Source of the DNA: Blasia pusilla
Taxonomy: Eukaryota
Length of the DNA stretch: 64,000 bases
Assembly: GCA_050084515.1 (NCBI GenBank)
Contig: CM114271.1
Span: 9,052,001-9,116,000, forward strand
Reading direction: 5' to 3'
Positions 1-64,000 of this stretch are shown piece after piece; within the stretch, counting starts at the first letter, position 1, and each line of letters begins with the position of its first letter. Made by a program: the position numbers and the translations under genes. Under the pieces are notes generated by a model. It worked only from the letters and a program-made list of their open reading frames with translations, did no database searches and was not told where the DNA came from.

Positions 1-644
1 GATAGCGGCAACCCGTCAAAGTCCAACAAGTGGAATTAAGGTCTTCTTTGACTTCTTCGCTCGACTATTTTGCAACCCATCGAAGTACGACGGGTTGCGA
101 GGTGAAAAAAAGTTCTAGTAAGGTTTCAGGATGAAACGAGTGTTCTCCAGCCCATTGGAGTCCAACGGTTTGCAGAATGGTCTAGGGAAGAAGTCATGGA
201 AGCCCTAAATGCAACACGTCGTACTCCGACGGGTTGCAGAACATTAAAGAATGACTAGGTAGCAGGGACATTTTTTATGGAATGCAACCCGTCGGAGGCC
301 AACGGGTTGCAAGCAACTATTTTTATGCTACTTACTAGGAATCTGGTCGTGTGAATTGCGTTGTTGGGGCCTGCTTGCAACCCATCAAACTCTGACGGGT
401 TGCATCACTTAAGGCCCATGGCATCAATATGCAACCTGTCGGACTCCAACGGGTTGCACATGGTACACAGTGATCCTATCGCAACGTCAATCTCCAGGAG
501 ATTTTTGCAACCTGGCGGAGTACGACGGGTTGCATTGAGTCTCAGACATGGTTTTTTCTTTCATCTTGTATGGAACTTGTCAAAAACTGACGGGTTGGAG
601 GATTGCAGGAGATTAGAATTCTCACTTTGGGTTGACGATTGCAG

Positions 645-1212
645 GATTGTCTCGGAGGGGAAAAAGACCAATCACTGGATCCAAGAATGCGACAAAGTGA
701 AGAAAGTGCTTACAATGCACTCGTCACAGTACAAAGGGTTCCTAGGAGAGGACTTAGTGGATGAGATGCTCATCAAGGGAGCAGAGATTAAAAAAGAAAA
801 AGACTTGGTCGAGTACATACATATGCTAAGATGTGGTTGTCACCATTCTCTACTGGAAAAAAATCCAGGAAGTGAAGAAATGCGCCACACCAGAGCAGGA
901 GCCGAGAGAAGACATTTCAGCATTGGAGCGAGCCAAGTTCATACATGCAACTGTGTCAGCAGCCACAAAGTACACTGCAAGCAAGATGCAAAGTTACATC
1001 ACTTTCCTCAACCCAGAACTTGGCAAGGACTTCTACAAGGAGTTGAAGGCGATTCTTAAATGCCAACAGAAGAGGGACGAAGATCCACAAGGTCGAATCG
1101 AAGAGAAAGTTTCACAGGATCACGTCCACAAGTTTGCGCTATTTGGGATTTCCAAATTCCGGCGGATCATGCTGATGGAAATCACTCTCAAAGGGACAGA
1201 GGCACATAAGCC
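645..1212 (+). pseudogene. ParB-MTase gene copy 1, start of exon 3 (central helical region)
   Basis: Acceptor TTGCAG at 639-644, then IVSEGKKTNHWIQECD...KYTASKMQ. Frameshifted. Matches 11123-10286 (-) and 53415-54130 (+). Confidence 0.7.
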
Positions 1213-1503
1213 AACCTTATTGTTGAGATCTCTGTGAGGTTCCTAGATGTCGAGAGAACAATTTGCCTGAGTGTGCTTTAAATTCCACTAGAGAGAATTG
1301 AAGAAGAAAACATGGGTACTAAGAAGGATCGGAAGATATTACTGGAATACTACATTTGAATTACATAATCAACCACACTACTTTACAACATAATAATCAC
1401 TTTATCCTCTCTTTTCATCCAACAATGATCCTCTTGGGGATCGAACTCTACAAATGACTGTAAATTAGAAACACTTGTACATTACATATAATGAAACACT
1501 TTT

Positions 1504-1521
1504 TGGGGCCGCTGCCGGGGA
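1504..1521 (+). promoter_or_regulatory. Primer binding site (Athila/Tat-type, resembles TGGCGCCGTTGCCGGGGA)
   Basis: tggggccgctgccgggga lies just downstream of the LTR end and upstream of gag. Confidence 0.65.
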
Positions 1522-1938
1522 TCATATCCTTGGCTGAGAAGGGAGAGAGACCCATGGGGAATCAGGGAGCGGGGAAAGAAGCTTCGCCCCTAGAAGACCC
1601 AACAATCTAGTTCTTACTGAAGACCATCTGCTAGCTCTAGCGATGGATGCTTGAAGACAACAATAGATTTGCTGCATTGGTGCTAGAGAAAATAGACCAA
1701 CTAATTAGAATTTGTCAAAGAACCAATCGCCGAACGGTGCTTCGCCCATGAACGATAGTTGTACTTGGTGAAAACCCGGTACTTCTGTTTATGGGAGGAA
1801 AACTTGGCAGGAAGATTAGGAGCACGAGGCACACTCCTATAGATGTAGAAAGAAGAAGTAGTTAACCTCCCTCCATGGACCCTTACCGTGTTGCCACCGT
1901 GCGGGTGAACGCAAGTTGCCAAATCCCACAAGAGACTT

Positions 1939-3420
1939 ATGGAAGGCTCCTGGCCCTCTTCGCGAGAGCAGCGAGCCAATCGGCGCAATAAGCAGCAGGA
2001 AGAGCAACCGGCTTGGAGACCGCCTGGGTTGTCTCCCGGTCTTCGTCCTCGTCCGAAGCCGAAGAGCAAGAAGAAAGATAGGGACAAAGTCTCCACTACG
2101 TCCCTTGCCAGTTTGCAGTCGGACGAAGAGTCGTCCTGGGACCCCTTTGGGGAGTCAGGGAGCGAGGAGCGGATCAGAGCACCTCGAGCGGAACCGTTAC
2201 CTCCTCCATCTCGAGCATCAAGCCCGGGAGCCAGAAGGAGAGCGGTTCCCATGGCCAACACTAGAAAAACTCTGCTAAGGTACCCCACCTTTGCTGGGGG
2301 AGGGCGAGACGATGTGGATAACTTTGTGCTTGAATTCACCCATGTCGCAAAAGCCAATGGGGAAGGTGCAGAGGAGGATTTGTTACGAGTCTTTCTTGGC
2401 CTGCTCAAGAAGTGAGCAAGCTAGTGGTACGAAGGTCTCGGAGCGGATGTCACGGAAACCTGGAAAAGGGTCTTGGAATCCTTCCTACATGAGTTCCGCG
2501 ACCTGGAGTTCGAGGACAGGCTTCTTACAAAGCTTCGCGACCTGAAACGAAGAAAGAAGGAGACCCTCCGGGAATATACCCAAAGGTTCCGGAGCCTGGT
2601 GAATAAGCTGGAGCACACGATTACCTCCCAATTGGTAGATTGGTTCGTGTCCGGCTTGTCCAAAGAAATGGATCGGTACTGTCGGCGAGGCCAACGGGAT
2701 TCCCTGGAGGCAGTCATAGCCTCCGCTGAGGCATACAAAGCCTCAGAGAAGTCCCGCAGCACACGAAGACGGCGTCACCAAGGACGAGGGGCGTCGCATA
2801 CTAGTGCTTCGTCTGAAGACGAAGCGTCCTCCACAGACACGGAATCCTCTACGGAGGATACGTCGGAGTCCTCGGACTCAGAGCAGGAGGTGAAAGCTAA
2901 AAGGAAAGGGAAAAGCAGGCATCATCACTCTCCCAAGCACCAGAACAAAACCCGACCAAGCACCAAGCATCGTCCCCAGCGGTCGGAAAGTCCAGTGAGA
3001 GGGACGGCAAGGAAGGTCGGCAAGTCGACCATGGAAGAACTCAGTAAACAAATGGCTGAGTTGAAGGTACATCTGGCGGCCCAGAAGGACCCCAGAAGAC
3101 GACCTGAGCTGATGAGGCCCAACATTTGGTGTAGTTGTTGCGGAACCCAAGGGCATACTATACAGGAATGCCTACTCAGAGGGATCTACGGTGGATCCAG
3201 GAAGAGGCCACTATTGAAGAAGGGTGGTATGAACCTGAACAGTGGGAAGGGTGCTATGCCGTCCAAGCGGTGCCACCCCCAAACCCCGGGAGAAGCTGGA
3301 TCACGCGGTATGTGCCTCTGGAATACGGGGAACAGAGACCCTTGAGACAGATTATGGGCGCGGCAGCCTTCACGCCACCCATCAAATGAAATTGTTGTTA
3401 TAAGTGCAGCGCAGCGGACC
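1939..3420 (+). pseudogene. gag: Gypsy Gag (in-frame stops and frameshift)
   Basis: PTFAGGGRDDVDNFVLEF, LRDLKRRKKETLREYTQRF and a CX2CX4HX4C knuckle near 3128-3170. Confidence 0.8.
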
Positions 3421-4076
3421 ATTGGGCCAACAATTGCCCAAACCCAAAGCGACCAGTGGGACTCAATCCCTTATGCGGGAACTGCAAGAAGGGCGGACAC
3501 ACATCGCCAGTAGAATGCCCGAGCCCAAGGTCCCGCGGTTGTTGGTCAGATATGTCAACACTCCAGCGGCTCAACCAGAGCCCAAAAATGATGTAAATGT
3601 ACAACTGGTCCGAGTGGAAGAAGTAGTGTCCCCGAGACCAAAGCGAGTCACTATCAGTGAGGAAGATTCGACCGAAGGGGCCAACGAGGAATCATCGGAC
3701 TGGCCCAAAGAGTTCCAAGAAACCGTCGGGCCGCCATTTTGTCACCACGAGGTCGAAGAGTCAGAGCGCGGGGATCCCAAAGGTAAAGAAGGGTGCTTCG
3801 TCTTCGCGCGAGGCTAGGGAGCCCAAGACCAAAGCTGTGAACACCTTACCTGCCGGGAAGGCCATCCTCAAAGGCGATGTGGACCCGGCCTTTGATCGAA
3901 GTCATCCGAGGTACTTCCATCAGAATGTAGAGGACCAGGTTTGTGCTCAAGTGCGTGAGGACCAAGAACCAGAGGGGAAATAGACCTCAGAGAAGACAAA
4001 GACCAAACCAAGTTCGACAGTCCAAGCCATTGCGACATCACCGCTGGTCCTAGAAGCTTACGATTTACTGAGGGAC

Positions 4077-4535
4077 TTGGCGTCAACCCCAGCCAACATA
4101 ACCCTGCTACAGTTGATAATGGATAACCCAGTGTACGGGAAAATTTTGCAGCAGTGGAAAATAAGCCGGAAAAAACCCAGGAAGTCGGCAAAGCCTCTGC
4201 TAGTGGTGGATCTGTTCCGGATCGAAGTAGAAGACTTGGGAGCCCCAGAGGTGGAGGTGGAAATTGAGGGCCATACCATTAAGAAGGTCCCCATTGATTC
4301 CGGAAGCGGAATTAACATTATGACGGAGCAAACAACTCGGGCACTAGGGTATACAGTGTACAAGCCCACAGACAAGTATCTAGGGTTTGCGGATCAATCT
4401 AGGAAGAGACCCCTAGGACAGCTCACTCAAATTCCGACCATGCTCGGGGGGGTGTTGTTTCTGTTGGACTACTTAGTCTTGCAGCCCCTGACCACCACGG
4501 GCTATCCTTTGCTCATCGAAAGACCCTGGCTGTAA
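4077..4535 (+). pseudogene. Retrotransposon aspartic protease
   Basis: VEVEIEGHTIKKVPIDSGSGINIM ... LLIERPWL. Confidence 0.85.
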
Positions 4536-5048
4536 GGCGCGAGGGTGAATACGGATTGGAAAAGGCAACGTTTCACGTTCCACGCGCCGAATCAGGTCTC
4601 GAAGCGGCTCATCAAGCTGTCGTGGAAATCACGACCACCCCAAGGAGAAACGCCATCAACTGACGACGGGTATACGTCAGATCAAGACCATACAACCGCT
4701 ACGGAGTCCTCGTCCCAGGTGTATTATTTAGAATGTTACGAAATAGACGAGGAGTTGGTGCCCACCAAGCGGAGGTCGATCCGGGAGGAAGAGAAGCTAG
4801 GTCATAGCACCTTCTAGTTTACAGAGAACATGGTTCAGGAGCAGGACTACGTCCAGGTCGTTATTGCAGATCAAAAGTCTCTACGCCTTTGGGCGGATTT
4901 GTCTCCCACCACACTTATGAAGTATAAAAGACTAATGTTTGAGTATTTGGATGTCTTTGCATACTCCATGGATGAAATGACAGGCATTCCCGCACGGTAT
5001 GGTGAACACCGAATTGATCTTAAAGAAGGGGCGGTCCCGGTGCGACTA

Positions 5049-6492
5049 GAGAGAAGCGGAAGCGAGAGGTGCCCGGGTTGTCCCAAGGAGAATACAGCCC
5101 ATCATCCTTGGGAAGACACAGACAAACAACGACCCGGACAAGCATCCTCCTTCAGCTCACCTCTTTACTCGATGAGCTGAACAACTTCAGTTCTCAAGCG
5201 TCGACAACTGCCATCAAAAAATTGACAACGCTGGGAAGGAAGCTCCAACGAAACGGGCACGCTGCCTGGACGGTGAATGGACTGGTGGAAGAGGTTGCGG
5301 TGGATCTCTTGATCGCCGATATGCCCTCGGGGTTGCAACATTGGGGCGAAAATCTGGCGGACGAGGTACCTAAGTGGAATCTACCGCTCACTTATGACCA
5401 GATTGCACTTTTGTTCCCCTTTGCAGACGCCTATCTGAGTGACAGGGGCTGCTTCTTGGTGTTGACTGGAGGGAGCGAGGATGAGCTCTTCAACCTCTAG
5501 TGCGTCAAGAGGTTGCTAAAGTGGAGGACGGCACAATCATGGATCATAAAAAACGAGTACCCACTTCGATCCGCAACGAGTCAGATTCGGGTAAGGCTAT
5601 ATTCCTGTACAATAATTTCAATTATCTTATAATGATGTGTAGAATGAGAGTCAGTGTGGGTTTTTTTTGTTTGTGAGCAACCCGTCGGAACCCGACGGGT
5701 TGCAGTTGATTTTGGTTTGTGGATGCAACCCGTCTAATAGCGACGGGTTGCTATCATACGGGTTTCTCTCAGGCGAGCATGGGCTGGTCTAGGCCAGCAA
5801 CCCGTCACCTTCCGACGGGTTGCATCCGAAAACCAAAATCAACTTGGAAACCCAAAAGAAATTGCAACCCGTCGGGTTCCGACGGGTGGGTCCGGGACAA
5901 AACTTCTCGTCGGACTCCGACAGGTTGATCCAAAGTCAGTTATTGAAAATCTTCTCAATGCGACTTCTTTAGTTTCTGACATTGTTTCGTCTTTGATTCT
6001 AGATGGACCACTCCTACTTGTATCTTTTTCGTTCGCCCGAGCACCATTTCCGGTGTTCAAGATCCAGGATCCTGTGGATCCATGCTCGATGGGTGCACTT
6101 AGATAGTTTGTACAATTCCCCGGAATTTACATGCAAGACAAGACCCGCTTCGGGAGGAAGGAAAAGTCGCCGACCACGATGCAAATGCTCATCGAGCTCT
6201 GATCAAGGCCGGGTAACTTGGTGTTCGACTTAGTGGGCCTTTCGGGGCAAGTATCAAAGCGCGCTGGCGAATGGCGGCAGAACATTCTCTGCCTCGAGGA
6301 AGGCAGAATCGTTTGACCTTTGCAAGGAGGCAAAGGCAAAATACGAAAGGCTCGTTGGGCGCATACAACTCTCCACCGGCCGAGAGCTCGGTTCGAGCCA
6401 CCCTTGGTAGTGACTCCATCGTCACTTCCAACGATTCCCAAAATCGGGAGGGCAGGGCCGAAAGTGATTTTGCAAGAGCTCTCGGACGATGA
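5049..6492 (+). pseudogene. ParB-MTase gene copy 1, C-terminal beta-class N6A/N4C methyltransferase-like domain (exon end 5049-5590, intron 5591-6002, exon 6003-~6492)
   Basis: AVDLLIADMPSG (motif IV-like), YLSDRGCFLVL, SWIIKNEYP...R|MDHSYLYLF and EKSPTTMQMLIEL*SRPGNLVFDLVGLSG...NILCLEE (motif X/I-like). Donor CGG|GTAAGG at 5591 and acceptor TAG|ATG at 6003, phase 0. Confidence 0.7.
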
Positions 6493-8399
6493 CGAGTGAG
6501 TTCAAAGAACTCAACGACCCAGCTTGACTGCATCGTTTGGAGTAGGGAGTTTTTTGATAATTTGGCAAAAGATTTCATAGAATAGATCAAATGTACAGTT
6601 CCGAGCTTTTTTCGGATGATATAAAGCAAAAGATTTTTTCGATCGATGGTGGTGCTTGTAAATGTTTGGTGATCATTTTGTCTTTTCGAATGTGATCGTC
6701 CATGTACTCCACGGTCTTCTACTTTGCAACCCGTCGGATTTCTCCTGCTTGCAATTTTCACTTTATGACCACTGCAACCCGTCGGATTTCTCCTCCTTGC
6801 AACTTTTCGCTTTTTGACCACTGGACCCTTTTTACCACCTCTAGGCAACCTGTCTGATTCTGATAGGTTGCCTGATCGAACTCTTTCGGATCAGGCAGTC
6901 TGGCGGGCTTCTTCCCTTGGCACCTTCCCCTCAACTTGTAAAGGCAGGCGTAGGCTTCTTTTCTTCTCTCAGACGTGTTGGATTCCTTCTACTTGTGCGG
7001 TTGCCATAGTGGTATTACCAGGGGGACGGAGCGGATATTGATCTTTGGATGGGTGTCACATTGCAGAGCGTACAAGGTATCTTGCCGAGGAAGGCGGTGG
7101 GACTCGAGACAGTCACATGGCACCGTTATGGTGTACCTAGGGGGCCAAGGCTCTCGGTCGCCAACATTTTCGATCCCCGTCTACAACCGGCCGGAGGAGC
7201 CACTTGAATCCCAGGACATTCCTTTGTATCATGTCACCGAGGAGAGTTAGGTGTAAATTTGTAGATGACGAGGCTGAAGAAATCATAGACTAGGTTCAAT
7301 GTACATTTCCGAGGTTCCTTCAGAGGTAATAAAGGACGAGATTTTTTGAACCCATAATGGTGTTTGTAAAAGTTTTCTGGAATATGTTTTGGGACTTGTG
7401 GAGGTGGTGCAAGAGAAAGGCCCAAAGAGTGTCAAGAACAAGTCAAGAAGATTGTACAAGGTGATAATGCAGCCTAGTCACTCCATTGACCTCAAGCCTA
7501 GAGGAGACAAGGGAGATGGTGTAGGCACTAGGGAGTCTCCAGGGTATCCAATGAAGGAGATAGAGTGCTTGATTGCTGTTGTAGAGGAGGGTTTGAACCA
7601 AGGGGGTGGATCTGATTGTTAGGGCCAAGAAATGAAGAATAAGGGGCTAAGAAGAGGTCAATGGAGGCTGAGCTCAAATGCTTGGACTCTTGTGGGCTAG
7701 AAGATTCCTCATGGAAGCCTAGAGGACCTCATTTGAAGGCCATAAAGCTTGAGAATCCAAGGGAGAGATCTATGGAGTTGAGAGGATCCAAAGAGTGATT
7801 TGGAAGATTTGTGCGAGGTGGAGCTAAGTGGAGGTGTGAACGAGGGCGGGGCTTGAACCAGATTGAGAAGAAGCAAGCATGGGAAGAATATAGAGGTAGA
7901 TCTCACCTTCAAGCATGTCCAAGAGACAGTCGAGCCTATGCCATCAATGTTGCTCAAGAGGCTTTAGTTAGGCAGGGTTGAAGTAGATGAGGTAGAAATT
8001 TCAGGCATAGATGCCTTGGAGTAGATGCTTAGGGTTGGCATCGGGTGGTCCTCCAACAAAAATACCAAGGGCACTGCTTTTTGTTGACCGAGATGAGGAG
8101 ATGTTAAGAAACTTAGGCTCACATGGAGAGTGATGGAAAAATGTTTGTAGTGGTCTTATGATGTCTACTTTTTTTTCGCCCCAAGGAAAAAGGAGGTTTT
8201 TTTAGGGCGAAATGTGGACCACTACCTACTCTCTTCTAAAGATTTCATGGATTTGAAAGCAAACAAAAATTTCAAATATGTCATAAAGTTTTGAAGAGAG
8301 GAGGCGGATTTGGCCCTTTTTTTTGAAGAGAGACTCTCCTCTCTTCCTCTCTTCCTCTCCTCTCTTACTCTCTCCTGCCAGAATACCAGCCCCCCCTTC

Positions 8400-11300
8400 C
8401 CTCAAGGCAGAGAATGTTCCTGCCACTCTGCCAGCGCCTCTGATACTAGCCCCCGAAAGGCCCACTAAGTTGAACACCAAGTCACCCGGCCTTGAGCAGA
8501 GCTCGATGAGCGTTTGCATTAGGGCTGGCAACTTTTCCCTTCCTCCAAGTAATGGGGTACCGTCTTGCATGAAAATTCCCGGGGGGGGGAATTGTATAAA
8601 CTATCTAAGTTGTACCCATCGGAGCATGGATCCACAGGATCCAGGATCTTAAACACCTGGAAGTTGTGCTTGGGCCGAACAAAGCAGTAAACATAGGAGT
8701 GGTCCATGTGTAAAGAAGCGCGTTGGAAAAAATGTAAGCAACTTGGCCACTGGTCTACTCTCAGTGTGGTGACATAATGTGCAACACTTCCCCAAAGAGC
8801 TTCGCTTAACCCTAGAGAACTTCTTTATAATCCTAACATTGGAGCAACCTGTCGGAGTCCGACGGGTTGTTTTACAAGTGTCTTGTGTTTTTTTTGTCCA
8901 TGAGCAACCTGTCGCCTTCAGACGGGTTGCATCATTCTAGAAAATTGCAAAAGCAGTTGCACTTGCAACCCGTCTGGCTCCGACGAGTTGCATTCACCCA
9001 ATGGAGACTTGCCCTCAAATTGCAATCCGTTGCTTTCAGATGGATTGCAAAAAGACCCAGCTCAAACAATCCGACAGGTTGCATGCAGAGATGCAACCCG
9101 TCGGAGAAAGACAATTTGGATACAAATTAAGAGCCCTTACCCGAATTTGACTCGTCGCAGATCAGAGTGGGTACTCGTTCTTGATGGCCCACGATTGCGC
9201 CGTCCTCCACTTCAGAGACCTCTTGACGCATTGCAGGTTGAAGAGCTCGTCCTCGCTCCCTCCAGTCAAAACTAAGAAACAGCCCCTGTCACTGAGATAA
9301 GCGTCTCCAAAGGAAAACAGGAGCGCAATCTAGTCATAAGAAAGAGGGAAATTCCAGTCCGAGACCCCGTCGGACGGATTCTCGTCCCACAAGCGCAACC
9401 CCGAGGGCAAATCAGCGACGAGGAGATCCACCGCCACCTCTTTGACCTCCCCATGGACCGTCCAGGGAGCGTGCCCGTTTTGTTGAAGCTTTCGTCCGAG
9501 CGTTGTCAATTTCTCGATGGCAGGTGTCAACGCTTGGGAACTGAAACTTTTCAGCTCATCTTGAAGATTCGTGCAGTGAAGGATGACGCTTGTCCGGGTC
9601 GTTGTTTCTCTATGTCTTCCCAAGGATGATGGAGTGTATTCCACATCCCGGTCTGCTCCCTGGGACAACCTGACGCCTCTCGCTTCCGCTTCTCTTGAGT
9701 CTGCGGTTGGCTTGTTGGGGTCTCTATGACCTCAGACTCTGGTGGAGTTTTCTTTGCGGAGGACCTGGTCCGACCCTCTCTCCCTGGTTGCCCGGACGAT
9801 TCCGGCTCTCGCCTTGAATCTTCAGCCTCTCTTTGGGAAGACTCGGCCTCGGAATTCTTCGATCCCCTTGCCTTGGCTTTGAGACCCGCTGTAGATTTGT
9901 CCTTGGCGGTGACGACCTTGGACACCAACTCCCCTGTCTTGAGGGCTTGCTCCTCCGCATCTCCTTCGAAGAAGTCTTCAGGCTGCACAAAATTGGGGAT
10001 GTCGTCCCTACTTGTAGCCACTGCATCATACAGCAGGCGTAGATCTTTTTCCGTTATGTCCTCAGGGTCGTTGAAGTCCATCCAAATCGGGAAATTCTCC
10101 ACCTCCCAATCGGACATGCTTTGAGCCATCTCCATGTCGTACTTGGAAAATGGCTCTCCATCGGGCGGAGAAGCCCACAATTTGCAGGTTGCCGGTATTT
10201 TTTTCCATGTACCTGCATTCTTACAATGATCTGAAGATCTCGCTTCTTCTTTGCGATATCCCTTTTTTTCGCATCTATTTCTTTGTCAAGGTGTGCCTAA
10301 GGGGAGGATGCGATCCTTGAACATCGTCCTGAAACCAGGGTTTTTAATGGGCTTGTCCCGCATGTCATCAAGCCAAAGTTCAAAATCTTCAACACTCTCT
10401 AGGTTTGCTTCCTCAAGAACTGGCTCTATTCTTTTCAGCTCCGCTTGGAGATCCACAAGCATGGACTTCCCGATAAGCCGCAATGCATCCCTGAATGACC
10501 ATTCACGGAGCCAGTGGGAGATCACTGGATCAGAGACACCCGGAGGATGGTGTGCCGCCCTCTTTTGGGCCTTTGTGCCCTCGCGACTGATTTTCATCAG
10601 TCGGATTCTCCTAAATTTGCTAATTCCAGACAAAGCAAATCGATGCAAGCGATCGAGAGACACTTTCTCCCCAATCTGACCCTGCGGATCTTCATCCCTC
10701 TTCCGCTGGCGCTTGATGATCGCCTTCAGCTCCTTGTAGAAATCGGGGCCAAGTTCGGGGTTGAGAATGGCGATGTAGCACTGCATCTTGCTTGCCGTGT
10801 ACTTCGTAGCTGTAGATACTGCAGCATGGATGAACTTTGCATGCTCAGACACAGACACTTTCTCCCTCCGCTTGAGCTCCAATGCAGCGCTCTTCTTGGT
10901 AGCCTGTATCTTCGACTAGCAAAGGATTGTCACGGCTGCATCTTGGGAAATAAACTTATTTGCCCAAGTCTTTTTTTTTATTTGAGCACCCTTTGCCAGC
11001 ATCTCATTAACAAGGGCGTCGCCCAAAAACCCCTTGTACTCTGCCGGGTGCGTCGTTAGCACTTTCTTCACCCGATCGCAATCCTAGATCCAGTGGTGGG
11101 TGACATTCCCCTCCGATACAATCCTGCACATCCGAACTCAATATTAGAAATTTTGCAAGGTACATGGGTTCTTGCAACCCGTCGGATTCCGATAGGTCGT
11201 CACAGCTCATGGTCGGAATGGAAGCAAGGAGCTAAATTTTGCAACCCATCGGAGTCCGACGGATTGCATTCAGAGTTGTGATTGCCTGGTTTCAACCCGT

Positions 11301-12689
11301 CGGAGTCCGACGGGTTGTCAGATTATCTGTATTTAGAGAGTGGTTTCAACCTGTGATCCTAAACTAGTGATCAGTCGAGCAACTTGTCAGAGTCCGACGA
11401 GTTGCTTTCGGCCAAAAACATTCCAAAAATAGTGGCGACTCAAACAACTTGTCGGAGTCTGATGGTTTGCAGCAAGAGGAAACTTACGTGTTCATGGCAT
11501 GCATGGCCATCTCCACCGTCGCCATGTGATGAGGGTATGGATGTAGCACCACTGCCTTCACGCAAAAATGCACCTCCAATGAGTTTGGGCGCTCCTCTGC
11601 AAACTGGGTCCACGCCATGAACCTGTGGTTTCCATCCCTGATGAAGAAATACAGGTTCCGCATCCAACTGAATTCCGTCCCCTCTATCGCCCTTCTGAAT
11701 TCCTGATCTCTCATCCTCCAGAATGTGTAGAGCGCTTCCAAGTCCTCCTCCGTAACCAACGCTTGGGTTCCATGGTCATCGTAAGGCTTAACATAGAACG
11801 GAATGAAGCTGTCGACGTAGGATGCTATCGTTGCCGATTGTTTCACCTTCGCAATATCCTCATCAGACTGAATTTCGCGGACGTACTCCATAGTTTGCAA
11901 TTGGAAAAGTGGAATTCTCGGGGCATACTGGCCCTCCATCAGTGCCATCTGCTTTACCACCTGTCACAGTGGGGACAAGGTCAATAAACTACACTGAATT
12001 GCCAATGAATTGCAACATGGGCCTTCACATAATTCAATGAACACAGATCCTCTCTTACCCGCTCGAAGATTGGGTCGGTGTCTAGGCCAGCCAACTGCTC
12101 TGGGATAGCGGCTGGCAAGTCCACTGGAAACTCGTTGATCCGATAGAGGTCGATTTCTTCCGCCGGGCTTAGGGACGAGGATGACCGCTCTCTTGCTTCT
12201 TCAGCGATGTCCACCATCTCCACGTTGGCGGTCCTCATGACCTCATCGTCCGTCACTTGAACTTTGGCCGTTTCCGCTATATCGATTGTGTCCCCGGACT
12301 TCATTGGGGATATTTCCTGCATCTCAACACTTTCGGTTGGACGGGCAGGGCTTTCTTCAATGGCAATTTCTTTTTCCCTCCGAGCTTTTTCCAATTCTGC
12401 TCTCCTCAACCTACACGTCCAGACGCTTCTTTTCTCGCTTTTCGTCGACGACCCTTTTCTTCAAGGCCTGCGACGCCTCAGCCTCTGCGTTCTATTTTTC
12501 GAGCGCCTCCTATACACCTTTTGCAAGAAGCTCCTGCTTGTGCATCTCCGCTTCCCTTTCCTGCTCCTCAATTTCTTGCTGCCTTATCTCATTGGCCGAA
12601 CGAGGCCCTGGAGATGGTGAAGCAGAAGTCCTCATGGACTTGGGAGTGAAGCTCCCAGCCTTGTTTGCTTGAGATTTTTTCCTCGTCAT
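8400..12689 (-). pseudogene. ParB-MTase gene copy 2 (most complete): exons ~12689-12059, 11960-11488, 11123-9141, 8707-~8400
   Basis: Introns 12058-11961 and 11487-11124 (GT..AG) and 9140-8708 (acceptor mutated to CAC) join the segments in phase. ParB-like DGNHR at 11636-11622, VDLLVADLPSG near 9400-9430, REKLPALMQTLIELCSRPGDLVFNLVGLSG near 8450-8545. Scattered stops and frameshifts. Confidence 0.75.
11488..11960 (-). CDS. ParB/Sulfiredoxin-like N-terminal domain exon
   Basis: RIPLFQL...VREIQSDEDIAKVKQS...PFYVKP...LYFFIRDGNHRFMAW...VKAVVL follows the ParB/Srx layout. Homologous exons at 16304-16626 and ~52165-52555 (WDGNHK). Confidence 0.7.
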
Positions 12690-12952
12690 TGTTTCCGAAA
12701 ATGCCTCCTATGGACAAGGAGATTTCTCTCTGTGCATGATGAATCGGCTTGAGGAATCGCCTTTATGAGTCGCCTTGCTGATATCGCGATGAGTTGGCTT
12801 GCTGATGTCGCAATGAGTCGCCTTGATGAGTAGCTCGAATCGTCTCACGATGAGTTGCCCTATAAAGCGCCCCTAGGTATCTGGTCAGCAGCTGCGCGGA
12901 AGAGCAATTGAGATTGCGAAACGAGAAACCGGAAATGAGCGAGCCTTCCCCT

Positions 12953-12988
12953 AATTATACTTTTCGAGCCGTTGGGGTGACCGTTGGG
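12953..12988 (-). promoter_or_regulatory. Putative promoter of the ParB-MTase gene: tandem MSA-like CCAACGG motifs plus TATA-like AAAAGTATAAT
   Basis: Minus strand reads CCCAACGGTCACCCCAACGGCTCGAAAAGTATAATT. Conserved at 17630-17665 (-) and 50940-50992 (+). Confidence 0.45.
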
Positions 12989-13049
12989 TCGCATCATCCT
13001 TCTGACGGCGACGTGCCGGCCATTAAGGAAGTCTGGATGTGAAAAAAAA

Positions 13050-13750
13050 CCAACCCGACAACTTCGAGAGGTTGCACGCTTCCCGAGGGTTCAAGGCATC
13101 CGTCCTCGTGGCAACCCGTCAGAGACCGACAGGTTGCGCGCCTCCTTCGTCTTCGGACAAGAACACGAGGTACCCGCGCAACCCGTCGGAGACCGACAGG
13201 TTGCGCACCTCCATCGTCTTCAGACAAGAACACGAGGTTCCCACGCAACCCGTCGGAGACTGACAGGTTGCCCGCCTATGCTGTCTTCGGACAAGAACGC
13301 GAGGTACCCGCGCAACCTGTCGGATTCCGGTGGGTTGCACGCTTCCCTCGTCTTGGGATAACAAGGCGGGCTTTCCGCGCAACTCATCAGAGGCCGACAG
13401 GTTGCATGCTTCCTTCATGTAAGCAAAACAAGGCGAGGCCCTTGCGTAACCCATCTGAGGCCAACGGGTTGCGCGCCTTCGCCGTCTTCGGGGAAGAAGG
13501 TGCGGCACCCGCGCAACTTGTTGTAGATCGACGGGTTGCACGCTTCCTTAATGTTAGCGTTACAAGGTGAGGCAGAAGCGTGCAACCTGTCCAAAGCCGA
13601 CGGGTTGCACGCTTTTCTTATGCTAGCTTAATAGGAGAGGTACCAGGGTTCCCCGTTGGTTATCAATAGGTTGCACGCTTTTCTATCCCTCGGGTAACAA
13701 TGCGACAACGCATAGTTCTGAGGCAACCCATTGCAATCCGACGGGTCACC
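13050..13750. repeat. 67-bp-period tandem array of 27-29 bp palindromes with related spacers
   Basis: Palindrome starts at 13111, 13178, 13245, 13312, 13379, 13446 and 13513. Confidence 0.92.
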
Positions 13751-14154
13751 AGATCTACCATGATTTGGAAAATCCTGCAAAAGTCCCCAACGATTGGTTG
13801 CCTAAGCATATGCAAGCGATATCTTGTGTTGATGCTAGCAAAATCGACTCAAAAAACCTTTGGTCGGCAAGAAGGGGGTACCAACCCAACGGACTCCGAC
13901 GGGTTCCAACAAAAAGAAGTGCATGATTTGAAACCAACGTCTTTGATTCCCAAATTGTGCAACCCACTTGACTCTGACAGTTTGCAACAAAATTGGATCC
14001 ATTGTGTCAGACATTTTCAACTACCAAACTTTATCTTGTCAGTCAAATTCTGTCAGGAGAATCTGAGTCCCTATTCACTATAAATTAAACAATCTCATTC
14101 TCATTCTCATTCTCATACCAATTCTCTGTCTCCTCCCGGTGGAATCTTCTGGGA

Positions 14155-15150
14155 ATGGAAAATTATGTGAAGCTCACTTGTGGCAGTCATCTAGCGGCCC
14201 TTCCTCAATCAGAAATCGTTCGACCGCAAGCTCGTGAGTCTTTCATAGCAGTGGATGGAAATTTTCTCTCACTTCGATTTCTTCTCCAAATTGGAACCAT
14301 CTTTGTATCCAAGGATGTTAGGGTGGATGGTACGGAGGACATTATAGGTGAGACAGTCCAGCCAGTGATTTCAGATCGTAAAGTATGGAATCTCCTACCT
14401 CTAGCAAATGGTCAATACAGAGTTTACAGCTTGCCCCTGAATTCCTCTGTTTCCCAAGTAGACGGTCGAGAATTTCCTAGTGCACCGAGCTCTACGTTTG
14501 CAACTCCTAGCTCAGTAGATCCGGCTTTGACTCCAACTTCACACGCTTGTAACAATGTTGTACTTCCTGAAGATATTCCGGATGTTGTCAACCTCACTGG
14601 ATCTGTCAGACACCAACCGGGCCCTCTGTCCGCCTACTCGTTCCTCTTGCGAGTATCAGGCAATAGTTTGCTATCGTCTCTAGTCTTGAAAATGTTCAAG
14701 CACATTCTTGTCGACGAGCTGCCGCCCACGTACGATGGTAATTGCATTTTTGAGTTGCCTCCACTTGCTGGTCCTGCCCAAAAGAAAGATGGAGGACGCT
14801 TGAAGGGTATGGACATAAAGTCTGATTGTCATCGATGGTGCAGGCTTCAACGGACTAGTGCTTCAATTCTAGATGGTCCTTGGATTGTCTCCCGCCGCCA
14901 ATGCGTTGGAGCCTTGGAGTATAGAAGTCCAGCATGCCCGTATCTAGAGCGCAATGGGCGAGTCAATACGTCGCAATTCCCCCCCAAGAATGCACAAACT
15001 CCATATGAGGTCGGTGCCCCCATACCGCCGGGAGGCCATCGATGTCCTCATTGTCAGGCATCCCCCTTCTGAGTTGGAGCTTGTCCTGCAGACATATTTT
15101 TCATTGTGCACGACTTGGGCTCCACATTGATGAAGTTGGTGTCTCTTCAA
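14155..15150 (+). pseudogene. N-terminal part of the element's putative transposase (Cys-rich GCM-like Zn domain), divergent from the ParB-MTase gene
   Basis: 305-aa ORF with RRQCVGALEYRSPACPYL...HRCPHCQ, then *VGACPA past a stop. A second decayed copy lies at 21489-22310. Confidence 0.5.
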
Positions 15151-15154
15151 TATC

Positions 15155-15654
15155 TGTAACTACCTAGATCTATGGTTTTTCCTACGATCCCTATGAATCC
15201 GCGGTACAAAACTGTCCTAACTACCAATTTGATACAAAGGGTCGCGCCCTTTCCTAGTCTCATTCTGTAAACTATGTGTCGGTTCAAATCTCAATCATGC
15301 TGAGCTTCGCTGCGCTAAATTTCCGGAGGACGAAGTTCTTCCTTCTTCTTCGTGCTTCGTGCTTCGTTCAAGAGCGAGGTACTTCGTATATAGAGCTTCG
15401 TTGAGCTTTGTTAGACTTTGTTAAGCTTCCTTGGGCTTCGCTGAGCTTTGCGTTGATCCTTTATACTTCTTTACAGCTTTTGATTCTCCTCTAAGGCAAA
15501 TCCTTGATCTTGATCTCTCTGCCTTGTCTTCGGAGCTTGGTGATTCACTTATTCTTCTCCCTAATAATAGATAATAATCCAAATCATAATATACAAGAGT
15601 CTTCGTTGAATAAAAAGATATATTCTTCAAGATTACAAAATTGTGGGCATCACA
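15155..15654 (-). mobile_element. Partial LTR, same family as 40736-42032
   Basis: Similar to ~41410-42032; ends ...AAATTGTGGGCATCACA. Confidence 0.75.
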
Positions 15655-16302
15655 CATGGCTTGCTTCAAGGTTTTGTTGTCCTTGCAGCGTTGGAGTAGA
15701 GTGACATGCTCTGTCCTCTTATTCTCCTTGATGCAAGATTTGGTGTACCGGGTCACAAACTGTTGCCAATGGAAAGCATCTGACCTTTCCCTCTCCGGTT
15801 GAACCTCTCCACCCCAGAACGCTTCCCGGATAGCAATCCACCCAAGTTGTGCATTGTTCGCCATGAACCCATAAATTTCCGGAGGTGGCCTTTTGTTTTC
15901 CTTCACCACCTCCAATAAGAGTAACCAGCACATCTTCAAACTGCCAACGTCTTCTGCCTTTACTTCACAGACAAATATAGTTTTGAGTCCCTTCTCCACA
16001 TGGTCATAAACGTGAGCACCCATCGTCAACCATCCGTTCAAAGACTCAGAGCAAATATCAAAGCTTACCCAGCTCCCGTAAAGATCTTCCCCTTCCTCAT
16101 TCGATCTATAAGATCGAGGCCACTCGACGGACCTGTGGTTGACATTTTGAAGACATAGGCCCTGGATCCCTCGCCTCCCTGGCCCATGAACTGCCATCTC
16201 TGAATGAATGGAAATTTGGAGTTGGCCTTGATTCTAGCGATGGCATCCATTTTGGCCGTCTTTCCATCTAGAACTTGTATTTGACGCAGCAAATTCCGAG
16301 TC
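15655..16302 (-). pseudogene. MULE-like DDE transposase core fragment
   Basis: WVSFDICSESLNGWLTMGAHVYD...GFMANNAQLGWIAIREAF...DAFHWQQ resembles the MULE D..D..CxxH layout. Confidence 0.6.
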
Positions 16303-16303
16303 C

Positions 16304-17346
16304 TAGATGAAGAAATACAAGTTCCGCATCCAGCTGAATTCCGTCCCCTCTATCGCCCTTCTGAATTCCTGATCTCTCATCCTCCAGAATGTGTCGAGAT
16401 TTTCCAAGTCCTCCTCCGTAACCAGGGCTTGCGTTCCATGCTCGTTGTAAGGCTTAACATAGAAGGGAGGAAAGCTATTGACATAGGATGCTGTTGCCGC
16501 CGATTGTTTAAGCTTCGCGATGTCCTCGTCGGACTGAATTTCGCGGACGTGTTCCATTGTCCGCAACCGGCAGAGTGGAATCCTCGGGGCGTTGTGGCCC
16601 TCCATGAGTGCCATCTGCTTTACCACCTATCAGAACCAGGACAAGATCAATAAGCTACACTGAATTCCCAATGAATTGCAATTCACATAATTCAAAAAAC
16701 CCAGATTCTCTCTTACTCGCTCGAAAATTGGGTCGGTTTCTTGACCAGCCAACTTGTCTGAGACAGAAGCTGGAAAATCGACTGGGAACTTGTCGATCCG
16801 ATAGAGGTCGGTGTCTTCCGCCGGGCTTGGAGACGAGAATGACCGCTCTCCGGCTTCTTCGGCAATGTCCACCATCTCCACGCTGGTGGTCCTCATGACC
16901 TCATCCTCCGTGATTTGAACTCCTGGCGTTTTCGCTATGTTGATTGTGCCCCTAGACTTCATCGGGGACATTTCCCGCATCTCAACACTTTCGGTTGGAC
17001 GGGCAAGGCTATCGTTAATGGCTATCGCTTTTTCCCTCCTCGCTTTAGCCAAGTTTGGTCTCCTCACCGACGCATCCAGATGCTTCTTTTCTCTCTTTTC
17101 GTCGGCGATCCTTTTCTTCAAGGCCTGCGACATCTGAGCCTTTGCGTTCAGTCTATTGAGCGCCTCTTGAACACATCTCGCAAGAAGCTCCTGGTTGTGC
17201 ATCTCCACTTCCCTTTCCCGCTCCTCGATTTCTTGCTGCCTAATTTCATTTTCCGAACGAGGCCTTGGAGATGCTGACGCAGGAGTCCTAATGGACTTCG
17301 GAGTGAAGCTCCCAGACTTGTTTGCTTGTGATTTTTTCCGCGTCAT
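16304..17346 (-). pseudogene. ParB-MTase gene copy 3 (exon 1 plus ParB exon, truncated just before DGNHR)
   Basis: MTRKKSQANKSGSFTPKS...IFER|GTAAGA...TAG|VVKQMALMEG...NLYFFI. Confidence 0.75.
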
Positions 17347-17726
17347 TTTTTCCGGAAATACCTCCACCTATGTCCACGATGAATCGCTTGATCAGTCGCC
17401 TTGCTGATGTCGAGATGAGTCGCCTTGATGGGTAGCTCGAATCGTCTCGCGATCGTTCAGTCGAACTGTCTCGCTCTCGTTCGGTCCAACCGTCTCGCTC
17501 TCGTTCCCTCGTATCGACTCGCAATGACTCGCCATGTGAAACGCCCCTTGGTATCTGATTAGTTGCTACGCGGGAGAGAGAGGAATGGAGATCGCCAAAT
17601 GAGAAACCGGAAATGAGCGATTTCTGCCCTATTTTTACTTTTCTAGCCGTTGGGCTGACAGTTGGGTCCCGTCGTCATTTCGACGGCGACGTGCCGGAGG
17701 TGACGGAAGTCCGGACGTGAAAAATG

Positions 17727-18155
17727 GCAACCCGTCGGAGTCCGACAGGTTGCGCGCCTCCGCCGTCCTGGGTACGTTGCCACGTGCGCGAGCAACCCAT
17801 CGGAGACCGACGGGTTGAGCGCCTCCGCCGTCTTTGGACAAGAACGTGAGGTACCCGCGCAACCCGTTGGAGACCGACATGTTGCGCGCCTCCGCCGTGT
17901 TCGGACAAGAACGGGATGAACCCGCGCAATCCGTCGGAGACCGTTGGGTTGCACGCTTCCCTCGTCAAGGGTTAACAACGCGGGCTTCCCGCGCAACTCG
18001 TCGGAGTCCGACCGGTTGCACGCTTCCTTCATGTAAGCACCACAAGGCGACGCCCTTGCGCAACCCATTAAAGGGCGACGGGTTGCACGCCTCGCCGTCT
18101 TTGGGCAAATAGGTGCGGCACCCGCGGAACTCATCGAGAACAGACGGTTTGCACG
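17727..18155. repeat. 67-bp-period palindrome array (copy 3)
   Basis: Units at 17727, 17792, 17859, 17926, 17993, 18060 and ~18127. Confidence 0.9.
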
Positions 18156-18189
18156 CCTCCGGCATCTTCGGGCAAGAAGGAGCAGTATC

Positions 18190-19626
18190 CGAAAGTGTTC
18201 ATTCCTCCTGGAGGTCGTCACAAGCATGCCAACAAATTTCACTTGTGGAGGCATGCCAACAAGACCAGGCAAGAGCAATGCTACAGCTTGTAGCATCCCA
18301 TATCTTCCTCACAAAAGGCATAACAAAAGGAAAGGGATCGTCGATCTACGAGCTCTATGTCAGGGCGGCTGTGAGATCTGGTGATGAAAAAATGTATGTG
18401 GAAGCCTTCAACCGGTGCGTAGCTAGAATTCCCCTCGAGCAAGACATACACATTGGTGGGGATATTCGTGGGCGGGTTTCAGGACGTCCCATACTGAGAT
18501 GGTAGTAAGCGATCCGAAGCGAGACTCGTGGAGACCAGATAAGTATCTTGACTTCAGGCAGGTGAAGAGGCAACATCAAGGAACGAATCCGGTGATTGAT
18601 TTGGATGAGGAAATTACGCCGCTCAGGTATTCGGGGACCCTAGACCCGTCCCAAATCCGTGATGGAGTTACTTCTCCAAAATCAGTGAATGTTTTATTTC
18701 AAAAGCCCTCCGTTGCTGGAAGTTCGCAACATCCTCCTTTGGGGTGGTTCAACAATATGGGATTCCGGTAATGGAGGTGGATTGCAACCTAAAACGGTGG
18801 CATATATCTTGGAGCAACCCAAGACGTGGACCCACGCAGGGGATCGATGGCATTAGGACAAAGATGCGGCACTTTCCTAAATAAGAATTGTACAAGGACT
18901 GGACGACCACTGCCTGGGTTTTGGGGACTCAAAACCTTTGATCGTTTCACGAGAACCGGGGATCAATTGAAGTACTTCTTCTGCCCAAATGAATCTTGCG
19001 CTTTCCGGAAGTCTTATCCGGCGCCATTGAGCTCGGGAATACCCCACGATTTGGCCCATCGCGGAGGTATGAGCTGCACTCAAGAAGTGGACAATCTTAC
19101 AAGTGTCGGTTTTAGATCAGAGCGGGGAAGTTCGAGCATGTTCGCAGACATGAGTCCTTTGCATTTCGTATTCAACCCAAGATTGATGTCAACATGTATC
19201 CGGAGAAGGTGGATGATCTCAATCCACTATTTCTGTTTGAGTCTAGAAATGGGGTGAAGAGAAGCAGAATGTGTAGGCCAATGGTGGAGAGCGCAGCTTA
19301 ATTGCATCGCCTTGGGAGGCAAATCGGAGATCATCGCCACGAAAGATGTCTTGAGTGGCAATGGAATAGGAAGGATGTATTGGGTCAGGAACAACACTGT
19401 AAATTCAAGTGTCACAAGGGTGTATGTGGTGCACATCTGTTGCTTTCCCACATGTTCATGTGATGACTTTGTCCAAAGAGAGACAAGTGGCAAAAGGTAT
19501 TTCCCTTGTAAGCACATGTAGTATGTATTGCTGGTAGTTTTAAGAGAGTCGGAGGTAGGAGTAGGAATCCACCAACCAATTTTGTCCCTCAAAGAAGTGC
19601 GAAGTATTTTAAACAAACCACTTTGA
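18190..19626 (+). pseudogene. C-terminal part of MULE-like transposase ending in a SWIM zinc finger
   Basis: ESVHSSW...LVEACQQD and YVVHICCFPTCSCDDFVQRETSGKRYFPCKHM (CxC-xn-CxH). Confidence 0.6.
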
Positions 19627-19999
19627 GGATGCAAAATGAGGTTTTAGATTGTACTTTCATTTTTCAAGAACCATCACTTTTAGCTTGAACTCTATTCAGC
19701 CCACAGCAAATGGTTGATTGTTTCTAGACCTTGGATGGAAAAAGTGATTGGTTCCACACTTATGATTCCACTGATTTTTCAGTTTTGTATATTTTGTGTA
19801 ATTTGCAACCGGTCGGACTCAAATGGGTTGCCAAAATATGGGAGAAAAAAAAAAGTGTGGGACTGCTTGATAACTGAACAAAAAAGTGCAAAAAAATTCA
19901 CACAAAAAGTTTCCTCTCTTCAACCCAACGGAAACTCTCTTAAAAAAAAAGTATCTTTTTCGGTTGAAGGTAGTTTCCTCTCTCCTCTCTCCTCTTACC

Positions 20000-20191
20000 G
20001 GTCCTCCTTCATGATCCACTCCAATACTCCTCATAATATCCAATATGCAAAAATAATATTCAAGACAGTCTTCTATCGACAAAATTTACTTCAAATAATC
20101 TTCATCCTTGAAGAGATCCATACTCACGTTGAATAAAAATGTATTAATCTGCAAAATTACAAAATTGTGGGTATCACATACCCCCTCCCTC
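20000..20191 (-). mobile_element. LTR terminus with adjacent polypurine tract (family of 40736-42032)
   Basis: ...AAATTGTGGGTATCACA (20178) is followed by TACCCCCTCCCTC, which is a PPT on the minus strand. Confidence 0.6.
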
Positions 20192-20259
20192 AAATATGAG
20201 CCACCTCATTGTTCTACATCTAAGTTCATAAATATTTCTTCTAATCCTTCAAACTCATT

Positions 20260-20620
20260 TGCAGGAGGAAAATGATGGAGAGAGCAAAGTGAATCGCATC
20301 AGCTCAAGAGGCAAACATGGAAATCATCGCCACAAAATACGTTAATAGTGGCAAGGGAATAAGAAGGATGTATTGGGTCAAGAACAAAATTGTGAATTCA
20401 AGTGTGACAAGGCTTTTTGTGGTACACATCTATTGCTTTCCCACATGTTCCTGTGATGACTTTGTCCATAGAGAGACAAGTGGGAAAAGTTATTTCCTTG
20501 TAAGCACATGCACTATGTATTGCTTGTAGTTTTAAGAGAGTCAGAGATAGGAGTAGTAATCCACCAACCAATTTTGTCCCTCAAAGAAGTGCAAAGTATC
20601 TTAAACAAACCACTTTGAGG
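20260..20620 (+). pseudogene. Duplicate SWIM-finger segment
   Basis: FVVHIYCFPTCSCDDFVHRETSGK. 20270-21010 duplicates ~19260-19995. Confidence 0.7.
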
Positions 20621-21488
20621 ATGCAAAATGAGGTCTTAGATTGTACTTTGAAGTGCCGAAATGTTCACTATGAGCTTGAACTCTAATCAGCTAAGGGAAA
20701 ATGATGAAATTTTTTCAGACCTTGGATAGAGAAAGTGATTTGTTCCACATTTATGATTCCCATGATTTTTTTTTTTTTATTTTGTGCAAGTTGCGAACGG
20801 TCGGATTTAGACGGATTGCCACAATATGGAAGAGGAAAAACCAATTTGTGGGAGTGACTAAGCTTAGAACAAAATTGCAAAAATGGTCACAAAATAATCT
20901 TCCTCTCTTCAACCCAACAGAAACTCTCTTCAAATCACAAGAAACTCTCTTAAAAAAAGTATCTCTTTGGGTTGAAGGTAGTTTCCTCTCTCCTCTCTTC
21001 CTCTCCTCTTACTCTGCCTCGCACGGGGGTCGGGATCAGACTAGGCCGTCCTCTGGGTGGTGCGTTTGCCACCTTTTGCAACCCGATCGGTTGCTTCAGC
21101 GAGAGTGGAGTGTCCCACGAATCAGGTTCGTCGTCCTTGGGGACGGCGTAGAACATGACGAGGGGTTGTGAGAGGGACACCCATCTAGCACGGTCCCCTT
21201 TCTGGCTGTCATTGTGCAACCCGTCAAACTCCGTTGGATTTCACTATGATAAACTTCTTCACTTTCTCACCCACCATTTTGAAATTTTTTCTGCAACCAA
21301 TCCGATTGTAACTTTTTTTAATGCAATTTCCTTGGTCCAGATAGTGACCGATAATCTCCCCTACCAACCAACAGCTTGTCAGACGATTTTTGTCAAAATT
21401 TTAATGGTCACTCTTTACTATAAATTGAACATTCTAATTATTATTCTTATTCTTACCTTGGTGGAATCATCGTTGCTGTCATCTTCAA

Positions 21489-22310
21489 ATGGATAATTAT
21501 GTGAAGCCACATGTGGCAATCATCTAGCGGTCCTTTCTCAATCCGAAATAATTTGACGGCAAGCTGGTGATTCTTATGTACAAGTGGATGAAAATTTCCT
21601 CTCACTCCGATTTCTTCTCCAAATTGGAATAATCTTCATTTCCAAGGATGTCAAGGTGGATGGAACGGAGGACGTTATAGGTGAAATAGTCCAACCACGG
21701 ATTGGAGACTCCAAAGTATGGAATCTCTTACCTTACACAAATGGAAAATATAGAGTGTATGGCTTGTCTCTGAAGCCCTTTGTTTCTCAAGTTGATGGTA
21801 TACAACTTTTGAGTGCACCAAGCTCCACGTTTGCCACCCCTACTTGTGGAGATCTAGCATCGACTCCAACCTCACACGTTTGTGACAATGTTTTTTTGCA
21901 TGAAGACATTCTGGATGTAATCAACCTTGCAGGATCTGTTGGACACCAACCAGACCCTCCTTTGCATACTCATTCCTATTGCGAGTTTCAGGAAATATTT
22001 TTTTATTGTCTCTGCCCTTGAAAATGTTCAAGCACATTCTTGTCGACTAGTTGCCACCCATGTATGACAAAAACTCTATTTTTGAATTTCCTCCACTTGC
22101 TGGTCCTGCTTAGAAGAAAGATAGAGGACGCTTGAAGGGTATGGAGAGAAAGTCTGACTTTCATCGATGGTGCAGGCTACAGCGGATGAGTGCTTCAGTC
22201 CAATGTGGTCCTTGGATTGTTTCTCGCCGCCAATTCTTTGGAGCCCTGGAGTGTAGAACTCCTGGATACCCATTTCTAGATCAGAATGGGCAAGTCAATA
22301 CGTAGCAATA
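21489..22310 (+). pseudogene. Second copy of the GCM-like N-terminal transposase ORF
   Basis: Clear similarity to 14155-14975 (NFLSLRFLLQIG...KVWNLLP); preceded by palindromes at ~21077 and ~21215. Confidence 0.65.
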
Positions 22311-22479
22311 ATCTCTTTGGGTTGACAACAGTTTCCTCTCTTCCTCTCCTCTCACCGCTCCTCCTTAGGGATCCGCTTAGCTGCAGCCGCACAAACTCAA
22401 CACCATCTCGGACCTCCTGGTACTCGAGAGTGAATTGATAATTAGCACCTTAAACTCCTTCTAACTCAGAGGTGAACCA

Positions 22480-25400
22480 TTGTCCAAATGTTCTTCCTGA
22501 TGAGTTGTCCACCACTGTAAAGCATTATCCCTTCAAAAGGTGACTTCCATTGTCACCTTATCTCGCTCCTATGCCTTTTGTGCCTCAAAGTAGAGTTCCA
22601 ACTCCGTAAGGAACTCCTTCACTTTTTGAGAACGCCCCACCCCAATGAATGGCGTGGTCAGATTCGTCTTGCAATGCTTTTTTCTAGAACTTGAAGTTTG
22701 GTCCAACTCAAGCTCCGCAATCCTCTTGCTTTGCTAGGAGATTTGCTCGATCATTAGCTTCATCAAGTCCATCATTTGGGGATAAAATTCCGGATTACTT
22801 GACTTTGGCGCCGATGGCCCCGCAGAAGGGTTTGCGTCTTGGACACCCTAATATCTAGAGTTTGCCAACTCGGGAGTCAGCGTGTCCTCCATTGGCTCCC
22901 GGTCCGACATTGGTTCGTTTCTTGGTTCACGTCACTTGATTCGGCACTTCTGTGGTTCATCTCCCTCGGTTGCCATCTTCAAGATGCCTCACTTAGATCT
23001 CCTTCTTGTTTCTTACATCCCTCCCCAAGCGTCTAGGTATGGCCACTACCTTGGGTTTTCCCCAAGTGTTTGGTTGCTCCCATGACCCCGAGTTCTTGCT
23101 CACCAAGGATAAGCTCTGATACCATGGTTCATGCACCTACTCCCATCAAGCGTCAATCTCTAGTGTTGCGGAAGGGTACGTTTAAGTAATGTACAACTCT
23201 AGTAAAAAGGTACGCTTTCTATCGCAAAGTACTGAGAGACCACTGTTTTCTGAGTAAAGAGAGGTTTTATAAGAAAAATCAAGAATAACTCCTTCTTCAA
23301 TAATTCTACTGACTAACTACAATAACACTATCTTAAAGGTACAAAAGAATAAAAGGATTTTCTTCCCTCTTGGAAAAGACTCTTCTCAAGTGTAGACAAA
23401 GACTCTTTCGAATCTTAAAGAACAAAGCTCCAACAAAGACCTCAAGAATGGCGGCTCACCCTACTTTCAGAATTGAATCTATCATTGTAGGTTACTCAGT
23501 GTCTAACAACTTTCCTACCCTCTTCCTCATTATCTTATGGAATTCTGAAACTACAAGACTTAACTCTCATCTTTACTGCAACCCAATAAGATTTTACACT
23601 CAACTCCGCACATCAAAAAGAATGAGAGAAGACTCTTCTTCTGCATCAAAGAGTGGAAAGAACTAGAAAGTATTACAAGCTTCAGAAAGTAAAGGACTCT
23701 TCAGCTTGGATCATCCCTCAACAACCTACCCACACAAAATCCTCACAAGTACTAGAAATTCCAAACGCAAGGGAATAGTCCCTCTTCATCCGCTCAATCA
23801 TAAGTATGTGGAAGATTTAGGACACCAGGGAATGACTCTAACCACCAGTACCGGAGAATTCAAGATCCAAGGGAATGATCCCATGCTTCTTTGTTGTATT
23901 CCTTAAATAGTCAATTTGTGACTGGTCTTCCTATTTTGATTTAGAATTCTAACTCATAATCCTAACCTACTCTTTTCGGATTCCCAACCCTCCATCTTCC
24001 TAAGACGGGTGGTTGCCTTGGCGATTCATTTTTGCTCCCTTTTAAATTGTTGCGCGGCTCTATTTCTGTCTTCCGAAACCGCCGCGACGGTTCAATCTTC
24101 ATGGTCTTCGCGCTCTTTGCAGTCTTTGTAGTCTTTATCTTCACTATCCTATCTTTGTAGTCCTATCTTCGAGCGAAGACTCTTATCCTTCTGTCGCCTC
24201 AAAGATTCCTCCTTTCTACTTTCTTTCAATTTTTGCCTTCAAAGAATTTCCTATCTTTCTATTCCTATTCTTAATACACCTTTCTACTTTTGTGAAGACT
24301 CTTTGGCCTCCTCGGCTTCTTCCTCTTCCTTCTTTGAGTTCTTAGTCTTTGCTCTTGAGTCTTTGGTCTTCATTCTTCGTTCTTTGTACCCAGTCTTTGC
24401 ACAAAGACTACCTTCATTCTTCTTTACAAAGAAGCTTTTTCCAGTCTTCGTTGACAATCTTTTACATTGTTCTTACTGCGGTCTTTCTTGCAAAGCACCC
24501 GCGCTTCCTCTTCTAACTTCTTTTCCTACTTTTACACAATTCTCACTCTTCCAAGACAATTCTTAATCTTCTAACATCTCTTGTCCTCTCATCAAAGTTC
24601 TATCAGTCACTCTTTCACACAATTTTAGTAAAGTAAGACTCTTTACTTCCGATATTGAGTCTTTAGTCCTTGCTCAAGAAAGACTTTTGTACAAAAATTG
24701 ATCTTTCTGTCAAAATTTCAAAAACGTGGGAACTATAGTTTAGTAGGACACGCTCTCATCGTCGATTTGCACCCAAACACACTCACGTAAGTGTGATCTG
24801 GGTCAACCGGTCTTCCAACCCATGGAGTTCTCAACTCGGCATCTCATCAAGCTCAATCTTCCCTCATTCCAAGTTTCCCAATACGGGAAAGTCTTCCAAG
24901 ACTTGGGACAAAATTTTTGGATAGTCCAAGCACCTAACGATCCCAACTGTCAAATGGATATCGCATGAGCTCCCAAAGTAAGACCCAATAATATGAGTCA
25001 CGAGTTGGAATCCAATAGGGATCTCCAAAATCCACTATATTGGACTTGGTTCGGGTTTTGAATCCCAACGCCAAAACTCTGGATCCATTCTGCGCCCTTG
25101 AGTCACCCCGCGGCACCCCAAAGTGGGGTTTGAGTCCCAAGCACCCTTGGAGACCTTCCCCTTACTAGTACTTTTGGGGATGTGCGCCCTACCCCTACCT
25201 TTGGGGAAGGGAAACCCTCCCCTCTTTTTGGCACTCAACCCGACTCCATGTATAGTTGTTTTCGGCCAATATCTTAGCCTTTGCTTAACATTTTGTTGAG
25301 ATCTTTGGTGTGTTGGAACAGCCTTTGCATAAGCTTTCCAACACAACCTTACGTGTCCCAAACTCATCTTGAAACCCCAAAGTTATGGTCGAAAATATAG

Positions 25401-25688
25401 TCAAAAACCCCAAACGCTAGCCAAATCCCAAGTCCGGTTCTCACCCCTTGGCCACATCTCATCCAAGACTAGACTCCTTTCAAGTTTGGATTCATATTTG
25501 GTTCAGTTTCCTTGTGGCAACCATAAACGTATAAAACATTTGAAATGCTAGCCTTGCTCGCGTCTCACACTTGTGTTTTCTAACTTGTCTCTTCTTGAGA
25601 CCTGTCCAAAGTGCAAACCATCCGAGCGTGAGCCCACTAGAGTTTGGATGTTTTGCTTGGCGCACGTTCGGTTATGAAGGTCGCGACA
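22480..25688 (-). mobile_element. Gypsy family A 5' end: 5' LTR (23125-25688, interrupted), tRNA-iMet PBS, leader and start of gag
   Basis: PBS TGGTATCAGAGC on the minus strand at 23113-23124. LTR matches 29740-30747. The gag start matches ~45250-45560. Confidence 0.8.
23185..24737 (-). mobile_element. Solo LTR (family B) nested in a family A LTR
   Basis: 5-bp TSD GTTTA at 23180-23184 and 24738-24742. Matches the reverse complement of 46675-48167. Confidence 0.85.
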
Positions 25689-26042
25689 CCGGGAGTTATT
25701 CACGGTTTGTTTTGACCACTCCAACCACAATCCCATCAAGCTCCACAACCCAAAAAATTTCCAAACCGTACATGAACGATGGACAGCCTGTACACTTTCA
25801 AGAGACCCATTTCTTTCATGAAACCCCAATACCCAACAGTAAGCACAATCTGTAACACATAGGCTATAGGAACAACTAACTACTACAATAAAGAACGACA
25901 TCTTTATTACAATTACAAATGTCCCTTCCAAATCCCCAAACTTATCCTAAAATCAATAAGCCCAATCTCCGCAAAAAAAAATCTTCATCGACGTCGACTT
26001 TTCATACTTCAACTTACAACCTTGTTTTTTTTAATTTTCCCC

Positions 26043-26150
<108 letters not shown>

Positions 26151-29100
26151 CTCTTCTTTCTTTTTCACTACACTTGCATAATGGGGTCCACAATAGTTTT
26201 ATTTTAAAACATTAAAAAATTTAGAAAAAGTGTAAGTCCTATGGAGATGGAAGTTGTCCATGGGACGTAACTCTCAACAGCCATAATCAAACTTTGGAAT
26301 CTATACTATCATGGGAGAGTGGCTTCTTATTTCGCAAACAACTCTCCGTTTGACACATGGCAGTTTCGGCTAGTGCGGCTAACTCATTCATTCAAGTTTT
26401 AAGAGTACATTTTTGTAGCCATCCAACGCGACACTTTAGGGTTTTATTGCCGCCGCATATTTTGTAACGGATTATTTTCAAATTTTGTACTTTTTACAAT
26501 TACGATCGTAATAAAATTGGTCCATTGATAAAGAGGGCCAGTACATCTTCAAGAGTTCTGCTCTTAGGAACTAAGCAAGGATGATTGTATTTATACGTCA
26601 CTCCGAGCTGATACTGTGCTCACTGGCCATTTGATACAGAGCGCAGTTCAACCTCATTCTCAGGTATGTTCTTACTCCTCCAACCAAATCTTTGCCATTA
26701 GAATTATTGTGAGCTTTTTGAACGAGCTTTATACATTAAGCTTTATTCATGTTTAGGGTCGCTTGCAAGTGTCTATTTTGTGCAAGAGTGCACATAGATG
26801 CTTGAGTTTCCATGCCTATTTACAAATGTCTCTTCTCTGCAAGAGTGCTACAGAGATACTAGGCCTATGCTTTGCTCTACTCTAACAAGAGGTGTTCGTT
26901 GTGCAGTTCATAGTTTTCTGCAAACCAACAAGAAGAAGCTCTTGGATCGGATAACTCAGCTCCCAAGTCGCCCGATTCTCCAACTTCTTAGCTCCCAAGT
27001 GTCCGTGTTGGGCGGTTGGTAGTTTTTTGCTCACCTCCCGAATGTTGGGAGGGGGGGGCTCTCGTCTCCAACAAACAGCAAACTTCCATCAACTTCAGGG
27101 TTGGCTTCTATCTCCAACAGCTCCCAAGTCGAAAGTAACTCCAGGTTCGCCTCCCCAGTTGAAGTTTCTCTAGGCTCCCAAATCACCAAGCATATCTACA
27201 AACATTGCCAAAAAATTGTGCAACATAAATCAAGGAAAGAGAACTACAACTTCAAAATGACAACCGGAATAACCATAAAGAAGTCAACACAAGGAAAGGG
27301 GAAGGCCGTTTCTCAAATTCCTTCATCGAAAAAACATTAGGATGTAAAGAGTGTTGATCTTCAACAATTGGAAAGTTCCAAATGGTCCCCAATATCTCAA
27401 GAGGACTGTGTACATATGAGTAAATGGAAGAAGTTACACTTTGGCATTTTCCCTCCCTAGGGGAAAAAACTCAGCCCCAAGCATCCTCCAGGCTTCGAGG
27501 ACGCAATAAAAGATTCTCTCCCTCTTGTGGGGGGTCTTGTGTTATCCAAAAAGATATTTTCCGAAGCCAATTGAAGGCTCGGGGAAGGATAATCGCATAG
27601 AAGTCCACGGGAGCCCCCAATATCACCTAAGGAGGCCCGGAAATGACAAAGAGTGCATATTCGATGGAGCCTCTGCAAAAAAATGAAAAGATCGCTCACT
27701 TTCTGAGAGGGAGTCCCCGATCGACCTAAAAGTGCCCATTAGGTCCACCCAACATACGCACGAGACTAAAGATAGCCCTGTAAAAGGGAAAAGACCAGAA
27801 GGTGTAGTCTTAAATATTCATATACTGATCTAACTATTCTGGGACCTAGAGAGCCACAGTCTACATGTGAAAGTAGAAAGCAAGATTAGAATCCATGTAA
27901 AGCTTATTTTGAATTGAAAGCTTATTGCAAATGGAAGCTTTGCTGGGAATAAATCTATACGAATGTCTAATTACAACGCCTCCCCTACCCTATCTTCAAG
28001 TACTCATCTCGAGTAATGAAGATATCTTACTAATCTACCACAAGAAATAAGGAAAGTTGGCTAGAGGGTAACGATCTCGGAAGAGAATATTTCTCAGGCG
28101 GGTTATACCTCAGATTGAGTTGAGATAAAATCAGCAGACCAATCAAGAGTCCAAAGTGCATCCTTGCACGATGGCCATAGAGGGACTTCGATAAAAAAAA
28201 AACTGCACTCTACTTAGAGCCTGACCGTTCCACCACAGATCTACCCTAGGGGATAGGAACAACAAAGTGAGGAAGAGCCTTAAGGCATAGGTCTAGCAAT
28301 GCGGCCGCAGTGGATGCCATGCTTTGCTATGAGTGAAGTGATGATGGGCGTTTGGGATTCACAGGGACAGAGCAAAATGTTAGGCCGTCAGTCACCACGG
28401 CGTGAGCGGCGCCTGTGAGTAGAGAGGGTTGGGCCTGCGCTGACTGTCGCAAGAAACAAAAAGACAAAGAAGCAAAGGAAAGGTAGTAAGCCCAGGGCCC
28501 TTTCCTAGCTACAATCCATAATGCCCTCACTGCCAATAGGAGTGTGACAATCCTTAGTGCCACAAGGCTTGCTACCAAATAACCTACATCTGCACTCAAG
28601 CGCGAGCTCATGAAACACGAGCTCTGTCGAGTGTGCACGAGCGCATCAAGCACAGATGCAACAACCACGAGCTCCAAACTCACAAGTACACAGCCCCGGC
28701 CAAGGCATAGGCCAAGCTCCAGGTCAAGCACTCTCATGGCTGCGCCAAGGAGAGGAGAGCGGGATGAGTCGCGGCGAGGAGAGCGGGACCAGCCGCTGGG
28801 AAATGAGGGTCGAGTGGAGGGGGTATAGGGGACGTTCAAAGGCAGTAAGGCCGAGGTGCAAAGGGGCTGACGGCCGAGCGGCTGGATCTGTTATATCTAA
28901 CCCTAACGGCTAGATCTGACGGCCTTAAGGGTTTGGCGCTTGCGGCACTTCTAGGTCTGCCATCATGAACCCTAAGTGCCGTCGCGCTTAAGGTAGCAGA
29001 AACCCGTTAGATCTAACTACTAGGGTTACATCTAACGGTTAGGGTCTAAAGTCGGTCCTTATGGGATCCGGTTGGGACCATTATGACATGACGGGACTTG

Positions 29101-29679
29101 GAGGGACTCGGTTAAGATCCGGCGGCCTCAAACGTGGACTCCTTGGTTGCGCCCCGTGGACATAGCCAATGACCAGCGAGTTCTGAGCATTCCTTTTTCC
29201 CTAAAATTTTTCTCTAAATTTTTTTTTCACTTTTTTATCCCAATTTTTTTCTAAATTGTTTTCCTCTATTCTCCTTCTCTATTTTTCTCTAATTTTATGT
29301 CTAATTTTTTTCCCCAAAAAAATTCCCTTTTTCTTTTCTCTCCCTTTTCTTTCTCTCTTCTCCATCTAATTTTGATTTTTTTAATGATTTCCCTTTTTCT
29401 ATTTTTTCCTAAAATTGTGTGTAAATTTTTTCCGCTAAAAATAAATAATTCCCCTTTTTCTTTTGTCTCCCTTTTTCTTTTCCTTCCCTTATTTTTCCCT
29501 CTTTTTTTCTTTTACTCTTTCCATTTAATTCTCTCCGTTCTCTTTTTTAGGGTAGACCCTTCATTTTCTTCTTTTTTAATAATTAATAGTTTCATGGTGT
29601 GTTATGTAGATGGCAAGTGTCAGCGGGTTATTATTGGACATGGAGAGACAACCACTCGGTGTTATCACAAATGCACCAA

Positions 29680-31375
29680 TGCCAAGACATATTTCAAGAC
29701 TGAATTTTTGAATACACGCTTGCCTTCTAGACTACCTCCTGTCGCGCCCCTACTCTCCTTGAACGTCAATCTTTAGTGTTGCGGAAGCGTACGTTCAGTA
29801 GGTCACGATCTCATCGCCGATCTGCACCCAAACACGCACTCTCGTTAGTCGGGTCTGGGCCAACCAGCGTTCCAACCCACCGATTTCTCAACTCGGCGTC
29901 TCATCAAGCTCAACCTTCCTTAGTTCCTAGTTTCCAAAACATGGCAAGTCCTTCAAGACTTGGAACAGACTTCCTGGTTAGTCCAGGGATCTGAAACGGC
30001 ACCCGCGCGCCTAGCGATCCCAACTGTTCAACGGTCCTCGTGTGAGTTCCAAACCGAGACCCAAGTAATTGAGTCGCGGGGTGAAATCCGAGAGGGATGT
30101 CTAAAATCACCTCAATAGACTTGGTGCAGGTTTTCCAACCCAACCCCCAAACTCGCGTTCTGTTCCATGCCCTTGAGCCGCCCCGCGGCGCCCAAAGTGG
30201 AGTTCGGGTTCCAAGCACTCTCGGAGACCTTCCCCCTTACTAGTACTTCTGGGGTTCCCCAATAACCCCCACCCCCCCTTTGGAAAAGGAGGGTCGGGCC
30301 CTTCATTGTGGCCCTCAACCCGACTCCACTTACAGTCGTTTCCGGGTTGTTTCTCACCCGTTGCTTATGCGTTTGTAGAGATCTTTGGTGCGTTTGAACC
30401 GTCTTTCCACAAGCTTTCCAACGCACCCTTATTTAATCCAAACGCATCTCAGCGCTAAAAGTTATGGTTAAAAATACAGTCAAAAAGTTTCAAACGCTAG
30501 TGGCGTTCCAAATCCGGATTCTTCCTTTTGGCAACCCACTTTCTAGACTTGACTTCTTTCAAGTCTCATTCCGCGTTTGGTCTTGGTTTCTCGGTCGCGA
30601 CCACAACATCTGAAACGCGAAGCCTCGCTCGCGTCTCGTCTCTTGTCTCCCCTTCGAGACTATTCCAACGCGCAAACCATCTTAGCGTGAGCCCGCTAAT
30701 GTTCCGATGTTCCGCTTGGCACTCGTTTGGTCATGAGGGTCGCGACATCCACATTTTTTGTGTTTGAAGGTTGGTGCACCAATCATGCTCTTATGAAATA
30801 TGAATGGGTCACATGGACAAGCAAACGGGACTACATTGGTGGTTCGTGGATTTATGCAACATTGCATAGATGTTGAAATCATCAATGGGAAGAATATTGG
30901 AGATGGAGTTTCTATTCCCCGTATTCCATTGATTGCATCTAACTCCGGTTTGCCATTTGATTTACGTAGGTTTCAATTCCCTATTCGGCCAGTTTTTGCT
31001 ATGACTATTAATAAGTCTCAAGGTTAAACATTGCAAAAAGTTGGCATATACTTGCCTACTCGAGTATTTTCTCATGGTCAATTGTACATAGCATTATCTA
31101 GAGTAGGGAAGAGAAGTTCCATCGACATTACCATTGGAAGTGATGAACATTTATATTATTATGGGAGAGTGCCTTCTTGATTTGCAAACACCTCTATGTT
31201 TGACACGTGGCAATTGGGCAACAAAAAAATGTTTCACATGCTATTTGCTACTGGCAACAATAAAAGAAATTTGAATTTGTGTGTAACATCATTTATCTCT
31301 TCCTTTCACGGTCTATCCATTAACTCTTCAAACACTTTTTTATTACTCGTGCATCACACGGGCACCATACTAATT
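29680..31375 (+). mobile_element. Helitron remnant: C-terminal PIF1 helicase split by a solo LTR, plus degenerate 3' hairpin
   Basis: TEFLNTRLPSRLP[LTR]PHFLCLKVGAPIMLL...[46 protein letters not shown]. Hairpin-like CTCGTGCATCACACGGG..CTAA at 31346-31373. Confidence 0.85.
29740..30747 (-). mobile_element. Solo LTR, Gypsy family A
   Basis: TGTCGCG...CGCGACA termini; flanks rejoin the helicase frame. Similar to 24738-25688 and 42632-43655. Confidence 0.88.
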
Positions 31376-31534
31376 CAAATAAAAAAGGTGACTATACACA
31401 TTATGTAGTGTATAAAGAAGTAGTTGATGAAATAAAGTTTGAAAAAATTCCACTGCCTTTTTATTTTGCAACTTCCTCTTCTCTTGACACGTGGCATTTT
31501 TAGCCAATGGTATCGCTTACTTTTAAACCAATAT

Positions 31535-31686
31535 AATGGTTTGAAATTGATCTAAAATGATAATCAACAATTTTGAGGGCTAAATCTCATAGTGGGAGTT
31601 GATATAAATATAATGATTTGAAATTGATCTAAAATGACAATCAACAACTTTGAAGGCTAAATTTCTTAGTGGGAGTTGATTTAAAT
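31535..31686. repeat. ~77-bp tandem duplication
   Basis: TTTGAAATTGATCTAAAATGA...AGTGGGAGTTGAT occurs twice. Confidence 0.8.
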
Positions 31687-33399
31687 CCGTGCATCGCAAG
31701 TGCTATTTTAGGAGGATCCATGTGTATTCAAAAGATTCTTGGAATCTAGGTGAACGAGAACTCCACGAAAATTGGAACACTCGCCCGGGAAATTGTTGGA
31801 ACATGGCAGGGGGACATTTCTTGTGCCTTCAACCATCCATGCGATGGAAAGTGTAGCACTCCGATGGAGTCATAGAGATCCAGCTCGCCCAGTTTTCAAG
31901 GAGATTTCCCCAGTACCCTGAACAGAATAACCAGTAACAATCCAATCAAACCTCCCAATCGACCCTGCCATCTTAGCCGCACCCTACGAATTCCTGTGCA
32001 ATCCATTACCTTGCATGTCATGCTCCCGATTTTAACTAAACTTGCTGCACGCACGTTCACTCGTGCCATCCAATTACACATATAAAAAGTACGTCGTGCT
32101 AATAGAATCTCCTTGGATGTGCCTAGATTCTGCTCCTGTGGCGGAGGGTTTTAGGGAATTAACACTACTCAGATAACTTCCTTTTGAGGAAAGGCCTTAC
32201 TTAAGTTAGGCCAAAGATCACCAAAGGCGTTCACCTCTTCTGCAAAATATGATTGTCTATTCTCTAGTTCATTCGTCTGTGCCACATGCGGTAAGTTGTG
32301 AATCCCCCAACATAATTTGCTTGGCCCTCTGGTAGTGAGTCACAGATGTCGCAGACAGTTTTCGGGCGGGCTAGAGTTCTATCCAAGGCGTCTCCGCCAT
32401 CTCTTACCTTACGAGTAAACGAGCCTCCGAAAACATTTCGGGTCTAGTATCTTAGATACCTATTTTCTTCAGCTTCCACTTGTCCCGATCATGCTTGGGA
32501 CAGGGCTCTAAGACGCTACGGTTCAGTGCCGCTTGGAAAATAGACCAACCTGAATAAATTATTGAATAAGAAGTCCACCGAAATAAATGTATTCCTAAGT
32601 AGCGGTTCCACCTGACTTAGGTTTCCAAGTCGAGCAGATGTATACTTTCTATAGAATTCTTAAGGTGGCTAATCCGACCTGTGTTCCTGTAAACACATCG
32701 TAATCAATAAACAGCAGAGATAAGTCTAACGTGAACGTGAACCCGCTGTAAAGAAAAGCGAAGGGGTCTCAACAAATCCTATCCACTATTGGATACATAT
32801 TCAATATTCGAGAGAAAGAGGGGCCAACCTGGTCATGCTTCAACCTCACATTGAGAAATTGCTCTCTGACCTGAATATAGTGTACAAAGTGTCAAACCTG
32901 AGAGGAGCCTGGCTAAAGCAAATACAAGATTGATGTGGATATACACATAAGTGACCTATAACACCACCACTCCCAACTTCATTGTGATGAACGTATTTCC
33001 AGACAGCTTCTACCTCTTTCCTAAATTACTGCTATTGTTTACTATCACGTAGATTAGAGTGGTCAAAGCCTCGAAGTAGTGAAGAGACTTCCATAGCTGA
33101 AGGTCTCCCGGAAAAAATGTGCTCATGTCAACATAAGCATTGAGGTAGAGTCAATTGCATCAAGGTAAAAGAATGACTGTCATATGCCGTGTATTCCTCG
33201 CAACTACTTTGAAGACTTCGTTGATCCAGCCACACCCAATTGCATGTTTTGAACGCTTCTTATGGAACGCAGCAAGCGTTTGCTAATTCTCCTCACATAA
33301 AGGAATGTACAATGTCCGATGGCTGATTTAGTTTATGAGGTACCCCTGGGGTAGCTTTTTTCCTTGAGCTCCTTATAAACTGTACAGATATACATTCAA

Positions 33400-35232
33400 C
33401 TAGAATTGCCACTCTAGATATTCATCACACTCTTTTTGATTGTCATAATCTGCCATCAACAAATTTGACTTCTCCTTTTCATGCCCCCATATGTAGTTCA
33501 ATCCAACCAGCAGCTCTGTAATCACAGCTTCAGTTTTAACCAAATCTGCAAAGAAAAGGGTCTGCAGAAGCAAAATGTTGGAATGAGTAGCACACTGCTG
33601 CTGCTCAAAGTTGTGCTCTGACTGCCATCGGATCATATTGTGAGCTAGAGGAGTCAACCAGGCAAGGATTCTTTCCAATGCATCCTTCCAGTCTGCTGCT
33701 ATCACAGCATCATAGCCATAGGCTCCTCTCATAGAGACCTTGAGCCTTGACCGTAAAGCCATCCGCACAGCTTTGGGCAACATGTGGTACAAATCATCTC
33801 TTGAATCCTGAGATATGAGATGGGGGAACTTGATCATCTTCTCAATGCTGATGATCACATTCGCATAATGTGTCGAAAGTGCTGCCCCACCAAGTGTTGA
33901 AGCAGGTGCATTGAGGTGCCTGTTTTTTGGATCAAAGAACACTTTCCTGGTTTCACCAGTTTGACCAAAGACATCAGTTTGAGACGAACCAGCTGCACCT
34001 CTGCCTCTTTGGTCAGCCATACCAATGCCCAGTGGTTGCACCACTCCAGTTGTTCGTGGAATTCTAGAACCAGGGGAGGCTGCACTGCTGGAATCTCCCT
34101 CTTGTAAACCATGTATCCCTCCAATACTAGCAGAATTCTCACTGACTGACTGGAAATCCACAGAACCCCGAGTGGGAGAATGCAAACAACCATGGTAGAG
34201 CCAGGAGTAGGGATTCTTACCATTGGTGATCATTAGCCCTGAAACGAGAGCTGGAGAAGCAAGTGAGTGAATGTCTGATGGTACAGGGGACACTCTAGAG
34301 GGATCAGAACTGGTAGCTGGTTTTGACAAGACACTATTTCCATTGCTTTGGATATGAGTGCCTGCAATATGCTTCATAGGTGGAGTGTGACGCAATAGAG
34401 CATTGCCGAGGTGTACATCTACGTCTCTAGAATATGGTAATTTCGTCGATGGTTCTGCCAGAGAAAATGGAGATGGGTAATTGTCTTTAAGTTTCTCCAC
34501 GGGACATAACTGTGGCAAGTTCAGCATAGGGGCTCCAAAGACATCTATAATTCTACCATGGATAGTGCACACAGTGCGTGCTAGAAGAGTTACAACTTTG
34601 TCATACAAACGATTCCACAAAGACGATTCTCTCAGGTACTTAATTTCCTGACGATGCCAGGCTGCCTTTTGCTCCAATGCTAATACTGTCTCCCTGTCTC
34701 GAGGTGTACCCGATCCATCATCCTGCAACCGGCGAATGGCCTGCTCCAAATCTCCCATGATCTCTAGCTCCTGATAGAGATTGGCAGTAGATGCAATGTA
34801 TTGTTCCATTTTCTTGATTTTCCCCTCCATATCTTTGAGAGGATATTCCCAGGACCGCACATCAATGTTCTGCTTCAATATGTCATTGTAAACATGCTCA
34901 AAACCATGAAGAATTGGTTCTTGACATCTCTTGCCCACGCGAGCCACTGCCCCAGCAATGGCAGTTAAATCCTGGAGTTTCTCCATGCAGGCAAGACTCA
35001 GGAGAACAGCTTCATTTTCGGACACAAGGTTCAAGACACCCTCTGCTTTTACAACCTCTGTGCGGAGCCGTAAAATTTCATGCTCACTCAGAGACTGCCA
35101 GAGAAGCATAATTTTGGACATTACGTTGGCTACCTCAAAAGATAGTATCCCTATCTTCCCTTTCTCCGATTTATTCCCCTTCCTGCCATCCGGGACCAGT
35201 ACTGCCTTGATGGTGCTAATCTGGCTCCCCAT
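33400..35232 (-). CDS. DUF3475 + DUF668 protein (PSK SIMULATOR/PSI family), 610 aa, intronless CDS
   Basis: KIGILSFEVANVMSK (DUF3475); STLGGAALSTHYANVII...RDDLYHMLP...LAWLTPLAHNMIRWQSEHNFEQ (DUF668); LLQTLFFADLVKTEAVITELLVGL. Confidence 0.95.
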   Translation of the reverse strand: MGSQISTIKAVLVPDGRKGNKSEKGKIGILSFEVANVMSKIMLLWQSLSEHEILRLRTEVVKAEGVLNLVSENEAVLLSLACMEKLQDLTAIAGAVARVGKRCQEPILHGFEHVYNDILKQNIDVRSWEYPLKDMEGKIKKMEQYIASTANLYQELEIMGDLEQAIRRLQDDGSGTPRDRETVLALEQKAAWHRQEIKYLRESSLWNRLYDKVVTLLARTVCTIHGRIIDVFGAPMLNLPQLCPVEKLKDNYPSPFSLAEPSTKLPYSRDVDVHLGNALLRHTPPMKHIAGTHIQSNGNSVLSKPATSSDPSRVSPVPSDIHSLASPALVSGLMITNGKNPYSWLYHGCLHSPTRGSVDFQSVSENSASIGGIHGLQEGDSSSAASPGSRIPRTTGVVQPLGIGMADQRGRGAAGSSQTDVFGQTGETRKVFFDPKNRHLNAPASTLGGAALSTHYANVIISIEKMIKFPHLISQDSRDDLYHMLPKAVRMALRSRLKVSMRGAYGYDAVIAADWKDALERILAWLTPLAHNMIRWQSEHNFEQQQCATHSNILLLQTLFFADLVKTEAVITELLVGLNYIWGHEKEKSNLLMADYDNQKECDEYLEWQF

Positions 35233-38200
35233 TTCAGTCAGATAATCCAGACGTCAAGGTAGCCCCAGCTCTACTATAACCACCACATCCTCGGCATTAT
35301 CCTTGAAACATGACATGCTGACGTCTAGTACACTCCCCTTAGTAAGATCCACCACCAGTCTCACTTTTGTAATCTAGGAGTTCTTCATTTGTTTGCAATA
35401 CTCCTCAGTCTTCGCAATAAGTATAGAACCTGCTATACACACCATCCACATTCAGAAAAGCATAGCTTTTAGACTTAAGAAATCAAAAGCTTACTACGTG
35501 TTAATTTAATTTGGCATTTCTTTTCACACTTCTAGAGTCAATGATCCCACTGAAAGTAACGTTGGAAGGGATAAATCAATCAACAAAACAATGCCTATGG
35601 ACGGGCCAGTGCCACAAGGCCCTATTTTCAGATCTCGAACACTTCCTCTCACTTCACATTCGGTCAAAAATGGTGTTTTGGAAACCTCCACTGTAGATAA
35701 TCTCGATTACCTCCCGTGCGCAACAATCAAGAGCGAAATGGATGAAGAGATCTACGTGACCGTGCCCTCTTAAACCTTGAAGACACTGATCCAACCCATC
35801 GGATCTATCACAGTTCCAATTTGTGGGATCGACTCAAAAACCAGTAGCCACATTCAAGGCGGAGGAAGGGCGGCCATAAGTTCCATGTGACGACAAACTT
35901 AGGAATGGTTTAAGACGACACCCAACCGGTAAGCTGGAGCACATCGAATAGTATAGCACTCTGGGCTTAAACAATTCTTCTCATCTATGACAGAGATATC
36001 TCCCATCGCTTGGGTTCAACAGCCTGGAATTGCACCACCTTTCTAATATGTTGCTACCGAACGCCCCCATAGTGATGACTCAAAACACCCACGTTAGCGC
36101 CGTTCTCAAAATGAAAGATCTTGCCAGTACCAAGATTCTATCCGTGTTGGATAGTTGAATACTAGACGGGGTTTAGAACTGATGTACAGTTCTCACCCAG
36201 CTGGAACGCATGAAATACAACCAGACCAATCGAAAATCTCCGAGGGAAACCAGACGCGAGAATCGGTGCGATGTGGGAGAAACGATCATGCATAACCAAC
36301 CTAGTAGTGGACTCGACTATCAATTGACAGAAAAGAATCGTAATGGTACATATCACAATATCAGACGTCGTTATCTTGCGGTTGGTTCACCCAAAGCAAG
36401 TCCAGAAATGAAGTTAGAAAATTTTGTCTATGCCACACCAAGAGAAAGAAAGTCATAACAGGATAGCGAGAGAAAACACCATTGAACAAGTGCAGTCGGA
36501 TGTTTTCTAAAGTAGCGGTGAATGCAGAAGCTAATTCCATCGAAGGTCCCTCCACGTACAAAACCTACATCCCTGTCTCGACGAGGAGCAACACATTTAT
36601 ATTGATCCTCCGCAATGGATCCGTTTAAGAATGCGACCAGATCGACACGATCGGAAGGAGCCATCATGTACTTTCCTTGATCTCACGCTCTGCGCGTTAC
36701 AAACTCCGTCGATGATCGTATGGCAAACCACACGAGAACATGCTTTCCTTCCGAAATCACATCGTCTTCCCTTACCCAGGAAATTTCTCTTAAAAAAAAT
36801 CGTAAGTCAAAGGAGTCCTGACCTGTGTACTACTGAAAATCGTGACTGTCTTCATGTCCATGATCGCTGACCGATCGATGCCATTCAACAAACCTTCCTC
36901 CAACTAAAAACGGGGCTGCCAGTTCTAAGATGCCAGTCACAGCGAACAAACTCAAAATCCAGAACCCCCTGCTTATTGTTCTACGTCCCCGATCTCCGTC
37001 AACTCCTTCGGTGACTCGAACCATATTTTCTCATCTCGAAGTTGACCTTGCTGACCTTCAGGTGTTTTTGTGTATCGTCTATCTAGCTCAAAGCTAGATT
37101 TTAAGAGGCTTCCGAAGTCGACCAAAGCGCAGGAAGTCAGCAGATTTCCAAAACCACACCACGAGTCCCACACACCCCGTCGCCTGCGTCCTCTTCCATC
37201 CTCCCTTCGCGAGAAATTCCCATACTCCGACCACACGAAGGACAGCGTATCATCCGTCTTCAACTTTCATGTCGCTCTCCGTTGCTTGAACAACCATCTG
37301 GTTTCAGACCGGCGACAACTGGGCTCACACGAATTAAACTCGCCACTCTTTTCTTCCAGCATTCTCCTTCATCACTTTACTGGTATCTTCACCACCGTCG
37401 ACCAGAGCGTGTGGAACCACAACCGATGAAAAAACTGATCCGCGTTAGCCCGATCCGCACAGGACTGCCATTCTACTAAAAGGCAAAGAAAGTGAAACCA
37501 AGTATTGAAAATCTTCTACGAGCTACTCCTACGAATAGCGGTGACGCACACAACCTTGCCCAAAGTCTTCCGTCTACTTCTACTCTTTCTCGTCCCCTTC
37601 CTCGGAAGAGGCGGCGCCGGGCATCGCCCACCGCCGGAGCAGGAGCAGGATCCCCACGTAGACTTTCTAAGTTTCTCCACTCTATCTAGGTCAATCCAAT
37701 CTCCTCGGTTAGCCTGCCCCCAGTGTCTCCTGTTTTCCCTGTTAAGGAAATTGGGACGCGAGTGAATCAACACCATTCACATCACTACCTTCTTCGCAAT
37801 ATCAGTACCGTACTCTACCGCTGTTGACCCTATGGTCCCCCTTCCCCACGCACACTTTTCCTTGTTTTTTCCTCCCCATGAACGACGCACGCATTCTTCA
37901 AAATGCTCTACTTTTGAGGAATACCAGCCGTCAGGCCCGTCACAACCCAACCTGCGGAGTCAGCTCACCCCGCCAAAATCAAAATACCCTCTCACTCGCC
38001 TGGCATTCTACTCTTCAGAACCCGCATCGAAATCGTCGCTAACCAGCGCACTCCTCTCGCTATGTTAGACATTTTCCTCACTGTATCGTCACTGTCGTTA
38101 TGGTTTTCTCTCTCTCCGCCACCGGGGGCCCCACGCGCTCTCTCCCACTTTAACCGGTCCGTATTCTCCCTCTTTACACCCTAGCCCCGGTCTACCGTTA

Positions 38201-38479
38201 TCCATCCATGTCTTGTCCCGGATTACCCGCACCCCACCCAATCCTACGGCCAAGAATAGGAGGTGTCAAAGATCTCCCGTAAAGGGCGTTCTTTGCCACC
38301 CAGGACCCAACCCAAAAAGGACCCCACTTTATGGCAACTGATAGTGAATGCCACACCCAAGGTATCATGTGCCTACTCCCTTGGAACACGGATCTTATAT
38401 CGTGCAAGATTGCATTCAGTAAGTCACGCTCTTCTTGTTGATCTACATCCAAACACACTCATATTAGTCATTGTTTGGG

Positions 38480-38875
38480 TTAACTAACTTCACATCTCTT
38501 GAGTCTTTGACCATCTTTCAATCTCAACAAATCTAGGCGGATCAAATATCGATCCAATCCCTCACTTCCCAACAGAGGCAAGTCCTTCAAGATTTGGGAT
38601 AAACTTCCTTGATAGTCTAGGAACCTACAACGGTGTTACTACTCCTGACAGTCCCAACTGCCCAATGGACCTCGAACGAGTCTCTAACCAGGACTCAATA
38701 TCTAAGTCACATATCTAGGTCCAAGGTTGGTGTCCATAACTAACCAAGGTGGATTTGGTTTGCTATCAAATCCTGAAGCCAATTTCTAGATCCATCTCGT
38801 TCCCTTGGTTCACCTTTATGGTTCTTCAAGGTGGGGTTCAGGTTCCAAACACCCTTGGAGACCCTCCCCCTTATA
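38480..38875 (-). mobile_element. Degenerate family A LTR fragment
   Basis: Similar to ~24860-25170 and ~29910-30240. Confidence 0.55.
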
Positions 38876-40735
38876 TAACCCCAACAACACAATGAGTGGA
38901 ACTCAACGCAAAGCCGAAAGGGGTCCCATACTTGAAGTCAGTGAACGCCAAAGTGATTTGTTACAATTGTGGTGAACCCAGGCACATGGCTAAGGGATGT
39001 TTGAAGCCCAAGGTTAGTAAACTGAGTATGATTGTGTTTTTTGCTAAGCACTTATCGGCGGGAGGTCTAGAGACATCTCTCTAAGTCACCAAGAGGACAC
39101 CCAATTTGGTTTATCTAGGATCCAAGATCGCTGATCGCGATGTGATGTTGCTCGTTGATACAAGTACTTCGCACTCCTTCTTGAGTCCGAAAATCATGAA
39201 GGCGTTGGGGTTATCGACTACTAAGGCGGACGAACCCATTAGGATGGGTTTTGCGGGAGGCAAGTCCCACCAGACCTCAGAGTTGGTTTTAGGGCTAACT
39301 CTGGGATGTGGAGTATTCAAGTTGGAGGAGAACTTCACAATGTGAGACATGGACAGAATCGATGGAGTCTTGGGGAACACGTTTTTGGATGCGTATGAGG
39401 TGGAATTGAGGCAAAGACCTTTGAGGTTGAGCGTCTTGGTTAAAGGAAAACGGTTGCATGTCAAGTTGGTTTGTAAGGCTCCTATGAAGACGGATTTGGT
39501 GAACGCCATTACGAGGAGGAGTTTGACCAAGTTAGATGATGGGCTTCTTTGCTTGATGAGACAAGTAGAGGACAATGCAGGCGCGAGACGCTGAGAGCAG
39601 GACTCAGCTTCAAGGAAAATCCTTGAAACACTCAAGAGAGTAGTGAAGGAATTTGGCGATGTATTAATGAAGGAGCTTCTGACTGAGTTGCCACCACATA
39701 GGGTGGTCGGCTTGAGTCTTCCATGGAAAAGAGTGAGTTCGGGTTTACCAAGATCAAGTTATTCGGTCATGTGATTAGCGCACATGGAGTAAGTCCAAAC
39801 ATGGAGAAGGTGAGAGTGATTTCCGAATGGGAACCGCCTTCCACCGTGAAGAGGATGAGGACGTTCATCGGAGCGGTCCAATTTTACCGGATTTGCATGA
39901 AGAACTTTTCAAGAATAGTGAAACCTCTCACATATTGGACCGCAAAGTTTGCCAACACTACATGGACCCAGAAGGTGGATGAGGCGTTTAACCGAGTTAA
40001 GGAGATCTTATTGCAGGAACCAATTCTGAAGATTCCAGAATTTGGCAAACCATTTGAGGTGCACACTGATGCTAGTGATTTCGAGATTGCAAGAATGTTG
40101 GTGCAAAAAGGGAGACCTATAGCATATAAGAGCAAGAATCTTAGCAACACCGAAAGAAGATGGCCCACTCATAAGAAAGAATTGTTCGCATTGGTTTACT
40201 TTTTGAGGAAGTGGCGTCACTATTTGGGACTTCACAAGACTCAAGTATTCACCGATAACATTTTTCTCAAGTATTTTGAGACCTAGGATTGCGTGACACC
40301 GAAGCAACTTTGATGCCATGATACCTTGGCATTAATGAATGTGGAACTAATCCACAAGCCATGGAAGGATAATGTCATTCCATATGCATTGAGTTGTAGG
40401 TATGAGCATATGCCATCGATGACACAAGTCTTGAGAGCAATGTTCCTTAAAGAAACAGATCTCGAGAGAAGGATTCGTGAAGGATACATGAAGGATGGGC
40501 AAGCAAGTGAGTACCTAGGGAAGTTGAAGCAGGGCAAGAAGGTGGCCAACATAAGTTTGAGGCATGGTTTGCTCAGGTTTAAGTAGAGCAAGATCTATGG
40601 CAGGCTATCCAAGGCACGCTATGGACCAAGGTGTTCGTGGAATGTCATGACGGACCTTTGACGGGACATAACGGGGAGAAATCCACGCTTGGTGTCTTGA
40701 CCAAGAGGTTCTTCAGACCCAACATGAAAGAAGAT

Positions 40736-42032
40736 TGTAATGTACAAGAAGTTAAATAATTGATCTTTTTACAATAATTTAATGAGTTTGATCCCCAAGA
40801 GGATCACGATTATGTGAAAAGAGAGTTCAAGATGACTTTATCTTGCAATAGTTGTACTTAAGTGTTTACAATTCTGATTCAATCACTTATCAGTGTATTC
40901 TTCTCTCTATTAGTACCAATATTTCTTTCCTCGATTCTCTCCAGTGGAATTGAAATCACGCTCAGATGGATCTTCACTCAACATCAAAGAACCTCAAAGA
41001 GACCTGAACAAGAAGCTGACTTCTCCTACTTTTGGAACTCAATCCGTCTAGGCAGGCTACTCTCTGTCAAACAGATTTCTTACAACTCCGTGTTGATTAT
41101 TCTAATGATGGAAGTGTTCTCCTGATTCACTCTTCACTCTGCAAACCCAATAAGAATCTCAGACATAGGCATCGTGCATCAGAATGAAGAAATGAATGCT
41201 TTACTACTCCATCAAGAATTAGAAAGCTTCAAAGTGTTATACAAGCTCGAGAGAGTACTACTCCCTTGCTCGGACCATCCCTACAACATATGGACTTCGT
41301 GAAAGAATGATGATGATAGCTACTTTCATGCTTCTTAAATATCTTCCGAGGCAGTATTAGGTCCAAAGATCTGAAGCATCTCTTACGAATCTAGTGTCTA
41401 TTGAGAGTTTATAACTACCTTAATCTACGGTTCTCTTATCTTTTCCTATGACCGCTATGAATCCGCTGAGCATAACTGTCCTAACTTCCTATCTGGTCCA
41501 AAAAATCATGCCTCTTCCTAGTCTAACTACTCTAACGATGTTTTGCTTGAAATCACTTCGAGTCTTAGCTTTGCTTCGCTGCTAAGTCTGGACTTCTTCT
41601 TCTTCCCTTGAGGACGAAGCTCTTCCTAAGGACGAAGCGCTGCATTCTTCGCTCTTGTTCCAGATGCTTTGTTCTTCGTGCTTCGCTGAAGAGCGAAGTA
41701 ATTCTTCCTCTTCTTCTTCATCGAGCTTCGTTCAAGAGCAAAGCACTTCATAAACGGGTTCTTAATAAGGATTTGTTGTCTTTTCCAAGCTTCGCTCTTA
41801 GTTTTTAGACTTCGTTACCGTATTTCCATCTCCTCTAAGGCAAATCCTTGATTTTCCACCTCTCTGCCTTGTCCTAGGAGCTTTGTGATCAATTTCAATA
41901 TAACTCATTCTTCCAATTTCACAAACATAATATCTAAAAAAATCTTATATGTACAATCTTCACTTCATAGAATTTGTATTCCTTGAATCAAAATGTATAA
42001 ATCTCTAAAAGTAAAAAATTGTGGGTATCACA
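40736..42032 (-). mobile_element. Solo LTR (family C, LTR of the element at 1213-5048)
   Basis: TG...CA termini with a perfect 5-bp TSD AAGAT at 40731-40735 and 42033-42037. Confidence 0.9.
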
Positions 42033-42631
42033 AAGATGTTGCTAAATATGTAAAGACTTGCATGACTTGTTAGGAAAACACAATTTCTTATGCGAAGAAA
42101 CAAGGCTTACTTCATCCTTTTATGATTCTTGAAGGACCTTTGCAAAGTATAAGCATGGATTTCATTACGAGTCTTCCAGGGTTTGAGAGAAACAATGCTA
42201 TACTTGTGATTTTTGATTCATCAAGTTGGGGAAGTTTGTGCCAAAGGTAGAGTCCGCAACGGCCTACACGACTTCTCGACTATTCCTGGATGGCAAGTGG
42301 CTAAGCATGGATGAGTACTACTACAACTCAACCAAGCATTATGCAACTAGAGAATCTCCGTTTCTTCTTGCGTATGACGAGAACGAGAAGGGCCTCTTGA
42401 CTTGGCCCTTCCGAAGGGCGCTACATCGGCACACACCCGACAAGTAACGACGGAAAGTTTTTTAGTGGAGATGCAAGAATGACAAGAGCGAGCGAGAAGA
42501 AGTTTTGCCAAGGCTCAACTAAGGTATGTTAAGCATGCTAACAAGAGTCGGTGCCAAGTGAGTTTCTAAGTAGAGGAGCAAGTGTGGTTGAGTGTAAGGA
42601 ATCTCACTCTTCCAAAGGGTTTGTCTGCAAA

Positions 42632-43655
42632 TATCGCAACCCTCATGACCAAACACACACCAAATAGACGTCAAGCAAAACATCAACACTTTAGTGTGCT
42701 CACGCTACAATGATTGCGCTTTGAAGAGATCTCTTGGAAAAGCCCAAGAGACAAAACACACAAGAGAGTTTTTGTGTTTCATGCATTTATGGTGGTGACC
42801 AAGAAACCTGAACCAAACTAGAACCAAGACATGAGATGAGTTGACTCTAGGAAAGTTGGTTGCCAAAGAGGTAAGAACCAGATTTGGAACGCGACTAGCT
42901 TTTGGGGATTTTGATCGTGTTTCAGACCATAATGTTAAGTCCTAAGATGCATTTAGGACAAGTAAGAAGGCGTTGGAAAGCTTATGCCGAGAAAATTACA
43001 ACACACCAAAGATCTCAAAAAAACTCAAGCAAAGCTTGAGATATTTTCCGAAAATGACTATAAGAGGAATCGGGTGAGGGCCAATTTGAGGGACCCGACT
43101 ATCTTTCCCTAAATTTAGGGGGGCAAAGATCCTTAGAAGTACTAGTAAGGGGGAGTATCCCCAAGGATTCTTGGAACCTAAATCCCACTTTGAGTGCCAA
43201 ACGATGTCTCAAGGGCACGGGATGGAACGGGAGTTTGGCGTTGGAACTCGAAACCCAAACCCGATCCAAGGAGTGGATTTTGTAAGCCACACTTGGATTC
43301 CAACCCGAGACTCATTTTTGTGAGTTGCGGTTAGGGACTCATTGGATGTCCATTGGAAATTTGGGACCGCCAGGCGTGCAAACGCCATTTGAGGTTCCTG
43401 AATTGACCAGAAAGTATGTCCCAAGTCTTGAGAGACTTGCATGTGTTGTAAACTATGAAACTAGGAAGGTTGAGCTTGATGAGAGGCGGAGTCGAGAACT
43501 CGGAAAGGTAGAACGATGATTGACCCAGACTCGACTAACGTGAGTGCGTGTTTGGGTGCAGATCAAGATTGAGAGCGTGTCCTTCTAAATGCACGCTTCC
43601 GTAACACTAAAGATTTACGCTCAAGGAGAGTAGGCTCGAGAGTAGGCGCACGACA
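42632..43655 (+). mobile_element. Solo LTR of family A inserted in the integrase of its own family
   Basis: Reverse complement of 29740-30747. Imperfect TSD GCAAA/TCAAA; flanks rejoin LSAKLSAKYVGPY. Confidence 0.8.
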
Positions 43656-43874
43656 TCAAAGTTGTCAGCCAAGTATGTTGGACCATATGTGATCAAGGCA
43701 AAGCCGTTTGAGGATATGTGTATATTGGAGCTACCACAAGAGTTCAAGATTCCCTCGACTTTCCATGTGTCATTATTGAAGAAGTTTCTTCAAGATAAAT
43801 TACCGCCAAAGTGGAGAATAGAGTTGAGACCACAACCGGTCATTGCAAATGAGGAACCAAAGTTTGAGGTACAG

Positions 43875-45680
43875 TTCTGATGTAGCCCTCCTCCAAGAGC
43901 TCACTTAATTGCTTGCTCGACTCATCAAGTTTTTCTTGACTCAATCTGTATGGGGCCCTTGAAGGTGGTTGAGACCCTAGGATGACCTCTATCTTATGAT
44001 TGAGTGCCCTATGCGGTGGCAACTCATTCGGAAGCTCATTCGTCAAGACATCACCAAATTCCTTTACTACTCTCTGAAGCAGGTATGGGCATCTCCTCAA
44101 AGATGAGTCTTGATCTCCATGTGTCTCACTTGTAGTCTCCTCCACTTGTCTACTCAAACAGAGAAACCCATCTTCTAGTTCGGTCAAACTCCTCCTTGTA
44201 ATGGCGTTCACCAACTCCTTTTTCACGGGAACCGTACAAACCAATCTCATCTGTAACCATTTTCCTTTCACTAAGACGCTCAACCTCAATGGACTTTGTC
44301 ATAGCTCCACCTCACACACATCCAAGAATGTCTTCCCCCGGACTCCATCAATTCTATCCATCTTGCACACAATGAAATTCTCCTTCAAGTTGAATACTCC
44401 GCATCCAAAGGTTAGTCCCATGATTACCCCTAAAGTTCGATGAGACTTGCCTCAAGAAAAGCCTACTCAGATGGATTTGCCTGCCTTAGTGGTTGACAAA
44501 CCCAACTCCTTTACGATTCTCAGACTCGAGAAGGAGTGCAAAGCACTTATATCAACGAGCAACATCACATCACATCGCGATCAACAATCTTGGATCTTAG
44601 ATACACCAAATTGGCCGTCCTCTTGGTGACTTGAAGGGATGTCTCCAAACCTCTCATCGACAAGTGCTTAGCAGCAAACGCAATCATACTCCCATTACTA
44701 ACCTTCAGCTTTGAGTATCCTTTTGCCATATGCCCAAGTTTGCCACAATTGTAGCGTATTACCTTGCCGTTTCCCAACTTTGGGTATTGCCCTCCCTCCG
44801 GCTTTGCTGTTGGGGTAAGAGACTCCCCTTGGTCATACTCACCCCACTCCAAAACCGCTTGGATGCCCCCTTGTTTTTTGGTAACTTAGAAAAACTTTTC
44901 TGCTCGACCTTAAGGGACTTTGGAATTGGACCTCATCGTCCCCTATCCGCTCCGCCGGCTTCAAAAGTTCTGCGCACGTCTTTGGTTGCTCTGGTAGGAA
45001 GAGGTCCTTTTCTATGTTAGGCTTAAGTCCACAGAAGAAGATCACCTTCTTCGCAAACTCATCCATCTTTGGAAGCGAGTTCATTTTCGCATTGAACTCC
45101 CGCACATAAGTGCTAAGAGACCCACTTTGACGCAGCCGTACGAACTCTGCGCCATCACGAAACTCCTTGTACTCCGAAGCAAATTGGTTGCCAAACAACA
45201 CCTTGAACTCCTCCCAACTCATAGATGTTCCAAGGCCTAGATGTTCTCTGCGATGAGCCATCCACCATTGGAGTGTGTGATCCTTTAGGAAGGGAACCTC
45301 CATGGTCAACTTGTCTTGCTCTTCTTCCCTTTGTGCCTCAAAGTAAAGTAACAGTTCTATCAAGAACTCGTCCACCTTCTTAGACCACCCCATTTCCTTG
45401 AATGGCGTTGGAAAATTTGTCTCACAAAGCTTCTTGTTGAAGCTAGAAGGTCTGTCCGACTCGAGCCCAAAAATCCGCTTACTCTGCTAGGACATCTGCT
45501 CAATCATCAACTTCGTCAAGTCCATCATTTGGACATACAGCGTCGGGTCACTTGAGTTTGGAAGCGAAGGCCTCGTGGAAGGATTCCCATGTGGGACATC
45601 CTCATGAATAAAGCTTGGAACCTCAAATATCAACATCTCCTCCTCTGGCTCTTAGTCCGACATCGGTTCGTCTCCCAGCT
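43875..45680 (-). mobile_element. Gypsy family A gag-protease-RT start, decayed
   Basis: FLKDHTLQWW...LRQSGSLSTYVREF; RYNCGKLGHMAKG; ELPPHRALNHKIEVILGSQPPSRAPYRLS. Confidence 0.85.
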
Positions 45681-45687
45681 TTAGTCG

Positions 45688-45830
45688 CACTAGGAGGAAT
45701 ATGGTGCTTTTAGCACTAAGTCACTTACAACTAAAGGTCAATAGCACTAAAATACAACTACATGTAACTTAAGTGGCCTATGTGGCAGACTGTAGTATCA
45801 CTTCGTTACTAAGAATGACTAAAGGGTGTG
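45688..45830 (+). mobile_element. Possible CACTA terminal sequence
   Basis: CACTAGGAGGAA lies at the point where Gypsy similarity stops, followed by repeated (G)CACTAA/GACTAA motifs. No partner end seen. Confidence 0.3.
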
Positions 45831-46674
45831 ACATGGTTTTTCTTATTATAATTGATAAAATAAAATTCTTATAAATTGATGACATATCATTATAAAATGA
45901 CTAGATTAGTGCAAAATAATTAACATGTGGCACTTATGATAGAAATTAACTAATAAAAAAAGAAATTTTAATCCATAATAAGGCATGTGAAAATAAGACT
46001 AGAATAATTATTCCAAGTTGGCGTATGAGACCCTAATTAATTATGCCACAATATTTGATATTTTTCCTCCTTCCTATTTGCAATGTGTGATTTTTCCCGC
46101 AATCTTGGATCCCTTTTCCCGCGTGCACAAGCTATAGGTTAAATCGAGGTTCTTGAGAGCCGCTTGAAGAAGCACTAGCGCGCCGTAATGTAAGTGGAGG
46201 TGAGGTGGATGAGTGCCACTTGCTATTGTTGTAAGATCAATGCAATTGTTGGAGTAAGATCAATGCAAGCGCCAGAGTAGGACAAGACGAGAGCAAGAGG
46301 AGTGGTCGCAAGAGTTGAGGTGAGGAGCGGCAAAAGCAAGTTGTTATTAGGTGTTGTTGTGATATCGTTGTTGTTGTTTGCATTTTGTTCTTCATGGCGC
46401 ATGAAATGGAGGACATAGGACTTCCAAGATGAGGGGAATAAGAAGGTGTACATTGGCAAGTTGGAATAAAATCTCTTGGCATTTGACACTTCATTGAATC
46501 TACTATCAAGACCTTTGGGTTCACAAGAAAAAATGTGGATATGGTGGTGGCATGGTGGGAGCATGGGGTGACAGATGCCGCCAAGATTGCTATCGGTAGG
46601 AAATTGATAGTATGCGGCACAATCGTCAAATGGTGGTCCTTGGAACTCAAGGCCATTGCCAAATGAATGAAAGT

Positions 46675-48167
46675 TGTAGTGCCCATGTTTTTGAAATTTT
46701 GACAGAAAGATCAAGTTTTGTACACAAGTCTTCCTTGAGCAAGGATTAAAGACTCAAGACCGGAAGTAAAGAGCCTTACTTTACTGAAATTGTGTGAAGA
46801 GTGACTGACAGAACTCTGACGAGAGGATAAGAGATGTCAAGAGATTAAGGATTGTCTTGGAAGAGTGATAATTGTGTAAAAGAGGGAAAAGAAGCTAGAA
46901 GAAGAAGTATGGATGCTTCGTAATAAAAGACCGCAGTAAGAACAGTAGTGAAGACTATCGACAAAGACTAGGAAAAGCTTCTTTATAAAGAAGACTGAAG
47001 ATAGTCTTTGGGCGAAGAGTGGGTACAAAGAACAAAGAGCAAAGACCCAAGAGCAAAGACTAAGAACTCTAAGAAGGAAGAGGAAGAAGTAGAAGAAGTT
47101 AAAGAGTCTTTAGGAAGTGGAAAAGTGTATTAAGAATAGAGATAGAAAGATAGGAAATGTTTTGAAGGCATTGGAGTTAAAGAAAGTAGAAAGGAGGACT
47201 CTTTGCGGCGGCGGAAGGATAAGAGTCTTTGCGCGAAGATAGGATCGTGAAGATAAGACTACAAAGACTGCGATGAGCACGAAGACTGTGAAGATTGAAT
47301 CGTCGCGGAAGTTTCTGTAGCCAAAATTGGAAGTACGCAGCGGTTAAGAGGGAGCAGAAATGAAACGCCAAGGCAACCAACCGACTTAGGAAGGTGGAGG
47401 GTTGGAGAATTTGAATAGAGTAGGTTAGGATTGGTAGTTAGAAATCTAGATTAGAATAGGAAGATCAATCAGAAATTGTAAAGACTATTTAAAGAGTAAA
47501 TCTAAAGAAGAAGGGATCATTCCCTTGTGTCTTGAATTCCCCAATACTGTTCCGTGTATCTCGAGTTTACCAACAGTCTTGGTGGGTTGTGTAAGAAGTT
47601 GTATTGAGGGATGATCCAAGCTGAAGAGTCTTTTACTTTCGAAGCTTGTAATACTTTTCTAGTTCTTTCCACTCTTTGATGCAGAAGAAGAGTCTTCTCT
47701 CATTCTTTTTGATGTGCGTAGTTGAGTGTGCAGTCTTATTGGGCTGCAGTAGAGATGAGAGTTGAGTCTTGTAGTTTCAGAATTCCAGAAGATAATCAGG
47801 AAGAAGCGTAGGAAAGTTGTTAGACAGTGAGTAACCTGCCATGATAGATTTAGTTTTGAAAGTAAGGTGAAGCGCCATTCTTGAGGTCTCTTTGAGGTCT
47901 TTGTGGAGCTACGTTATTCAAGATTCGCAAGAGTCTTCGTGTGCACTTGAGATGAGTCTTTTCTGAGAGGAAAGAAAAAAAACCTTTTATTCTTTTGTAC
48001 TTGTAAGACAGTGTTGTCGTTGTTAGTGAAGCATTTTAGTGAAGAAGGAGTTTATTCTTGATATTCTTTATAAAACCTCTCTTTACTCAGGAAACAATGG
48101 TCTCTTGGGAACAAACTTAGTACTTTGCGATAGAAAGAGTATCTTTTTCCTAGAGTTGTACATTACA
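46675..48167 (+). mobile_element. Solo LTR, family B
   Basis: TGTAGTGCCC...GTACATTACA; reverse complement of 23185-24737. Confidence 0.85.
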
Positions 48168-48629
48168 GAAGCTTATGTAAAATGTGCCAAAGCCAAGCAC
48201 AATGCATCCTTATGGGCGAAATATGTGGCCTTGTGTAAGGAAACATGTCTTCTCGTGCGCATGCACAAGAAGAAATTGAACCAGACGACATACTCATCCA
48301 TCAATGAGAATTTCGCTGAGAATAAGAAAAAAATTTGGATGGAAGTGCAAAAATTGAGCAAGGCCATGGATAAAAATGATGTAAAGGCCCTGAAGAGAAA
48401 AGACGGTGGAATGGTGACTACTGATAAAAAAATCCGACATGTGTTGGAAGACCTTTACAAGGAGTTAGGAAGGAAGCCCCCTCGGCCATCCCTTGAAGAG
48501 CAAAACTTTGAGAGAGTGGTGGAGGATTTTATTAAGATACAACATGAGAAGGTAGATGATGAGGTTGAGTTGGGCAACCCATATAACAATTGGTTATCCG
48601 TGGCTGAGGTGGGAGCATCGCTATCCTAA
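48168..48629 (+). pseudogene. LINE ORF2-like fragment (endonuclease-RT linker)
   Basis: NKKKIWMEVQKL...LKRKDGGMVTTDKKIRHVLEDLYKEL. Confidence 0.5.
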
Positions 48630-49088
48630 AGAGTTGATGGGGAAAACTTGGACACAAAGAAGACCCTAAAAGGAGGCCAAATCTTGAACGAAAAAGGTTC
48701 AAGAGATTGTGCAAGCAACCAAGCTCCCAGCAGGGCCTGAACTGTGGGAGCAAGATGAGAAAGCATTTGTGGATACCATAACCAAAGTAGTGGGCAAAAA
48801 CTCAAAGCAGAACAACATGGAGGAAGCCATGAAAATGTCTTACCTCTCTCTCTCTAGATGATATATCCGGAGAAGGCAGAATTGAAGAACTATTTTCGGG
48901 GAAACCCTTGCTTGGGAACTGCACTCAAGTTCAAGTTTAAGATCGGGTAGATCCCCTTGAACCATAAGTAGGATGGGAATACAAATAAACTCTTGCGCCT
49001 TGTGTGACGATGGGGACAAAACCTCTAGTCATTACTTGTTCTCCTACGCAAAATTCACAACACATATAGCAAGAGCATATGTTGATAT

Positions 49089-50272
49089 TGTGAAGTACCC
49101 ACGTTTTTGAAATTTTGACAGATTGAGCATTTTTTCTACACAATTGTAGTGAAGTCTTCCTTGAGTGAAGACTAAAGACTCAATACCGGAAGTAAAGACG
49201 TATACTTTACCAAAATTGTGTGAGAACATGGAATAACATAACTCTAATGAAAGGAAAAGAGATAGTAAGAGATTAAGGACTGTCTTGGAAAAGAGTGATA
49301 ATTGTGTAAAAGTAGGAAAAGAAGGGAAAAGAAGCTAGAATAAGAAGCGCGAGTACTTTGCAAGGAAGATCGCAGTAGGAATAGTGGTGAAGACTGTCAA
49401 CGAAGACTAGAAAAAGATTCTTTGCAAAAGAAGACTTAAGGGAGTCTTTGTGCAAAGACTGGGTACAAAGAACGAAGACCCAAGGCCCAAGAGCAAAGCC
49501 TAAGAACTCTAAGAAGGAAGAGGAATTAAAGAGTCTTCATAAAAAGCGGAAAGGTGTAGGAAGTATAGGAATAGAAAGAGAAAGAATGTTTTGGAAGAAA
49601 GCGGAAGGAAAGAAAAGTTGGAGGACTCTTTGCAATGGCATTAGGATAAGAGTCTTTGCGAAGATATGATCGTAAAGATAGGACTGCGAAGACTGTTAAG
49701 ACTGAACCGTCGTGACAGTTCCGGAAGCCGGATATGAAGAGGTGCAGCGGTTAAAAAAGAAGCAGATCTGAAATGCCAGGTTAACCAACCGACTTAGGAA
49801 GATGAAGGGTTGGAGAATCTGAAACGAGGAGGGTAGGATTATCAGTTAGAAATCTAGAGTAGAATAGGAAGATCAATCAGGAATTGTAAGAGACTATTTA
49901 AAGAATATAGCAGAAGAACAAAGGGTCATTCCCTTGTATCTTGAGTTTCCGAGTAGTCTTGGTGGGTTGTGTAAGGAGTTCTTTGGGGATGATCCAAGCC
50001 AAAGAGTCTTGTACCCTTGGAAGCTTGTAATGCTTTCTAGTTTTTTCCACTCTTTGATGCAGTTGAAGTGTCTTCTCTCATGCTTTCTAATGTGTGGAGT
50101 TGAGTGTAAAACCTTATTAGGCTGCAGTAGGGATGAGAGTTGAGTCTGTTGATTACAAGATTCCAGAAGATAATCATGAAGAGCATAGGAAATTTTTTAG
50201 ACAGTGGATAACCTACCATGACAGATTCAATTATAAAAGTAGGATGAGCCGCTCATTCTTGAGGTCTCTTAG
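49089..50272 (+). mobile_element. Truncated family B LTR
   Basis: Colinear with ~46675-47895, then joins the palindrome element. Confidence 0.8.
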
Positions 50273-53200
50273 AATTGTCTTTGCAACCCGTCGGACTCCG
50301 ACGGGTTGCAAAGCCACGGAATCTGACCGCTTAGCGAATCTTTGAAATCTAACTATTTGCAACCCAATGGAGTTTGACTTGCAACCTGTTGGAGTCCGAC
50401 AAGTTGCGTTTAGGTTGGGGAACTTGGCCACCTTCGTCCTTGCAACCCATCAGAGATGTATAGGTTGCACGTCGTGCAAACCGTCGGAGTCCGTTGAGTT
50501 CCATGGGATTCTCGGTCGGTACCCTTGCCCTTGCAAACGGTCTTATTCCGTCAGGTTGCACAATGGTCGCTTCTTCCTTGCAACCCGTCGGAATCGGGTT
50601 GCACAAGGAGCTTGGATGGATTTCCTACAATGAGTGAATTGTGCAACCCGTCGGACTCCGACGGGTTGCACGGGGACCTCGCCTCGATCTCCCTTGTTGA
50701 GGGAACTGTGCAACCCGTCGGAGATCGAGTGGTTGCACGGGGACCTCGCCTTGATGTCCCATGATGAGGGAAGCTTGCAACCCGTCAGAGTACGACACCT
50801 TGCTTGGGGACCTCGCCTTGATGTCCCACAACGAGGGAAGCGTGCAACTAGTTGGAGTCGGACGTGTTGCATGTACGATGAGTCCGACGGGTTGCACGTT
50901 TCCCACATGCAATGCATCATAACAGCCGACGTCGCGGTCGGTCCAACGGTTCCCACTAACCAACGGTTAGCTCAACGGCTCAAAAAGTATATCAGGCACA
51001 GATTTTGCTCATTTTCCTTTTTCATTCTGCAATTTTAGTTGAAGCTCCATCGACGAGTCCTCTGTGCAATTGAGGTCCCCAGGTCTGCTGAACATGTCGA
51101 TTACTCAAAGCCCTTTGCTGGAAGGTAATGACGCTCCAAGACACAACGCTTTGAGAGTTGGGTAAGAGGCAATGATGCTTCAAGAGGCGTGGTAAGAGGC
51201 AATGACGCTTTAAGAAATGATGGTTTGAGAGTTGGGCTTAGGCAATCGATCAATGATTCAAGAGTTCTGGCAATCGATCGGATTTTAGGAGTGCACAAGT
51301 ACAAATAACATTGACGAGGAAGAAGACCTTACCAACATGCACAATGAAGAGGAAGTAAACACAAGCAATGAAGGTTGGAAGCGTCACTCCCAAGTCCATC
51401 AGGACTCCTGTGTTGCGAGCTCCTAGCCCTCGCTCGGCGGCAAAAATTAGGCAACAAGAAATAGAGGATCGGGAGAGGGAAGCAGAAATGCACATGCAAG
51501 AGGTTGTGGCAAAGCTTGCTTTGGAGGAGCTTGCAAGGAAGAACGCGGAGGCTGAGTCATCAAAGGCCTAGGAGAAAAGAGTCATGGACAAGAAGCGAGA
51601 GAAGAAGCGTCTCGATGCCTCCATCAGGAGAGTAGAATTAGCGAAAGCGCAGAGGGAAAAATCTATCTCCGTGTAAGAAAGCCCCGCCTGTCCAATGGAC
51701 AACGTTGAGATGGAGGATATGTCCCCGATGAGGTCTGGGGACACGATGAACTTAAAATTGGTTGAGGAAACCGCAAAAGTTCAAGAGACGGATGAGGAGG
51801 TCATGAGGACAGCAAGTGTGGAGATGGTGGACATCTCTAAAGAAGCAAAAGAAGAGTCGTCATCGTCATTGAGCTCGATGGAAGAAATCAACCTTTATTG
51901 CATCAATGAATTTCATGTGGACTTGCCACATGTTGTCCGAGAGCAGCTAGCCGGCATGGACACCAACCCTATTTTGGAGCGGGTAAGTAGACAATGATAT
52001 ATCTGAATTCGCATTCTCAATTCCTTTCTTAATCAACAAAATCTGAAAAAGTAGCTTATTGGCATTCCTCGCCATTGTGGCAAGTTGTTGAGGAGATGTT
52101 AGTGGTGGATGGTCACAAGTCCCTAAGAATTCCACTAGGTTGATTGCGGACCATGGAGTTTTTCCATGAAATCAGTCAAACGAGGATATCACAAAGCTGA
52201 AGCAGTCGGTTACGACGGCATCCTACATCGACAACTTCCCTCCGTTCTTTATTCAGCCTTATGATGAAAATGGAATGCAGGCTCTGGTGATAGAAGAACA
52301 CTTGGAAGCCTTGGACACATTCTAGAGGATCAGAGACGAGGAATTCATAAGAGCTATTGAAGGAACGCAATGCAGCTGGATGCGGAACCTCTACTTCTTC
52401 ATATGGGATGGGAACCACAAATACATGGCATGGTCACAATTTGTTGAGGAGCGCCCAAATTCATTAGAGGCGCATTTCTACGTGAGGGCAGTCGTCCTCC
52501 ATCCATTTCCGCATCACATGGCAATGGTCGAGATGGAAATGCATTCCATGAATGCGTAAGTTCATATTTCTCTCAATAATTTTTGTTTGCTTCAACCGGT
52601 CAACTCTGACGGATTGCAAAAAATTTCAAACTGTAGATTGGCAGGAATCATAGGAGTCGATAGCCATAGTCCTTTTTTACGTTGCACGGGAAATTTGGGT
52701 ACATTCGAGCAACCTGTCGGACTCCGACGGGTTGAAGCAAGGGCTTCCATTAGATTTTCTCGGCAATCTTGCAATCCATCGGACTCCAACGGATTGCAAA
52801 ATGAGAAATTGCTAGCCAGGATGAATCTGGGCTATTGCAAACCGTCGGACTCCGACGGGTTGCTAAATGACTTCGATTTGGAGTGAGGTTTCTAGATATT
52901 GTCGGTGTTTAGCAACCCGTCGGACTCCGACGGGTTGCCAAAGGTAAAATAATCACACAATTTTCTGGCACTTTTGGCTTAAATACAACCCGTCAGAGTC
53001 CGACGGGTTGCATTATCTCCAAAAGTTCCTCCTACTTGTTGATTATTGTGCCTTTTGCACCTCGTCGGAGTGCGACGGGTTGCTTTTAGGCCTCTGATGA
53101 CTTCTAAAAAAGACCATTGTGCAACTCATTGGATTTTGATGGGTTGCTGAACACACGTTTCATCAAGAAACCTCACTCCGAATTGAAGTCATTTTGCAAC

Positions 53201-54820
53201 CCGTCGGAGTCCGACGGATTGCAACCAAATCTCTTTTGGGTCAAAATTTGGATTGAACTATGCTTCTGGGGTCTCCTTGCAACTTGTCGGACTCCGAAGG
53301 GTATCACTTTATGCAGATGGACATGAATGTGCTACCCGTCAGACTCCTCCGGGTTACACATCGTTGCCATCTGCGGACAGTGATGCAACCCATCAAAGTC
53401 CGAAGGGTTTAGGGCAATCAAATAAAGAAGAAGACTTGGGCAAATACGTTCATCTCCCAAGATGCAGCGGTCACGATTCTACGCTGGTCCAAGATCCAGG
53501 CAGCCAAGAAGAGCGCCACCTTGGAACTGGAGCGAAAGGGAAAACGTCTCGGTGTCGAAACGGGCCAAATTCATTTAGGGTTGTGTTTGTAGCTACAAAG
53601 TTCACTGCAAGCAAGATGTAGCGGTACATTGCAATCCTCAACCCCAAACTTGGCCCGGAGTTCTACAAGGATCTGAAGGCGATAATCAAGCGCCTTCGGA
53701 AAAGGGACGAAGACCCACAGAGTCGGATCGGAGAGAAGGTCTCTCTCGATTGCGTGCACAGGTTCTTATTTTCCGGGATATTCGAGTTTAGGCGGATCCG
53801 ACTGATGAAAATCAGTAAGGCACCGAGGCACAAAAGCGGGCAACACACCACCCTCCGGGCATATCCAACCCACTGATCTCTCATTGGCTCTAAGGGAATG
53901 GTCCTTGTAGGATACATTGCGACTTCTTGAGAAGTCGATGATCGTGGATCTACAAGCGGAGCTCAAAAAAATTGAGCCAGTTCCAGAGGAGGCCAACCTA
54001 GAGGCAGCAGAAGATTTTGAATTGTGCCTTCATGACATCTGGGATAAGCTGACGAAAAACCCGGGCTTTCAGACGATATTCAAGAATCACATCCTCCCTC
54101 AGGCAGATCTGGACGAGGAAATAGACACGTGAAAATAGGATTTTGCAAAGAAGAAGTGGGATCTTCAGGAGCAGGCGGCTGAGTCTTCCCCCCAAGAAGC
54201 TACCCAGAAGATGGTGTACATGTACCTCATCTATTCTATAAATGGAGGTATCTGATGCAAATTACCAGCAGCGTGCAAATTATGGGCTTCTCCTCTTGAT
54301 GGAGAGGGATTCTCCATGTCCGACATGAAGATGGGGCAGAGCATGTCCAAGTGGGAGGTATTGAATAATCCAATCTGGTTGGACTTCAACGACCCGGAGG
54401 AGATGACAAACAAGAAGCTTTGCGTGGTGTATGACGCAATTATCTCTGGTAGGAACGACATTCCAAACTTAGTGAAGACTGAAAAAATTTTCAAAGGAGA
54501 TATGGAGGAGCAAGCCATGGAGACAGCTGAGTTGATGTCCAAGGTAGTCATCGCCAAGGACAAATCCACAACCAGTTTGAAAGCAAAGGCAAAGGGGTCT
54601 AGGAATTCCAAGGCTGAGTCTTCAAGAAAAGAGGTAGAGTCTTCAAGGCGAGAGGGCCAAACCAGGTCCTTGTCAAAGAAAACACTTGTGGAGTCTGATT
54701 TAACCGAGACTCCAACAAGCCGACGGCAAACTCAAGAGAAGCGAAAGCGGGAGGTGCCAAGATCGTCCAAGGGAGGAGATAAGGATGTGGAATACACTCC
54801 ATCATCCTTGGGCAAGCATG
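50273..54820 (+). mobile_element. ParB-MTase element copy 4: palindrome array (50282-50900), promoter, exon 1 (51344-51982), ParB exon (~52165-52555), palindrome-filled intron (52556-~53410), exon 3 to ~54820
   Basis: Perfect 29-mers at 50282-50310 and 50642-50670. 67-bp spacing at 50643/50710/50777/50844. Donors GG|GTAAGT (51983) and GC|GTAAGT (52556). Confidence 0.82.
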
Positions 54821-55199
54821 TTGGATTCTCAACATCCACTTCTCTGAGCACCATTAATCTGATCGGCCCCCTTGTACGAGGAGAAGCCTAGATTCTGACT
54901 TAGATGTCAAAGGAGTCATAGTAATATGACGTAGGTGGTTTATGGAGTAGCGTTACTAAGATTATATAACCCTATATTGGATGAGGCTGCGGGGCACCTC
55001 GATATAATATAAGGTTAGATAATAGAGAATATTGCAACCTTGATGCAATATAGGGTTGCAAAAATTTTCTATTTGTAGAAATGAAGAAAAATAGGTTAAA
55101 AACCCTAGTTTCCTGAGTAGTGAAATAGTCGGGAGCCGCAGCGGTAGGGCATTCTCGTATGTCAAGTTATCTCCATGTTCATGTTCCATCGAAGCTCTT

Positions 55200-57229
55200 C
55201 TATGAGCGCACGGATGGCCTAGGCCACTTGTGGTACGCTAGGTCATCTTATCAAAGATTGTAGAAAGAGATGAGAAGTCAAGATGAGAAGAACGGTTGTT
55301 TAAGACCAAAGAAGGAGTCTAGAAATTCTGTAGAACTAGGAGAACATGAAGTAGATGCTTGGGTAGCAATAAAAGAGTTTTGCACATAGACAGAACATTC
55401 CACTAAGTCAAAGATTAAGGATGCATGGGTGCTCGATAGTGGAGCATCTAGGCATATGACCAATCATAAGGATTAGTATAGCTCCTTACAACCTCTACAA
55501 GAGCCCATCGTAGTTATTGTTGGGAATAATGCAAAGTTCTATGTAGAAGGGAAATGCATAATTTCTTTAGTCTCACAAAAAAGAGATGAAAAGAAGTTAA
55601 CTGGTATACTATATGTACCAGAGTTGAAGCATAATTTGATTTTAGTAGTAGGATTATGCGATCGTGATCTAGGAGTTCGTTTCAATAAAATTGGAGCTGT
55701 CATTGAGGATGCCAATAGCAAAGTAGTGGGTGAAGGTATACGACGTGGAAATATCTGCAAGTTTTATGCTTTCACGACAAGTGTAGGTACAGATCTTAGT
55801 AGTAGTAAGTTGTGGCATGAAAGATTTAGTCACCTAAGCTTTCCCTTACTAAGTCAGATGCAGAAATCTAGCATGGTTGTTGATTTACCAACAATTTATG
55901 GAGTGTTGGATACATGTGAAGCTTGTATGATGGACAAGCAACACCGACAACCATTTCCACAAGACTCTAGCAATAGAGCAAAGGATCCTCTAGAGCTGAT
56001 TCATGCTGACCTCTATAATAAAATGAGAACAGTGGTATTAGGTGGTTCTTTTTAGTTGTCGACCATTATAGTAGAAAGACGTGGGTGTATTTCCTCCGTG
56101 ATAAGGCAAGTACTTTTAGAAATTTTAAAGTATGGCACAAGTTGGTGGTTGAGAATGAGACAGGAAAGAAGGTATAGAAGCTTCGCACCAATCGGGCAGG
56201 AGAATTCTTATCAACAGAATTAAACAAATATTTTGGGGAGCATGGAATCAAGCGACAGTTAACTACGACACATACGCCACAACAAAATGGAATTATCGAG
56301 CGTCGAAGCCGTACAGTGGAGATGGCAAGATGTATGATGAAAGCAAAAGGTTTGACAGAAGGGTTTTGGGCTCAAGTTGTTAATACTACCGTTTACATTC
56401 TAAATAGCACTGCTATCAAGTCAGTGCAAGGCATGCCTCCTCATCAATCATACTCAGGTAACATACCATCTGTCCAACATTTGAATACTTTTGGTAGTGA
56501 GTGCTTTGTACATATTCCTGAAGCATCCAACACCAAGCTGGAGTCCAAGAGCAAAAAATGCATCTTTATGGGATATAATGATGAGTCTAAAGCTTATCGC
56601 CTATGGTGTCCTGAGACAAAGTAGATACTCGTCAGTCGTGATGTGGTGTTCTAGGAACAGCCTCGTCAAGTGGCGGATATCAGTGATCCGTCCACATTAT
56701 CTTCGACCAAAGAGATAACCCACCAGAGCACACCACGAATATTTACACGAGATCATCAAGAAGAAGAATTTGGTGATGATTACAAAGAGCAGCTTGCTCT
56801 TCCACTACGGTTGTCATCCTCTAAGTGGATAAAGCAGCTCTTGGATGGTAAGGATCCACCAGAAATTGATGAAGTTGTTACACATCCAAGGAGATCCAAG
56901 AGACTAGAGGAGCAGAATAGAGCTTCCGTACATCTCGTCAACATGGCCTTGATGACAAACGTCTTGAAGGTGGAAGAGCCATCATGCTTGGATGAGGCCC
57001 TTGGTCATCCTCAATGGAGAGAGGCCATGCAGATGGAGATGGACGCTATTCAGAGAAATGAAACTTAGACTCTAATTGAGAAGCCAAATGACAGGAAGAT
57101 AATACGCACCAAGTGGGTGTATAAGACCAAGTACAAGTCGGACGGTACATTGGATAAATTCAAAGCGAGGTTGGTTGCACAAGGGTGTTAAAAAATTGAA
57201 GGTTTTGACTACTATGAGACTTTTGCTCA
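55200..57229 (+). mobile_element. Decayed Ty1/Copia pol (protease, integrase, start of RT)
   Basis: WVLDSGASRHMT; LWHERFSH..CEACM; PLELIHADL; TPQQNGIIER; KCIFMGY; KWVYKTK...KFKARLVAQG. Confidence 0.92.
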
Positions 57230-58490
57230 GTCACGTGCCCATCGTCCACGACTGTGGTGGACGAACTTGATACCATCAGAGGTACTGAGTCGAGCATACA
57301 GTGGAGTCTAGAGAGCACCACATCTCACAATGGATGCTATTTTGGGCTCAGGGCCTCGATCTCAGGTGGTGACACGGGATGATAGACTACCGTTGGCCAT
57401 GGCCAATAGGGTGGGGGAGTTGAGGGCAGCCTTACCTACGTTGGTGAGCTTCCCAGCATCCCATGCCTTTCGTCAGGGAGGGCCAGGCATGATTTGGGAT
57501 GAGGTGACCGGAGCATTGGAAGAGCCTACAGCAGATGAGTGCAAGCGCGCCATGGGGTTCACTACCGGTACTACGGCGGTGCCAGGGATGACTGAGGCAT
57601 CACGGAGACAGGTGTTGGGGCAGGCGATGGACCTCAATTGTCTCACATGGATAGTCAGCCTAGGTATGGTGGAGAGAGACGGATGCGAAGTGTCATCCAT
57701 GCCGTCACGCCCACGAAGTTGGACCATTGCCCTTGGTCAGACAGGCATTGGTCAAGTAGACGAGGAGAGATAGGCACCCATGGACTTCCTGGGATGTCGT
57801 TCGAGCAGAGAGTGCGAAGGCGGCTAGAGTAGCACATGTTCATTTTTTGGATGTGGAGCATGGTGTAGGAGGTAAGAGTGGAGTGGTTGTTTCGGAGGTG
57901 GCTAGGGTTGCTACATAGCAACCAAAGCCGTAGGTTACGTCCTCTCCGAGTGAGGTCACGATGGAGACTTGGGAGCCTGTGATAGGTCTCAAGTTGATAG
58001 GAGGAGAGCGACGGCGAGTTCATAGGTTTCAGAGAGGGCATGTCAGTTGTTTTGCCTTCAGTATGAGAGACTTGGCTATGCTGAAGGGTCCCGGGATACG
58101 GATTGAGTTGACTAGTGATACGCCGATCTTTCGTCGACCCTACATGTATTCTGATATGGAGCGAGCCTTGATTCAGAGCAGGATTCAGGACTTGTAGGAG
58201 GCAGGAATTGTGGAGTTATCACATGGGGAGTATGCATCTGCCACTGTCATGCCGGCGAATAAGGATATGTATGGCAATTGGACGGATAGGCAGATGTGTG
58301 GAGATTACCGTCCTATCAACCGACAGACAAGGTTAGATCGGTACGCCATGCCTACTCCTGAGGAGATCTTTGATGCGGTAGGGCATGCAAAGATCTTCAG
58401 TACTTTAGATCTCCGTGCTGGCTATCATCAGCTTCCTATCAGGTTGGAGGACAGGGAGAAGACATCATTATGGGGGATAGATCGGTTCGA
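57230..58490 (+). mobile_element. Gypsy-DNMT element fragment: C-terminal half of the C5 methyltransferase followed by RT
   Basis: RAHRPRLWWTNL...ECKRAMGF...VLGQAMDLNCLTWI, then PIFRRPY...MCGDYRPIN...IFSTLDLRAGYHQL. Confidence 0.85.
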
Positions 58491-58493
58491 GAG

Positions 58494-61400
58494 TGTCATG
58501 ACCATACGGATTATGTCGTAGAGTATAGTGTGCTAGTAGAGGTCATTCCTTATGTAGGACCGTAGTGGATTGGTAGAGATGCGGTTCCATACATAGGGTT
58601 GGGGGTTACTCAGTTGGGGGTGAGTTTCCCAGTAGGGCCCGCTCTTAGGTTGGAGGATATAAGGTGGAGTGCACTCAAAGAACAGTCACTTCTTTGAGTT
58701 GAGCCTGTTGCGTTGGGAGTTAGCCTTGGTAGTGAGTAGAGCTCTTGGCTATGGTGTTTCCCGCAAGCTTCGACCTAGATTCTCCCATCGTGGAGTGGGT
58801 TTGGCTCGATTGTATGTGATTGTAAACGTGTTTTATGAGAGTAGGTCTTTCACGGATTTCACTCAAAGAACTGGAGTAGATCTTTGCAGGCTTCGATTGT
58901 AGATCAGTAGGATCTGGTTAGGGCTGATTGTGTACTCAGCCGTGGATGTTCGGGGCTTGTTGCCTATGCCTTGAGGCTTCGAGGCAACTCGTGGTAGCTC
59001 GGGGTGAGTGGGCGTGAGAGGCGGAGTAAGGAGCAAGGAGCAAGCAAGCAAGCTTGCTTGCTTGGGCGTGAGGCAATTTTTGCAGGATTTGGGATTTGAG
59101 TTTTGCATAACTGGTCACCCATCTTTGGGCTATTTCGCTGGAGGACGCTTAATCGCTGAGTTCTTAACTATGCCGGTGTCTGCATTGTTGTAGCTCATTT
59201 GGTCTTTGTTCGGAGATGTGTTAGGCGCTTTATGCATCTCAAGTTTTTGGTTGATGTACCTCTAGCAAGCATAGTACGGTGTAGCCTCTCCATGCAGGTG
59301 ATATTTTCACGTGCTGCGAGTTCGACTAATACGTCATCGACCCGCGGCGGAGTAGCTATTGCGTTAGAATTGTGTGGTGGGTTTTGTGGATTCAGGGGGC
59401 ACCACGTTTGGTGGATTGTGTTACCTTGATTTCCATTTGCGGTTGGAGGGTTGTCGTTGGACTTCCTGTGTTTGGATCCCCTACATCGTGCTTCTTGCTT
59501 GCGCGCCCATTGTTAGGGTTGACGCTGATTTCCAGAGTAGTGTTACTCCTGTGTGCTACTGATAGTGAGGCTGGAGTGATGACCAGTAGACCGTGGGAGG
59601 CTTCTTGTAGTGATGAGAGGTTAGATTGCCTACACCCATAGCTAGTAGAGCTACAATAGTAGAGCGACATCGACGTCACTTGGGTAATTTGGTGGTGGTG
59701 CGGCACCGGCGTTGGTCATCACGGAGCTGTCGGGTGGTCTAGTTGGGGACTGTGGTGCGGACAGTGGTGGTTTCACACGGAGTGGATTTAGGTATCGGCT
59801 ACCTTTTCCGCTTCCGACGGTTGATGAAGAGGAGGACCAAGGTGTTCCAAACACCGAGTCTTCTACGTTGTTATCGAGTGTTGCAGCTCCATTGATTTGG
59901 GACATGGACGGTGGATATGGGGCCATGAAGGGCCCACGACGATACTCGGGTGCAGTGGGCACCATTGAATTGGAGGACTTCATGCAGGATTTTGATACGT
60001 GGTGTGATATGCAGATGTTGAGGAACGCCACGTTGTTTACACCCTTCTTGGCTTGGAAGGGGTTGTTTCAAAGACTTGGAAGGACCACCCATGGATGATT
60101 ACCATGAGTTTAGGAAGGACCATGTTCTTTGAGATTGAGGCATGGAAACAATATTGGTCTCAGGCTATGTGTCTATCACCCATGGTGGTATTGGTAGTAG
60201 TGCTCCTATTATGCCGGCCCGGCCCGGCGTTGAGTGGTACGCAGTATGAGCCGGAGTGGGGGTACAAAGTGGAGGTACTAGTGGGGGTACTAGTGGAGGT
60301 ACTAGTGCCCCACCATCGTTTAGCTTGGTTGCGAGAGTTCTTCAAGAGGTTGAAGAAGAACTATCAAGGAGTGAAGACGGAGAAGTTGAGGAATCTTCAA
60401 GACTTTGAGCGAAAGATTGGTGAGAGTCTTCGTGAGGCATACACGCGTATGCGACGCTTGATTTCAGTTACCTAGGTGTGATTGAGGATCAGCGATCCAT
60501 TTTGGTATGGGATCTTGGACAGAGATTTGCGCCGTAGGGTACGTGATGCTACTCTTATGAGTGATGATTCACCCACATTGACCCATGTGTTTGCTCTATC
60601 TAAGAAGATTGAGCTTAACATGGTGAAGGAGAGAGTGGTGACATCCGCATTCAGTAGGGATACAACTACTACTTCTCAGGTTCAGCCGCCCACCTCACAG
60701 TCTCGTAGTAGTGGTGGTGGTAGTAGTAGTGGGAGTCGTGGGGGGTACACGCGACCTCAGTCAAGTTCTAGAGGGACATTTGTGCAGAGACCATTCCCTT
60801 CATTTGCTGCCCCGCAACAAGGACAGTCATGTTGGACATGTGGAGGTGATCATGTTAGGAAGTTTTGTCCCCAAGAGGATGGGAGACGGACTTTGGAGGA
60901 TGGGCCTCAGTCGGCCCCAACTCAGTGTGATCATTGCGGGAGACTAGGTCATCCTCGAGAGCGTTGCTTTGATCTCCATCAAGAGTTGAGATCAGGCCGT
61001 GGCCGTGGTGGAGTAGCTCCGAGAGGCCGAGGTGGTAGAGGTGGTAGGGGTGGTAGAGGTGGACCAGTGGTTGGAGAGCCTACGGTGGCTACCCCTACCA
61101 CTACGACAGAGTCAACTATGGTCGCCGAGATTAAGCGATTGGAGCGAGTTGGCTACTATGGTGGTATCCAAAGATAGATCGGTTCGGGAGCAGGGCTTCC
61201 ACCTCTTATGGAGGGGATGATCTCTCTTATATGGCGAAAGTGCAAAGACAAAGGTTGAGGCATCAAGCTGCGATTCTACGAGAGGAGCCACTCGAGCGTC
61301 GAGCCACGTGGTGCTCGTGTGGAGTTGGACCCACAGAGGAGTGAGGGGGAGGCAAAGCTAGGCTTCCCGGTCATTCTTGTTGTCCGAGGTGCTTAGGACT

Positions 61401-64000
61401 CCATCCATGGTTCCTACGCAGCCTATTGAGCCGCAGTGGGGGATCGAGGCATCTACATCGCGTGTAGTAGACACGGATGCAAAGATCCAATGCAAGATTG
61501 CGGATGGCAACTTTAGTGTTGGGATCCCCATTGTTTTCGCCACGGAGCGATGGCTTTAGGAGTTGACTTAGCTTCAGTTTTTGATTAGCGACCACGTTGT
61601 GTGAACGTGGGGTGTTATTCGCTACACGTGTTGAGGTGGATGAGGGTGTTGTGGTGGAGCGACCCTCTATGTCGGGAGTAGCATTGAGTACGGTGCTACT
61701 TGGCAGCAAAGGCGGGGCGAAGATGGATGCATTACCGGTCCGCCAGCCATTGATGGTGAGAGGCTTACACCTGGTGTATGTATGTTGGACAACCGAGTGG
61801 GATCTTCCGATTGGTGAGTCCTACAGACAGGTGTATAGACCGGATAGAGTCTTGTTAGACTCGGTGCCCAACCTTGATGTTGGGAAAGGCGGCATGTATT
61901 GGTTTGGGTATTTGGAGGTCGAGCTTGAGCCTTGCCCATTCGATTCAAACATCACTTGGAGGAGCCAATGATAGGTCTCAATTCATGACACGGGAAAATT
62001 TTTTTCATGAGTTGAGACGGATCATGCGACCGATAGCTCCCGGTTGGGAGTATCTCGGTAGTCACATCACCGAGTCGTATGATGTACTAGTTGGAGGAGC
62101 AATATTGTACCCGATGGGTTTTCGGATGGATTCTTGGATCGAGACAAGCGTCTTCTTGAGACCATGTTGGCAGTCCGGGATGGACGTATGAGCCAAGTTC
62201 TGTGAGATTTATTTCGGGGCTCGACCAGAGGGTCTTCCCCAACAAAGTGTTAGCATCTGTGGGCTGGTTTTAGTGGAGTAGTCACTTGGCCAGGAGACTT
62301 TTGGAGGGTAATGTTTCTGCTATGGATTCTCCTGCGCATGAGGAGGTAGAGGAGGTCCCTATTTTTGCAGCATCCTCATCGTTGGATGTGCCACTTTGGA
62401 GTTCAGGCAGTGCACTACGGCAGGAGGCTAATCGCCTAGTGCAGGAGGCTTGGTGTGAGGCTATTATACCTCACGAGGAAGAGGAGGCCCCACGGCGGAC
62501 TCCTACTTCTGGTCCAGTTGGGTTATCCCCTTTGGATACTGCATCCATTGTATGGCAGTATCCGCAGGAGGGTATTTGTGTGTTAGATCTCTTTGGTGGG
62601 ATTAGCACTGGTTTGGCTGCAATGTTGCAGGCCGGTATTCCTGTGTGGAGATACGTGTATGTGGAGCGAGATGAGACGGCCCAGAGAGTCTCATCTCGAC
62701 ATATTGGTCAGTTGATGCGGAGATACCCTGAGTTGTTGCCGCCATCAGGTATTCGTGGGTACCAGCGTGCTTTACCATCACACATTGCATTGTTGGGGGC
62801 GCAGGACCTTGAGAGGGTTGGTCCTGTGGATTTGGTGATTCTTTGGATGGCCATGTCGTGGTCATACACGTCTTTGGTCGTGGTGAGGGATTACATGACC
62901 CTAGGTCTCGATTGTTTTGGGAGATGTTACGGGTGTTACGACATCTTCAGGTTCATCGCACACGTGCTCTAGCTTACATTCCGAGAATGTTCCATTGTTG
63001 GGTGACACTCGACCCGGATGATGGCGAGTGTTCATGAGGTGCGGTCTTGGATTGGACCAGCGGTGTTGTTGAATGCAGCGAGTTGGCTCAGCGTGCACAT
63101 CGCCCACGCTTGTGGTGGACAAACTTGTTGCCTAGGGAGGTTCTACGTCGAGCATATGATGCAAAGGCGGGATCCTCGCCTTACGTGGATAGTATCTTGA
63201 TCTTTGGGCGACTTTCTCAAGTGGTGAGGGTTATTGATCGGTCACCCATGGCGGTGGTGAACCGTGTGGGCACCCTAGGATGGCACTACCCACATTGTGA
63301 GTTTTCCCGCGTCACATGCCTACAGGGAAGGTGGCCCCGGGCTTGTATGGGATTCTCATGTGCGCGGCGGTTGGTGGAGCCTAACGCGATGAGAGAGAGC
63401 GTCGATGGGATTTACTATCGGGCGTGTGGCGGTTGCTTCTATTTCGAGGCTTCATGACGTCATGTGTTGGGTCGGGCCATGGACCTGAATTGTTTGACTT
63501 GGATTTTGAGTCTTGGTATGGCCGAGCGGCGTCGACTTGGACTATGTCTGTGGGTCTTCCACCCTTGTAATGAGCTCGATGGCTACCGGGGACGGTAGAG
63601 GCATCGGTGGGGCAAGGAGAGTAGTATTTTGCATCCTTGGAGTAAATGGGATGTAATGGTGGGCATGTGGAGTTGGTTGCTCATCTTTGGTGGTGGAGGA
63701 GTTATTTGCTCAGATGATGGTGTAGCTAAGGGTGTACGATCTTGTGAGGGGGTTGCGTAGCGACCAATGGCATCGCCCTCTCCTCTAGTGTGCCGGTGGA
63801 GGAGACTTGGGAGCCATTACTTGGGCCCAAGCTTACGGGAGGTGAGAAACGACGCTGACACAGTTCCTACGTGCTTATAGGAGTTGTTTTGCCTTTAGCA
63901 TGAAGGAGTTGGGTTCTCTGGTTGGACCCGGTATACGGATTGATTTGGCTAGTGATACGCCAATCTTCCGTCGTCCCTACCGATATAGTGATATGGAGAG
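58494..64000 (+). mobile_element. Gypsy LTR retrotransposon carrying a DNMT3-like domain: probable LTR (~58494-59110), gag (~59712-61177), protease (~61840-62190), DNMT (~62570-63530), RT start (~63880-end)
   Basis: Knuckles CWTCGGDHVRKFC and CDHCGRLGHPRERC; RVLLDS; DNMT motifs; IRIDLASDTPIFRRPYRYSDME. Confidence 0.85.
62570..63530 (+). pseudogene. DNMT3-like C5 cytosine DNA methyltransferase domain (frameshifted)
   Basis: Motif I VLDLFGGISTG; motif II YVERD; motif IV VDLVI..GWPC (PC at 62851-62856); RSRLFWE; motif VI ENV at 62983-62991; motif VIII AHRPRLWWTNL; motif X VLGRAMD. Confidence 0.88.

What the first reader, a model, noticed from the sequence alone, without database searches (positions are those of the whole stretch)
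58494..64000. Gypsy retrotransposon with a DNMT3-like C5 methyltransferase between protease and RT
Seen: all main C5-MTase motifs (FGG, PC, ENV, RxR, motif X) occur in order inside pol, and a second copy at 57230-57690 has the same DNMT-then-RT order. Known: DNMT-bearing retrotransposons are described from dinoflagellates and the charophyte Klebsormidium (de Mendoza et al. 2018). Inference: if this genome is a land plant, the lineage persisted into embryophytes or arose again. The enzyme could pre-methylate cDNA.
Basis: partly seen in the sequence, partly recalled or inferred. Interest (0 to 1): 0.75.

Follow-up and report, generated by a model that had tools for sequence, protein, structure and literature searches.

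The report
Bryophyte retrotransposon with built-in DNA methyltransferase
This is one copy of an abundant jumping-gene family in an early land plant that carries its own DNA-methylating enzyme, apparently made in bulk with the particle's coat protein; such elements were described in print only from algae, and close relatives sit unrecognised in the model liverwort Marchantia.

Summary
Confirmed. Window 58494 onward is the 5' part of a 9.1-kb Ty3/Gypsy element ordered Gag-zinc knuckles-protease-DNMT-[UAG]-RT-RNase H-integrase-PHD. The DNMT is DNMT3-like by sequence and predicted fold. It keeps its catalytic cysteine in 30 of 30 genomic copies and is under purifying selection (dN/dS 0.12-0.20). 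First-look counts suggest roughly 2,000 copies. The host is a land plant, probably a liverwort. Close homologs (67-80%) occur in Marchantia, Calypogeia, Riccia and Sphagnum; distant ones, with the DNMT after RNase H, occur in green algae. (1) A conserved stop in a TMV-like readthrough context separates DNMT from RT, so the enzyme should be made at Gag levels. (2) The ends are split repeats A-body-B-A-B, as in Klebsormidium KnitGypsy-Dnmt3, yet with TG...CA ends, 4-bp target duplications and a self-priming site. (3) The 'second copy' is a different subfamily into whose RT this element inserted. Many frameshifts cluster at CHG sites and may be assembly errors. cDNA methylation is the best explanation but untested. 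I could not tree it against Klebsormidium sequences or host DNMT3.

The parts
58494..58861 (+). Repeat A1, 368 bp, TG...CA, the element's left end (LTR-like); repeated at the 3' end beyond the window
   Evidence: 97.3% to A2; A1/A2 K2P 0.0166; 29 of 30 family 5' ends begin exactly here
58655..58664 (+). TATA-like box in A1
   Evidence: position; TATAA 29 nt upstream of the PBS-complementary tract in three copies; promoter function inferred
58687..58699 (+). Predicted 5' end of the transcript, complementary to the primer-binding site (one mismatch in this copy)
   Evidence: perfect 11-nt complement in 21 of 30 copies; window copy among the 9 imperfect
58861..58873 (+). Primer-binding site of self-priming type, directly after A1; does not begin with TGG
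   Evidence: a distant relative (L126) has a different 16-nt site with its own complementary partner 26 nt after TATAA
59904..60994 (+). Gag with two zinc knuckles (about 60830-60868 and 60926-60967); frames broken in this assembly
   Evidence: Retrotrans_gag weak, E 0.003 in the C6 copy; start inferred from Marchantia proteins
61796..62179 (+). Aspartic protease; active-site motif at 61855, frame broken next to it
   Evidence: LLDSG motif in the C6 copy; Asp kept in 28 of 28 aligned copies of 30; no Pfam protease hit on the C6 protein itself
62547..63538 (+). DNMT3-like C5 cytosine methyltransferase domain, motifs I-X in unpermuted order
63758..63766 (+). Conserved UAG ending ORF1 (Gag-PR-DNMT), RT in frame behind it; putative readthrough signal
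   Evidence: this copy reads TAG CGACCA, 10 of 30 copies read TAG CAGCCA
63939..64000 (+). Start of reverse transcriptase; RT-RH-IN-PHD and B1-A2-B2 continue to G000:C1:9119617
   Evidence: best PDB match Ty3 RT/RH 4ol8, E 1.7e-70, for the C6 copy
57229..58493 (+). 5'-truncated member of a second DNMT-Gypsy subfamily: DNMT C-terminal half 57231-57677, TAG CAACCA at 57916, RT 58102-58482; target of the insertion
   Evidence: its RT-RH-IN-PHD resumes right after the inserted element (PHD E 4e-11)
58490..58493 (+). Left copy of the 4-bp target-site duplication (one mismatch to the right copy)
55477..57228 (+). Decayed Ty1/Copia fragment (gag-pre-integrase, integrase, SH3, start of RT) abutting the second subfamily; not part of the DNMT element

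Best explanation
A Ty3/Gypsy retrotransposon of an old green-lineage group that carries a working DNMT3-like enzyme as standing equipment. Shown: domain order, DNMT3-like motifs and fold, family-wide retention, purifying selection, a conserved stop between DNMT and RT, split terminal repeats with integrase-type ends. Inferred: (1) most ribosomes stop at the UAG and make Gag-protease-DNMT; a minority read through to add RT-RH-IN-PHD. (2) The protease frees the DNMT inside the particle, in many more copies than RT. (3) The RNA self-primes, and the enzyme methylates cytosines of the new cDNA before or at integration. (4) The PHD finger steers integrase to a histone-marked chromatin class. The new copy thus arrives already methylated, which would hide it from defences against naked DNA or damp its expression and so limit harm to a haploid host.
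For: DNMT identity; AlphaFold pLDDT 95.9 with a 58-sequence alignment; all listed Foldseek hits are DNMT3A/B/C, best E 8.5e-21. Retention: motif IV P and C 30 of 30, motif VI E 29 of 30, motif VIII R 27 and 29 of 30. Selection: DNMT dN/dS 0.14-0.20 in 7 unsaturated comparisons against RT 0.10-0.23; 0.12 and 0.15 in two further pairs. Stop: TAG in 24 of 30 copies by aligned letters, 20 contiguous. 54 of 80 metagenome loci have a stop plus CAR-YY-N before an in-frame RT linker. Exact CAR YYA, the TMV signal giving about 10% readthrough (PMC2754532), occurs in families only 51-66% alike (L086, L126, L130, L133) and in other subfamilies of this genome (57916, L199, L201). Marchantia and Calypogeia proteins end at the same place. 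Self-priming covaries. The related dinoflagellate DIRS-DNMT3 methylates CG de novo in yeast, and its authors propose cDNA methylation.
Against: No activity, expression or methylation data here. KnitGypsy-Dnmt3 gave no methylation in yeast (inconclusive). Only 4 of the 54 metagenome junctions match CAR YYA exactly; 48 read CAACCC, and 12 of those follow TAA. An ATG lies 6 nt after the stop in this family and in the large metagenome group, so reinitiation is possible there. Some relatives have no stop (P0116) or carry the DNMT after RNase H (37 proteins), so Gag-level expression is not universal. The copies look heavily CHG-methylated (inferred), which host CMT would explain without the element's enzyme.
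Confidence: 0.55

Rival explanations
1. The enzyme is active but works on chromatin in trans or after integration: released Gag-level DNMT methylates sister copies or the insertion site, acting as a copy-number brake or against competing elements.
For: High predicted output suits action in trans. PHD finger most like PHF12, CHD4, KDM5, BHC80. The paper on algal elements raises a self-limiting role.
Against: About 2,000 first-look candidates show little braking; fusion to Gag points to packaging.
Confidence: 0.17
2. Methylation or binding by the DNMT serves the odd end structure: it marks the internal B1|A2 junction, a perfect copy of the integrase site (CA-GC-TG), so that integrase uses only the outer junctions and avoids cutting itself.
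For: The junction palindrome is conserved in families 51% alike. Integration is strictly asymmetric: 0 of 30 5' ends have B upstream and 29 of 30 3' ends are B1-A2-B2. Split repeats and DNMT co-occur here and in Klebsormidium.
Against: No direct evidence. The asymmetry could arise from reverse-transcription geometry alone. I did not test whether DNMT-less relatives with split repeats exist.
Confidence: 0.1
3. The domain is kept for non-catalytic nucleic-acid binding or acts on RNA (packaging, chaperoning), not as a DNA methylase.
For: Negative yeast result for the Klebsormidium domain; Gag-level amounts suit a structural role.
Against: Catalytic Cys, Glu and Arg residues are nearly invariant over 58 homologs down to 31% identity; the fold matches DNMT3, not DNMT2.
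Confidence: 0.13
4. A recent one-off capture of a host DNMT3 or DRM fragment, carried passively.
For: I could not find the host DNMT3 to compare.
Against: Present in thousands of candidates and several subfamilies, in liverworts, mosses and algae; purifying selection; unpermuted motif order excludes DRM; host DRM aligns only weakly (31% over 135 aa).
Confidence: 0.03

Closest known systems
KnitGypsy-Dnmt3 of Klebsormidium nitens (de Mendoza et al. 2018, PMC5890265; I read the abstract, passages, parts 1, 3 and 4 of 7 of the main text, and searched 3 supplements; figures not held)
   Same: Intronless, unrearranged DNMT3-related domain in a Gypsy element; DIRS-like repeat layout with Gypsy domains; conserved catalytic residues; purifying selection near 0.2.
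   Different: Here in land plants and at roughly a thousand-fold scale, where the paper says K. nitens has few copies. DNMT ends ORF1 before a conserved stop, where the paper places it in the Pol ORF. PHD finger, self-priming site and 4-bp TSD are not mentioned in the text I read; Fig. 4c, which I could not see, may show some of them.
SymbioDIRS-Dnmt3 (same paper)
   Same: DNMT3-type domain, A-coding-B-A-B repeats, shown to methylate CG de novo in yeast.
   Different: Tyrosine-recombinase element of dinoflagellates; this one has a DDE integrase, protease and target-site duplications.
EpiLTRs (bioRxiv 10.64898/2026.05.21.726589; read part 1 of 5 and passages)
   Same: LTR elements pairing a methyltransferase with a chromatin reader.
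   Different: They carry DAM plus a DNMT4-related enzyme and a chromodomain; the paper calls them distinct from 'streptophytes (Gypsy-DNMT3)'.
Tf1/Sushi and plant Tcn1 self-priming Gypsy elements (Neumann et al. 2019, PMC6317226; passages)
   Same: Self-priming in place of a tRNA primer; Tcn1 occurs in mosses and club-mosses.
   Different: Those are chromoviruses with ordinary LTRs; that paper has no occurrence of 'PHD', 'methyltransferase' or 'Marchantia'. Clade placement against that database was not tested.
TMV-type UAG CAR YYA readthrough (PMC2754532; passages)
   Same: UAG followed by CAR YYA before an in-frame polymerase.
   Different: Shown in RNA viruses; the paper cites only candidate cases in rice gypsy elements. 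Here it would gate RT behind a methyltransferase.

Membership tests
C5 cytosine methyltransferase, DNMT3 type | Motifs I, IV, VI, VIII, X in unpermuted order with catalytic residues | tested here: met
C5 cytosine methyltransferase, DNMT3 type | Closer to DNMT3 than to DRM, DNMT1, DNMT2 or bacterial enzymes in sequence and fold | tested here: met
   PDB: DNMT3A E 1e-12, DRM 2.6e-6, HaeIII 7e-4; Foldseek
C5 cytosine methyltransferase, DNMT3 type | Methylates DNA | not testable with these tools
   needs an assay
Ty3/Gypsy LTR retrotransposon | Order Gag-PR-RT-RH-IN with Ty3-like RT | tested here: met
Ty3/Gypsy LTR retrotransposon | TG...CA ends and short target-site duplication | tested here: met
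   4-bp TSD exact in 6, one mismatch in 1, unreadable in 1 of 8 copies with both ends
Ty3/Gypsy LTR retrotransposon | Two ordinary LTRs at the termini | tested here: not met
   ends are A...B-A-B
KnitGypsy-Dnmt3 | DIRS-like split repeats with Gypsy domains | tested here: met
   against the legends
KnitGypsy-Dnmt3 | Intronless DNMT3-related domain under purifying selection (Ka/Ks below about 0.2) | tested here: met
   0.12-0.20
KnitGypsy-Dnmt3 | DNMT in the Pol ORF | tested here: inconclusive
   in frame with RT but behind a conserved stop; continuous in some relatives such as P0116
KnitGypsy-Dnmt3 | Clusters with K. nitens retroelement DNMTs in a tree | not testable with these tools
   no protein named Klebsormidium among the listed hits
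DIRS/PAT tyrosine-recombinase elements | Tyrosine recombinase, no DDE integrase | tested here: not met
   rve and Integrase_H2C2 present, no recombinase hit
Chromovirus | Chromodomain at the integrase C-terminus | tested here: not met
   PHD finger instead
DRM | Circularly permuted motifs (VI-X before I-V) | tested here: not met
   order I-X; the host's own DRM is separate

The most novel reading that the evidence does not exclude
An unrecognised, green-lineage-wide clade of Gypsy elements, alive in land plants and in Marchantia, uses stop-codon readthrough to load each particle with a de novo DNMT3 at coat-protein stoichiometry. The enzyme methylates the cDNA before integration, so new copies are born silenced without RdDM, and integration proceeds through split repeats by a route not described for DDE integrases. 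At thousands of copies such an enzyme could contribute to bryophyte methylomes.
Probability: 0.4. Interest if true: 0.85.

Novelty: new variant of a known kind. Interest (0 to 1): 0.66.

Why it matters
What retrotransposon DNMTs are for has been open since 2018, because they were known from algae that are hard to manipulate. Marchantia holds many near-identical Gag-PR-DNMT gene models (an 18-member cluster labelled hypothetical or CCHC protein), along with methylation mutants and methylomes, so the question becomes testable. The predicted readthrough gives a sharp, cheap test. These enzymes are also a possible confounder in studies of de novo methylation in bryophytes. The split-repeat ends mean ordinary LTR finders probably misannotate a family that may occupy several percent of this genome (rough inference from about 2,000 candidates of 9-10 kb in 390 Mb).

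Tried and rejected
Pfam on 13 window fragments: no methyltransferase hit, because the frames are broken. Single-sequence AlphaFold failed (pLDDT 37.7). Folding the 5' leader was not better than shuffles (z -0.82), so self-priming rests on complementarity and covariation only. Viral contigs: 2 weak hits (E 2e-4), not followed. Host DNMT3 not found: an insect DNMT3 query returned phage, retroelement and DRM hits, and the one DUF3444 locus is a DnaJ protein. Expression: no RNA holder listed; two runs only guessed to be RNA have contigs over the DNMT at depth about 5-6, not used as evidence. Laid contigs differ from the window at many indel sites but come from other copies, so they do not prove assembly error. 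The idea that integration cuts a symmetric 2-LTR circle at either junction predicts B upstream of A1 in half the copies; seen in 0 of 30. A 1-LTR-circle product (A-body-B) was seen in 0 of 30; one 3' end was rearranged. Variation at the B1|A2 junction was not read as end-joining scars, since it covers CHG sites where this assembly is unreliable. My recollection that Odin elements have split repeats was not borne out (PMC9040795, 0 occurrences). Nested targeting: 8 of 30 5' flanks abut DNA matching my reference stretches, but one is the window itself, those stretches include flanking non-element DNA, and there is no background rate, so no claim. Literature: 10 searches; 'Gypsy-DNMT3' occurs in 2 papers; the Marchantia gene ids were not found (the only hit was for MpDNMT3, the host gene). 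Passages only were read in PMC12344493, 10.1101/2021.02.12.428880, 10.1101/363937, 10.1101/2021.11.30.470311, PMC13398078 and PMC11982613; none described bryophyte copies. Subscription papers, Repbase/Dfam entries, figures and bioRxiv supplements were not visible and could hold a prior mention.
Full report
1. Observation. The five methyltransferase motifs are at 62586, 62845, 62983, 63098 and about 63470, after a protease region and before the start of RT. In the window they are split over three frames, and Pfam sees nothing in the pieces. A DNA search of the own genome gave 3,856 first-look candidates; all 40 scored span the domain at 91-100% identity. One of the 30 fetched loci (L009, contig C6) holds protease and all motifs in one natural open frame. 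It scores PF00145 at E 3.8e-9, hits DNMT3A/B structures first, folds at pLDDT 95.9 and matches DNMT3 structures at E 8.5e-21. Catalytic residues are kept in 27-30 of 30 copies.

2. The element. It runs from window 58494 to G000:C1:9119617, 9.1 kb; the C6 copy is 9.8 kb. The C6 copy reads 1,254 codons (Gag, two zinc knuckles, protease, DNMT), a TAG, then 934 codons of RT-RH-integrase, with a PHD finger at the end in a shifted frame. RT is closest to Ty3 among solved structures. The PHD resembles those of PHF12, CHD4, KDM5 and BHC80; its ligand is unknown. Searches with the 5' and 3' ends gave 2,331 and 1,988 candidates; these are first-look counts, not copy numbers. Other subfamilies at 61-67% DNMT identity coexist.

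3. Ends. The termini are split direct repeats: A (368 bp), body, B (about 108 bp), A, B. 30 of 30 5' ends lack B upstream and 29 begin exactly at the TG of A; 29 of 30 3' ends are B1-A2-B2 ending in CA. Target duplications are 4 bp (6 exact, 1 with a mismatch, 1 unreadable of 8). The same layout is in metagenome loci L145 and L147. This is the layout that de Mendoza et al. give for DIRS elements and, by their legend, for KnitGypsy-Dnmt3. Right after A1 lies a tract complementary to a site 26-33 nt after a TATA-like box; the match is perfect over 11 nt in 21 of 30 copies, and a 51%-identical relative has a different tract with its own partner. This fits self-priming as predicted for Tcn1 elements. 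A purine tract precedes B1, so ordinary reverse transcription would give B-A-body-B-A. How that becomes A-body-B-A-B is unexplained; the strict asymmetry argues against random cutting of a 2-LTR circle. A1/A2 distances in five copies are 0.006-0.022, the window 0.017: young insertions, with no calibrated rate here.

4. The stop codon. The TAG about 70 codons after motif X is not decay: 24 of 30 copies have it by aligned letters, 20 contiguously. Marchantia and Calypogeia proteins end at the same spot, and 47 database proteins, some redundant, are Gag-PR-DNMT without RT. In 54 of 80 metagenome loci a stop plus CAR-YY-N precedes the in-frame RT linker; the other 26 are truncated or broken earlier. 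The exact TMV signal CAR YYA is seen in 4 of those 54, the most divergent ones, in 11 of 30 copies of this family, and in three other subfamily copies here. Against: 48 of 54 read CAACCC, and a nearby ATG allows reinitiation in some groups, though it is absent from the divergent ones. Either way ORF1 should be made in excess over RT. That makes the DNMT a Gag-level passenger, which is the main new clue to mechanism.

5. Host and range. A DELLA domain over cut-off in an intronless GRAS frame marks a land plant. The host DRM falls among bryophytes (98/96) beside Riccia (90/87, not firm), so a liverwort is likely. Named homologs: Marchantia polymorpha 79%, Calypogeia fissa 80%, Sphagnum 54-80%, M. 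paleacea, Riccia sorocarpa, Closterium 41%, Monoraphidium, and a Chrzof1 model that I read from memory as Chromochloris. None of the listed rows (78 of 78, and 120 of 328) is named from a vascular plant, hornwort, Physcomitrium or Klebsormidium; most rows are unnamed, so absence is not shown. A full HMMER scan gave 259 clusters at E 1e-30 or better. Two architectures exist: PR-DNMT-RT and RT-RH-DNMT-IN-PHD (37 proteins, the green-algal type). In a quick tree of 45 chosen rows all 43 retroelement DNMTs stand apart from an insect DNMT3 and a phage enzyme (99), the bryophyte group is firm (100), and the RH-DNMT type is one clade (99); an RT tree of 23 rows shows matching groups. With two long outgroups and no host DNMT3 this suggests, but does not prove, one old acquisition followed by a move of the domain. 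dN/dS of the DNMT is 0.12-0.20, like RT.

6. Is the window copy dead? As assembled, yes: 23 indels in 1 kb against the C6 copy. But over 29 copies there are 364 indels to 777 substitutions, 71% within one base of a CHG site (21% expected) and recurring at the same place in up to 18 copies; 33 metagenome loci show 28 to 2,788. This looks like long-read miscalling on CHG-methylated DNA (inference from general knowledge), so intact copies cannot be counted from this assembly.

7. Mechanism. Most likely (0.55): self-primed RNA, Gag-PR-DNMT in excess, readthrough for RT-IN, DNMT released in the particle, cDNA methylated before a PHD-guided integration. Architecture and selection are shown; readthrough, packaging, activity and targeting are inferred. 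Rivals are action in trans (0.17), a non-catalytic or RNA role (0.13), protection of the internal integrase site (0.10) and passive capture (0.03).

8. Novelty. It works like KnitGypsy-Dnmt3 and meets every feature I could test except the uninterrupted Pol frame; membership by phylogeny is untested. The 2018 survey's supplements do not mention Marchantia, and later papers say only 'streptophytes' and cite it. My 10 searches found no account of bryophyte copies, of the readthrough or of self-priming in these elements. Two earlier AI notes in this scan report similar elements in peat-moss-like genomes; they agree but are not independent support. Verdict: real, a new variant of a known kind, interest 0.66.

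Noticed in passing
L156 and L157 (G000:C23:4769 and 47659): Contig C23 looks like a phage genome repeated at a 42.9-kb period (terminase-like frames beside an intronless C5 methyltransferase): probably contamination in the assembly.
   Followed up: partly
L001-L030: Indels in repeat copies concentrate at CHG sites and recur at fixed positions, a likely long-read artefact that would also affect other TE and gene annotations in this assembly.
   Followed up: yes
L198 (G000:C1:44106.7 kb) and C1:44173.5 kb: A divergent host DRM (at most 55-58% to any listed homolog) and a probable inverted second copy 66 kb away.
   Followed up: partly
window 72-475, 5677-5841, 8904-9009, 50283-53429: 24 dispersed copies of a roughly 28-nt near-palindromic repeat, some in 67-bp tandem arrays, tied to another repeated element; unexplained.
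   Followed up: no
L009 versus L076, L088, L090, L093, L098, L101, L147: Synonymous distance to Sphagnum-like loci is only 0.7-0.8, and the DNMT tree groups Marchantia, Sphagnum and this genome apart from Calypogeia (94); possible horizontal transfer among bryophytes, no host-gene control.
   Followed up: partly
P0080, P0081 (Marchantia Mp_Vg00370, Mp_Vg00540): Full-length Gag-PR-DNMT gene models lie on the Marchantia male V chromosome, annotated as hypothetical proteins.
   Followed up: no
P0202: One RH-DNMT-IN type polyprotein also carries a G-patch domain between DNMT and integrase.
   Followed up: no
window 39139-44807: Long inverted repeat arms (565 and 241 nt, 77-78%) and several 4.6-7.3 kb direct duplications elsewhere show a window made almost wholly of nested TEs.
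   Followed up: no
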